From Eledone cirrhosa (taxonomy: Eukaryota), in NCBI GenBank assembly GCA_964016885.1, contig OZ024743.1, forward strand, positions 198,090,001 through 198,154,000: a stretch of 64,000 bases of DNA, written 5' to 3'. The notes under the pieces were generated by a model. It did no database searches, was not told where the DNA came from, and saw only the letters and a list, made by a program, of their open reading frames with translations. How positions within the stretch are numbered: position 1 is the first letter of the stretch; every line of letters begins with the position of its first letter. Below, in pieces: positions 1 to 64,000 of the stretch. The translations under genes and the position numbers were made by a program.

Positions 1-666
1 CTCTTTCTCTCCATATAGATAAATAGATACATTTTGATATATGTACTTCTGCTCTTAACAGTGACTTTTAGTAGAGCTGCTTCAATTTAGATCAAACGCC
101 CTCTACTTCTAGCAGCGTTGGTCCCCCTGTATCCTTATATTGTAACGACCTCACCATGTGCGTTCATAGTTTCTTTTGAATCTATGATGGATGGTCGTTT
201 CTAATGCGTTTATTAAAACTAATTTCTACTAAGGATGCGTTGGTTGATGCACTTCTATGTTTCCTGGCACAGAAAAAGGTGCAACGTGTCTTTCGGCTAG
301 CACAGCAAGGTATATTAACAAATAATAATAATAATTTCTTTGGTATTTGAGAGCACAGATTACGGTACCAGCGAAGTTTGAAAATGGTAACAATGGAAAG
401 TAGGGATTTTGAATAAAGTTTCCCGAACCAAGTATAAGAAGAGAGCAATAAACATACCCTGTCAGAGTTGAAGTCATGTAGTGAGGGAAAGAATAAGTTA
501 GATCAGAAATTTGGGCATGCATCAGCATGTAGAGAGGAGAAAATAGGAAGAGAAAAGTAAGAAAACAGAAAGAGTGAAAACGGAGTAAGCTGAGAGAAAA
601 ATCGAGAGTTTCTGCGCTGGTAAAGAAACAGTTAATCAAAGAAAGAGCCAGTAGCGTTTCAGTAAA

Positions 667-945
667 AATTGTTTCTACTTTTGGCACAAGGCCAGCAATT
701 ATCCCAGTGCATTACTGGTGCTTTATTTTATCGACCCCGTAATGATGAAAGGCAAAAGTTTATCATTACGGTGTCGATAAAATAAAGCACTAGTAATACA
801 CTGTGATAATTGCTGGCCTTGTGCCAAAAGTAGAAACATGTAATAATTGTTTCTACTTTAGGCACAAGGCCAGCAATTACCCAGTGCATTACTGGTACTT
901 TATTTCATCGACCCCGTAAGGATGAAAGGCAAAGTCAACCTCGGT
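667..945. mobile_element. Cluster of three 3' fragments of tRNA-derived SINE family A (minus, plus, minus); the first two form a hairpin
   Basis: Contains aattgtttctacttttggcacaaggccagcaatt...atcgaccccgtaa(t/g)gatgaaaggc. 670-746 and 762-838 are inverted copies. Confidence 0.85.
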
Positions 946-1876
946 TGTAATAATACATAGCAAAATTAAACGAGGAAAAGAATGAAGCACGCGAGTCGAA
1001 TGAACGAAAAGCAGCTAACTTTCTCGTCACTTCACTCTAAACAATACAATTTCGTGTAAAAGAGTGGGATTTCTTCCTATTGTGCTCAGGTTGCACGGCA
1101 GCTCGATCAAGCCACCGGACAGATGTATGCAAGACAACAAAATACCATAGGAACAACGAAAAACAAAGGAGTACAAATCTAAAACGGTACACAACTGGGG
1201 ACAGTACAGGATACTGTGGAGTGGAGTTATCATTTTTGATAAGTTTAATATGAATATGAAAATAGGTTTAATATAAAAATTATCAAATTAAAATGTTAGT
1301 TATAGGAAATCGCTGAAAATTCAGTGTGAGGGAGGGAGAGGAAGAAGAAGAAGAAGAAGAAGAAGAAGAAGAAGAAGAAGAAGAACAACAACAACAACAA
1401 CAACAACAACAACTGTTAAAATTGATCCATATGAAACCGTAATTCTGGCGCTTATTTATTTACGAAAGTGTACAACAGAGAGGCCGCAAAATGGCGAGGT
1501 GTAAGTAATGGGCAAACTCAGTAGGTGGGCGTGGCTAAATGCATTATTTGACATTAGAAGACAAAATCAGGAGTTGGTAGGAGAAGTAGTGTTTCCGTAT
1601 TTAGCGAGATTTGCTGAAATAATTAGTCAGTTGTATATTTCAAACGACGACTTAAAGCCTGAATTGATTTTCCAGATTTAGATGGGAGGAAATAATATAA
1701 TTTCAAGTAACAATACGCTCAATTTGTCTGAAACAATTTACAGCCAGGATCAGTGTTCCGTGGTTTTATTGAAACTAGGCTCTCTTTCTAACAGCAGTTG
1801 GTCAATGAACAGGACAACGATAGAAGATTATAAAATGGGCAACACACGCACTCACACACACACACACACACACACA

Positions 1877-1926
<50 letters not shown>

Positions 1927-3023
1927 CTCTCTCTCTCTCTCACGCACATACACATACAAGCATATATATATATATATATATGTAAATATATATATATACA
2001 TATATGTGCGTGTGTGTTTGTGTGTACAGAAAGAGGGCGGAAGCGGAAGAAAAAGAAAGGTGGATGAATTAATAAAGTGAGCGAAAGCGAGAGCGAGAGA
2101 AAGAGACAGGGAGAGAGGGGGGGGGGGATGGACAATGTTAAAAAGAATTAAAAAGAATAAGGAGAATGAGAAGGAACAGAGAGGATATTATATCCAATCA
2201 ATGCTCATTTGAGTGTATGCTGATTCGATGTAGTTAAAAGACGAGTATTTTTAGTATCTTTTCTCTGGTGACATGGGCAGATTTCAATTGGTTATAATGA
2301 AATTACTGAACACAAACGATAACATTCTGCTAGACGTGAAGTTAAAATGTTTTAATTGAAACTGTAATACTGGAAAAACAAAAAGAACAGATAAAAATAT
2401 AATAATCTCATTCGAAGAGAAGTTAAAGTTAATATGTAAAAATTAAAATCTAGAATGTTTTTAGCATTTACATAATTTACTACATTAGTGTATTGTGTTA
2501 TGCATTCGAACAGATTGACCGCCAAACGGAATGTGGTTACAGTATTTCGTATAATAGAATTTTCTGGGAGTGACCACATGTATCACTCGTAGTATACATA
2601 GAATAACCATTTCTTAACCGTGCAAGTCAAGATTCCATTGCGTTGATATAGAACGTCCTGTTGCATGCTACCTCATAGACCTCTGACTATTGCTGGTCGT
2701 GACGTTGTGGTAATCAATGAGAAAAGTTTGATACCTCGTAAAGTTTTATCACATTCAAGAACTGGAACATAACAACTGTGACACTATCTTTGTATACCAC
2801 CAAAACTCTGTGATTGTGTGCTTGTCTGTAATTTAATACAGCCAAAACGGTGCATAATTGGAAAATTCTTTTAAAGGAAGTTGCCCTCGAAATATGAATA
2901 CAAATGGAATAAAACAAGTTTCGCGTAAATCGGAGTATGCGTTCCCGAGATACGGGGTTTTCCGGATACCTTCATAAATAGAGAGATAAAAAGATAGAGA
3001 GAAAGAGATAGTGGATGTGATTT

Positions 3024-3087
<64 letters not shown>

Positions 3088-3594
3088 CTGGTGGTGTTGT
3101 TGAATTATATTATAACAGGGGATTTCGAAGAATCAAATACAACAAAGCTGCATCTAACTCGAATTTAGTGACTGAATATTAAGTCATATGTATCATGATT
3201 TGTGTTAAAACAGCATTTATGTAGCGAATATTTCCTGCTAAATAGGAAGGGTTTCTAAGAGTGTATATATATATATATATAAATTAGAAATTGATTGACA
3301 TATATATATATATATATCTAAAATAAACACATGAAACAATCACAGGGGATAATTTGTAAAGTGTGTAAGCACACGCAGCTAGGTAGGTAACTAATTAAAG
3401 TTTAACTAGAACTTTAAATATAGATACCTTTTAAAATGATTAATCTTACTTGCATATGGATATATATATATACAGAGAGAGAGAGAGAGAGAGAGGGAGA
3501 AAGAGAGAGAGAGAGTGAGAGAGAGAGATACATGTGTGTGTGTGTGTGTGTCTGTGTGTCTGTGATTAGTGTATGTAAGTCACAGACACCCATA

Positions 3595-3727
3595 GGTACA
3601 ACTCATTTTTGCCAGCTGAGTGGACTGGAGCAACGTGAAATAAAGTGTCTTGCTCAAGAACGCAATGTTCCAACGGGAATCGAACTCACGACCTTACTAT
3701 TGTGAGCCGAATACACTAACCATGCGC
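3595..3727 (-). mobile_element. tRNA-derived SINE family B (CORE-like)
   Basis: Reverse strand has B-box gagttcgattcc followed by ttcttgagcaagacact..ctccagtccactcagctg..aaatgagt. Homologous to 9546-9685. Confidence 0.75.
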
Positions 3728-3753
3728 TTTCACACACATAAATACATATATAA

Positions 3754-3828
<75 letters not shown>

Positions 3829-3882
3829 AACACAAGCACATACATATATATAAACACACACACACACATATATATATATACA

Positions 3883-3939
<57 letters not shown>

Positions 3940-3945
<6 letters not shown>

Positions 3946-4430
3946 ATTAAATAAATGGAAACTATATTTATAAAACCATATTTATTTCATTATATATATT
4001 TCAGGGATATCATATTAACAATATGCTATGCCTTCCTCAGACAAAATACAATATAAACAGTTTTATAGATAAATAGATTTGACATACCGTAACAACATCG
4101 ACTTGTATTTGAAAAAGTTGGATTGGCAGTGAAAAAATTGTACACTTTTTTCACTGCCAATCCAACTTTTTCAAATACAAGTCGATGTTGTTACGGTATG
4201 TCAAATCTATTTATCTATAAAACTGTTTATATTGTATTTTGTCTGAGGAAGGCATAGCATATTGTTAATATGATATCCCTGAAATATATATAATGAAATA
4301 AATATGGTTTTATAAATATAGTTTCCATTTATTTAATATTGTAAATATACTCCAAATACTTGTCGAGTGCTTTTATATCAGTTATAAATATTTACTAGTT
4401 GTAACCCAACAATTTAAATATAACTTTCCA
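3940..4430 (+). mobile_element. Fold-back insertion (PLE pLTR-like) with ~198-bp inverted arms and a 3' tail, in (TA)n
   Basis: Arms 3940-4137 and 4146-4343 read as exact reverse complements around an 8-nt spacer. The right arm has CTGAGGA (4243-4249) agg..cct GAAA (4281-4284). Confidence 0.75.
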
Positions 4431-4468
4431 TATATATATATATATATATATATATAGGAACCAGTAAG

Positions 4469-4562
4469 ACCCCGACAGCTGAGCTCAAGCCGTTTCGACG
4501 GCTAATTCTGGACTAAATGAAAATTTATCCTGGTATTTAAATAGCCGATCTTCTCAAGGGGT
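4469..4562 (-). ncRNA. Type-I hammerhead ribozyme (U3-A8 core variant) in the 3' pLTR of the Naiad element
   Basis: acccc-TTGAGAA-ga(t)cggcta..long loop..tagccgtc-GAAA-cggct tgagctc agct-GTC^ggggt. Stem I acccc/ggggt, stem III acggct/agctgt, GUC cleavage triplet. Confidence 0.8.
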
Positions 4563-5666
4563 AATTCCATATATGGTCAAAGTGATTGTCAAAAATCAGT
4601 AGTAATTCTGTGGTTGCAAATTAGTAGGGGAGATGGTGGCTAAACCTGCCAGTAGGAGAAAGAGGGGAGGGGGTGGAGTAGACCCAATCAAGCGTTGGTA
4701 GTGCCAGCTACAGCTGGGCATGAGGTCAAAGAAGATACAGGGGAGGGGGAGGGGGAGGAAGTCGGAACGGTAGGTAGAACAATGGGGGGTAGAAATAGGA
4801 AATAAAAAATACTGAGAGTGAAGAAAAGCAAATAAGTGTAAAGAAAAAAGTAAAGTAAATTAAATTCTACGACCTAGGTGTCAGGCTATTGTTAGGCGAG
4901 AATAAAATAAAGAAAGAAAGAAAGAAGTAAATAAATAAATAAATAAATAAATAAGGAAATAAGTAAGAGAACTAGGTGGGACGGATAAGGCAAGGACCCT
5001 TTTAAGAGGTATAAGTACGTAAATGATACGGTGACGGGTCAACAAAAGGGGCCAAAATACTAAAGAGACTACCACGAAATAAACAATAAAGGTTTCCATC
5101 CCGGGCCAGCAACGACCCAGTGCAGCAAAGTGAACTTGTACGAGATAATAATTCTGAGTCCCGAGAAAAATAAATACTAATGCTAACTCTAAAAGATCTA
5201 AAACAAGCTACATGAAAGTTCGTACGAAATAAAGGTAGAATACGGAGAAATAAATTCAGAATCCACCCCGCCCAGAAGAAAAGCGAAGCAAGAAATACTG
5301 AAAGAAATACTGAAACGAAAAAATAAGGCATGTGCCACTAAGAAATATAGAGGGCACAGAGAATAGTGGGAGCGGTCGGAAAAAGGGGGAAAATATCCGG
5401 GGTCTAAGCCAACTGCTATAAAGGGCGGAGTCCGCCAAATCTATCAAAGACTAGGGGAGGGGGGGTGGGGGTACTAAGGCTACATGGGGCCAAAGGGCAG
5501 CCTCGGGTGGGCGAGAAAAGACGCCGACAAAGGAGAGGAGCTGGGGTAGAAGGACAAAGGAGAGAGGGGGGAAGGAAATAAAGGAAGCGATAAAAGAATA
5601 CAAAGAAGATCTTACGTCTTCCTTGGCAAGCAGGGGTTACCCATTGCAAAATCGGCAACTGGGGTG

Positions 5667-7838
5667 TTATAGCCCTAGTCTACCCCCCCCCCCCGGGTCA
5701 TTGTGGGGTTTGAGGGCGAGGTAAGTCCTACGCAATCTATGTTTACATGCAGTAACCAGTTCATCTTTCTTGTTTAGGAGTTGGTCCGTCGAAAACAGCA
5801 TTTGTAAAGTTTCCTCCGAGCATAAATTGCACGGACGGCGTCCTCCCGTGTAAGAATTGGCTCTGGACAGTAATCTCCAAGTGAGATCATAGGTGATGTT
5901 GTTGTCCTTGAGGTCCCATATGTGGCCCGAAAGTGTAGTGGCGTGACGCCGGGCCGGGTTTCGGAAGGTATGTCTATGTTGGTATAGCCGGGTCTTGAAG
6001 TCACATGCGGTAAGTCCTATATAGGCTTTGTTGGAGGTATCCGTCCTCACGTTGCACTGGTAGATCACATTACGGTCTCTGCATCTATTGTCGAGTGGGC
6101 AAATAGATCTATCCGGGCAGTTACACCTCCTGGTCGGTTCTCCACTGCTAATTAGGTTATTTCTGCCATCGGGGTTGAGTTTTTTGTTGTTAGAGGAGAC
6201 GATGTTTTGTGCGAAGTTTGGTGTAGTGCTGTAAGAGAGTTTGATGGTATTTTTGTTAATTATGTTGTGGTAGCGGTGTTGTAATGGGAAGTGTTTTTCA
6301 ATGAGTCTAAAGAATAGTTTCCCGATGGGAGTAGTCACCTCTGCGTTGTGGGGAGGATTAAACCATGTTACATTGCGTGAGCGGCGGTGTCTCCTGCTGG
6401 TTCCGCTAATGGGAGCTGGACAGTAGGATATTCACTCCCGGAAACCACTCCGCTTGAGGGCCTGGTTGTAATAAGGCGCATGTTCATCGAATATCCGCTC
6501 ATTAGCTGACAAACGGGATATGCGGAGGGAGATGTTTTTGACCAGGTTGTTTGTGATGTTCCTAGGATGGTTTGATCGGCGGTGGATGTAGTGCAGATTG
6601 TCATTAGGTTTCCTGTATGGGTAGTACAGGTCGTTTTCGAGGTCGAGGGTTACGTCCAGAAAGTTTACTCGGGTCAGGGACGTTTGTAGGGTTATTTTAA
6701 ATCCCCAGTCGCGGAAGAATCTGATTAATTGTTTCCGGACCCGATCTGTACTACTGGGGTTGTACCCTTTAAGGGTAAGGAGCCCATCATCACGGTACAA
6801 TCCACCACCGAATGCAGGAAACATATCAGTGAGTTTGGCTATTAGGAATAATCCTATAAGATCAGTGACCTCCGCCGAATCTGTGGCGCCCATGCTGACG
6901 TCGAAGGGTGAGTCGGGAGCTCTTTTTATCCATTTAGAGTCGTCAAAGAGTAAGACTGTCTTCCTGGCGTGGAGGATGATTTTTCTTTCCTGGTCGGTGA
7001 TGGGCACGAGTGTTTCGGCGAAGTCCAAGGCGGCAGTAAGTAGCGGTAAGGTGATTGAAGCATAGTAGCTCTCTATGTCGAACTGTATGAATTTAGTTTC
7101 TCGTTTATCCTCCATATTGCTGAACCAGGAGATTACTTCCTGGGTGTTGATCCATAGGCTAAGTCGGGTGTGTTGCTTGACTTTTGGTATCACGCGGTCT
7201 AGGATTTTTTTGCTGATTCTCCCTATGTCGGACTTCGTTGGGTTAATAAGCCTGATGGAGGGTTTACAGTCAAAATCGGATTTATGGTCCTTCAGTGTGA
7301 AGTATGGTGTCCGTGGGTCTAGAGGTTCCGTGCGGTCGGCGACCCCGAGGCTGGAGGTGATTTGTTGTCCATCTCGATTTATGTCCTCGATACAAGAGTG
7401 GTTGGCCTTTTTATAGGTGGAGTTTAGACTGCTCCTGATCAGTGTGTGGTATCTGTCAGGGTTGACAAAGTATAGGTTCCCAGTTTTATCCGAATGCACC
7501 ATGATGTCATTTGTGTTATCATACTCTGTTAAGTTGCTACGGAGTTTTTGTAGGAATCGGTTGTGTCTGGGTTTAAATTTAATGTTCTTGACCAGTTGGA
7601 AGAGGGCATTCTCGAAGGGTGCGAGCAATGGGTTCAGGGGCGGAGATTTGTAGGTAATAAATCCGAATCTCTCCTTGGTGCCGAAGTCTTGGTTGTCGCA
7701 ATATCTGTCATAGAAAAAAGTTCTCCATCTAAGTCTTTTCGCAAATAGATCAATTTTTTGCGTGAGCATCCGAAGGTAAAGTTTTTTCGGTGGGATTGGG
7801 ATGTTCTTGGTAGAGAAGTCAATGTTGTGTTTTCGCAT
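5667..7838 (-). CDS. PLE reverse transcriptase / GIY-YIG endonuclease (~723 codons, one in-frame TGA at 6432-6434)
   Basis: Likely start MRKHNIDFSTKNIPIPP. Motifs: DKT (DKG-like), FDIESYY, MGATDSAEVTDL, YRDDGL, FLDVTLD. Track ORFs 6432..8099 and 5667..6338 are in the same frame, separated only by TGA (..SGFRE*ISYCP..RRSRNVTWFNPP). C-terminal part has CNCPDRSICPLDNRC, VIYQC..AYIGLT, RLYQH, CNLCSEE and LLNKKDELVTACKH, as in Naiad-clade PLEs. Confidence 0.9.
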
Positions 7839-8169
7839 GGTGCGGGTGAAATGAATTGAGCTTAGCAGAAAAGTCTGGATACGGCGTGGTAGGGTCGGAA
7901 AGTGCTCTACTACGGGAGTAGGAGCTAGATAACGAAGGAAATGTGGTAAGGAACCAGGTGGACCATAACGCACCAAAGTACTCAATACTTGAGGTAGTAG
8001 AGTGGGTAATAGGAACCAGTAAGACCCCGACCCCAACGCTTGATTGGGTCTACTCCACCCCCCTCCCCTCTTTCTCCTACTGGCAGGTTTAGCCACCATC
8101 TCCCCTACTAATTTGCAACCACAGAATTACTACTGATTTTTGACAATCACTTTGACCATATATGGAATT

Positions 8170-8263
8170 ACCCCTTGAGAAGATCGGCTATTTAAATACC
8201 AGGATAAATTTTCATTTAGTCCAGAATTAGCCGTCGAAACGGCTTGAGCTCAGCTGTCGGGGT
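8170..8263 (+). ncRNA. Type-I hammerhead ribozyme (U3-A8 variant) in the inverted 5' pLTR
   Basis: Reverse-complement copy of 4469-4562: TTGAGAA 8175-8181, GAAA 8236-8239, GTC 8256-8258. Confidence 0.8.
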
Positions 8264-8354
8264 CTTACTGGTTCCTATTACCCACTCTACTACCTCAAGT
8301 ATTGAGTACTTTGGTGCGTTATGGTCCACCTGGTTCCTTACCACATTTCCTTCG

Positions 8355-8357
<3 letters not shown>

Positions 8358-8425
<68 letters not shown>

Positions 8426-9338
8426 AACACGCACACGTCTATATATATAAACACTCATACATAAATAAACAGATACACACACACACATATACACACATAT
8501 ATACATATAAACACACACACATATACACATAAGCAAACTCACATACATATATACACACACACATATACATATAAACACACACATAATATATATACACACT
8601 CATATACATATATATACACGCACACATATACATTTAAACACACATATACATATATATATACACACATATACATATATATATACACACATATATACATATA
8701 TACACACACTCATATACATATATAAACACACACACATACATATAAACACACACACATATAACATATATATACACACACATATCCATATAAACACTCTCAT
8801 ATACATATATATATATATACACACACATATGCATATAGACACACACTCATATACATATAAACACACACATATATACATATAAACCCACACATATACATAT
8901 ATACACACACACACATACACATATACACACACATATACATATATATATATACACACACACATAAATACACATATACACACATATAACATATATATACACA
9001 CACATATAAATATAAACCCACACACATATACATATACACACACACTCATATACATATATATATACACACACTCATATCCATATATATACACACATACATA
9101 TAAACACACACATACATATATATACACACACTCACATACATATGAACACACACATATATACATATATATATACACACATATATATGTATATACACACTCA
9201 TATACATATATATACACACACATATAACATATATATACACACACACATATACAAATAAACACACACACACATAACATATATACACACACATACATATATA
9301 CACACACTCACATACATATAAACACACATATATACACA
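8358..9338. repeat. Degenerate (TA)/(CA) compound microsatellite, ~1 kb
   Basis: Continuous acacacatatat-type array; source of the many CVYI-rich spurious ORFs. Confidence 0.95.
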
Positions 9339-9399
9339 CCGCCAATTTACTGTGAAACGCATTATTAAAACATTTTTCTTTCCTGTAACATTTATTTTG

Positions 9400-10086
9400 T
9401 CACTCTCTCTAAAAATGCTACCCCTCTCTCATTAAATCTTTATGCATTTCTCACCCTCTCTATATACCACAGCGCGCCTCACTCACTCTCACTAATCCAC
9501 TAAATTCTCTTCCCCTCTCTATATACCACTACCCAACTCTATCGTGGAGGCTCGTGGCCTAGTGGTAAGAGTGTTGGACTCATGATCATAATGTAGTGGG
9601 TTCGATTCCTGGGTTGCGTGTTGTGTTCTTGAGCAAAACACTTCATTTCACGTTGCTCCAGTATACTCAGCTGAAAATGAGTACCTCACAATACTCCCTC
9701 TATCACTAGGGCTATATACTCTCCCTTTTCTCTATAATCCACTACATACCTCACTCTCTCTCACAATTACCCCTCTCCCACAAAACCACAAAATTCTTTC
9801 CCATTCTTAATTCCCACTCTCTCACTAAACCAATAAATTCTCTCCCGCTCTCTATATTCCACAACATACCTCACTCTTTCTCACAGTTCGCCCGCTCTTA
9901 CTAGACGAACAAATTATCTCCCCCTCTATTTCCACTGCATACCTCACTCTCTCTCACAACACCTTCTCACTAAACCAACACTTTCTCTCCCGCTCTCTAT
10001 ATCCCACTACATACCTCACTGTCTCTCACAACCCCCCCTCTCTTACTAGCCCAGACTATTCTCTCTCCCTCTCTATATCACACTAC
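9400..10086. repeat. Degenerate CT-rich minisatellite (~60-70 bp unit) interrupted by a SINE
   Basis: Recurring aaattctctcccnctctctatatnccactacatacctcactctctctcacaa motif. Confidence 0.7.
9546..9685 (+). mobile_element. tRNA-derived SINE family B (CORE-like)
   Basis: A-box tggcctagtgg, B-box ggttcgattcc, then tgtgttcttgagcaaaacactt, which resembles the 5' half of the CORE domain. Confidence 0.8.
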
Positions 10087-10437
10087 AATATTTTTTACTT
10101 TGAAACAACAAATGTCCCCATCTTCTATAAAGAACGACAAAGTTCTCCATCTTCTGTGCCACGATTTGAACCCCTAGGGTGTGGGGGAGATGTTTCTTTT
10201 TTTTGGTGGTGTGCTTTTGTTGAATTATGTGACAGGAGTTTAAAATATGTGGTGGTGGTGTGGTGGTGTTGGTGGTGCTTTTTTATATATCTATCTATCC
10301 ATCTATCTATCTATATACTACTAAAATTCTGAGATTATGCATTTCAACGGCCATTGATAACGAGTGTTGCTTCAATTTAGAAAGTGAAACATTTTACCAG
10401 GATTAGAATATAGTTCTTATATTATATCATTATTTAA

Positions 10438-10836
10438 GAGGCAATGAATTGGCAGTATCGGTAGAGGGTCGGGCGCCAAGCTTTGACGCATACAGTTACG
10501 GCCCTTGCCATTCTGAGCTCAAATCCCGCCGAGGTTAACTTTGCCTTTCATCCTTACCGGTCGATAAAATAAAGTGTCAGTAATACATTGGCTAATTAGT
10601 GGCTTTGTGCCCAAAGTAGAAGCAATTATTTATTTTATTGTGGGCAGTGAATTGGCAGTATCGGTAGAGGGTCAGACGCCATGCTTTGAAGCATAGAGTT
10701 ACGGCCCTTTATCATCTGATTTTAAATCCTGTCGAGGTTCACTTTGCCTTTCATCCGTACGGGGTCGATAAAATAATGTACCAGTAATGCACTGTGGGAT
10801 AATTGCTGGCCTTGTGCCAAAAGCAGAACAAATTAT
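10438..10836 (+). mobile_element. Two tandem full-length copies of SINE family A
   Basis: Each has an A-box tggcagtatcgg, a degenerate B-box (gagctcaaatcc / gattttaaatcc), a central gcctttcatcc..gtcgataaaata segment and a ttgtgcc..aa(g)t/cagaa(g/c)caattatt tail. Confidence 0.88.
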
Positions 10837-10859
10837 TTATTTTATTGGACTCGATAGAT

Positions 10860-10969
10860 TCGTAGGAGTAGCGGTGGGGCTCGATATACACGGCAACGTT
10901 TCTTGGGCATTTAAAATCCGCCAGAGCCCATCTCTTCGGGTCTGAACAAATACGCCTTATTCCAGAGAC

Positions 10970-10972
<3 letters not shown>
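10860..10972 (-). mobile_element. Short pLTR-like fragment with a degenerate minimal hammerhead
   Basis: Minus strand reads CCGAAGA gatgggc..gcccaa GAAA cgTT, with palindromic AACGTT stem III. Abuts (TA)n. Confidence 0.45.
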
Positions 10973-11019
<47 letters not shown>

Positions 11020-11022
<3 letters not shown>

Positions 11023-11118
11023 CGAAGGAGGTGTGGTAAGGAACGAGATGGACCATAACGCACCAGAGTACTCAATACTTAGTCCAGAAATAGCCGTCGA
11101 AACGGGTTTAGCTCTGCA
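11020..11118. mobile_element. Rearranged fragment of the Naiad-type pLTR (inverted tail joined to the 3' half of the HHR)
   Basis: 11020-11080 matches 7930-7990. 11079-11116 (ttagtccagaaatagccgtcgaaacggg) matches 8216-8251. Confidence 0.8.
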
Positions 11119-11330
11119 GTATATTGCCAAATATACTATACATACATTCATCGCTATTTTAGAGCATCAATACTAATACCTAATTTTTGCTGGACCGGCA
11201 ATCGCTCTGTGTAATCAGCTCCTGATTATTACTGGAATTCTATAAGGATCTAGCTACTATAATTTTCAGCAAAAGCAGGGAAGTGCGTGGTTTTGATAAA
11301 CGCCAAACAGCGAGAAACAGACTGTCAGCC
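11119..11330 (+). mobile_element. Non-coding HHR-bearing repeat (retrozyme-like family C), copy 1
   Basis: Homologous to 31170-31550. HHR at 11289-11330: ggtt-TTGATAA-acgc caaaca gcga-GAAA-cagact-GTC^agcc. Confidence 0.72.
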
Positions 11331-11336
11331 TCTCTC

Positions 11337-11460
<124 letters not shown>

Positions 11461-12691
11461 TAAGTGAGCAAATTATATAGAGGAAGAATCCACTCCAGTA
11501 TTAGACTGGTAGTTTCTTTCATCTGCCATGAATGGATGAAAGGCACCGTTGACCTCGGTGGGATTTGAAGAAGAACGGAAGGAATAACGCAAACCATTCT
11601 ATACGACGTCCTAATGATTCTTTCGATTCAACCCTTGTATTAGTATTATATTATATTTCAGGTTGCACTTCTGCTAGGAGAAACAACTGGTAGATAATAT
11701 CAACCCGAGAAAGACCATTGGAAGTACTTTTTGGGGGTCTGATCTAATGTTTGGCTCTTTTCCTTTTATACTATAAATAAAACAACATTATCTAATCTGT
11801 TATTCTTCTAAGTGTGAGATTTTTGGGAGATTCGGTTGCTATATCTCGCATAAATAGTGACCGCTTAGAAGATCAGCCATTAGTCAAGGTTTTGTTAGTG
11901 GTAGACATTAATGCATCTCAGAGATTTCTGCCTTTGTTTTATAGTTTCATTTGCTTATAAAAGTTCCGAGAGAAGGCAGTTGAACATAATTATGTGTTTA
12001 GATATTAGACATATATCTAATTTATTGTTTCTCCATTTCACTTCACCACTTACCCAATGTGAGAGCTATGAAAAAAAAAAATAGTATATTCTGAAAATAA
12101 TCTTTTTACTTCTATTATTAGCTGAATGTCTCTTAATTTATCGAAAAATGATATTGAAAATAATGTAATGCCTTTTAAAATACAGACGTTGCACACCAAC
12201 TAAAGAAATAACTAAATGCATAAAAACACATACACATAAAAACTGTTTTATTTTTAATATTTATTTTATAAAGGATGATGCAGGAAAAAATAGTGAAAAC
12301 GAGAGACATTCAAGATAATATATATCGCAAATCATTCTAAATACTTAGACTGTATCACTCTGTCGGTTATGATATGTTTTCTTTTATTCTTTAGAAAATT
12401 GTCTATGGACACTAAAACGGATTACACATTGACGCTAGTTAAAAGTTTGCGATCTCACGTTGCCAATAATTCAACAATTATAGAGATAACAAAAACACAA
12501 AAAGCAAAATACTTTCAACATACTTCTAAATCACGCAGATATATAGAGCCCAGGAAAATGCTTCCGACGTCAAATATCTTCTCTGCTCACCAGAGATTAT
12601 GTCTTACTAACTACAATGATTCAAGTATGAGAACATATTTGGCAATGAGGCTGAGGCAAAATACTATGAAACACAATCGGTAAATCTTATA

Positions 12692-12756
<65 letters not shown>

Positions 12757-12973
12757 TTGTATGTATGTGTGCGTGTGCATGTGTGTGTGCGTATGGATGT
12801 ATGTGCGTATGGATGTATGTACGTGCATATGTGTATGTTTGTGTGGGGTTTATCATGTAAATGTGTGTGGATAAACAATGTCTGTATCATATATTATATT
12901 ACATATATACATACAGCTCTCTTTCTCTCTCTCACTCTCTCACTCACTCTCACTCTCTCTCTCTCTCTATTTC

Positions 12974-13035
<62 letters not shown>

Positions 13036-13082
13036 AATGTACGTACAAACAGAAACTATATATAATGTATATTATATATTTC

Positions 13083-13265
13083 GATTGGCAGTATCGGTAG
13101 AGGGTCGGACGCCATGCTTTGAAGCATAGAGTTACTTCCCTGTATGATCTGAGTTTAAATCCCGCCGAGGTTAACTTTGCCTTTCATCCTTACGGGGTCG
13201 ATAAAATAAAGTACCAGTAATGCACTGGGTAATTGCTGGCCTTGTGCCAAAAGTAGAAACAATTA
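13083..13265 (+). mobile_element. SINE family A, near full length
   Basis: A-box, B-box-like gagtttaaatcc, central domain and tail all present. Confidence 0.88.
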
Positions 13266-13499
13266 TATATTTCATACATTTATGTATAATTTATATATAT
13301 TCCACGCACGTGCACACACATATTTTTTAATTCTTTTATTCGTCAACTTTGTTTGCTGATTTCAGTAATTGACTGCGGCCATGTTAAGCACTTCCGTGAA
13401 ATTTCTTGTCAATGATATCGACCCAAGTACTTATTTCATCTCAACTCTTTTTCTCGAAATGCTACGTATGATTATGGATGTATGATTATGTACACTTGA

Positions 13500-14425
13500 A
13501 GGCCTTCTCAAAAGATGTTTCCTTAACCACGAAACTACTGTTAAGCAGTCGGATAAACTATCAACCACGAAGCTTGCAAGTTACGCCTATCCCCTCAAGG
13601 ATGCAGGTGTGGACGTTTTTTTTTCATGAAATGGAAAATCCTACAAAAAATCAAGTCTTTACCTGAACGGTAAGAAGACATGTGAATTGTGCAAAAATTA
13701 ACGATCAGCGTACTATAAAAACACGCCTAAATATAAATACTGTCAATTTCAACCACTGCCCCCAAATGTTGGAATACATGACTAGAAGAATCCGGGATAA
13801 AATCTAGACTACCACAATACACAACCTTTCATTGCGAGTTTATCTCCACCTCTTATTATAAAACTTACCCTTCTATTTTATCTGTGTAACACACAAAAAA
13901 GCAAAGAATAAAGGAGCACCTCGGCTACGAAGGTCTAACCTCTATGATACTTATCTAGCTCCAAATAAAACTTTTAGGTACGCAGCCTGCTATATCTTTC
14001 CAGTCCACATTATAAATTATTCAACCTTAAGCACGAACAACGCCATCCTATATTGTCCAAATCTAAGTCAGCGTTATCCCGCCTTATTTAACGAACAATC
14101 TATGTCCCCCGCGATCTATTCCCTTCCATAAGAAATTTCGAGTAAAACTTTAATCTTAACAAACCCATAATGGAGATATCGAACTGATGTGCCGTAGAAA
14201 TAAGAAATTTCCCAGCCAAACGCACGAAATCGACATGAAAATGTGAGTTTAACCAAATTTATATATATGTATATTCAGAAGATCCCGTTAAGGGTGAAAG
14301 CAGCGATTCTCTGCTTTAATCTGTTATTTTAATAAATATTTTCTCTACGGTTCTTATATATTTGATATATATTTATCCTTATCGAGCCCTCTTTGGTTTT
14401 TAGTCTTCAAATTTATTATTATTAC

Positions 14426-14430
<5 letters not shown>
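13500..14430 (+). pseudogene. Highly decayed PLE 3' end (GIY-YIG remnant plus pLTR with degenerate HHRs)
   Basis: QRIKEHL at ~13902-13922. HHR-like cores: CTGATGT..acgcac GAAA tcga (14184-14233) and CAGAAGA tccc..gggt GAAA (14276-14299). The 3' part is shared with 33912-34027 and 36658-36690. Confidence 0.45.
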
Positions 14431-14494
<64 letters not shown>

Positions 14495-14498
<4 letters not shown>

Positions 14499-14803
14499 CT
14501 GTTCTATATTTTTGAGAAGAGGAATTATTTACATTATATACATTGGACGGATAGGTGTCCTCATCTTGTTTTGTTGTTAACAACGTTACGGCTGATGTAT
14601 TCTCCAGCCTTCATCAGGTGTCCTACTGATGTTATTATTAACGTTTTTTCATGGCACTGCCTAGTACAATTCTAAGCAGAGACCTGAGCAAATGTTAATA
14701 ATAACATCAGTAGGACACCTGATGAAGGCTGAAGAGTACATCAGCCGAAACGTTGTGTTAACAACAAAACAAGATGAGGACACCTATCCGTCCAATGTAT
14801 ATA

Positions 14804-14808
<5 letters not shown>
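14495..14808. mobile_element. Inverted pair of pLTR-like arms, each with a minimal hammerhead, in (TA)n
   Basis: Arms 14530-14646 and 14690-14808 are near-perfect reverse complements. Confidence 0.82.
14714..14759 (+). ncRNA. Canonical minimal type-I hammerhead ribozyme
   Basis: gacac-CTGATGA-aggctga agagtaca tcagcc-GAAA-cGTT^gtgtt. The palindromic AACGTT stem III is typical of dimer-acting PLE HHRs. Confidence 0.85.
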
Positions 14809-14866
<58 letters not shown>

Positions 14867-15508
14867 TTCATATGCGTAAACACACATACACAGATATACG
14901 CGCATATAATCGTATATATGTATAGGTATATGTAAATTTACATCATGACAGACCAAGGCCTTCACCAATCACCATTCACATACACTGACCAAATTTCACA
15001 TAAAATCCCTCATCAAAGTGTACACACGTTCACATGTATGTACAAGTATATAAATGTACGTCTGTGTGCGAGTATATAAGGGTGTGTCTCTCCCTACCTC
15101 TCACTGTCTCTCTATTTCCCCCTCCCCCCCTCTCTCTTTTGCAACACTCCATTTCCTGAAGAAACCTGTGTCCGAAACATCACACCCTCTTCTACTTCCT
15201 TCTAAGCGTGATACTTATAAGTCTTTGTGCGTTTGCATCACTGTGTTTGTTTTGTTATTTTTTTAACTAAGGATGTATGATTATGTATTTATACACACAC
15301 ACACACACACCACACACGCACACACACACATACACACACACACACGCGCGCGCGCGCACACACACACACATATATATGCACACACTCACGCATATATATA
15401 CATATATATATGCATGTGTGTGTATGAGAGCTTCTACTTGGGCATGTGTTTACATCATGTGAGTACATTGCACAACGCATGCAGGTGTTGTATTTTGTAC
15501 ATTATGTC

Positions 15509-15545
<37 letters not shown>

Positions 15546-15547
15546 AG

Positions 15548-15626
<79 letters not shown>

Positions 15627-16147
15627 ATTTCGTTTCTGTATGTCTCGTTCCCTACATTTGTACATTCATAACTTCGGAAATATATCTAATATACACATAC
15701 ATAAAGAAAATGAAAAGAACAGAATACAGAAGAATATAATTTAATGTAAAATATATCTAAGATAACTGTAATCGTTTGTATTTCTCTGACATATACTTAT
15801 GACAAACCTAACTTTTAGAATCCACGCAAAGATATTATGGCTTTCGACTAGTCTTTATATTGTTTTATAGTCAACATAAATCCTTGCAATGGTTAGATCT
15901 TTATCAAAGTTTTAATACAACGAATGTCTATTTGCCACCAAAATATTGTCGCCAATCACTCAGCATTGCAATATTTGAAATGTGGGAATTCTCTAAAATA
16001 TAGCATAGTGTAATCTCACGTTTAAATATGTAAATGTATTTCGGTCATAGCTGAATGTTTGGGATGAAAAGAAGAAACATAAACTAATAAATTAGACACA
16101 CGTACACACAGAATCAAACACTCACAACGGCAAACAAATACAAACAG

Positions 16148-16329
<182 letters not shown>

Positions 16330-17298
16330 TAATACGCACACAGAAACATGAATACGTACAAAGAAACATAAACACACAAGAGGCAGCCATACACAGACAC
16401 AAAGAAACACGCAGAAGCAAACTAACACACAGACATAGAAAAACCAAATGCAAAACAAAATAAAATAAAATAACGAAATCACTGAGAGATATACTCACAC
16501 ATTAATGTAAACAGACACCCATACACAAACAAACACATTCACATACAGACACAGACTGACACACTCGCATTCAGACATATATAATACAATAGTTTCAGCT
16601 ATGCAGCCAAAGAACACAAAAACGTTGCAGGGAAACAGTAGTATATAGAAATATGATTTCCCATTTCAACAAAAAGCATTATTGTCTCGGTCAGTTAGTT
16701 GAGAGCTTTTAAATAATAAAACAAACAGCGCACAACGATAGGGAATGCATCTATAGAGATTTGGAAGATAAATCAAATAGATATTTGTGGAGAATGTGTC
16801 GTGTGCTGCATTTATCAGTAAAATATCTTCACAGCTTCACTATAAATGAATGAGAACAAAGGGAATGACACTTCAAAAGTTAGAAGTAGAAATATGGCAT
16901 CATCATGACATGAATATTAAACTGAAATTTGTCATTTCTTTATTTCTTTTTTTCTTATATAGACAAACGTAGATTTTGTTTTATAGATAGTGTTTGCTAT
17001 TTTAGTTTATAACAGTAAATAAAAACAACAGCGATAAAAGAAAAAAACCCACAGAAAACATAACAAACACACACAAAAAAACCTTAAAAATAAAACAGGT
17101 GGAAATGTGTTAAATATAAGGGTCAGACTATTGAGCAGTATATAATGGCAATTGTGTTTGTTTTGATTGTTGGATAAACAATATTAGAACCCCAAATATA
17201 TTTCTGTTGTATTTCATTTAGCTTTGTCCAAAACATTAAATTAAAGTTGATAATACTATATATATATATACACCTTCCTCACTATTCTTTCAACATTA

Positions 17299-17410
17299 TA
17301 AATCCCGCCGAGGTTAACTTTACCTTTCATCCTTACGGGGTCGATAAAATAAAGTACCAGTAATACACTGTAATAATTGCTGGCCTTGTGCCAAAAGTAG
17401 AAACAATTAT
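17299..17410 (+). mobile_element. SINE family A, 5'-truncated
   Basis: aaatcccgccgaggttaactt...gtagaaacaattat. Confidence 0.85.
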
Positions 17411-18258
17411 ATTATCTATTTAAAATCTCAGATATCTTGCAGTGCTATTAGAGAAAACAATGAAATAACCAGCGTGCAATGATGATATGAATCTCATTGA
17501 GTCTAATAACTCAATAAAACGGCGGTGGTATCATATTGCTTTTGTTTTCAGCAGAGATGAAATCCATTATTGCAAGGAGATATACGGTTGACAGAACTTT
17601 GAATCAATGTCATTCTGGCACACATTTTATCAACTCGGAAGCAATGAAAAAGAAAACAGGACATCTAATTTGGCACTTCCCTTTAGTGAGTTCATATAAT
17701 ACCAAAGCTGAATTTGTCATTCATCGCTGGATAAAAAATAAGTGTCGGCAGATAACTAGGATCGTGGAACAAAGGCTATATAATTTTTGAAAAATACATT
17801 TGTTTTATCTAGATGTGTCAGATCATTTCTGTGCTGCTTTTAGCCAAAACGTAGGTCATAGCGGTATTCAAATTAATATGAACCTTATGATTAAAACCAT
17901 CACGTTAAAAGCGAAATGTTCACTTGAATGTATTAATTGAAGTTGTATAATCTGCAATGCTGTAGAATTCAGCTACGCAGAAACGATTAAAAAAAAAATG
18001 ATAAAGAAATGTCTATTCGTACACACAATGTTCTGTGGAGACACTTTTAATTTCATTGTGATGATTATTCCATCAGTATACACTGTATTCTAATGATTAT
18101 ATAATAACTTCATTACAGTAACATAGACTAGGTGTTACATTACACAAACAAGGCAATTCGTGTAAACATAGAGTACTCAATAAAAGTTCTAACTAAAACC
18201 GAATATTTATAGGAATATAAAGCCACACACACTCTCCCTCTCAGGCACACACGACTCC

Positions 18259-19177
<919 letters not shown>

Positions 19178-19181
19178 TGTG

Positions 19182-20178
19182 TAATCTGAGATTTTCGAAT
19201 ATTAATAATAATATTCGATTCGTTTGCAATTATGCAAACAGTCTCTTTAAAGCCATGTCAGTAGAATTACCTCGTCATTCCTGCTCTTGTGTTGACATGT
19301 AAACAGAACTGCAGACGCTAATTTTTCTGGTGATTTCCCTTCATCAGTACAGTATGCGAACTTACCTGCCAACTGTCATAGCTAGTGAAAAAATATATTT
19401 TCTAAAATATACAATATACGACTGATCGGCCTGATTTGCATATTAGCAAACTGCCTGATGAGTCTGATCTGCATATTACCAAAACCACTGAACAGCCAGA
19501 TTTGTATATTAGCAGACAGGCCAGTCAGTTTCATGTATATGAGCGATTAATGGCCGGCTTTGCCATATTTAAATAACTAACAGATAACTAATCGCTCTAC
19601 ATGGCTGAATACAATAAATATAATCTGAGGTTTTCGAATATTAATAATTGTTTCTACTTTAGGCACAAGGCCAGCAATTACCCAGTGCATTACTGGTACT
19701 TTATTTTATCGACCCCGTAAGGATGAAAGGCAAAGTCAACCTCGGAGGGATTTGAACTCAGATCGTAAAGGGACGTAACTATGTTGGAAAGCATGGCGTC
19801 CGACCCTCTACCGATACTGGCAATCCACCGCCCTTTCGAATATTAATAATAATATTCGATTCGTTTTCAATTATATAAACAGCCTCTTTAAAGCCATGTC
19901 AGTAGAATGATTCCGTCATCTTTGCTATTGTTTTAGCATGTAAACAGAACTGCAGATTACATTTATTGTATTCAGCCATGTAGAGCAATAAACTATTTGT
20001 TAGTCTTTTGAATATCGCAAATCCGCCCATTAATCGCTCATATACATTAAATTGACTGGCCTATCTGCTGATAAGCAAATCTGGCTGATCAGTGGGTCTG
20101 GTAATATGCAGATCTGACTGATCAGGCTGTCTTCTAATATGCAAATCAGTCTGATCAGTCACTGTATATTTTAGAAAA
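19182..20178 (-). mobile_element. Non-coding HHR element: ~439-nt unit, partial repeat and inverted 5' arm (retrozyme-like family D)
   Basis: 19183-19315 repeats at 19622-19956 (with a SINE inserted). 19953-20178 is the reverse complement of ~19398-19627. Minus-strand HHR at 19308-19353: actgta-CTGATGA-agg..cca-GAAA..GTC^tgcagt. Confidence 0.75.
19649..19833 (-). mobile_element. Full-length SINE family A with a 17-bp target-site duplication
   Basis: TSD tttcgaatattaataat at 19632-19648 and 19834-19850. A-box-like and B-box (gagttcaaatcc) present. Defines the SINE as ~185 bp. Confidence 0.92.
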
Positions 20179-20759
20179 GTCTCAAAACTTCTTGAATGTA
20201 CCTCGTAGATTATACATGCATGTCGCAAAAATATAATTCGGAAGACTTGGATTCAAGTCCTTTCATATTTCAGAAAACACTTAAACAAAATACATTAAAT
20301 GTTACGTATATGTATTGAAAATGTATATGTACACACACAAACACACACACTTAAACTAACACAAACACACAAATACATACATAATGATGATAGCTGCAAT
20401 TCGATTTCGAGTAATGCCATCGCATGATAGTTAAACGGACGTGGCCTTTTAATCCTGCTAGGGACTTGCCTATGGCCAGCAATAACATCGATCGCAACAA
20501 ATGTCACATATCAAGCGATGCCTGTGATTGATGTTTTTTTAATTGAAGAAAGGCTTTGTACAGAGATAACCCCACTCTCTAAACATCGAATGCATTTGCC
20601 CCAAAAGAAGAGAACTGGTCTAAATAATTGGAAGCAAACGAAGTCGTATATTTTATATCAGAGTGACCTTCTTCTAGAGAGATGGCCTAATAAAGACTAG
20701 GACTCTCTCGGTCCACAAAAAAAGTCTTTATATATATATATTATATATATATACTGGTG

Positions 20760-20821
20760 GCTTAGTTCGGATCTAGCTGTCGAAACGGCCGGAGCTCAGC
20801 TGTCGGGCTCCTGACACTTTT

Positions 20822-20824
<3 letters not shown>
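20760..20824 (+). mobile_element. 5'-truncated fragment of a Naiad-type pLTR (3' half of the HHR) in (TA)n
   Basis: ttagttcggatctagctgtcGAAAcggccggagctcagctGTCggg, homologous to 8216-8262. Confidence 0.7.
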
Positions 20825-20875
<51 letters not shown>

Positions 20876-21292
20876 TGTGTGTGTGTGTGTGTGTGTATAC
20901 ATACTTTCCATTTAGATTTAAAACTACTTGAACTATGTATGTAACGTAACTACATAATAGTAGTCCTCATAGAGGTTACTTGCCTCTCTGATAATGGCAA
21001 ATCCTCTGCTTTTCCTTCGTTATTTTTGTTCCATCTGTCCCACCCTGGCTTGTACTCTTTTGACAAACGTTCTATATACCTATGTATCCGTACATATGTA
21101 AGTAAAATCACAATGACGTTGATTTCATAAAGCGAGGAAATCATAATATATATTCATACATTATTATATACATCTTTATATACATATGCGCTTGTATATA
21201 TAGCTTCCTAACTATATCTATGTACATTAATCTATTATTTATTTCTTCATAGACAACATTCTCAATTTATATACATAAAAGTTATATGCACA

Positions 21293-21395
<103 letters not shown>

Positions 21396-21758
21396 GTATA
21401 TTTATATATATATGTAAATATATATATTATGGTTTTCATTATTAATAATTTATTTCAGTATAATATTTTTTATATTTCATTTCTCAGATAATCCAAACTT
21501 GTTCATAGTATTGATTTTTATTTTAACATCCGGGTTGGCAGCATTTTCCGCCAGGAGTCTAATATAATATACATGAACATCCGGCCTTATAAAAAGTCGG
21601 CAGATCAAAAGAAAAGATTCATTTTTACCTGCTACCTGCCTCAAAATTGATGCAGGCATCAGCACATCCTTCGATTGTTTTGATTCTTTCTAATTCTAAC
21701 ATTTAAAACGTTCGGATTCCATGTTTTCTCGCTTATCTACAACCACCACAAATGTCAC

Positions 21759-21789
<31 letters not shown>

Positions 21790-21867
21790 TAGATAGATAT
21801 CATATATACACATATACACACATACAAACATATATCTACGCACACACATAGACACACGCACCCGCCC

Positions 21868-21899
<32 letters not shown>

Positions 21900-22182
21900 A
21901 TGTATTATGCTCATGTACTTATATAGAGCCAAAGTAAAATATATAATTATAAACAATATAATCACAATATCATTCAAAGTTTATGCGCAACACAATGATA
22001 CCATACATATATATATAAATCAATTATACACACAGACATAGGAAAACATCAATATATGCAGCTGTAATCACGATCATGTATGTTTAATAAATATATACAT
22101 ATTTTTATATGCATACCTACATATATATATATTATATATTATTTATTATATCTATATACAAACACACATATGTATACATATA

Positions 22183-22351
<169 letters not shown>

Positions 22352-22494
22352 CTGTGTATGCAAAAGGCAAACTTAAATGGTAGAGCGAACGACACAGTAC
22401 AAGGATGTAATATATTAGTATTACACTTGATATAGTAGGAAAAGTGTCTTATCGCGAAAAAGAAATAGAAAGGTAGAGAAAAGTGGGCAGTGGC

Positions 22495-22525
<31 letters not shown>

Positions 22526-22547
22526 TACACACACACACATATATATA

Positions 22548-22582
<35 letters not shown>

Positions 22583-23131
22583 ACTTTCACTCACTCATTC
22601 TCTGTCACTACCTCTCCTCCTCCTCTTTCCTCCTCCTCCTTCAAGTTTGACCTGTGTGTAATTCTTTTCTCGCGCGGTCTTGACCAAGCTGGTATGGAAA
22701 TTTTTTTCTCTCTCTCTCTTTCGTCTGCGACTTCACAAAACTTATGTTTACCGAATTCGTAGACCAGACCCCTTTATCTTCTTCTTCTCTCTTTTTTTCC
22801 CCCGTCAAACTTGGGCGAAATTCTTTCCTTGCTCACATTTCAACCAGGTTTGATGGTCTTTTGTCTCTTGTTCACGATTTCACCGAGTTTATATTCATAG
22901 AGATCTGGGACTTGTCTATTTCCTCTCACTTTCCGTTGCTTAAACTTTTTTGTTTGTTACCCTGGCGTCCCCTTTGTTTACGTGTCCCAACGACTTTTTT
23001 TAGCCGTTGTTCGCACCAACCTGAGGCATATAGCCCTTAAAGCGATGAAATGCCTGCGACGGTTGGAGGGTCACTGATGAAGGACCTACTTTTTCACATG
23101 CCCCACCATTTGCAACGGGCAGCCTATTATT

Positions 23132-23135
<4 letters not shown>
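22583..23135 (+). mobile_element. Pyrimidine-rich insertion ending in tandem HHR-like cores, in (TA)n
   Basis: ccaac-CTGAGGC..gcgat-GAAA..gttgg (23016-23066), then CTGATGAagga (23074). Related copy at 38380-38495. Confidence 0.5.
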
Positions 23136-23167
<32 letters not shown>

Positions 23168-23563
23168 CCACTGTGTTTGTGTGCGTATATAGCATGCACT
23201 CACTATTCTAAAGATACCATATTGGTCTTCTTATGTATTTAGAAATAAACAGGGACATAGACAGACGAGCGGAAATTAGATGTAGAATTATTTCATATCT
23301 TTCTTAATTCATATTTTGCAGAGACATTTTCAACCATGCAGATAACACTTATTTAGTTAAAAATTAAAACAATATGTCATTTTCAATCATATAAATAACC
23401 GGATATTCTGTGTGATTTTATAACAAAGAAGTCTCAAAGTTAATTTATTTATAAAAGACATCTTGTACTTATAAACAAGACACATATAATTAATATGACT
23501 TAAGAAATAGTTGATTGAGTAAGATATACAAACTGGTGCATGTTGGTGTATTTATATGTTTAT

Positions 23564-23631
<68 letters not shown>

Positions 23632-23634
<3 letters not shown>

Positions 23635-23705
23635 AAGTTGACGGACCCACCATATTTATCAATGTCAGGACCGGTCGTATCTCAGCGTACTCCATGGGCA
23701 ATGTA
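23632..23705 (-). mobile_element. Short terminal fragment of a (TA)n-inserted repeat
   Basis: Reverse complement of 37097-37168 (gcccattgagtgcgctgagatac...ggtccgtcaac). Confidence 0.65.
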
Positions 23706-23771
23706 ATATATATATATATATATATATATAGTAATAATAATAATAATAATAATAGTAATAATAATAATTTA

Positions 23772-23842
<71 letters not shown>

Positions 23843-24804
23843 TATAAATTCGTTGTTGTATGTCATTAATATCAATGACATACAAATGATGCAGACATAT
23901 ACACCCTATTTAAAATGTCATTATATACAACTGCTATGTGTACAAAGCATGGTTGGAAAATGTACGTAGAGGAGATGAAGTTCATGCGTTTCTGCAGTCT
24001 GTAATGTTTGAACCAGTCTCGCACATTATATATTTCTTGTGTGGGCAGCAGATCTTCCAATTATATAAACCGGCATGTAGAAAATATAATTCAATTCTCT
24101 TTAATACATATTCTAGTGTTTCCAAGGAAAACATTTTGTTTTAAAGCTCATTTACTCATTCAATTTTCCACACGTTTATTCCAATTTATTAGTCATTTCA
24201 TATAGTTTATTTGCAACATATGAGATAACCTGTTAATCTTTCGCCCTGGAATCAACGCTAATATATAGGTTAACACATCCTCAGTCTGTTTGTACTTACA
24301 TCATCTATTTATATTTATCTTCCATATTGTTTTATTCACCGAGAACAGTTCTTCATTACTTCACCATTTTACATTCTACAGTTTCCCACCCAATGTTATA
24401 TATTGTATGATTTCTTTGTATTTATTTGTTCTATCCTCTTCTTTTCCCCCTTGTTAACATCATTCTGCTATTGGGTGGTCTTCGTTTTGGTTCATATCTA
24501 CTCTGTGCCATCTATTCTAACTAAATCTGCTAAATGTTAGCTTTTGTAATGTCCTTCTGTTTAAGGCTCATCATTTGTCGTCACAGCTGGAAAATATAAG
24601 TCAATTGAAGACAGTTAAGTTGAAGATATAACAACATAACAATGACTTTCCTCTGTTATCTCAATGATTCTCATACGGACATTGGTAATGCACAACATGC
24701 AAATGTATTTCCATATGTGTATTATACATATGTACATATGTTGAAACATATAAATATGTATGTCACTGTACCCATAGTTGTCCGCATATAAAATATACAT
24801 TATG

Positions 24805-24919
<115 letters not shown>

Positions 24920-26124
24920 TTATATATATTTATATAATTATATACATTTATATATATAGAGAGAGAGATATATATAAATGTATACTTATATATATATGCA
25001 TGTGTGTATATATATATATATACACACACATATATATATGTATATAGGTATATGTGTGTGTGTCAACTATGCGTGGGAATGTATTTATTCAGTTTTAAAC
25101 AAATGTAAGTTTCATTGCTCTCATAGAATTGGGGGTTTGTATAAATGATGAAACTACAAAACCTGATTTCCCTACACACATCACGCTACATTGTGAGTAA
25201 AAGATAGGTGTTGTCTATGAAATGATAATTGATACACAAATAAACAATTTCATCTAAAGAATGTGATTTTTAAAAAATACCAATCTACACAGTTTGTCTT
25301 TTTACAATTATTATTTCTTTGTAACATCTTAATTTGAAGCAGTTCGATTAATTGCGGCCCGCAAATCAGAGGAAAGGAAGACAAACAAATACGGGGGATT
25401 GTCACTTAATTTTCGCACCGGTGACCACGTGACCTCAAGCGTACTCGAACTCCGTACTGCTGAGATCCTCCGCAAGTTCGTCAGCAGCTCGCCGGAAGAA
25501 AGAGCCCCGTGATGTGGCGTGACTATTGCAGTAGGTGTCGCTGGCCATTGTCCGGGGAAATGTTTTTGCCCATCACCTTTCCCTCTACCCCCTTTCTTCT
25601 GTGGCCCGAGAGACCTCTCTTTCCCTTCCTTTTCCTCTCATTTATGACTTTCATAGCCCTTTCCCCTACTTTCCCCTACAGACATGTCTGCCATTCGTTT
25701 CCCATTTTCTCATTGCTTGATTTTCCCTTTGCTGTTCTTTCTCATATTTATTCATCATTTAGAATATTATCCTACGACAAAATATAATTTACTGACGTTA
25801 GGTCAACCTACCGCTAACGCAGGGTCAGCGTTATCATGGGGTCAACTGTCCATGGTGCAGACCTCAGGGAAATACAGGATCAATTTCAGTATAATTAATT
25901 ATAATATAATTCCCTGCGATAACCACTAAATTTCGTTGCATTGTCGCAGCGCTATCTTAATAACCAAAGCGTTGGAAACGTGGTAAGGTGTTATCACCTG
26001 TCACGAGATTTGGCGTGGGTGAGTGTGAACTCTGTAGGGGGATATGCGAGCTTAGTAACTTTTAGTGTCGTCAGCGTAATAATTGTCAATATCTTGGTTC
26101 CTCAGCTCACCAAAGTATAAGTTT

Positions 26125-26205
26125 CATTTTTGCCTTTCATCCTTACAGGGTCGATAAAATAAAGTACCAGTAATTGCTGGCCTTGTGCCAAAAAGTAGAA
26201 ACATT
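26125..26205 (+). mobile_element. SINE family A 3' fragment
   Basis: gcctttcatccttacagggtcgataaaataaagtaccag...gtagaaaca. Confidence 0.8.
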
Positions 26206-26569
26206 TACTTTCAATTAAAACGTTATGTTTTGAATTAAAACTTTATCTTTTAAATCTAAACTTTAAGCGTTTACCTTTAATGAATTGTTTCTTTAAAAAC
26301 ACATACATATGGTCCCAGAAAATAATTCTATTTACTAGAAATAGTTTCAAATCTCAGCATATTTTTTTTTAAAGGAACAGATACTTTCAAAAATGTGATC
26401 CTGGATTCGATGCATATAGGAAAGAGACGGGGTAGTCACTGCTAGAATGTCTTTAGCTATAGGTCTTCTCTATTAGAGTGTTAAGATTATATTGGTTTCT
26501 TATATAGGCACAATATTACGTAGAGTTTTTGTCTTACCATATCGGCTTTAGATTCTTTAGGGAGAGGCA

Positions 26570-26638
<69 letters not shown>

Positions 26639-26823
26639 TAAGAGAAAAGAGGAAGGGGGCATCATGCGTACATACGTATATTCCTACATATGCACATACA
26701 TACTCGCATGCATATATGTACGTATGCGCACACTTACATATATATATATATACGTTTTGTACATACATGCATACACATACATAATCCCATGCATACATAC
26801 TTCTATACACACATACATATACA

Positions 26824-26929
<106 letters not shown>

Positions 26930-27071
26930 CATATGTGCATAGATAGATACAGACACACATACATCATTTCCTTTCTTTTAAAAAGGGGTGGATTAGTCGA
27001 AATATTACTAAGTATAAAATAATACTCTATACTGAAATTTTTCTTACTCGTTCAAACATTTATAACATATA

Positions 27072-27149
27072 TATAGGATGTCCCATATAATGTACACACA
27101 GGCAATATTTATTAGAATGGTGTATACATATTTTGGGGGACACCCTGTA
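27072..27149. mobile_element. Tc1/mariner-type MITE (~75 bp)
   Basis: Imperfect terminal inverted repeats TAtaggatgtccc..atgtacacac / gtgtatacat..gggacaccctgTA, with TA flanks. Confidence 0.55.
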
Positions 27150-27566
27150 TGTTTGGATATAGTACTATATGTAAATGTGTGTACTTGTATACGTGTAAAT
27201 ATTTCTCTATGGTATGTATGCAGATTCAGGCGTGTATGTATGCTTTTGAACTAAATTCATATAGATGTGTTTACACATAAACCTATAAAACTATGTATTT
27301 CAAGTAACATATCTGTATGTTTGCCCAACCGTATATATATATATATATATATATTTATAGACACACACACATATAAGTATACATATATATATATGAATGT
27401 ATATATAGTGTATTTTGCAATAAACTTTATGCTTAATTAAAATCATTTTGAAGACCGTATGCTATTGTTTTAGAGTAGTGACAGACTCACTTACTTTAAT
27501 CTCAGCAAACAGGGGTAGATAAAGCCGACAAGGCCTTGTTTCTGCATTTTTTTATGCTTATCAAGG

Positions 27567-27612
<46 letters not shown>

Positions 27613-27883
27613 CACATACATATATAAATATAAATATATAAATATTTATACACACACACACACACACATATAAATATATATATATGTGTGTGTGTATGTT
27701 TATATATGTACACATGTGTATTATGTATGTATGTATTTGTCTACGTATGTTAGTCTTTATGGATACATATATGGAAAATATAGATACATATATACGCTTA
27801 TTAATAGTGCATATATAGATACATATATACACTTATTAATAGTGCATTCTTGTTTATCTGTACAAATGTACATTTCCTTATAT

Positions 27884-27980
<97 letters not shown>

Positions 27981-29216
27981 ATGTTTATCTAAAGTGTTGC
28001 TAGTATATGTGTATATATTCATACATGTACGAATACTTAAATATATACAGATCCACACGCTTAACGATACACACATATAAACATACCGAGAAATAAACTG
28101 AAATACAAACAATATTAGACGTATATAAACATACAAGAATGTAACATATGGTGATGCCGATTGAGATAAATACATAAAGAGGATGGAAAAAGTGGGTAAG
28201 GAGAGACGTCTGTACGGATCATCTAAATTGTAAAGCTAAGTGCGGAATCCACATTAAGGACACGCTACATTGCTATTAATGATGCAAAGTCGGCAAGAAC
28301 ACTTGTCACACAAAAGCTTCAATCTTGTCTAAACGTTAAGTCGGACATTTTGAAACGAGAAGACATGTTGTTTTTACTGGAGAAGGGATCTCCTTCCGGC
28401 ACCCTCACTACTTTGTATAATTTACAAAGTTGCAGGTCAAACTCGATATCACTCGGCACCCTTTGACACCCATATCGCACAGAAACGACACGATAGAACA
28501 ACAGCAGCGACAAGACCAACAACAAAGGCAGTTATATGAATTATAATCACAACAATAACTGTAATATCTGTAATAATATGGTAGCTTTACTATTTTATTT
28601 GTTTTTTTTTATCTGATTACTTTTTCATTTGGAATTTCTGTTTCGTTAAATTATAAAAGAAAGAAGGTGCGGTTTGAAAGATGGAAAACATTTTCTAGTA
28701 TCCAGCGAACACTACTTGCTCATTATAATTGTTTACATAGCCCTGGTTTAACATTAGCAGCTCCTTAACAATAACAATAGCAATAATCAACTACATAACA
28801 CTCTCTGATATCTAAGCTGACTTCCAGTAAATCTATACTACAGAGATCAAACTCTTAACGCTACACTTAAAACCAATATCGCATTTGATAAATATGTAAC
28901 TTATAGTTATTATTACATTGAAACAAGATTGCTGGGAAAGATTCCAGACGTGTGTATACCATACTGTAACAACGTCAGTTTCTATATCCTGTGTAATGAT
29001 TTAACCATTGTAGATGGTGTACTGAGAGTTGGACAGATTGTTATAATTTGCAAACATTAATATATAAACGAATAACTGATATATTACAGTACGTGTGATA
29101 GAAGATAAGGAAATTTGAATTCTTTATAATTCATACACTAATAGTAATTAGATTTATGTATTATGAATACACTGCTTTACAAAACATTACAATATATATA
29201 TATATTAGATACTCAT

Positions 29217-29420
29217 TTAGGCACAAGGCCAGCAATATTTGGTGAAGGGAATGTCGATTAAATCGTCCCCAGTGCGTGACTGGTACTTCATTTTATCGAC
29301 CCCGTAAGGATGAAAGGTAAAGTTAACCTCGGCGGGATTTGAACTCAGAATTTAAAGGGCCGTACCACTTTGCCATGAAGCAGGCTGACCGACGCTCTTC
29401 CGATTCTGCTAATCTTCCGT
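29217..29420 (-). mobile_element. SINE family A, long subfamily
   Basis: Has an extra ~30-nt segment (ggtgaagggaatgtcgattaaatcg) between the tail and the central domain. Confidence 0.82.
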
Positions 29421-29600
29421 TCTCTCTCCATATATGTATATAATAATGTCTTGTATACATCATAGTTTAACTATTTATAGGTATAGAGAGTCAGAATTTC
29501 TTGCTATTATCATGAATGTTGTGTATGTATAGGAAGTAACTTGCAGCAATGACGAGACCTTACTTTTTCCCTACACTAATAAATTTGACTCATTATTATA

Positions 29601-29715
29601 GAGTTCAAATCCCGCCGAGGTTAACTTTGCCTTTCATCCTTACGGGGTCGATAAAATAAAGTACCAGTAATGCACTGGTTAATTGCTGGCCTTGTGCCAA
29701 AAGTAGAAACAATTA
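29601..29715 (+). mobile_element. SINE family A, 5'-truncated at the B-box
   Basis: gagttcaaatcccgccgagg...gtagaaacaattat. Confidence 0.86.
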
Positions 29716-30441
29716 TTATATATATATTTTGTAAGCACTCGTGATTACTTAGAACCGTGCAATGACATTTCTGACTTATAAAGACAAATTGTGTCACACG
29801 ATTTAACTGGCTGACTTTGTTGCAAATATTTGGATCAGACCACCATTTTGAGGTTAAATAATTGTTCCTTCCCTCTCCCAATCCACTGAGATCCTGAAAA
29901 TGTTCGTGGGTGATGTACGTCCTTCTCATATTGAGGACAGAGTGTCTTTGATGCACTTCTAAGTTAATTTATTCCCTTAAATTATATTTTGATGTCTTGT
30001 ATCAAACATTCGAATCTAACCCGAGAGTATCAGTGTAATGTGAGGAGGATACAGGGGAATATAGTTTAGTTAGACTTATAAAGTTCGTGTACAGGGAGCC
30101 TGAGAGTATTGTGCTACTGTGCTGTATATTTTGAGCTTACGTATCTGGAGGAAGAATTACTATGTGGAAGTGTTTGAAGGAGAGACGTGTTTCATTATGT
30201 CACACTGGAGATATAATGATGTAAAATCGTGAGTATCAGCTGGATACCAGATAATTGTACTCAGTTTATAATCTATACTTAGCTGAACACCAATTGACTA
30301 TAAACTTTTAGAAAAGGTCTAGAATGTCAAATCAGCAGAATGGTGTTTTCGTATGATTTTATGATTTTAGAAGAGAGGAAGGGGGTGTGACCATAATGTT
30401 TTCAAGCCTTCTGATGCGGGAATGAACGCACATACACGTAG

Positions 30442-30548
<107 letters not shown>

Positions 30549-30847
30549 GGCACACACTGATATGTATATCTAGTTATATTATGCCCTATAATACTCTGGC
30601 ATGGAAATCGCATTAAAGACAGGATGGAAATGTGTGTGGTATTGCCAAATAAAGAAGTAACATTATCAAGGAAAACCAACCCACCAAATCACATACACTT
30701 GCATGAGTCAACCAACGAGCGTCTTCGTAGTCTCGATATGCTGGAACTAGCTGCCAAATATACCTCAAATTACACCGCATAATCTTAAATAAACAATATA
30801 CAAAACAACGGCAAGATAATTGGTGGAACACCTTTGATTATAAATGC

Positions 30848-31070
30848 TTTGGCATAGTCGATAGAACGGTCGATTGCAATTGAAAGGTTGTGAGTTCGAT
30901 TTTCGGACCAGGTGATGGGTTGTGTCCTTCAACAAGGCATTTTAGTTCACATTGCTTAAGTCTGCTCAGCCGTAGAAATGAATTACGACGTCACTGGCGC
31001 ATAGCTGTATCGACCATTGCCTTTCCATTGGACAACATCGGTGGGGTTTAGAGGGAAGACTGGTATGCAT
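30848..31070 (+). mobile_element. Diverged SINE family B (CORE-like)
   Basis: gtgagttcgatt, tgtgtccttcaacaaggcatt, gctcagccgtagaaatga. Confidence 0.6.
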
Positions 31071-31091
31071 CTCTATCGATCTGTCACTATG

Positions 31092-31163
<72 letters not shown>

Positions 31164-31169
31164 TTATTT

Positions 31170-31545
31170 ATTAGGATTGGTGCTCTGAAATAGCGATGTA
31201 TACATGAATGTATGTATAGTATATTTGGCAAAATACCGTATGTTTAATTAAAAAAACCTAAAACCTAATACCTAGTTTTTGTTGGACCGGCAATCGCTCT
31301 GTATAATCGGCTCCTGATTACTACTGGAATTCTATAAGAATCCAGCTTCTATAATTTTCGGCGGAAGCAGGGCATGTGTGGCTCTGATGATCGCCAACCA
31401 GCGTGAAACAGACTGTTAGCTTCTCTCCCTTCTTTCGCCGAAAAGAAGTAAGTGACATAGTCACTACTTTAAAACCGATAGCGTATGGTTTTCTAAATGT
31501 TTTTAATTAAATATACGGTATATTGCCAAATATACTATATGTACA

Positions 31546-31550
<5 letters not shown>
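31170..31550 (+). mobile_element. Non-coding HHR-bearing repeat (retrozyme-like family C), copy 2, with inverted 5' arm
   Basis: HHR at 31380-31421: ggct-CTGATGA-tcgc caacca gcgt-GAAA-cagact-GTT^agct. 31208-31255 is inverted relative to 31500-31547. (TA)n on both sides. Confidence 0.76.
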
Positions 31551-31586
<36 letters not shown>

Positions 31587-32003
31587 GAAAGGTATAGAAA
31601 ATATTGTACCAAAAAGCCAACAGTATTCCATAATATAATATAATATATACATATATATATATATATATAGCAGATTTAAATCAGTTATAATCTAATTAAA
31701 ATGTTATTCAACAGAATACTCAACAATTGGGGCTGGAACTAGGTGTTGTGACTGCACTAACGTATATGGATATATACACAAATCTAATATGTGGGCGTGT
31801 AAACATACCAGAAAATACATATAGATATATACTAACGTTTCTCTTAATCCACTTGTAATTAAATATTGTTTAAATAAATTAATAACCCGCTATTATCACT
31901 AATAACAATACCAACACTATATATATGTAGAAATGTATTTCTATCTTTTTAAATACATCTATCGGACATTGAACTATTTAATTAACCATAATGATTTTAT
32001 ACA

Positions 32004-32617
32004 ATAGGCACAAGGCTAGCAATATTTGGGGAGGGCAAAGTCAATTAAGTTGACCCCAGTGCATTACTGATGCTTTATTTTATGTATCTCGTAAGGATGA
32101 AAGCAAATCTAACCTCGGCGGGATTTGATTACGAGGTCAATAGGATGAAAACCAATAATGATTCATAGTTAGAAATATATACACATCGTCCTCCCCACAC
32201 AACCCACATCATACCCACACATAGTACCATGTCGACAAAAATCTTCAGTCATGGAGCTATATTTAAACACTAAAGCAGCTATTAAAATGATGGTTTCTTA
32301 TATAGGCACAAGGCCAGCAAGTTTGGGAGGAAAGGAAAGTCGATTAAATCGATCCAGTTCATTACTGGTACTTTATTTTATAGACCCCGTAAGGATGAAA
32401 GGCAAAGTTAACCTCGGCGGGATTTGAACACAGATCATAAAGGGCCGTAACTCTATGCTGCAAATCATGGCGTCCGACACTCTAACGATACTGCCTATCC
32501 ACCAACCTAGTAGCTATTAATATAATTGTTTCTACTTTAGGCACAAGGCCAGCAATTACCCAGTGTATTACTGATACTTTATTTTATCGACCCCGTAATG
32601 ATGAAAGACAAAGTTAA
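32004..32617 (-). mobile_element. Three SINE family A copies (32004-32130, 32293-32505, 32524-32617)
   Basis: Each begins ggcacaaggc(c/t)agcaa and contains cgtaa(g/t)gatgaaag. The first two are the long subfamily. Confidence 0.83.
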
Positions 32618-33347
32618 AAAATAATGTTGTGTTTCCCGAAAATCTATGAATTTAAGTAAGCCTAAAACATGTCAAATTATAGCCATTACTAATTCTTTTC
32701 TGCCAGTTAGTTTCTGTTTATATTCTATTCTTATTTTCAGATATGGCATCTACAACGTATCAACAATTTAAAATGCCTGTCTATGTTTTTAGAGAAATAA
32801 AGTAAAAAAAGACAAAACAAAAGTGCGTCCGAATTTGTTTAGGTTACAAAGGAGTCATGTTCAAAAGCCATCTGAGCTTATTTATTTTTCACAATAAACT
32901 TGGATATACATAAAAAGCGGTCAAGCTCTAACCGTCTTTCTTCACCGTGACAGTATACACATTAAAACAAATTAAAAAATAGAAAAACAACTGAAAATGC
33001 CAATCTCAAGAGAGAAAGACCTCCTGATGTCGTTTGAAATTCGAAACTGTGATAATTCCATTGATAACAAGCAAGTAGTTCGAAGGAAAAAGAAAAACAA
33101 AGAGACGGACTCTATACAAAATCAAAGTCTTATTTCCTTAACGCCTTTAGTTCTACACAACAAAACAACAAATACCTGACTTAGTCCACGTATAATCAGA
33201 AGAATATAGCACATGACTACAAAGCACGCTAAATTTGTTTACATACATACATGCATACATCTCTCTCTCTCCTTCCCCCTCTCCACCTCCCTCGCTCTCT
33301 CTCTCTCTCCACATATATATACATATATAGTAATAAGTACAAAGAGC

Positions 33348-33708
<361 letters not shown>

Positions 33709-33725
33709 TATATATATATATATAA

Positions 33726-33876
<151 letters not shown>

Positions 33877-33911
33877 TAATCCTTCGGATTTTATATATTT
33901 ATTATTTATTT

Positions 33912-34027
33912 CAGGTTAAAGTTTAAGCAAAGAATTTCTATTTTCAACTTATACGGGATCTTCTGAAACTGTTTCAGGACATGCTGTATAGGGTGAAAGC
34001 AGAAATTATTTGCTTAAACTTAATCTG
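33912..34027. mobile_element. Small imperfect fold-back of the pLTR family seen at 14275-14340
   Basis: caggttaaagtttaagcaaa.. / ..tttgcttaaactttaatctg. Shares agggtgaaagcag and (reverse) ttcagaagatcccgt with 14275-14303. Confidence 0.6.
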
Positions 34028-34488
34028 TATACAAGCATATAAATATATGTGTACATCTATGTGTATATATGTGTGCATGCGTGTGTATATAGTTAGCAAT
34101 TTCAAAGACTTAAGTTGATGGGTGAATTTGTGTTAACGCAAATTCGAATACATCATGATGACATCTCTGCTTCTATTCATTCTATTCCTCGGCATAGCTT
34201 TTTCAATACTCTAACTCTCCCTGAGAATTACATTGGGGTAGATGGAACCAGAAGATTGGGGACACTCCTCATAGAGATTCTCCTTCCAATTAGTATGATT
34301 CAGAAATAGTTGAAGTTAATATGTTCATTGAATTTGGCAGCGTCTGCTACTCTCGCTAGTCATGTATGTACAGACCAGTAATACTTGATGGTGTCGTGGG
34401 TTTTTTGTTTTAAATCTGGCAGAGCCCATCACTCGTCAGGTCGGATCAAAGCCACTGTCTTCGGGAGAAGGAGGGGGAGACATTGAAT

Positions 34489-34570
<82 letters not shown>

Positions 34571-34615
34571 GTGCTAGACAGGAAGTTAAAAAGAGAGAGG
34601 ATGAAAGAGAGAGAA

Positions 34616-34652
<37 letters not shown>

Positions 34653-35711
34653 GAGAGAGAGAGAGAGGAAGAGGAAGTGAGAAAGGGATAGAGGAAGAAT
34701 CGAACCCATTAATGGTATGGTACTTTAGTTATCAATCTCCTTCTGGTTAAACATCAAAACCAATATCGACAGGACCTTTCTAGCTCTAATAGACAACCAA
34801 TTCCCCAATAAACACATATATATAGAATTATTTAAAAAGCATAGCCTTAAAATAAGTTTTAGCTCCACGCTCAACTTTAAAAAATAGTCACTCATAAACA
34901 CTTACCTGGCTTATTTGGTTGTTCTTAGAAGAACAGTGATATATGCCAACTAGATGCGTGCCGTAAAACAGAGCTTATAATCAATGAGGCAAGTAAAATC
35001 AATATATCAACACATCATCACCAGCTTCAATGCGTTGTATCAGGCTTATAGAAGGGCAGTTCAAAGAACATTATATCAACTGTACGACAAATGTCGCTTG
35101 GAAACTGAAATAAGAATCCGCATGTCACACCAACAGTTGTAGGATAGCAGAAAAATTCAACCAAATTGAGAAATGTGGGCTCTGCAATGCAGGGAGTTCG
35201 TTAATTTTGAATAAATCATTAGATCTTAGGGCCTGACTTAACACCAGTAGGGTATTGAGGTAACCTTGCCCAACAACGCACAATTCGTCATTCTTTTCTG
35301 ATATTCACGCGATCAGAAACCCAGAGGATAATAGGACTGCCCCACCCCATGCCCACTGGATAGCTGCCAAACACCGAGTTTATGAAGAAAGGACACTCGC
35401 TTGACAGCTTAAAAATTTTAGTGGATATCGAGTAGAGAAAAAAAACTCCCTCAAATGATTCGGACAGAAATCCAATATCAGAATTTTAAATGATTGAAAA
35501 AGGAACATTTTTCCTTCCATGAATTGCCTCTAAGAGCAGATATATTAAAACTACACATTGATTAAAACCAGAAGATTTTTCCTGTGGCATATATTTTCAA
35601 ACGAACTGGAGTTTCATGTCTGATGTGGAATTGATGAAATAGGATTAATTTCCAAGTATTCTACGAAAATGTATGCTTCATTCCCATGTATTATATATAT
35701 ATATATGTATG

Positions 35712-36646
35712 AAAATGTTCGAGACCACGATGGCAGAGCTCAAGCCGTTTCGACGGCTATTTCTGGACTAAATTAGAATTGTTAGCGTGGTAATAAATAG
35801 CCGAACTTTCAGGGGTAATTCCTTATATAGGAAGATTGTAGTTGTGCAATGGATTGGTCAACATTTTTTTTATCTCAATTTATTAACTTTTTAATTTTAT
35901 AACTTTCCACTCTCAGATTCCTCCAGAATTCTTTTTTCGCCTGCTTTCTAGCTAGCCTAATTTCATGCACACTCCTTACAATTTGCTGTATAGAATCCAC
36001 TTTCAACGCTTGACCGGCACCACACACTCCCTCATTGTTCTACAGGCAAGTTCAGCCACCCCACCTCCCACCCTTCGCCATGAAAGATTTAATTGTGTTT
36101 ACAAGAAATTTGACCAATCCTTTTGGCAACTACATTCTTCCCATATAAGGAATTACCCCTTGAAAAGTTCGGCTATTTATTACCACGCTAAAAATTCTAA
36201 TTAAGTCCAGAAATAGCCGTCGAAACGGCTTGAGCTCTGTCGTCGGGGTCTGGAACATTTTACCCACTATTACCCACTCTATTACCCTATTACCCACTCT
36301 ACTACCGCGGCGTGAAGGAATCCAACCCGCCGGCTAGGTGGTTCCGCCGCCGACCCGTACGCTTGCGAGTCGCTGCCGGGAAAGGCAAGCGGCAAGGCGG
36401 CGTGTATACGCGACACGACGCCTTCCGTCTTCCACCCGATAAACGTTCCCTTGTTCGTACATGCCTCCCCGCTTCGATCGCGAGAAAGAACGTAACCCGC
36501 CGGCGAGACGGTTCCGCCGCCGACCCGTAAGGCTGCGAGTAGGCGCCGGGGAAACCGACCGCTCACGGTCATATCTACTCGGCCAGAGTATTAAGTACTC
36601 TGATGCGTTATGGTATATCTGGTTCCTTACCACACTTCCTTCGTTA
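35712..36646 (+). mobile_element. 5'-truncated Naiad-related PLE: inverted pLTR arm, 3' UTR, pLTR with HHR, tail carrying a GC-rich insert
   Basis: 35712-35861 is inverted relative to 36110-36260. 36004-36060 matches the Naiad 3' UTR (8034-8097). 36587-36646 matches 8297-8358. (TA)n flanks. Confidence 0.85.
36155..36249 (+). ncRNA. Type-I hammerhead ribozyme (U3-A8 variant)
   Basis: acccc-TTGAAAA-gttcggctattt..aaatagccgtc-GAAA-cggc ttgagctct gtc-GTC^ggggt. Stems are kept despite substitutions relative to 8170-8263. Confidence 0.78.
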
Positions 36647-37165
36647 TATATATATATGCTTAAACTTTAATCTGTTATTTTAATAAATAAATATATATAT
36701 ATATATATATATATTTAGGAACTAAAAGATTGATTCTTTTTAGCTTCCCGTCCCCACGTAAAATTTGTAAATCAGTGGCTAGTTGAAAGATAGAGTCCCA
36801 TCGGGTGCCAGTTGCTAATTGCTTTACCGTGTCGGTTGTCACAAACAGTCATGACCGGCATGGGCTGGTGTTTGGATTCTGTCGATCGATTGGTTATTGA
36901 TTAGGCGATACCCGCTGATGAAGCCGTATAAGCCGATTGTGCATTGTTGCATAATATATGCAGACAGATGGTGCAGTGCATCTTACTGATGCATTAGTGC
37001 GGCTGAAACTCAAGCCCGGGAACCTTATAGGCACCCGTTTTATGTGTGTTGTGTTGAGGCAAATAACTATGTGTATACTCTGGTAATGTATCTTATATTG
37101 CCCATTGAGTGCGCTGAGATACAACCGGTACTGGCATTGATAAATATGCTGGGTCCGTCAACCCT

Positions 37166-37209
<44 letters not shown>

Positions 37210-37211
<2 letters not shown>

Positions 37212-37490
37212 CTTGCCAGGATGCTGTGCAGATATGTGAAGTGGTCGACTTCTCCCAGGTTTTGTTGGTTGACTCTGATCGCTGGACCTCTGTTGTTGGC
37301 TATTCTCATCACCTTGGTCTTTTTGGTGTTGATTCTCAAGCCGATATTTTCCGCACCTCTTGCAGGATTGTAGATAGGGCTTGCAGAGCTGCATTGTGTT
37401 CAGCGATCAAAGCGATGTCATCGGCGAATGCCAGGTCCCTCAGCCTCGACTGGCCTCTCCATGGGATTCCTCGATCGGGTCCTTCACATT
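37210..37490 (-). pseudogene. Non-LTR (RTE-like) reverse transcriptase fragment
   Basis: DLAFADDIALIA...RINTKKTKVM...LGEVDHFTYLHS. Confidence 0.8.
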
Positions 37491-37536
37491 ACTAAAGTGT
37501 AAACATCAATACTTATATATATATACACACATATAT

Positions 37537-37630
<94 letters not shown>

Positions 37631-37831
37631 TATGTATATATATATATATATAATATAATATAATAAATTGAGTACCTTACTTTCTCGGGTTACCCAATTT
37701 TGAAATCATGACTCACACACACACACAAAAACACACACACATACACACGTATATATATATATATATTATTCCTGCATATATATATACATCTGTATGTATA
37801 TATATATATATACATAAAGTTATACATATCA

Positions 37832-38010
37832 TGGCAGTATTGGTAGAGGGTCGGACGCCATGCTTTGACGTATAGAGTTACGGCCCTTGCCATTCTGAGT
37901 TCAAATCCCGCCGAGGTTAACATTGCCTTGAATCCTTACTGGGTCGATAAAATAAAGTACCAGTAATGCACTGGGTAATTGCTGGCCTTGTGCCTAACGT
38001 AGAAACAATT
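37832..38010 (+). mobile_element. SINE family A, near full length
   Basis: A-box tggcagtattgg, B-box gagttcaaatcc, tail present. Confidence 0.88.
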
Positions 38011-38040
38011 ATATATGCGTGTGTGTGTGTGTGTGTGTGC

Positions 38041-38078
<38 letters not shown>

Positions 38079-38321
38079 CTAATTCTGCGTGTGTGTGAGT
38101 GTGAGTGTGAGTGTGTATTTATAAATCCTATATTCACACATATACATGCATTATGTGTGGCCGGTGAAGTATATACATTTGCATTTATACCAGATAATTA
38201 TCTATTTGTCTTAGGTTTGGGAATGACGCTCGTAAATATCAATGCACAATTATTACGAGCATTTTGTATATTAAATAAGAGCCAGAAAATTCATATCTAC
38301 ATTCATCTATGTACGTATGTG

Positions 38322-38360
<39 letters not shown>

Positions 38361-38772
38361 TATATATATAACGATTTTCTTTAGCCGTTGCTCGCACCAA
38401 CCAGAGATGAAATACCAATGAAGTCTGGAAGATCACTGATGAAGGACTAAATTTATACATATGTAACCCATATACAACCACGGAGCACGCCATGTTTTCA
38501 TTTTATATATATATATATGTATACATATATATACACATACTTATATATGTGTGTGTGCGTGTGTATATAAATATATGTTATATTTATATATGTATATATA
38601 TATATTATAGGTTATATGTATATATATATTGTATGTTATATGTATATATATATTATAGGTTATATATATATACATTTATATATATATATGCATGTATATA
38701 TATATACATTTATATATAAATATATACTCTTTCCCTCCTCCCCCTATTTCTCTCTCTCTCTCTCTCTCTCCC

Positions 38773-38805
<33 letters not shown>

Positions 38806-39042
38806 AGATATAAATATGCATATATATTTATGTATATTTATATATATTTATATATTCATTCTTTTATTTAAACAGAGCACATAATGAGTGCTAGCACGTG
38901 TAAGGTATAATAATATTTTAATGTGGATCTTTCAAATATTCACCAATTAATTATTAATTATACATATGTTCTTTATGTACATGTATGCACGTATACATAC
39001 GTGCGTATATACTTACTTCAATGCATAAATACATAGATACCT

Positions 39043-39133
<91 letters not shown>

Positions 39134-39225
39134 TTATATATATTTATTTATGCATGTGTGCATATATCTACATTCAATTCAATGGTAGGGATGCTTACAT
39201 ATACATATACCAACAGCCTATATAT

Positions 39226-39277
<52 letters not shown>

Positions 39278-39326
39278 GCACACTCTCACACTCGCGCATG
39301 TATATAAATATACAAACACATACATA

Positions 39327-39363
<37 letters not shown>

Positions 39364-39676
39364 CATACATGTATAAGGGCACACGTAATTGAGTAATTAT
39401 TTTATATGCATATTGAAATTGTTCACGCAAATATATTAAGATTCTGATAATGATATTTCTGTTTTTAAAGATATAGATATACATATACATATTCGTTTAC
39501 CGTTTCACAGACAAATATTTTGGTGTAAGTAATATGGATATATGCACATGAATGCTTATATGCATAAAACTTACATACAATCATGCATATTATTAATTTG
39601 AAAAATATATATACAATGAATAGTGCTACCTTCTGTGCATATTAATACAGGTACATCTATATACATACACACAATC

Positions 39677-39710
<34 letters not shown>

Positions 39711-39759
39711 GTGCGCGTGCTTTTGTGTGTGCTTATATGTATGTATTTCTACATATATA

Positions 39760-39806
<47 letters not shown>

Positions 39807-40373
39807 TCACACACATGTATATATATATATAGATATATAGATATATATATTAATATATATATATTACAACCAATATAAACATCTCCACGCAAATACATGA
39901 GAATATCTCGCACATTTTAGTACATTAGCTCTCACGCTACACAACACACACGCGCCCACACATGCACTCACACACACATACATACATACATACATACATA
40001 CACTTATATGTAACACAACTATGTGTGTATCACTCTACGTGTCGATGTGTCTTTATGGAATTATATATAAGTACGTGTATGTGTTGTGCATTTATATATG
40101 TATGCATTTATGAATGTATATATATTAGTGTGTGTAAGTTTGTCTCTAAATGGGACCATTAAAAACGCTCTACAATTTTTCTAACATTTCCATTCTACTT
40201 TGCTGTACATTAATAGATTTATCACACTATATTTGTTAAAATATATATTTGGTGCTGGAGAAAATAGTTATATTTTGTAACACGCATTAAAAAGGGGAAA
40301 AAATTGGTTTGATGTGTTGGGGACATTTCTGAACTCGAGTCTGTTCACGAGAATATTGGCTCTAGAAAATGTA

Positions 40374-40439
<66 letters not shown>

Positions 40440-40581
40440 GGTCTCTCTCTCACGGTTTCTCACTCTCACTCTGTCTCTCTCTCTGTCTCTCTCTCTGTCT
40501 CTGTCTCTGTATATATATATGTGTATACATATATACAGGTGTTGTTTGTGTGTATTCAAGTATGTATATACGTATGTGTGT

Positions 40582-40656
<75 letters not shown>

Positions 40657-40671
40657 TAGATAGATAGATAT

Positions 40672-40714
<43 letters not shown>

Positions 40715-41653
40715 TAGAGGTATATACTTTATCTCTTATCTTTGTGGTGACAACATCTTTAATAACAACTTGGACATTGAAGATATGTTAGATATATATC
40801 AAACCTTCAGTAAGTGAGTTAGCCACACAGATTTTGCACGACACCAAATTTGCCAATACGACACAGTCTGTAAATCTAATGAGTTTACTGATGATGTGCT
40901 AAATCTATAAAGGTAAGTGGTACATTTTCGGTCAGTAGCCACACTGATCCTTTGGCAGATATGTACTAATGAACAAAAAGCATCTTTTTCTCTCTTATGT
41001 GTCATGTCAACTCTCAAACCTCTGTTCGATGATATTAGACAGCTTACGGTAATAGCTACATTTATGCTTAATGATCGTCCCTGCTTCCCACGATTACGAT
41101 TTACACTTTTATATGTATATGAACGCGTTTGAGCCAAAGTGTGGGGGTGGATAATGGTTGATGTTGCGATGTGATGATGTATCGTTGAAAGTCAGTACTG
41201 AATATGATTGAAGTGAGGCAGGTGGGTGAGGGAATGACAGGGAGGCCTGATGACAAACCGGAAAAAGAGATGGATAAGTAGATAAATGATATTTATAATA
41301 TAGTTTTATTTCTGTGTTATTGATTCTCATTCTGTACGTGACGAGACACGTCCATAAATCAAAGACAATTTTATGGAATAAAAGGAATTCAACAAGAATT
41401 GAAATCAGATAGCTAATATTCATATTCGATGGAGGTAGGTGGTGGTCTTGCTCATGGGGGTGTTGGCAATCAATAAGGTAGTTTAGTGGTTATAGCTTTT
41501 GTTTCAAATGTTTATGATATTAGCTTCCACGTCTATCAACATCAACATGATTGAAAACTGATGTACATAGCGTCATTGCCAATATGATGTTTGTACGTGT
41601 TTGAACATGAGATGAAATATTTCATGTGTGTTCTGTATTCGTCGGTGATATTT

Positions 41654-41707
<54 letters not shown>

Positions 41708-41864
41708 TGTGTGTGTAGATATGATATATATATATGTGTGTGTATGGGGGGGGGGGTAGATATGTATATATATATATATATATATCACCTATGGTCAAAT
41801 TTCTACTAAAATTATCTGATTTAGTTTGGCAAGGGCGATGTTGCGTCAGCTAGGGAAACACTGC

Positions 41865-41927
<63 letters not shown>

Positions 41928-42228
41928 CTCAACAGCAACAACTAAAATAATTGTAATAATATAGAAGTAATGAAATTGTAAGCTCACAATGTTTCATATG
42001 GTCATTTATATGTGATGAAATCTGACTGTCGGTTATGTGAACACAGAACTAGTTAGAAGATCTTTGAACTAGCCAAACAATCAGTTTGGAAATGTTGAAT
42101 GCTGAAATTAAATAATATTAACTATAGTTTTATCACTGTATTAACCTCAGTTCCAGTATTAATAATTTAATCTTTTGTATATCTGAATGACTGTTATATG
42201 TGTATTTTTATATGTATGTATACACACA

Positions 42229-42355
<127 letters not shown>

Positions 42356-42375
42356 CCCCCCCCACACACACATAC

Positions 42376-42446
<71 letters not shown>

Positions 42447-42599
42447 TCAACCTAAACATTTTTACACACACATGCACGTGGAAGAAAGAATACTCAATAC
42501 TCAATTGCATTACCAGTACTGGGTTTCGATTCTATACGGTATTACAAGATATATCTATAGTTGTTTAGGCAAGACTGTGTGTATATTGATTTAAACATC

Positions 42600-43200
42600 T
42601 AATCTTATATACTTTGCGGACAGAAAAGGCCTTATCAGCTGGATTAGATACAATCCTGTATTGTGAATTAGTCAGTGACTGGAGAGCTTTGCCACCAGAC
42701 GGAGCAGGACAACAATTCTTCCCTCTGATCTTCGCAAGCGAATAATTTGCCATTCGAAGAGCTTCTTTATTAAGAATGGATTCGATGTCGCTGGCTATCT
42801 TCCCAGCTCGAGCCAATGGGGTTGAATCGATGAGATAGCAATAGGGCCAGACGGCATGACAATCTTCCTGTTCATTTTTAGGAAGCCCCTCATTGTTAAT
42901 GCCATCTGTTACATCACCTCCAGCGGCGACCTGACGTGTTCGGCTACCAGTCCAGGCTTCGCTGCCTGCTAGTCTGAAGAGGTCAAAATATCAAACTCTC
43001 CTTAATCGTTTTGTGGTCAAGCCTCTGGCAGTGGAGATTTCCGGTGTTCTTGGCCTCCGGATGACATCATTACTCGCTCTGTCGGGGCGGGGTTGACTAT
43101 CAGTAAGTACAAACCACGTGTTAGAATGGCTGTTCTCGCGTGTCACCCTCGTCATCGACTGGGACAATGTCTTCTACATCCAGTCGACCGGGACCACAAT
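42600..43200 (-). pseudogene. Possible decayed CRE-clade RT fragment
   Basis: Frameshifted remnants resembling GLRPQHLK, RPIAI (GPIAI) and RLAGKIA (RAGKIAS) occur in the expected order. Confidence 0.3.
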
Positions 43201-43218
43201 ATGTATTGTCATTATGTT

Positions 43219-43410
43219 CGGTGGATTGGCAGTATCGGTAGAGGGTCGGACGCCATGCTTTGCAGCAAAGAGTTACGGCCCATTATGGTCTGAGTTCAAA
43301 TCCCGCCGAGGTTAACATTACCTTTCATCCTTACGTGGTTGATAAAATAAAATACCAGTAATACACTGGATAATTGCTGGCCTTGTGCCAAAAGTAGAAA
43401 CAGTTATTAT
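43219..43410 (+). mobile_element. SINE family A, full length
   Basis: ggtggattggcagtatcgg...gagttcaaatcc...gtagaaacagttattat. Confidence 0.88.
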
Positions 43411-43527
43411 ATTCATTTCAATAACAGAGATGAAGAAGAAAAAGAAAGTGCAGGAAAAAAAAAAGAAAAAGAAAACATATCTGTTCTGCTGCTGCTGCTG
43501 CTGCTCTGCTACTACTACTACTACTAT

Positions 43528-43592
<65 letters not shown>

Positions 43593-43890
43593 ACACCACT
43601 ACTGCTACTACTGCTGTTACTGCTTTTGCTGTTGCTTCCAAGAAGAAGAAGAAGGAGAAGAAATATTTTGTGGGCTTCTCTGAGTTTCTTTTCATCTTCA
43701 GCCCCTCAAACATTCTACTTTCAATATTAAGAAAGACACAATATATAGGTTTCAATCTAAATTTACAACAATTCAATTTCTACATCATATAGAAACATCA
43801 TTTACATTGAACTCGTAATGCTCCATCTACAAATATAACATATCTATCTTCAACCGCAGATATTACAGTCTGACAACAACAATCATAAGA

Positions 43891-43988
43891 AAAACTTCGC
43901 AATAACCATTGACGTTTTCATTGTATGTATATATATATATATATATATATACATACAATGAAAACGTCAATAGTTATTGCGAAGTTTT
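43891..43988. repeat. (TA)n-centred palindrome with ~38-bp unique arms
   Basis: aaaacttcgcaataaccattgacgttttcattgtatg (TA)n catacaatgaaaacgtcaatagttattgcgaagtttt, one mismatch. Confidence 0.85.
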
Positions 43989-44104
43989 GCTTATGTATAT
44001 ATATATATATATATATATACATACTTATATGCATACATGCATACATACATACATCCGTACATACATACGTACATACATACGTACATACATACGTACATAC
44101 ATAC

Positions 44105-45670
44105 ATGATGATGGCTGCCCCCTCGTTATCGAGTATGGCCATTACACGAAAAAAATATATATATATTAATAACAATAATTATAATAATAACAACAATAAT
44201 AATAACGACAACAACAACAATAATAATATACATATATATATATATACACAGACACACGCACATACATAAACATATCTATACACACACACACACACGATAG
44301 CAACTAACAGTGCTGAGATCGAATGTGGCTTTTTAGCCCAGCCAATGATCTAAAATGTCTTGCACAGAGTCAGCAAACAAAACATTCACTGGGAATAGCC
44401 GGCTGTGGTTGGAGTTCATGTACTATTTCATGTCGTTTGAGCCCTCCTGCTGATTTACATTCTCTACCACATGCTTGGCAAGCATGATGAGTATCATCTC
44501 CAACAGCAGCCTGATAGTCAACCACTGCTCTTACTTTATGACTGCGAAGATGACTTTCGAGTCCAGCTTTGCTGAGGCAGAGTCTCAACCACTCCAAGTC
44601 GTTTACCATACACATAGATATATGATTCACTGTACTTCTTACCAGGGGCAGGTTGTTACATGACGACGGTTTTCTTGAGACTGACAGTCAATCCTAGGGC
44701 AGTGCAAGCGTCAGAAAATGTATTCAAAATGTGCTGCATATAACTCTCTGTGTGCGCTACAAGATCGCACTCATCTGCATACAAGAGGTCTCTTATGATT
44801 GATGTAAATACTTTTATTTTGCAGCAAAGCGTCTGATGTTAAATATGCTGCCTGAGGTTCGATATCGGATGTAAACACCATGCTCGCAATTCCTGAATGC
44901 AATACAGAAAACCATTGCAAAGTATATGGCAAACAGGGTCGGTGCTGGAATATCCCCCTGTTTCACTCCATTTTTTACTGAGATAGGCTCCGACATGTTA
45001 CCTCCGACATTAACCCAAGCCTTCATGTCGTCATGGAAAGACCTAACTAAAGCAAGGAACTTATCAGGATAACGAAGTTTCTGGAGAACCTTCCATAATG
45101 CATTTCTGTTAACAGTATCGAAAGCTTTTGTCAGATCGACAAAAACCTGATACAGATCCAAACCTTGTTCCATGCACTTCTCCTGGAGCTGTCTAGCTGA
45201 GAAGATCATATCAGTAGTGCCGCGTCCAGCTCGAAAACTAGATTGACTTTCAGGAAGAACACAATTTGCAATGTGTGTCAGCAGACGGTCCAGAAGCACC
45301 CTACATAAAACTTTCCCTACGACAGAAAGCAATGGTATACCTCTGTAATTCCCACAATCATTCCTGTTACCCTTTCCCTTGTACAAGACCACCATTACTG
45401 CATCTCTCCAGTCCTCAGGTACGGATTCATTAGCCCATATCCTGCCAAACAAAGAGGGAAGACGTTGCAGGATTCTCTCACCACCATATTGTAGGAGCTC
45501 AGCATGTATGCCATCTATACCTGGAGACCTTCCACTGTTCAGCTTCGAGATAGACACTGCAACCTCCACAAGCGTCGGAGGTTCTGCGAGAGCTACTTTC
45601 ACAGGACTTTCTGGAATGAGATTGAGGAAATCTTCATTGACGACAGACGGCTGATTCAAAAGATCATCAA
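44105..45670 (-). mobile_element. RTE-clade (BovB-like) LINE, 5'-truncated and internally deleted
   Basis: ORF 44814-45683 has RSPGIDGIHAE, YKGKGNRNDCGNYRGI, LPESQ, FVDLTKAFD, GVKQG. It continues as DLLYADE after a stop. C2H2 fingers (CQACGRECKSAGGLKRHEIVH) at 44370-44630. RTE-like 3' tail atggccatactcgataacgagg..ccatcatc at 44107-44143. Confidence 0.88.
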
Positions 45671-45702
45671 TACATACATGCATACATACCTACGTACATA
45701 CA

Positions 45703-48700
45703 GACAGTCAACGCGATCAGTCGCATATTTTGGCGCGGGAGACTATTTATTAAATTTAAGATGAATACTATCTCCGACAGTAATGCCACAACTACAGTCA
45801 GTTGAACAACTGGTTATTCTTCTAACTATCCCTTTTATTCGAATTCGTAGAGATATCCGACTAAATACATAATTCATTTTACAAGGATTTGCTACAAACA
45901 GCATGGCTGAACACAACATCAACAACAAAATTAAGGAAGTACCGAAGACAAATAACAAGGAAGGTAATCAAACTTTATTCAGTTGTAGCTACAGAAGAAA
46001 TCGAAATTATAAATCGCATTTCTCTTGGAGTTGCGAACTTAATAATGATTTATTTAATTGTTATAAAATGGCAAAACACAATCCCTCCATTGGCTATATG
46101 AATAGAATGAAGCTACACTGGGACGAAATGCACTCAGAGATAAGTTATTTCACAGCGAAACAATTACGCCAACAAGCGACGTTTGTTGAACGTAAAAATA
46201 AGATAAATATTATTAATTGTAAGCCCCCCACAACAAACATGTTATCAACAACACGTGCTACAGGTCGCCATGCTACTAGACTTCCTAGCAGCCAGGTCGA
46301 ACAGCGTCTTGAAACAACTATGCCTATAAGAAACTTGACACCACCTGTACCATCTAAGTCTACCTCGATAATAATAATAATCGAAGAAATTTGACACGAC
46401 GTGAACCATCCGAGTCTACCTCGACTGTTGTGGAAAATTCTATCGATAATGATAATAATCAAAAGTATAAACAACTGAAAATTTCCCTCAACAAAATCTT
46501 CCAGAGAGAAATTAACTCATGTATAAATATCTCTCTTGCTGAACGTGTTAAAACGACAATGTTGAATAAAAAACCAAATATTAAGTGTTATTGACGAAAT
46601 AGCGGATGAATATTTACGACGGATAAAAACCCCAACATTTTGGCAAATCAACGCCTGTTTATATGCCTTAGCAACGTCAGTGAAGCATTATCTTGGTGAT
46701 ATTAACAAGCACAAAACACCACCAAAAACCATCATATATAACTAAAATAGAAAAAAAAGATTGCTGACCTACGAAAAAACATAGGATATGTGACAATGCT
46801 CCTTACATGCAAACAAACACAAAAAACCTCACTCCACACCAACAAAGAGTGAAAAATAAAATAGAGACGATGTTTGGTAACAGTAGAACCAGAACTCTCC
46901 AATATAAGCTGATCACCCTCAAACAAGGATTGAGAGCTGTTAGCGAAAAACGCCGTTACCTGAAGAAGGTAGATGAGAGAAAAGTGCTTCATAAAAGATT
47001 CAGACGAAACCAAACATCAGTCTATAGAGATATGAGGGGCAAAATAATAAGTGTCACTGAGGTCCCATCCCAGAAAGACATAGATTCCTTTTGGAGCAAA
47101 ATATGAGGTGAAAAGAAGAATTTCAACCAAGATGCAGTGTGGCTAAGAGAAATCCGAAAGAACTATTGCTCCTACACTACAACAAAAACATACGAAATAA
47201 GTGAGGGTACCCTTGAGACTGTGATAGGAAAACTCCAAGATAAGAAAACACCAGGAAGAGACATGATTGTCGGCTACTGGTTAAAAAAACTCATATTCTA
47301 TCGGAGGTATCTTACTGACCTCTACCAACAAGTTCTTAAGGGAGATACACTTATATCAGAATGGTTGACATTAGCACAAACATTACTGGTCCCCAAGAAC
47401 AAAGACACCCACTTGGCAAAAAAATACCGACCATTGCATACCAGAACCTGATGTAAAAGATGTATACAGCCTGCCTGAACCTATTACTCCAAGATCACTG
47501 TGAAAATAATAACATCATCACAGATGAACAAGCAGTTAGAAAGAAAGGGGTTTGAGGATGTGCTGAACAACTCCTAATCAACAAAACTGCGATATTGGAG
47601 GTGCGGCAACTTAGGAGGAATATGACTACAGTCTGGCTGGACTACAGGAAAGCTTTCGATTCTGTTTCCCACTCTTGGATGATAGAGGCCCTCCAACTTG
47701 CTAAAGTCCCAGACATTATTGTCAGAGCCATAGAGAGGCTGTCTTCTTCTTGGGCTACTATCCTAAGGTTAAAGACAGAGAGGGAGGACGCTATTTTCAC
47801 TGATAAAATACAATATTGCAGGGGTATATTTCAGAGGGACAGTCTCTCTGTGATATTATTCATCTTGTCATTAAACCCCTTGTCTTTTCTGCTCAAGAAA
47901 TATGAGGGATACATCATTGGCTCACAGAAGGACAGAAATATGAACCTAACCCATAATTTCTTTGTGGACGATCTGAAACTCTATGCCAAGAACATGGATG
48001 GGATGAAAAAAAATCTTGACCTTGTTACAACGTTCTCAAAGGATATAGGAATGGAGTTTGGCCAAGAATAATGCTCATACATGACTGTAAAGCGGGGAAA
48101 AACAAACAACTCAATCTAGCAACATTGTTATCAATGGCCTAACTGTTTCACCGATATCTGATGAGGACTGTTACAGATACCTGGGGATAGATGAGAACAT
48201 ATCCTATAATGGTATCTGTAATAAAGAACGCGTAACCAGGGAATACTACACCCGATTAAGAAAGATCTGGTTATCGGAACTCTCTGCGCAAAACAAAACA
48301 GTGGTTCACAATGTGTTTGCTGTGCCTGTCCTAACACCAATATTTGGAATACTCAATTGGGCGATAGACGAAATCCGAGCAGTTGATGTTGGAACTCGAA
48401 AAATACTAAACAACACCGGAAACTTCCACATCAACAGTGACATAGACCGCCTTTACTTAACATGTAAGCAGGGAGGCAGAAGCCTAACATCAGCCCAGAC
48501 AACATTTGAAAGTCGCATCATATCTCTCCGACAACATCTACGAACCTCAAAGCGTAGGAGCCCGTTTCTCGAGCAAGTCTATCTGCATGAAACAGATAAG
48601 ATCATGAGAGTTGGGAAGGAACTCCTCGAGAGATATTCCCTGTGTGATAATCAAAAACTCACACCCAGGGATGTCGCTCAGCAGTATCGAAATGAATCCA

Positions 48701-49730
48701 TGGTTGAAAAACTGCATGCCTATCAGCAAAAAATTAGGCATGGATATGTTGCCAGGAAGCTCCAGAGTGAGAGTAATATAGATAAGGAAAGTAGTCTATC
48801 TTGGACCAACAACCGATATATTGGCTCCCACTTTGAAGGATACGCTTTTGCAATCCAGGAACAGGAGATTTGCACGAAATACCTGATTCACAAAAGAGAT
48901 AGGGATGCAGGCAAAACACCTAGATGTGATAACAAGTGCAGACTCTGCAGAACTAACACCGAGGATATCACCCATCTCATCAGCAGCTGTCCATGAGGCA
49001 TGATGTAGTGGCTAAAACCCTGTACAATGCGGTTCGTAAAAAACATAGCCCCGATAATAAACACATTAAAAGCTACAGCAATGTGGAAGACATCCATGTA
49101 CATAATATGAAAGAGTACTGGTGGAATGTTCCAGTAAAAACCCCAATAAAATGCAGGCATAACAGACCAGATATTATGTTATGGGACAGGGAGAAGAAAG
49201 CATGCACAGTAGTGGAAATTAGCTGCTCAGTAGATGCCAATATGATATCAAAGATTAGTGAAAAGGAGAACATTTATGAAGAACTGATAATAAATCTGCA
49301 GATACACCACCCTCATTACACCTTCAGATTTATGCCTGTGATTATTGGGGCACTGGGGTATGTTAGTAACTGCCTCAATACAAATATTGAGAAGCTAGGC
49401 TTCACAAGAACAGAAAGAACACAACTAGTTAGGAAATTACAAGTACAATCCATTAATGGAACAGTAAAAATATGTAAAACATTCCAAAAACTTTGCATCT
49501 AATAACTGAATATACACATATACAGATGCAAAACCTATACACATCCACACATACAACTCAAAACATACACATCCACACATACAATAACATCCATATCTAC
49601 ACATGCATGCATACATACATATTTACCTAGTTGATGTTGTGTAAATTCCAATGAGAGAGTCTTGTGTCCATGTTAGAAACCGACTCTCTCTCTATTGGTA
49701 AAACTTTGTGAAATTATAAAACCAGAAGAA
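45703..49730 (+). mobile_element. R4/Dong-clade non-LTR retrotransposon (RT plus REL endonuclease), full length, multiply disrupted
   Basis: N-terminal GYMNRMKLHWDE..KQLRQQ. RT motifs WLDYRKAFDSV, GIFQRDSLS, FFVDDLKLYA. CCHC CRLCRTNTEDITHLISSCP, RHDVVAK, REL motif RPDIMLWD..VVEISC. 3' UTR hairpin at 49648-49698. Confidence 0.92.
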
Positions 49731-49743
49731 CATACAACGTACA

Positions 49744-49810
<67 letters not shown>

Positions 49811-50134
49811 GCATACAATGAACATTTTAATGGTTATTTGTAAGTATGATAGTGTCTATGTATATATACATATATATATAAATATATATATACACACACA
49901 CATAAACTCTATTCCATCTTTCTGCTTGTGTGTATGTGTGCATATGAATGCGTGTGTGCATCTATATGTATATATGCAATAATATATATATATATACACA
50001 CATATATATATATATTTGTATGTGTGCACTCACTCACACCATCCCACTCAGTGCGCACACACGCATACACACTTTCTCCCTCTCTCTCACAGGCAAATAT
50101 ATATCCATATGTATATATAAAAAAAAAAAAAATA

Positions 50135-50176
<42 letters not shown>

Positions 50177-50685
50177 TATGAATAATCACTTATGTGTTTT
50201 TGTGTTTTGTAAAAAGGAGAGACAGTTCTTTGAAAATCAGGAATGAAATTTGTTTCAATAGAAAATTATAGACTTGGAAATAAAAAGTGCCGAAATGTAT
50301 TAGTCATCTTATTATTTACAAAGAAATGTTGCTAGTTTGTCCAAAACGCCAAACAGCTCCCTCAGCCGGACAGTGTTGAAGAACAAGAGCCAGTCACTCT
50401 TCTGTTAGAGGACAACACAATTGATGCCAACAGAATTCATACGTTTTCTTTTGTCAACAGAATATAATAACTATGATGACTGTCTATTCCCAGGTAGAAA
50501 CACCCGAAGGAGAATAATACCAGACAATGAGGTAACTATGACAACACTAGAGACTATATAATGTTTAGTATTCTGTTCACCAAAAGACTTGGTTGTATTT
50601 TCACTCCAAATCTAACCAATCCTCTCATTCTCTTCTATATCTTCCCTACTTTCTCTTTCGTGAATATACACTTGCGCGCCACTTT

Positions 50686-51463
<778 letters not shown>

Positions 51464-52149
51464 AACTCCCATACACTCAACACACACATAGTTATCTTAC
51501 ACATATATCAATTTCACAAATTATGTATAGTTATACAAACAATGCAAACATATATGCTAACATACATTCAGGCATACATACATACTTGCCCGCATACATA
51601 TATACACGTATGCACATAGACAAACGGTAGCATCGGGCGATGGCTATGAATAATATCTGCTTAGAAAATCGGGTAAAATACCCAGAAATACGGAAAAAAA
51701 AGTGGACAGAAGCCGGTACGGAGGATAAGACGCCTTATCGCTCGAATGCTCCGTGAGAACGTTAGCCGCTACGCTTAGGGTTAATTGACTACCCATTTTG
51801 TCTAATTTAGTTTGCTATACTAACCAGCTTCCGGCTATAGCTGGACGTAAAGAAATATTATGAATTATAAAAGCGCGGAGCAATTTGATATTTGAACCCG
51901 TAGGTATCCGACCGCAAGAAATGAATGTAACGTCAGTCCAGGCTGGATGTTTCTGGCTGTAATATTTTGATCGGAACGACAACAGGTCGTTTGAAGAAGG
52001 ACCCGCGTGAGTTGGGGTGACTGTTGCAGCGGGTGTTACTGGCCATTATCCGCAGAAATACCTTTGCAGTTTGTCCGCGTGGTACGACCCCAACACCAAC
52101 CCGCCTTCGGCCCAGAGCCCACCACCCTCTCTTCTTCCCTCTTCCTTTA

Positions 52150-53520
52150 TTATGTCACCGCTACCATCACCATATTACTATCATGATAACTACCATCATT
52201 ACCACCGGTACTATCTATCTACTGTGAACACCACAACAGCCATTATTATCACCACCACCACCACCAACACAACCATCATTATCATCCTTACCATCACCAT
52301 ATTGCCACCACCAAAACAACCATACCTATTACAACTACCATCTCCTTACTGCTACCACCCAGAAAACCACCATTATCATCGCTACCATCATCATATTTCT
52401 ATCATCAATACCACTACTACTTTACCTCAATTAACACAACCTTCATCAATACTGCAGCCAACTTAACAAAAGCTTATTTCCCTAAACCAAACCAACGACA
52501 CATACAGAACCATCAGTAACAACCATCGTTTCACCGCTACCATCATAGTACTGCTATCACCAAAATAACCATCATAACTACCACAAACACCTATCTATCC
52601 TGTCAACGCTAATAACAACAACAACGTTATTTCCAGAAGCCAAACCAACCACACATACAAAACCACCAGTAACTACCATCAGTAACAGCACTTCCATCAT
52701 TAAAATAACCATCATAGCCACCACAAACACCATGTAATCTGTCATCGCTTATAACAACAAAAACCTCATTTCCAGAAACCGAACCAACCACTCATACAAA
52801 ATCACAAGCAACGACCAACAAAACTGGAAAGATGTTTATTTTTCCATCGCGGCATGACGGAAGACGACAATGTCAAATTAACACCACAGAACACACACCA
52901 CACCACAGCACCCCACGCCACACCACGCCAGCACCCCACACCCCATCAGACCACACCACGCATCCCACAACACACCATACCACATCACGCCACACCACAC
53001 CATATTACGCCACATCACACCATAACATGCCACACCACACCACGCCACACTACACCACTGCTTATCACACCACACCACAACAAGCATTACAACACAACAC
53101 CATATCAAACATCACATTACAATACACCTCACCACAAAACACCTCACCACAAAACATAAAACACCACACCACAACACCAAAACACCATATCACTTCACAT
53201 TACACCACACCACACCACACCACACCACGCCACACTACACCACTGCTTGCCACACCACACTACAACAAAAATTACAACACAGCACCACAACAAACATCAC
53301 ATTAGAATACAACACACCATACTACACCACAACACCAAACATTACAACACAATACCATATCAAACATCACTTTACAATACACCACACCACACCATACCAC
53401 AACACCACAAAACACAACACTACACCACAAAACATACCACACCACATCACACCACACCACATCACACGACATCACACCAAATCACAACACACCATATCCC
53501 ATTCTCCACCACCCAATCAC
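52150..53520. repeat. AC-rich low-complexity/satellite tract (ACC-type degenerate repeats, then (CACAC)n pentamer array)
   Basis: Repeated caccgctaccatca..aataaccatcat blocks, followed by acaccacaccac arrays. Confidence 0.8.
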
Positions 53521-54316
53521 CCTCATTCACTACCTAGTCAATACAATGAAGCGCCATCTAGTGTCAAATTAATTTCACTCTAATCGATTAAGAATATGGA
53601 GTAAAATGCAAACTGCTGTAACATTATCAATGAAAGGGATCGAGTTATTCTAATTGTGAAGAATCATTTGCATGAAAGAAAATACATTTTACCTAAAAAA
53701 ATTCGACAGTCATCTAAAGTTAAATAATTATTTTTGTATTATATTTTTGTAAATATTTATTCTGAGCTTATTTCTTTAGTACTTACTTTGCTGCGAGTGT
53801 ATGTATATGTGTGTGTGTGTGTGGTGTGTGTGTGAGTATGCTTGTCTGTGTGTGTTTCTGTGTGTATGTATATGTGAGTTTATGTGTATATGTGCAGTGT
53901 GAATTTATGTGTGTGTGTGTGTGGTGTGTATTTGTGTGTGTATGCTTGTCTGTGTGTGTCTTTGTGTGTCTATGTCTGTTTGTATGTATGTAAATGTGCG
54001 TTTATGTGTATATGTGCAGTGTGAATTTATATGTGTGTGGTGTGTATTTCTGTGTGCATTTGTCTGGTGTGTATTTGTGTGTATGTATCTGTGTGTATGT
54101 GTGTATGTGCGTATGTCTCTGTGTGTGTGAGGGAGTGTTTTGTTTTACAAACTACATTGCAGATTCGGTTTATATATGACTTCATATTTGTTTACGCTAT
54201 TTCTTCATTGGTATAAAATATCATTTTGAAATGTCATATCTGTCAACAAATTTATATTTTGTCTCTGTAAACATACGTTTATGTATAAATATATAGACTC
54301 ACACACGCATACAGAC

Positions 54317-54516
54317 NNNNNNNNNNNNNNNNNNNNNNNNNNNNNNNNNNNNNNNNNNNNNNNNNNNNNNNNNNNNNNNNNNNNNNNNNNNNNNNNNNNN
54401 NNNNNNNNNNNNNNNNNNNNNNNNNNNNNNNNNNNNNNNNNNNNNNNNNNNNNNNNNNNNNNNNNNNNNNNNNNNNNNNNNNNNNNNNNNNNNNNNNNNN
54501 NNNNNNNNNNNNNNNN
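54317..54516. other. Assembly gap (200 N)
   Basis: Run of n. Confidence 1.
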
Positions 54517-54829
54517 TCTCTGTATTTATGCCTGATAGTAAAAAAGCGAGAGCACAGTGGGTAATTTTTCAAAAATAGGAAGTCCTACCACTAGGAATTC
54601 AGATGTGCTTCCAGTTGAACATCCTCAAGTCCGCCAGGTGAAAATCATTTACAAAATAGAAATTAAGAAAATCAAAGAGAAAGAAACAACAACAAAAACA
54701 GAAAATATATAGTCAACACAACGACGAAGATAAAATAGAAGATATAAAAGAAAAAGAAATTGATGATGATGATGATGATGATTATAGTGATGGTTATGAT
54801 TAAGGAGAGATACATGATAATAATAATAA

Positions 54830-54860
<31 letters not shown>

Positions 54861-55079
54861 AATGTTTTCGTTATTAACCACAAGGGTTTACATAAAGTAG
54901 ACATTAAGGACAGTACAGGACAATACAGGGCGGTACAAATAGGCATTTCTGCGTGTAAAAAAAACAGAGGATGTAATAAAATAACAAAGAAAAATTCCCC
55001 AATAGGGGGGAGACTTCCGAGGGACATTTGTGGAGAAAGCCCATTAAAAGACCACAGTGAGCCTGACCACCAGGGCAAG

Positions 55080-58000
55080 TGCCCTCTCCCAGTTTTACCT
55101 CCTTTAATTTACAGACACATACTCAGAGTAGGCCCATTCACTCGGGCCATACTTGCTTCTCTCACCCAAACAAAATGCTGGGAAGAGAGCACTTCCCTCT
55201 TTACCCTGATCTTCCTTTTCAAATGAAAATTGAAAAGGTTAATCAGGGCATCACCGAAGAGGTAACTGCTCGTCTTCAGCCCTTTCAAACGTGTCCACCA
55301 TACTATCTCTTCCGACATGGCCACCAGACAGATAAAAACTGCCTGCCCTTCCCGGCTAAAGGAAGAGGGCGGGGCAATCCTCACGATGGACTCAGCTGAT
55401 AACTAGATCCGTCCTAAACGTGACAGCAGGTGTTCGACATAAACCCACAAGTCAGCAATGCTCGGACACTGGACGAGTGCGTGCAGGGCGGTTTCGTCGC
55501 CCTGCGCGCATCTCGCACCTGCCCGGCTGACGGCAGCTCCATGCCTGTAGAGTTTATCCCGAACTGGCAAAGCTCCCCGGTAGCACTGCCAGGCCAGGGA
55601 TTTCTGGAAGTTGTCCATAGGCCCTGGCCCGAAAGCCCTTCCGAAGAGATTGGCTAGTTGATTTTCGTCGACACCTAGAGTTTCTCCAAGTACGTCGTCG
55701 CTCTTCCCCTCCACTAATCCTCTATAGAACGCCAAGGTGGAGTTTCCACCGATCACATTGCCCGATTGGTCGAGGGCTGTGAGCGCCTGAAGACATTCCA
55801 GTCTCCAAGCGCTCCTTCTCGGTCTTCGCTTGACCCAGGACTGCAGCTCCGTCAAGGAGACGAGCTGGGGAAAGACGTGTCTAGCAAACGGCGACCACAC
55901 CTGATCACCGTCGAGGAAGAGGTGGAGATGTCGTAGGCTGAGCGCGTGTCTGCGCATCATCAGGCATGGCATGCCCAGCCCTCCACGTAGCGGGTGTTGA
56001 CAGCAGATGGACCTCCTGACCTTAGGAGCGCGTCCCTTCCACAAAAAGCGAAAGAGCAAACGCTCCAGCGCAGTCAGGCGGGGCTTAGGACAAGGTACGA
56101 CGGTCGGGCGGTAGTAGATGACGGACGCGATGTACGCGTTAGCCACCTCCGCTCGACCTTTCAGGGATAGCTTCCTCTCCGCCCATTTCTGGGTGAGAGA
56201 GGCCACCCTGCTCGTCACCTCGTCCCAGTTTTTGTCCGTCTGGAGGTCCGGACCGAAACAGAGCCCTAGCAATTTAACCGGTCCGTCCGTCCAGCGCCCA
56301 ACGACGCTATTGGATGGCATGGACCTGCCTCTCCAGGTGCCGAGCTGCAGGCCCACTGACTCTTACTGGTTGATCATTGCTCCTGTCACCGCTTCGTATT
56401 CTCTTAGTGTAGTGATGATCGCCTCGATGTGTTTGGCGTTCGACACCACTACGGTGACATCATCCGCATATGCTGACAGGGATCTTCCGCATCCTAGTTC
56501 GCGCGGGACCCCCCTGAACGTCTCCAGTTTGTGCAGTAATGGCTCGAGAGTCAATACGTACAAGAGGGACGAGAGGGGACATCCTTGGAGGACCGAGCGC
56601 ATGATGTTGAACGGTTCCGAAAGGTGACCGTTCACTCTCACCACAGAGCAGATGTCGCTGTGCATGGCAGCGATCCAGCCTCTGAAGACGGGCCCAAAGC
56701 CAGCCGCCCTCAGGACTGCCGCTAGGTAACGATGGTCGACCCTATCGATGGCTTTCGGCTGATCTAAATTGATCAAAGACCCACCCGTGCCAGGTTCCCT
56801 AGCTACCCTCTCTACGATGTATCGCATGAGGTGGAGGTTGTCGTGGATGGATCTGTCGGGAATGGCGCATGCCTGCGCCTCTCCCACCAGACCACCAACG
56901 ACAAGCGCCAACTTCTTTGCTAGCACCTTGGCCAAATCTTGAACTCTGTGTTTAGCAGAGTTATGGGCCTAAAATTATCTATGTTATCCCCCTTGGTCGG
57001 ATCCTTTCTCAGCAGCGCCACCGCTCCTCGGCTCACAGAGGTGGGAATTCTCCCGTTCTGTTGCTAGTTGCAGTAGACGTCCGCCAAGAGGCCTCCGAAC
57101 AAGTGTGGCATTTGTACGTAAAGTTCATAGGGAAGACCATCCAAACCAGGCGATTTACCCCTTGTGCAGCCAGTCATTGCCTCCCGTATTTCAGCGGCTG
57201 TTATCGGCTTTTCGCAACACTCCGCCTCAGTGGCCGAGAGCCGCGGCAGTCCGTCGAAGTAGACACTAAAGTCCATCCCTCGATCCGGCCCGCCGCTGCC
57301 CCCGAACAGTTGAGCGAAGTGTCGCTGAAAAGCTTCACACATTTGCTCGGGATCGAGTAGCATGCGCCCGTCGTGGTCCACCAAAGACCGGATCGTGGCT
57401 TTGTTGCCACGACGCGCCTCCGCCACTCGGGCCCATTGAACGGCTTTCGTCCTCTCGTGTCTGAGAGCACGCACCCTAGCTCTGACAACGCAGCCTTCGT
57501 GCTTTGCATTGAAGAATTGGTCAAGGTCAAATTTCGCCGCAAGTGCGTCACTCGCGATGCCTTTGCAAAGCGCCTCGTCTAAATTTCTAACTAATTCTCC
57601 CTCTGCTCTATTTTTCTCTATTGCTAAAGCCTTACTAAACCTAATGGACTCTATTCTAATTGCTCTTTTCAGAGCAAACCACCACTTGTTGTTGCCGATG
57701 GCCCCCGTCAACGCCCGCTTAACTAGTTCGCTAATCCGATCTTTGTAGGCCTTGCGCGCTGGTAAGGACGCGTTTAGCTTCCAGTAGCCGGGTCCTTGTC
57801 TCTGAAGCCTATCTACGTCAAGCACACAGATCACGAATTTGTGGTCCGTGTAGCTGACTATCTTGAATTGTGGACAGCCTATGCTAGACCTATATATTTC
57901 CTTACAAAATACTCTATCTAGATATGATCTGGATGACCCTATGCGATTTGTCCAAGTCCACATTGGTACATTCGGGAAATCCAATCGGTACCTGTCAGAC

Positions 58001-58519
58001 AGTTCAAAACGCCTGAGCAGGTTGTGAGACTCTTGCACCCTGCTCCCCTATCCACTAATACCACACAATCCCAGCGTGCATCTAAGATCCCGTTCCAGTC
58101 GCCCACTAACACTAAAGAGCGGGACGTTCCAAGAAAGGTCTCCAGACTCCGGAAGAAATCAGGCCGCCCTGCTCCTGTCGGGGCATAGACGGCCCCTAAC
58201 CTGAAAGCTTGCCCGTCTCCACTGGTCACATCCAGCACCACCAACTTACCTTCTGGGTCCAGGAAGATGGCCCGTATGGCAAGATCCAAACCTCTCCGAA
58301 AAAGCACAGCAACTCCTTCTCCGATCCCGGACGGCTGGGAGATGCGTACACATCGTAGCCGCCGAAGATCGGTGAGAAGGCCCGTGCATCGGAGATTCTG
58401 GTCTCGCTGATGGCCACTACATCTATGTTTAGTGACCTGAGGTCGTTGAGCAGGTGACCCTGCTTCCATGACGACCCCAAGCCACGCGCATTTTTACTGC
58501 CTATTCTGAGTGAGGTCAT
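55080..58519 (-). pseudogene. Tx1 ORF2 (APE endonuclease, RT, CCHC), frameshifted
   Basis: NARGL, AISETR, VYAPT, VGDWN, SYLDR, TDHK, GPGYWKLN, KSPGLDGLPYELY, LDQPKAIDRVDH, QGCPLS, AYADD, GGLGMP, RCAQGDETALHALVQCP. Confidence 0.9.
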
Positions 58520-58553
58520 GTTGAAAAGGAGTGGAAAAGATGGGAAAGACCAC

Positions 58554-60523
58554 TTACCTTACTTCTCGTAGAGGAAGGACGGTTTTTCCACCCTTTTCAC
58601 TGCTTGTGGCCTCCTCAGGAAGGATCTCCTTATAAATCCTCCCGGAGAGTGCTTGTCCGAAGTCTCCGATGTCTTTGGGGAATTTTTGTTTTAGTGTCAT
58701 GTACGTTTTCTGTGTGATGCGAGTGATTTCTATGTGTGGAGGTGGTGTGAATTTTTGGGTTGTTGTGTAGTCTTTTTCTGTGATGCTGGTGTTGTGTTGG
58801 ATGTAGTGTAATAATTGGTTGTTGTTCAAATTTAATGCTGTGTAGTGTGTATCGTTTTTGTTGTTTTGTTTTGCTTGCGTTTGTTGTGGGTTTGTTTCTG
58901 TTTTGCATTTTGGTGACTTTTGTGGTGTAGGTGATGGTAGTGTTGGGGTTAATGATGGTGATGGTGTTGGTGTTTGGGATGATGGGGTTTGTGATGCTGG
59001 TGTTGATGGTGGCATATCTGTCCTAACCTTTTTGTTTGTTAATTTATTTGTTTCCCTCTGTATTTTGTTTTTGGAGGGGGAAGGAAGAGAATTTTTTCTT
59101 TTTTGGTTTCTTTTTTTCTTTTTTCCTGATACCGTTTCCCACTCCTCGTCATCACAATCTGTCTCCAGTTGTGATAGGCTGGGGAGTGGAAAATCCTCCA
59201 CAGGCGTTAGTTTTGGTTGTGGCGTGGTGGATGGTGTAGGCGCTGGTGTTAGTTCTGAAGCGTTGGGTGGTGGTGGTGTTGGTTTTGCTACTGTTGTTGG
59301 GGTTGTTGCTGTTATAGTTGCTTCTGTTGTTGCTGCTACAGTTGTTGCTGCCATCTCTGCTACTGGTAGTGTTGATGGTTGAGTCACTGGGGTGGGTAAG
59401 AGAGGTGCCCTCCACCTTTTATCCTGAGGGCAGAAAGCCCTTAGGTGGGTTCCTTCACCACAAACGACACACCTAGGCCTTCTGCCCTCGGCGATTACGG
59501 TGAGGTGGCTGCCGTCAGTGAGGTCTATTACCTCTGGGATCTCCTCAATGCTTCTTTGCTCCGCTTGGATCAGGAGCTCCATCCCAGATCCGGACCAGTT
59601 CTCCTGCTTTACTTTTGCTATTGCTATTATCTTTGTGTTGGCTTCGATGCCGGCGAGGACGGCTGCTATTATCCAGGGAGTTTCGATGGCCGGTGGAACG
59701 TGGGTCACCCTGATCTTTACGAGTCTCTGGCCACAATAGCTTGGGACGAGTGTGAAGTCATCTCTTCTTAATGGGCCATGGAGTGTTCTCTAGCCTCCTC
59801 TGGTGTTTCAAAGAACATGTCCACGGTTCCATACTTCTGCCCTCGTCTGATGTGTGTTTTTCTTGCCCACACATGTCCCAAAGCTTTTTGGATTTGGGAC
59901 TCGGATGCCCGTTCCACTCGGCGCGATTTTACATTAATTGTTCTATACGACACGGTGCATAGGCGCCGATGCTCCATTTTATTAGGTGGGGGTGGGGGGA
60001 GGCTGACCCTGTACCCATCTTTCTTTACCATTTTTTTGGCATTTTCTAATTCCTCCTGAGTTACCGTAAATTCTTCGCACTGTTTTGCTACTCTGGCAAA
60101 ACTCAGGGTTGTTTTTTTAATGTCATTGTTGCTGTTGTTGTTATCGTTATTTGTGTTATTATTAATTTTAGTTTCAGTTGTGGTGGTGGTGACGTCAGTG
60201 GTGTTCGGTGTGGAAGAGTTCATTTTGGTTGAAAACATTTCGACATCACGAGTTGATTTATTTTTTCCTTTTGTTTCTGTTGTCGCGGTGGTGGTGGGGG
60301 TGCTAGTTGTCGCGGTGGTGGTGGTGGTGGTGGCTGCTTTAAGACCTGCAGTCATTCGTAATGGCGGGAAATGAATGTCTGCCTGAGACAAATTTAAAAT
60401 ATTGCAACTGATTAAATTTTTTTTGTTGGCAAACGTAGTAATATTTACAATGGTGGTGTCGGTGTGAGGTGTTAGTTTGTGAGGAAGGCTCTCAGCTGCT
60501 TGGTGCAGAGGTGAATTAGCCAT
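58554..60523 (-). pseudogene. Tx1 ORF1 (gag-like, zinc knuckle), one frame break near 59770
   Basis: SFARVAK, CX2CX4HX4C knuckle CVVCGEGTHLRAFC, WETVSGKKKKR. Confidence 0.8.
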
Positions 60524-60732
60524 TTTTTTTTCAAAGAAATTTTTTGATAATCATAAAAGTTTAAATTTTGGGCACAAGGCCCCAATCTTTTTGGGTGTCC
60601 TTTTCGGAAAACAATGTATGTGCGCTTATAAACAGTGAACAATAAAATTTTCCATAAATGGCAATTTTTAACAAACGGAAATAACAAACCTTTGCGGAGC
60701 TCACGTTGATACGATTTACTACGTAGGTCGCC

Positions 60733-60806
<74 letters not shown>

Positions 60807-61645
60807 GGGAAGAAGACGCACGAGGTGGTAGAAGGTCATGAAATCGCTCCCGTAAGTTTTTGATTTTTAACATATTTAAATCAATTGTGAAATAACAATT
60901 CTTAGTACAAATGTTGCATAATCCACCGAATGAAGTCCCATAAAATTTCGGATCCATATTATATTGTTATATCGCTCAAATATTCAATTTTGTATTATAT
61001 ATTTTGTATTCAAAAAAAGAAAATGGTTATAAATGGAAGAAAACACCCTCTGTCTACACTATATAGAACAGCCAAATAACAGCAATTTCACCAACACCAG
61101 AAAGTTGATACACCACCTATCCCATCACACTAAATATAACAGCCAGATAACGGCAATTTCACCACCACCACCACCATCAATCCCGGCATGATAATAATAA
61201 TTACTATTATTATTGTCTCAAATTTTAACAAAATGTTTAATTCCAATTTTACGGGAATATGTCAACACAATATATATTAAACATACGAACACAACTCATA
61301 GATACTACTATCACAAAAGCCACCGCCGCCACCACCCCATCCATCATCTTGCTACCACTATCCCATCGCCGCCGCCACCACTCCTTCATTGCTACCACCA
61401 CTATTCCCCTGTTAACTTGAGAGAGAAAGGGGAAGGTGGCGGTATCACTAGACAAGGGAGAGGCTAGCAAAAGATATAAATAGATTGACTTAGTGATCTG
61501 GCCACCGGCCAAACGTTAACATCAACAACTATGGGACTGCTGGCTCACCCCTTCCTCACCAACAATATAAAAAGCCCCGGCACCACCACCGACATAGCCA
61601 ACAACAATAACAGGAAAACTACAGCAAAAAGTATATTATATTATT

Positions 61646-61696
61646 GTAATGCACTGGGTGATTGCTGGCCTTGTGCCTGAAGTGGAGACAATTATT
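61646..61696 (+). mobile_element. SINE family A 3' tail fragment
   Basis: gtaatgcactgggtgattgctggccttgtgcctgaagtggagacaattatt. Confidence 0.7.
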
Positions 61697-61780
61697 AATA
61701 ATTTCATTCTTAAGCCACGCAATGCTCACATTAAGGAACCACTCATGATAATAACAATTTAAAAAAACAACAAAAAGAAA

Positions 61781-64000
61781 ACCCCGTGACCAAGAAATAC
61801 CGGGATGGCGGCCGGCGGGGAATAGCCGTGTCTCTAGGGGAGAACGACCCCTCTAGTCTTGGTTGACACTCGTTCTAGAAGTGGTAACACGAAATGATTA
61901 CCCCTTGGCGGATAAGGATAAAACGCGACAAAATAAAGTAAATGTCTAATGATAAAATCTCATACCGGATCGGCCGTCACCCGGGTAAAAAAGGGTCGCG
62001 TCCCTCAGAGAGGAACCAGACTGGGGTCGAAAAATCAGCTAATGGTTCAAACCTTCCCATCACTTCGGAGCTGGAGACCTCCCATAACCGGAATACTCCT
62101 ACTGTTGGCCCTCCATGCTCACCACCAAGAAATCCAAAGAAAAAGAGAGAGAAATGGTCAAGGGAAGATAATAAAGAAGTCCTTGAGGCTTTCTACACTG
62201 CCATGTACTACCCATCAAATAAATCGAATACAGAACACACATATATCAACTGGAAAAAGAAACATCCCGAAAACAGAGGCTATATTGACAGTAACAAACT
62301 AGCCAATATACGAAGAAATATTGTAAGAAAAAAGTTACTAACTGATATAGAAATTGATCAGATCAAGCTATTAGCACAAAGTCAGCGAAGGGAAAATGAA
62401 ACATGTGTAAGTGAAAACGAGGTAAACTGTAACACTTCGAACCCCAGGGTTGGGGCGGAATCACTGGCAACAGAACAAATTAAAGTAAGGATCAAAAAAG
62501 TGGAGGGAGTGCATGTTCAGGATGAAACTCCAAATGAAAATAATGAGATCGTAAATGATAAAGAAATGAATGAGAATGAACTTGCCAACTTGAAGGATGA
62601 AATTATGATCGAATGGATGAAAATGAAAGAATCTGACATGGGACAACGAGACACCCTCCCTAAGATCCAGAACTCCAAACAGAACCAAAAGACTAACATA
62701 ATTCTCAAAAACATTATCATCACAAACAAACTAAACATTACTGATTTAAATCATCTCTATTATGCATCGGCTAAAGTCACCACTCACTTATGTGGAGTGA
62801 AGATGAAAAAACAAAGGAATTCCCACAAGAAATCTACTTGGCAAGAGAACATCAATCGCCAAATAAACCTTCTCCGATCTGACATAGAAATTTTAACAAA
62901 CTATAAAGTAGGTGAACATGTTAAACAAACTAAACTTAGAAAATTGAAAAAAAAGTACAATATAAAATCAACATGTGACATAGACATGCTGATAGAAATA
63001 ATCAAGCAAAAAGTGTCGCCCAAAGCTGCTCGTATAAGGCGCTTTGAAAAACGATCTAGATTCTATAAGGACAATAATATGTTCAAAAACAACCAAAGAA
63101 ACTTCTACAGAAAAATTGGTAAGTCAACAATAACTGCTAAATCAATACCACCCAAGGAGGAAGTGCAAGAATTCTGGGAAAAGATTTGGGCCGAAGAAAA
63201 AGTTCATAACATACATGCCCCATGGATAGACAGACAAATGAAAGATACAGCTCACCTTGAGGAACAAATATGGGAAAATATAACAGTTGAACAGTTGCGC
63301 TTGGCTCTAAGAAAAACCAGCAAATGGAAATCCCCAGGAAAAGACAAAATACAAAACTTTTGGATAAATGCCTTCACAGAGTCTCATGAGCTGTTAGCCC
63401 AACTTTACAATGAAATAGTTAAGGAGCCAGAAAAGATACCATCATGGCTAGTTAACGGCATTACATTCCTGCTTCCGAAGAATGATGAGACAAACAATCC
63501 CCAAAAGTACAGACCGATAACTTGCTTGACCACAATGTATAAAATTTTAACATCAGTCCTAACAGAATAACCTGATAACAAATGACCTATTTCCCATTGA
63601 GCAGAAAGGGTGTAAACGAGGCTCATATGGCTGTAAGGATCAGCTTCTGGTTAACAAAATGATACTGGAAGATTGTCATAATAGACACAAAAATCTATCG
63701 ATTGCTTGGATAGATTATAAAAAAGCATTCGATAGTTTGCCACACAGTTGGATTGAAAAATGTTTAGGGATTTTCAAAATATCCCCCGATGTCAGGAGGT
63801 TTTTGTCATTCAGTATGAAGACATGGAAAACGACACTCCTTTTGAATAGTGAAACAAAATCACTGGAAGCTGGAGAAGTTAATATTAATTGTGGAATTTT
63901 TCAGGGTGACTCTTTATCACCGCTTTTATTCTGCATCGAACTTATACCATTAAGTAAAATGCTCAATGAAACAAAACATGGATATAAAGTCTATGACAAA
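61781..64000 (+). mobile_element. Second, distinct R4/Dong-clade non-LTR retrotransposon (5' part; runs off the window)
   Basis: ORF 61942-63570 has Myb-like KWSREDNKEVLEAFY, WKSPGKDKIQNFW and YRPITCLTTMYK. After a disruption: [41 protein letters not shown]. Confidence 0.92.

Follow-up and report, generated by a model that had tools for sequence, protein, structure and literature searches.

Paired reverse transcription starts and a probable minor route through hammerhead cleavage in a young Hydra-clade Penelope-like element of Eledone cirrhosa

The 64,000-nucleotide stretch of Eledone cirrhosa DNA analysed here, referred to as the window, carries what its domain order, motifs and (TA)n target identify as a young Penelope-like element (PLE) of the Hydra clade. 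The explanation that we favor for the structure of its copies, with a probability of about 0.65, is that this element is inserted by twin priming and that the predicted hammerhead in its pLTR cuts a small share of the templates. A cut (TA)n target would prime two reverse transcriptions, one from each of its ends, which start at +20 and at +100 of the RNA; the two cDNA arms, both presumably copied from the same RNA, would then be joined head-to-head. The predicted hammerhead would cut only a small share of these RNAs; ends at +1 would be run-off from the uncapped ribozyme product, and filler bases at the scissile bond would mark a jump across the cut or its repair. Cleavage would be a side route and is not the normal step by which the template end is made. 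The window element itself is an ordinary kind of element. Thousands of young copies of its family record template ends, and they hold three indirect traces of PLE hammerhead cleavage, which size it at about 3% and not as the usual boundary. The use of one +20 and one +100 start per insertion is also a simple account of two oddities of PLEs, namely that their 5' copy is inverted and that only one end bears a tail. In the literature open to us, that is, apart from subscription papers and supplements, we found no report that maps PLE junctions to the cut or describes the +20/+100 pairing.

Positions are numbered from +1, the first G after the GUC of the hammerhead, which is 8028 and 4473 on the minus strand and 8259 on the plus strand, and an arm is a single uninterrupted copy of element sequence. 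The features of the window element are as follows.

5667 to 7838, minus strand: open reading frame with RT (RWR, DKT, YRDD), CxCx5C linker and C-terminal GIY-YIG, Hydra type
4454 to 8031, minus strand: long arm, made up of a complete 3555-nt unit and a tail of 20 nt, with its 3' end at start site +20 on (TA)n
8033 to 8358, plus strand: short inverted arm, which begins at about -226, crosses the intact hammerhead and stops at start site +100, where (TA)n follows
8029 to 8032, minus strand: junction letters GGTC, to be read either as templated GUC with an extra G before it or as a stutter of the first post-cut bases
4431 to 4453, no strand: (TA)n target at the +20 end of the insertion
from 8359: longer (TA)n at the +100 end of the insertion
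4469 to 4562, minus strand: predicted type I hammerhead of the 3' pLTR, predicted cut 4474/4473
8170 to 8263, plus strand: second hammerhead copy, carried intact by the inverted arm, which reads through its predicted cut at 8258/8259
4514 (minus strand) and 8218 (plus strand): position -41 (AGTCC, loop II), main 5' end of short family copies

The inverted arm (plus strand, 8033 to 8361) is 99-100% identical to the 3' pLTR and tail, and no target duplication is discernible in the two (TA)n flanks of the window insertion. A preliminary description of this DNA had put cleavage sites at 8028 and 4473, and these are indeed the predicted sites: one predicted cut separates 8029 from 8028 and the other, at a distance of 3555 nt, 4474 from 4473; the tail after 4473, which it gave as about 16 nt, is 19-20 nt long.

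In the window ORF the RT core comes first and the endonuclease motifs follow, and the endonuclease lies after the RT in all 58 scorable homologues out of 120 compared, among which there were no named Hydra reference sequences. The linker CNCPDRSIC stands before VIYQC..YIG, and a similar motif is found in 107 of the 120 homologues; DKT is shared with 102 of them, and RWR in the window ORF corresponds to an RWK-type motif in 113. CNLCSEE and NKKDELVTACKH are the CxxC and CxH around the conserved endonuclease E and N. The 3' ends of the window copy and of nearly all of 91 sampled arms are on (TA)n. A Pfam search with both parts of the ORF returned no family at E≤0.1. RT followed by GIY-YIG, RW[K/R], DKT, CxCx5C and CxxC/CxH near the endonuclease E/N are features of the Hydra clade, as are (TA)n targets, partial tandems, an inverted 5' copy and a pLTR hammerhead, according to the available part of its description (PMC8557442). 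The window family differs from the clade as described there in its hammerhead core, UUGAGAA or CUGAGAA, which is non-canonical, in its 6-bp helix III, and in having 80 nt between two 3' ends where the clade has a 30-40-bp tail. The label Naiad, given to the element in the preliminary description, had to be dropped. Naiad also has (TA)n targets, pLTRs and inverted 5' copies, but what is available of the same report gives it an N-terminal endonuclease, and hence the reversed domain order, with DKA and no canonical hammerhead (PMC8557442); in the window ORF the RT precedes GIY-YIG, the motif is DKT and not DKA, and a hammerhead fold is present. By eye, and outside any alignment to reference elements, CCHH is absent from the window ORF. 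An in-frame TGA at 6432-6434 was common to none of 79 matches in other loci, and its reading as selenocysteine was rejected because it is private to the window copy.

The predicted hammerhead has a 5-bp helix I, the core UUGAGAA..GAAA..GUC, a long helix II and a 6-bp helix III with a palindromic loop. The minimum-energy fold of 4468-4566 on the minus strand is a three-way junction of -23.2 kcal/mol in which the pair probabilities of stems I-III are 0.48-0.98, and folding thus supports a predicted hammerhead in the pLTR with three helices around the core and a cut after NUH. An Rfam scan of positions 1-20000 gave no hammerhead among 122 matches at E≤1. The core UUGAGAA fits the U3-A8 variant, which is known from Schistosoma Cercyon (PMC4209133), and position 7 varies between G, U and A. 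One subfamily has the core CUGAGAA (4/4 loci), which in the standard register is a 3-8 mismatch, and for this reason the assignment of the non-canonical core is only tentative. A 3-8 mismatch such as G8A should impair hammerhead cleavage, in line with the C3G and G8C results in the available part of the Poseidon study (PMC11167929); a literature search for core variants gave no result. The type I motif in the pLTR, the long helix II and the short helix I are shared with known PLE hammerheads, but in the metazoan motifs helix III is minimal or absent and cleavage is weak, whereas the 6-bp helix III of the window family is like that of monomer-active fungal forms (PMC4209133). Cleavage and circularisation by PLE hammerheads have been proposed, and the available part of that report states that in vivo evidence is absent (PMC4209133). 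Elsewhere in the genome, L003-L009 (G000:C2:356030058-356031983) is an array in which seven mini-units of 299 bp (-99..+221) follow one another in tandem, all of them with a whole hammerhead but lacking 20 nt of loop II; it is retrozyme-like, non-autonomous and belongs to the family of the window element.

The inverted insertions use two start sites. When arms ending at +100 were selected, 62 of the 71 assigned partners ended at +20..+23 and none at +100, and the other nine partners were broken or mis-assigned. Every one of the 62 partners that end at a start site thus makes a pair of one +20 with one +100, both on (TA)n, and this pairing was repeated in seven long insertions, in the window copy and in two sister families. 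Since the outer ends pair one start of each kind, we infer that the inverted arms arise by twin priming, in which two cDNAs, probably from one RNA, are joined at their 3' ends. The pairing agrees with the behavior of the related enzyme of Poseidon from Anolis carolinensis, which starts at two internal sites and extends both target strands (PMC11167929). In Poseidon, too, two internal RT start sites define the tail, targets are AT-rich, both DNA strands are cut and extended, and the ribozyme is dispensable for insertion; in the available part of the Anolis work, none of the RNA reads had its start at the cut, and insertion in vitro still took place with ribozyme mutants, both of which count against the explanation favored here (PMC11167929). 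The window family differs from what is given there in having a minor genomic class that ends at the cut and in using one start site per insertion end.

The window junction is the point from which the preliminary description had argued. On the minus strand it reads ...CAAGCGTTGG GGTC GGGGTCTTAC, and the claim was that it falls on the predicted cleavage site with an apparent duplication of GGGGTC. The junction is real and lies beside the cut, but the exact sense match begins at 8031 (-3) and keeps the GUC, which a 3' cleavage product would not have. The long arm hence starts 3 nt before the predicted cut, or at the cut if a stutter precedes, and it can be said to start at the cut only if GGTC is a stutter, that is, a GGGGTC duplication seeded by a 2-nt GG microhomology. 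GGTC can also be read as templated GUC with one extra G. The junction is therefore ambiguous between an uncut template with one added G and a cut template with a stutter, and one junction cannot decide. We lean slightly towards the second, in which the long arm would be a +1 run-off from a cleavage product with a short stutter. An ordinary truncation of an uncut template 3 nt before the cut, with one untemplated G, is a serious contender that falls a little short of even odds. It takes the GUC in the exact match at face value; moreover, starts at -3 make up 7 of the 100 rows listed for a pattern with 241 matches, the partner arm in the window crosses an intact ribozyme, and long arms end almost anywhere. 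On the other hand, long arms end near the window site at a rate of only about 0.07% per nt, or about 0.5% per 7-nt window, another long arm (L282) starts at +1, GGGGTC, GGTC and GGGGTCTC duplications occur at the cut bond elsewhere, and stutters before +1 are seen in L038 and L110. Because the site was chosen after the fact, the window junction by itself is only suggestive, and a truncation here is compatible with the result on cleavage obtained for the family.

That result begins with a minor class of starts at the predicted cut. An almost unselected sample of arms was drawn with a pattern on +36..+51, which gave 5932 matches, and 91 of the first 100 were mapped; starts within +18..+36 are under-captured in this sample, and a search with GUC-containing DNA, which is biased to uncut-type copies, was left out of the rates. 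Three of the 91 arms start at +1 (95% CI 0.7-9%), about 8-10 times the rate at neighbouring positions. In hand tallies of targeted patterns, the first 100 of the 241 matches mentioned above had 50 starts at +1 against 26 over -2..-6 (p 2e-21), with 12 ambiguous at -1; the first 100 of 2249 matches to a second pattern had about 29 at +1 against 32 over +5..+13; and a pattern with A/T-rich flanks had, in all of its 91 rows, 75 at +1 against 16 at -1/-2. The first two of these patterns exclude blunt CCCCGGGG palindromes. The base preceding +1 is T or A in 45 of the 50 starts, as would be expected if RT adds A on template run-off. Among 35 distinct +1 arms, 22 have an inverted partner, and this partner is at +1 in 15, at -1 in two and elsewhere in five, the paired +1 ends being separated by 1-3 spacer letters and showing no microhomology. 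In the unselected set the partner was also at +1 for all three +1 arms as against 0/68. Since arm ends are correlated away from +1 too (L131, L146, L219), paired ends alone do not prove a cut.

The third trace is found in continuous copies, of which 29 rows (hand tally) have 2-10 extra bases at the cut bond. Eight of these rows, representing seven independent events, have A/T-rich filler, and the remaining inserts are G-run growth or the short duplications already named. A whole ribozyme lies upstream in six of the seven filler events but in only 10 of the 91 unselected arms (p 1e-5), and the seventh event (L424) has identical filler in both arms. At other bonds there was no A/T filler in 24,467 arm-bond observations and only one tandem duplication; the contrast in filler rate has a p between 1e-5 and 0.06, its denominator being an estimate of 15,000-60,000 arms genome-wide. 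Taken together, the sharp +1 peak, the paired arms and the filler at the scissile bond make it fairly probable, as judged from genomic copies, that the hammerhead of the window family cuts occasionally in vivo. The claim that templates end at the cut was thus too general, although some of them would end there.

It is possible but unlikely that the +1 peak owes nothing to ribozyme chemistry and comes instead from an RT stall at the helix III base or G run, a host nuclease or a minor transcription start. The CUGAGAA subfamily, in which cleavage should be impaired in the standard register, nevertheless shows the peak and contributes 27 of the 75 +1 starts and three of the seven filler events; +1 is a pyrimidine-purine step, and an extra G is found in seven of the 75 +1 starts. 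The sister families also speak for such a source. These two young Hydra families, B and C (L341-L370; 714 and 719 aa), have canonical hammerheads, and as in the window family their two 3' ends are separated by about 80 nt; their cores are canonical, with a 2-3-bp helix III and a GUA site, and their start sites are near +37 and +115-117, A/T-rich flanks blurring the start calls. No sharp +1 peak was found in family B, where 5-7 of 100 rows are at +1 (hand tally; p 0.43 for +1 alone and 0.02 for -2..+1 pooled), and the 23 rows of family C (hand tally) did not yield a clear one. The lack of a sharp peak could be due to a short helix III that works only as a dimer (PMC4209133), an analogy that was drawn post hoc. 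Several findings run against a source other than the ribozyme. A helix III stall predicts ends at -1, where few partner arms lie; most arms read through the predicted cut; the filler at the cut bond is tied to a whole ribozyme upstream; the extra G is rarer at +1 than at -41; and the fold-backs that were counted carry spacers and not microhomology.

The usual 5' end is elsewhere. Of the 91 unselected arms, 55 start at -45..-34, 10 beyond -100, 17 between -31 and -3, three at +1 and six at +7..+17; one of them, L190, is a G-run variant with its start at -35. Another 6797 arms begin at -41 and are preceded by a non-consensus base (rows tallied by hand), which in some is a subfamily base. The TTAGTC at -41 presumably resembles an initiator. 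An extra G precedes 10 of 40 (TA)n-joined starts at -41 but only 7 of 75 at +1 (p 0.03, hand tally), and in L1 and SVA an extra G at the 5' end has been ascribed to the cap in the part of the source available (PMC3287187). As the main 5' end, with its initiator-like sequence and its extra G, -41 is likely to be a capped transcription start inside the hammerhead, the cap signal being modest, and the 5' end of an RNA starting there would hold only half of the ribozyme. In some arms (L252, L265, L293, L294, L012, L020 and others) the start is near -41 but the other end lies within the ORF (+141..+918), at a junction that is not (TA)n, which suggests template switching to the 5' portion of the mRNA.

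Long copies differ from the short ones. Fifty-one long arms, being all mapped rows on contigs C1-C3 from the first 100 of 194 ORF-spanning matches, and leaving out the unresolved L262, L283 and L311, the array of 299-bp mini-units and any arm whose end lies before about +920, have starts from +141 to -2044; L282 is the only one at the cut, and none is at -45..-34 (0/51 against 55/91 unselected; p 3e-15). The preliminary description had proposed mapping such junctions relative to the GUC and had itself set scatter against its claim, and scatter is what was found. The 5' ends of long copies are scattered, and cleavage does not set the usual template end.

This difference between long and short copies bears on another alternative, which is doubtful in our estimation, that the hammerhead cuts in vivo and sorts templates, long and tandem copies being made on unit RNAs that have been re-joined into circles and lack a 5' end. 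A cut in the 3' pLTR would strip the RT start sites from the linear mRNA, so that only -41 stubs would be copied from it, and the freed 3' piece would give the +1 class. Circular templates would explain why the long arms avoid the transcription start, why the units of an array are near-identical (0-4 differences per 1450 nt within arrays against a mean of 9 between arrays) and why there is A-rich filler at the seams. Against them, the starts of three of 14 long family C copies fall inside the ribozyme and differ by no more than about 10 nt, and read-through of tandem arrays also gives long templates. Directly 5' of one four-unit array, a 55-bp piece of the ORF (+1714..+1771) is repeated in tandem at least 44 times (L321:8-2431, minus strand).

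Self-priming or fold-back on an antisense template, which has been proposed for inverted pLTRs (PMC3846280), is improbable as the origin of the inverted arms. Some inverted junctions are palindromic or have microhomology, as it would have them, but the outer ends of the two arms coincide with the RT start sites, one of each and both on (TA)n in all 62 cases. In addition, the head-to-head junctions of L085, L237, L386 and others near -41 have poly(A)/poly(T) centres that look as though the cDNAs had been tailed before joining, and those of L085 and L386 resemble two joined tailed cDNAs. The Penelope of Adineta vaga likewise has a head-to-head inverted pLTR and a tail on one end only, and the available account explains it by self-priming (PMC3846280); the ends of the window family fit two primings better. 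The notion of the preliminary description that hammerhead cleavage sets the usual template end is very hard to sustain, for although the window copy and L282 start at or beside the cut, a start at the cut itself was seen in only 1 of the 51 long arms and in 3 of the 91 unselected ones, and the majority of the latter lie at -45..-34.

Other repeats are present in the window. Its 3934-4349 is a 208-bp near-perfect palindrome with no spacer and its 18722-18812 a 91-nt hairpin; miRNA models matched these two stretches only below their thresholds. Older pLTR pieces of the window element's family, with 81-92% identity, lie at 11016-11120, 20762-20810, 35722-35828 and 36141-36650. Broken ORFs at 44814-45689 (minus strand), 47556-49502 (plus), 55403-60550 (minus) and 61942-63570 (plus) appear by eye to be those of non-LTR retrotransposon RT and associated proteins.

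What the first reader, a model, noticed from the sequence alone, without database searches (positions are those of the whole stretch)
19182..20178. Non-coding miniature of the Naiad architecture: ~439-nt unit starting at the HHR cleavage site
On the minus strand it reads: inverted arm (20178-19953), sense sequence resuming at tc^tgcagt (the predicted GUC^ site), one complete ~439-nt unit once the SINE and its TSD are removed, then an HHR (19353-19308) and ~130 nt of the next unit. This is the same junction rule as the Naiad element but with no ORF. It is a second, independent case and a strong candidate for a PLE-mobilised retrozyme.
Basis: partly seen in the sequence, partly recalled or inferred. 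Interest (0 to 1): 0.76.

Follow-up and report, generated by a model that had tools for sequence, protein, structure and literature searches.

The report
Hammerhead-bearing non-coding Penelope-type repeat
This is an old, decayed copy of a 439-base non-coding repeat that carries a hammerhead-ribozyme motif and occurs thousands of times in this genome. It is likely copied into TA microsatellites by Penelope-like retrotransposons, so it is a new member of an already described kind, and its start at the predicted ribozyme cut site is not a rule of the family.

Summary
The architecture is there as described: an inverted arm, one 439-nt unit split by a SINE with a 17-nt duplication, a hammerhead (HHR) motif, about 132 nt of the next unit, then (AT)n.

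In 77 independent genomic copies (thousands of candidates), insertions are 3'-anchored and abut (TA)n in 53 of 77. They are 5'-truncated at variable points and run 0.5 to about 2.1 units head-to-tail. 23 of 77 carry an inverted 5' arm. This is the published insertion signature of Penelope-like elements (PLEs). Resident PLEs with a C-terminal endonuclease show the same 3' layout: HHR, 115-185 nt, then (TA)n.

The family HHR has the full catalytic core, a long helix I with compensatory changes, and an A·A mismatch at the base of helix II. It falls far below Rfam thresholds, and the window copy is decayed.

Not supported:
- The cleavage-site junction rule: 2 of 77 copies, against 1.75 expected by chance.
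- Tandem arrays: none of 3 or more units. In the least biased sample, 26 of 26 copies have a single HHR.
- The "Naiad" label: the window's PLE reads RT then endonuclease.

No ORF and no RNA data were found. Verdict: a non-autonomous, likely PLE-mobilised, retrozyme-like family, and a new member of a known kind.

The parts
19948..20178 (+). Inverted 5' arm. It is a copy of unit positions about 122/126-355 in the opposite orientation to the main copy. Its junction-proximal end overlaps the sense copy by a 4-nt microhomology (tctg).
   Evidence: It is 8.0% diverged from the family majority and shares only 3 non-majority bases with the sense copy, against 14+14 private ones.
19834..19954 (-). Upstream sense unit, positions 1-121. 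It starts at the predicted HHR cleavage position. Its last 17 nt (19850-19834) form the upstream copy of the SINE target-site duplication.
19649..19833 (-). Secondary insertion of a SINE with a tRNA-like head. It has a 17-nt target-site duplication (19850-19834 and 19648-19632).
   Evidence: The same site is occupied by SINEs in at least 15 of 77 family copies, with differing 5' junctions.
19314..19648 (-). Upstream sense unit, positions 105-439. It contains three 33-nt internal repeats and ends with the HHR.
19293..19371 (-). Hammerhead type-I motif with extended helix I. The core is 19353-19308 and the predicted cut lies between 19314 and 19313. It is decayed in this copy.
   Evidence: Near-majority copies fold at -31.6 kcal/mol (z -4.25), and this copy at z -0.2.
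19182..19313 (-). 3' partial unit (positions 1 to about 132-139). This is the family's usual 3' end.
19094..19181 (.). (AT)n microsatellite abutting the 3' end. This is the family's preferred target.

Best explanation
The locus is one old, decayed insertion of a 439-nt non-coding repeat family that carries a type-I hammerhead motif, and the family is likely mobilised in trans by resident Penelope-like elements (PLEs) through target-primed reverse transcription at (TA)n microsatellites.

Shown:
- Family membership and the lack of any ORF.
- 3'-anchored, 5'-truncated copies that run head-to-tail for 0.5 to about 2.1 units.
- Flanking (TA)n.
- Inverted 5' arms whose outer ends fall in the same zone as the normal 3' ends.
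- Resident PLEs with the same layout: HHR, then 115-185 nt, then (TA)n.

Inferred:
- Nicked (TA)n DNA would prime cDNA on AU-rich stretches of the RNA (unit positions about 128-144, 158-180 and, more rarely, about 345-370).
- The template would be longer than one unit, either a multimer or an HHR-processed circle copied more than once round.
- A second priming from the other strand would give the inverted arm, and the two cDNAs would be joined by microhomology.

In the window copy this joint happens to fall at the predicted HHR cut site. That is chance, not a rule. I put the circular-RNA (true retrozyme) step at about 0.35-0.4, and it is untested.
For: Family size and spread:
- First-look candidates numbered 3873, 4860 and 3070, with 40 scored each time. 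Copies lie on more than 20 contigs. 77 independent loci were analysed.

PLE-type insertion signature:
- (TA)>=5 lies at the 3' end in 53 of 77 loci, against 230 of 3080 (7.5%) control windows taken from the same loci's flanks.
- 3' ends fall at unit 128-144 in 35 of 56 loci and at 158-180 in 17 of 56.
- Lengths are continuous: sample C has a median of 0.70 unit, and the overall maximum is about 2.1 units.
- 23 of 77 loci have an adjacent inverted arm. In 14 of those 23 the arm's outer end lies at unit 125-195, against 3.7 expected (P=1.6e-6).
- These are the features Craig et al. 2021 list for PLE insertions, including (TA)n bias (passages read).

Resident PLEs:
- There are 10595 GIY-YIG candidates. 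All 150 that were scored are over the Pfam cut-off.
- 8 of 8 long-ORF loci have the endonuclease at the C-terminus.
- 3 of those 8 carry a minimal HHR 384-408 nt behind the stop, and 2 of those 3 end 115-185 nt later in (TA)n.
- The window's own PLE sits between (TA)n tracts and has 100% identical 220-nt inverted arms.

Hammerhead motif:
- The majority sequence reads actgta-CTGATGA-A-GGGTAATCACCC-A-GAAAC-ATTAGT-GTC^TGCAGT.
- 56 of 97 copies keep the core.
- 94.4% of cells are paired, and 13 cells changed on both sides, against 4.8 in shuffles (0 of 500 shuffles reach this). One helix I pair shows U-A changed to G-C four times and to A-U twice.
- An HHR with a U·U mismatch at the base of helix II and a short helix III self-cleaves in axolotl retrozymes (PMC7229834, passages).

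Same-template origin of the units in one insertion:
- The copy's own downstream unit is the best match in 8 of 27 copies, against about 0.9 expected, and ranks 4th or better in 15 of 27.

RNA structure:
- The unit RNA is highly structured, with z -5.6.
Against: - No RNA evidence of any kind was obtained.
- Self-cleavage is untested. The HHR scores only 15.5 bits against Rfam HH9, whose gathering score is 52 (E=0.25 in a 201-nt search). It has an A·A mismatch where G-C is usual.
- No sequence similarity was found between the unit and any of the 30+8 sampled PLE loci or the window's PLE. The one exception is a neighbouring, oppositely oriented family copy in L041/L061. The partner therefore remains unidentified.
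- No arrays of 3 or more units were found, and most copies hold one HHR, so few loci could yield unit-length RNA by double cleavage.
- Autonomous PLEs form partial tandems without being circles, so the tandems do not require a circular template.
- 4 of 27 insertions have two units less alike than average (rank 19 or worse).
- All samples are the top 40 scorers of each search and are not random. The covariation counts can be inflated by shared descent.
Confidence: 0.7

Rival explanations
1. The element is a true non-LTR retrozyme. Dimeric loci would be transcribed, and both HHRs would cut to give a 439-nt RNA. A host ligase would circularise it, and a PLE RT would copy the circle more than once round. 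The window copy's start at the cut site would then record a cleaved linear template.
For: - The 3' ends lie at three alternative AU-rich internal zones, as expected for a template without a fixed 3' end.
- Copies reach about 2.1 units although multi-unit sources are rare.
- The units within one insertion tend to be each other's closest relatives.
- A helix I of about 19 bp would hold the two ends together.
- The unit RNA is strongly structured.
- The model is published for animal retrozymes (PMC7229834, passage).
Against: - Only 2 of 77 5' ends lie at the cut site, which equals the chance expectation.
- 27 of 77 copies read through an upstream cut site.
- There are no arrays of 3 or more units.
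- 26 of 26 least-biased copies have a single HHR.
- No RNA data exist.
- Tandems also arise with ORF-bearing PLEs.
Confidence: 0.37
2. The unit is an internally deleted derivative, or a solo terminal repeat (pLTR), of an autonomous PLE family that I did not sample. The 439-nt unit would then simply be that PLE's end.
For: - The 2026 preprint 10.64898/2026.07.22.740005 (abstract and section 14 read) finds that Xenopus retrozymes are related to PLE pLTRs.
- Only 38 of more than 10000 candidate PLE loci were inspected here.
Against: - None of the 27 copies with two HHR sites has extra sequence or an ORF between them, apart from SINE insertions.
- Long copies continue 5' into another unit and never into coding sequence.
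- There were no blastn matches to the 38 PLE loci or to the window's PLE.
Confidence: 0.15
3. The family is a LINE-dependent, SINE-like retroposon. The inverted arms would come from LINE-type twin priming, and the HHR would be incidental.
For: - 5' truncation and 5' inversions also occur with LINE-1 (recalled knowledge, no call).
- LINE-type RT ORFs are abundant in the window.
Against: - Head-to-tail copies longer than one unit, (TA)n targeting, and an HHR about 140-180 nt from the 3' end are all shared with resident PLEs and are not features of LINEs.
- There is no poly(A) tail or LINE-like tail.
Confidence: 0.07
4. The HHR resemblance is fortuitous or long dead. The family would be a plain PLE-mobilised non-coding repeat with no ribozyme activity at any time.
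For: - The Rfam score is far below threshold.
- There is an A·A mismatch at the base of helix II.
- The minimum-free-energy fold pairs CUGAUG with CAUUAG instead of forming the catalytic fold.
Against: - All invariant core bases sit in the right order and spacing with three helices.
- The two subfamilies differ in loop 2 but keep the stems and the core.
- There are compensatory changes in helix I.
- HHRs lie at the same relative place in resident PLEs.
Confidence: 0.2

Closest known systems
Animal non-LTR retrozymes (Cervera & de la Pena 2020, PMC7229834; Li, Clavereau & Pollet 2026 preprint, 10.64898/2026.07.22.740005)
   Same: - Non-coding unit of 150-450 bp with low GC (36-38%).
- One type-I HHR per unit, with a short helix III capped by a tetraloop and a mismatch at the base of helix II, as in axolotl HHR_Amex2.
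- Head-to-tail copies.
- Highly structured RNA.
- Co-existence with HHR-bearing PLEs, which are the proposed mobilisers.
   Different: - No arrays were found: the maximum is about 2.1 units and most copies are shorter than one unit with a single HHR.
- Helix I is unusually long (about 19 bp).
- Expression and circularity are untested.
- The evidence for PLE mobilisation here is the insertion signature ((TA)n target, inverted arms), not co-occurrence or pLTR homology.
Penelope-like elements with C-terminal GIY-YIG endonuclease and HHR-bearing pseudo-LTRs (Cervera & de la Pena 2014, cited but not read; Craig et al. 2021, PMC8557442, passages read)
   Same: - 5' truncation, partial tandems and an inverted 5'-truncated copy.
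- Microsatellite (TA)n bias.
- An HHR about 115-190 nt from the 3' end.
   Different: - No RT/EN ORF, and only 439 nt long.
- The HHR has a 3-bp helix III with a UUAG loop and a long helix I. The resident PLEs sampled have a minimal HHR with a 1-bp helix III and a palindromic GUAC loop.
- No alignable sequence is shared.
Naiad PLEs (Craig et al. 2021)
   Same: (TA)n target preference and tandem/inverted insertion structures.
   Different: - Naiads have an N-terminal endonuclease and lack canonical HHRs.
- The window's PLE reads RT, then linker, then GIY..YIG.
- Nothing ties this family to a Naiad rather than to a Neptune-like or other C-terminal-EN PLE.
tRNA-bearing Penelope-type tandem repeats noted earlier in this scan (e1-7810660, e1-7881736; unchecked AI notes on other genomes)
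   Same: A short non-coding unit copied into TA microsatellites with PLE-type ends.
   Different: Those units carry a tRNA module and no ribozyme. This one carries an HHR.

Membership tests
Animal non-LTR retrozymes | Type-I hammerhead with the conserved catalytic core in each unit | tested here: met
   The family majority has CUGAUGA, GAAA, GUC^ and helices I-III. 56 of 97 copies keep the core. It is below Rfam thresholds, and catalytic activity was not tested.
Animal non-LTR retrozymes | [quoted passage not shown] | tested here: inconclusive
   The 439-nt monomer is in range. Partial dimers exist: 27 of 77 loci span two cut sites, but those samples were biased towards long copies. No copy reaches 3 units, and 26 of 26 least-biased copies have one HHR.
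Animal non-LTR retrozymes | Non-autonomous: no coding capacity, no LTR/PBS/PPT | tested here: met
   The longest stop-free stretch in the majority is 87 aa, against 70+-16 in shuffles. Near-majority copies reach 43-66 aa. The 177-aa antisense stretch of L063 has no Pfam match at E<=0.1 (best E=0.17).
Animal non-LTR retrozymes | Expressed as linear and circular monomeric RNA | not testable with these tools
   No RNA run is listed. The three runs laid are DNA-like contigs.
Animal non-LTR retrozymes | Low GC and co-existence with HHR-bearing PLEs | tested here: met
   GC is 0.36-0.38. PLEs are abundant and carry a minimal HHR.
PLE-type insertion (Craig et al. 2021) | Frequent 5' truncation with a common 3' end | tested here: met
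PLE-type insertion (Craig et al. 2021) | Partial head-to-tail tandems (pseudo-LTR) | tested here: met
   Copies run continuously through the unit boundary for up to about 2.1 units.
PLE-type insertion (Craig et al. 2021) | Inverted 5'-truncated copy adjacent to the 5' end | tested here: met
   23 of 77 loci. In 14 of those 23 the outer end lies at the canonical 3'-end zone.
PLE-type insertion (Craig et al. 2021) | Insertion bias for (TA)n microsatellites | tested here: met
   53 of 77 loci, against 7.5% of control windows.
PLE (autonomous) | RT plus GIY-YIG endonuclease ORF | tested here: not met
   No ORF was found in any of the 77 copies.
Rfam hammerhead families (Hammerhead_1, HH9 and others) | Score at or above the curated gathering threshold | tested here: not met
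   The window gives no match at all. The near-majority copy L002 scores 15.5 bits against HH9, whose threshold is 52.
   The translation of 5667-8126(-) reads RT motifs, then a Cys-rich linker, then NVIYQC..AYIGLT (the motifs were recognised by eye). There is a weak tblastn match to C-terminal-EN PLE ORFs (23-30% identity, E 1e-4 to 8e-4). Pfam gives no hit.

The most novel reading that the evidence does not exclude
The family is a small natural reporter of how PLEs integrate. Both nicked strands of a (TA)n target would prime cDNA on AU-rich stretches of a circular or multimeric hammerhead RNA. The two cDNAs would meet and be joined by microhomology, often at a hairpin at unit positions 34-52. 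This would be the first insertion-signature proof, as opposed to co-occurrence, that retrozyme-like hammerhead RNAs are mobilised by PLE machinery.
Probability: 0.3. Interest if true: 0.55.

Novelty: new member of a known kind. Interest (0 to 1): 0.33.

Why it matters
Animal retrozymes have been linked to PLEs by co-occurrence and by homology to PLE terminal repeats. This family adds a different kind of evidence. Its insertions carry the PLE footprint: (TA)n targets, 3' anchoring, partial tandems, and inverted arms with canonical outer ends. Resident PLEs share the same layout of HHR, tail, then (TA)n.

The family also gives a compact 439-nt substrate with mapped preferred 3' ends and a 5'-end and inversion hot spot. 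That could serve in an in vitro or cell assay of PLE integration, which Craig et al. 2021 name as the missing tool.

For genome annotation, it shows that the striking coincidence in this window, a unit starting at the cut site, should not be generalised.

Tried and rejected
- RNA evidence. The look-up of sequencing runs listed no RNA holder. The three runs it gave, all from one sample and one study, are DNA-like contigs. When laid, they show only that the family is very abundant and give no molecule ends.
- Rfam. Nothing at gathering thresholds in the window. No hammerhead at E<=10 in 18900-20500. Only a sub-threshold HH9 match on L002.
- Partner by sequence. blastn of the unit against 30 GIY-YIG loci, 8 long-ORF PLE loci and the window found no shared sequence. 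The L041/L061 hit is a neighbouring family copy on the opposite strand, 1.2 kb beyond a PLE stop codon.
- Trimer pattern search in the genome. Arrays of 3 or more units are therefore excluded only among the top-scoring matches.
- SINE as an inherited part of the unit. Rejected: the 5' junctions and the SINE subfamilies differ between loci, so these are independent hits on a hot spot.
- Inverted arm as an independent second insertion in the window. Unlikely, because its outer end (unit about 355) has no (TA)n beside it. I cannot exclude it.
- Antisense ORF. Stop-free stretches of 86-177 aa occur in 13 of 77 loci, mostly in one subfamily. They are not kept in near-majority copies and have no Pfam family.
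- TSS reading of the pile-up at unit 41-50 (TCATTC resembles an initiator; the consensus is recalled). It cannot be separated from an RT stop at the hairpin AGAATGA-CGGGG-TCATTCT.
- Earlier notes of this scan. None for this genome or this sequence.
- Supplements of the bioRxiv preprint are closed, and those of PMC7229834 and PMC8557442 were not opened. They may list mollusc retrozyme or PLE families that bear on novelty.

Full report
**Observation.**
The parts, in order, are:
- An inverted arm at 20178-19948. It is the reverse complement of 19420-19632, at 213-230 nt and 86% identity.
- A sense copy that starts at 19954, directly behind 'tc'.
- A SINE at 19833-19649, flanked by a 17-nt duplication.
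- The rest of the unit, down to 19314.
- A hammerhead-like motif at 19353-19308, with the predicted cut between 19314 and 19313.
- About 132 nt of the next unit, down to about 19182.
- (AT)n at 19181-19094.

With the SINE and one duplication removed, the period is exactly 439. The arm and the sense copy overlap by the 4-nt microhomology tctg, so the joint is placed only to within 4 nt.

The hammerhead in this copy is damaged. Rfam gives no match in the whole window at gathering thresholds, and none of the 15 matches at E<=10 in 18900-20500 is a hammerhead. My strict descriptor missed the motif, and its region folds no better than shuffles (z -0.2).

**The family.**
The unit has no other copy in the window. 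It is highly repeated in the 3.0-Gb genome. Three searches gave 3873, 4860 and 3070 first-look candidates, of which 40 were scored each time.

I analysed 77 independent loci after dropping 13 duplicate places. They fall into three samples:
- Sample A: 30 loci from a 467-nt query.
- Sample B: 21 new loci from a 711-nt (1.6-unit) query.
- Sample C: 26 new loci from a 199-nt query covering only the HHR and the 3' part. This sample is the least biased with respect to length.

All three are top scorers, not random draws. The sample A copies are 3-8% diverged from the majority. The window copy's four segments are 4.5-8.3% diverged, and the arm and sense copy share only 3 non-majority bases against 14+14 private ones. 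This fits one old event copied from a near-majority template.

**Anatomy of the insertions.**
- 3' anchoring. Of the 56 loci with a (TA)n run at the end, 35 end at unit 128-144 and 17 at unit 158-180.
- Target. (TA)>=5 abuts the 3' end in 53 of 77 loci, against 230 of 3080 (7.5%) control windows from the same loci's flanks.
- Variable 5' ends. Sample C has a median length of 0.70 unit (0.51-1.19). Sample A runs 1.05-1.74 units and sample B 1.41-1.96. L075 reaches about 2.1 units.
- Head-to-tail continuity. Copies run head-to-tail through the HHR. 27 of 77 span two predicted cut sites, and none of these is in sample C.
- No arrays. No locus shows 3 or more units.
- Inverted arms. 23 of 77 loci have an adjacent inverted arm. 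In 14 of those 23 the arm's outer end lies at unit 125-195, the same zone as normal 3' ends, against 3.7 expected (P=1.6e-6). 7 of the 23 have (TA)n beyond the arm. In 4 of the 23, including the window copy, the outer end lies at unit 340-425, another AT-rich stretch.
- Units within one insertion. They tend to be each other's closest relatives. The copy's own downstream unit is the best match in 8 of 27 and ranks 4th or better in 15 of 27, though 4 of 27 rank 19th or worse.

**The junction rule fails.**
5' ends within +-5 nt of the predicted cut site occur in the window copy and in L017 only. That is 2 of 77 against 1.75 expected (P=0.53). Arm junctions are scattered. Four arms end 4-33 nt beyond the cut site, inside the HHR, and none ends at the site.

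There is instead a pile-up of 5' ends at unit 41-50. It holds 7 of the 25 main alignments that start within unit 1-139 of the upstream pass (P=0.0015). About 11 of those 25 start at unit 102-112 directly behind a SINE and are not true 5' ends. The pile-up lies in the 3' arm of a small hairpin, AGAATGA-CGGGG-TCATTCT, which is also the pivot of some snap-back arms. This could be an RT stop or switch point, or a transcription start (TCATTC resembles an initiator; the consensus is recalled). I cannot tell which.

**The hammerhead.**
The family majority reads actgta-CUGAUGA-A-GGGUAAUCACCC-A-GAAAC-AUUAGU-GUC^UGCAGU. Its features are:
- All invariant core bases are present.
- Helix II has 3 bp, closed by an A·A mismatch.
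- Helix III has 3 bp with a UUAG loop.
- Helix I has 6 bp and continues, after a small internal loop, to about 19 bp (-31.6 kcal/mol, z -4.25).

56 of 97 copies keep CTGATGA..GAAA..GTH^TGCAG. The two subfamilies differ in loop 2 and in the outer part of helix I through changes between A-U and G·U, but they keep the stems and the core.

On 96 aligned copies, 94.4% of cells are paired. 13 cells changed on both sides, against 4.8 in shuffles (0 of 500 shuffles reach this), and one helix I pair shows U-A changed to G-C four times and to A-U twice. The tool warns that shared descent can inflate such counts.

Rfam sees only 15.5 bits for HH9 on a near-majority copy, where the threshold is 52. A retrozyme HHR with a U·U mismatch at the base of helix II and a 2-bp helix III is active in axolotl, weakly as a monomer and better as a dimer (PMC7229834, passages).

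**Who moves it.**
The genome holds 10595 GIY-YIG candidates, and all 150 scored are over the Pfam cut-off. In 8 of 8 long-ORF loci the endonuclease is C-terminal. Three of these (L095, L096, L099) carry a minimal HHR with a GUAC-looped helix III, 384-408 nt behind the stop. Two of those three end 115-185 nt later in (TA)n. A further canonical HHR element (L098, L099) ends about 150 nt behind its cut site in (TA)n, in 2 of 2 loci.

The layout of HHR, about 115-190 nt, then (TA)n is therefore shared by the repeat and by resident PLE-type elements.

Craig et al. 2021 (passages) list the following as PLE hallmarks: 5' truncation, partial tandems, an adjacent inverted 5'-truncated copy, and (TA)n bias. 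They name the bias for Naiads and, via the Cys-rich endonuclease linker, for Neptune.

No sequence is shared between the unit and any sampled PLE, so the partner is not identified.

**Mechanism (inferred).**
A PLE endonuclease would nick a (TA)n target. The freed 3' end would anneal to an AU-rich stretch of the RNA and prime cDNA. Synthesis would run back through the HHR and, in a minority of events, on into a second pass, which needs a template longer than one unit. Priming from the opposite strand would give the inverted arm, and the two products would be joined by microhomology.

I cannot decide whether the long template is a multimeric transcript or an HHR-processed, ligated circle, as in the published retrozyme model (PMC7229834).

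For a circle:
- The alternative internal 3' ends.
- The long clamp-like helix I.
- The highly structured unit RNA (z -5.6).

Against needing one:
- ORF-bearing PLEs make the same tandems.

**Comparison and novelty.**
The kind is in print. Animal non-LTR retrozymes were proposed to be PLE-mobilised (PMC7229834). A 2026 preprint ties vertebrate retrozymes to PLE terminal repeats (10.64898/2026.07.22.740005; abstract and section 14 read).

Two literature searches listed no paper describing such a family in molluscs other than the mussel. I did not open supplements.

This is a new member of a known kind. It is unusual in lacking arrays, in its long helix I, and in offering insertion-signature evidence.

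The window's PLE lies at 4454-8361 on the minus strand, between (TA)n tracts, and has 100% identical 220-nt inverted arms. It translates as RT motifs, an in-frame stop, a Cys-rich linker, and then NVIYQC..AYIGLT (recognised by eye). It matches C-terminal-EN PLE ORFs weakly, and its 3' UTR has no CUGANGA. It is therefore not of Naiad domain order.

Noticed in passing
window 19632-19850; loci L007, L008, L010, L012, L014, L019, L030, L064, L071, L075, L078, L087, L114, L122: Unit positions 105-123 (ATTATTATTAATATTCGAAA) are a SINE insertion hot spot. At least 15 of 77 family copies carry a SINE there. All share the same 3' junction (SINE tail ..GTAGAAACAA|TTATTAAT). There are at least 3 clearly different 5' junctions and two SINE subfamilies, so these were independent events. 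Usually only one of a copy's two passes is hit.
   Followed up: partly
One in-frame stop separates the RT from the linker. It sits between (TA)n tracts and has 100% identical 220-nt inverted arms (4454-4673 / 8059-8278), so it looks very young. Its 3' UTR has no CUGANGA.
   Followed up: partly
window 3934-4349: This is a 416-nt near-perfect palindrome (208-nt arms, 99%) lying beside (TA)n. Each arm holds an AT-rich hammerhead-like string (CTGAGGA..GAAA) that my descriptor picked up at 4243-4292(+) and 4040-3991(-). It is probably a separate snap-back insertion.
   Followed up: no
L098:~100-800 (minus) and L099:~8800-9500 (plus): This is another element with a textbook type-I hammerhead (CTGATGA-GTCCCAC..GTGTGGAC-GAAAC..GTC). 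It ends about 150 nt behind the cut site in long (TA)n tracts. It may be a second retrozyme-like family or the end of another PLE.
   Followed up: no
family unit positions 34-52 (window 19921-19903 and 19280-19262): The hairpin AGAATGA-CGGGG-TCATTCT coincides with a pile-up of 5' ends (unit 41-50, at least 7 loci) and acts as the pivot of some inverted arms (L025). It could be an RT stop or switch site, or a transcription start.
   Followed up: partly
L063:1732-2262 (minus) and 12 other loci: There is an antisense stop-free frame of 86-177 aa, mostly in one subfamily, running through the HHR and the three 33-nt repeats (11-aa period DxPDLHISRLA). It has no Pfam match at E<=0.1 (best E=0.17) and is not kept in near-majority copies.
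   Followed up: partly
L088 / L089 (two places 1446 bp apart on one contig): Two family copies with identical structure (unit 394 to 188) and equal identity to the majority lie 1.4 kb apart. This looks like a local duplication of a block that contains the element.
   Followed up: no
window 44814-45689(-), 47556-48996(+), 55403-58493(-), 61942-64000(+): There are several LINE-type reverse-transcriptase ORFs (RVT_1, zf-RVT, an AP-endonuclease fragment). The window also contains 200 N.
   Followed up: no
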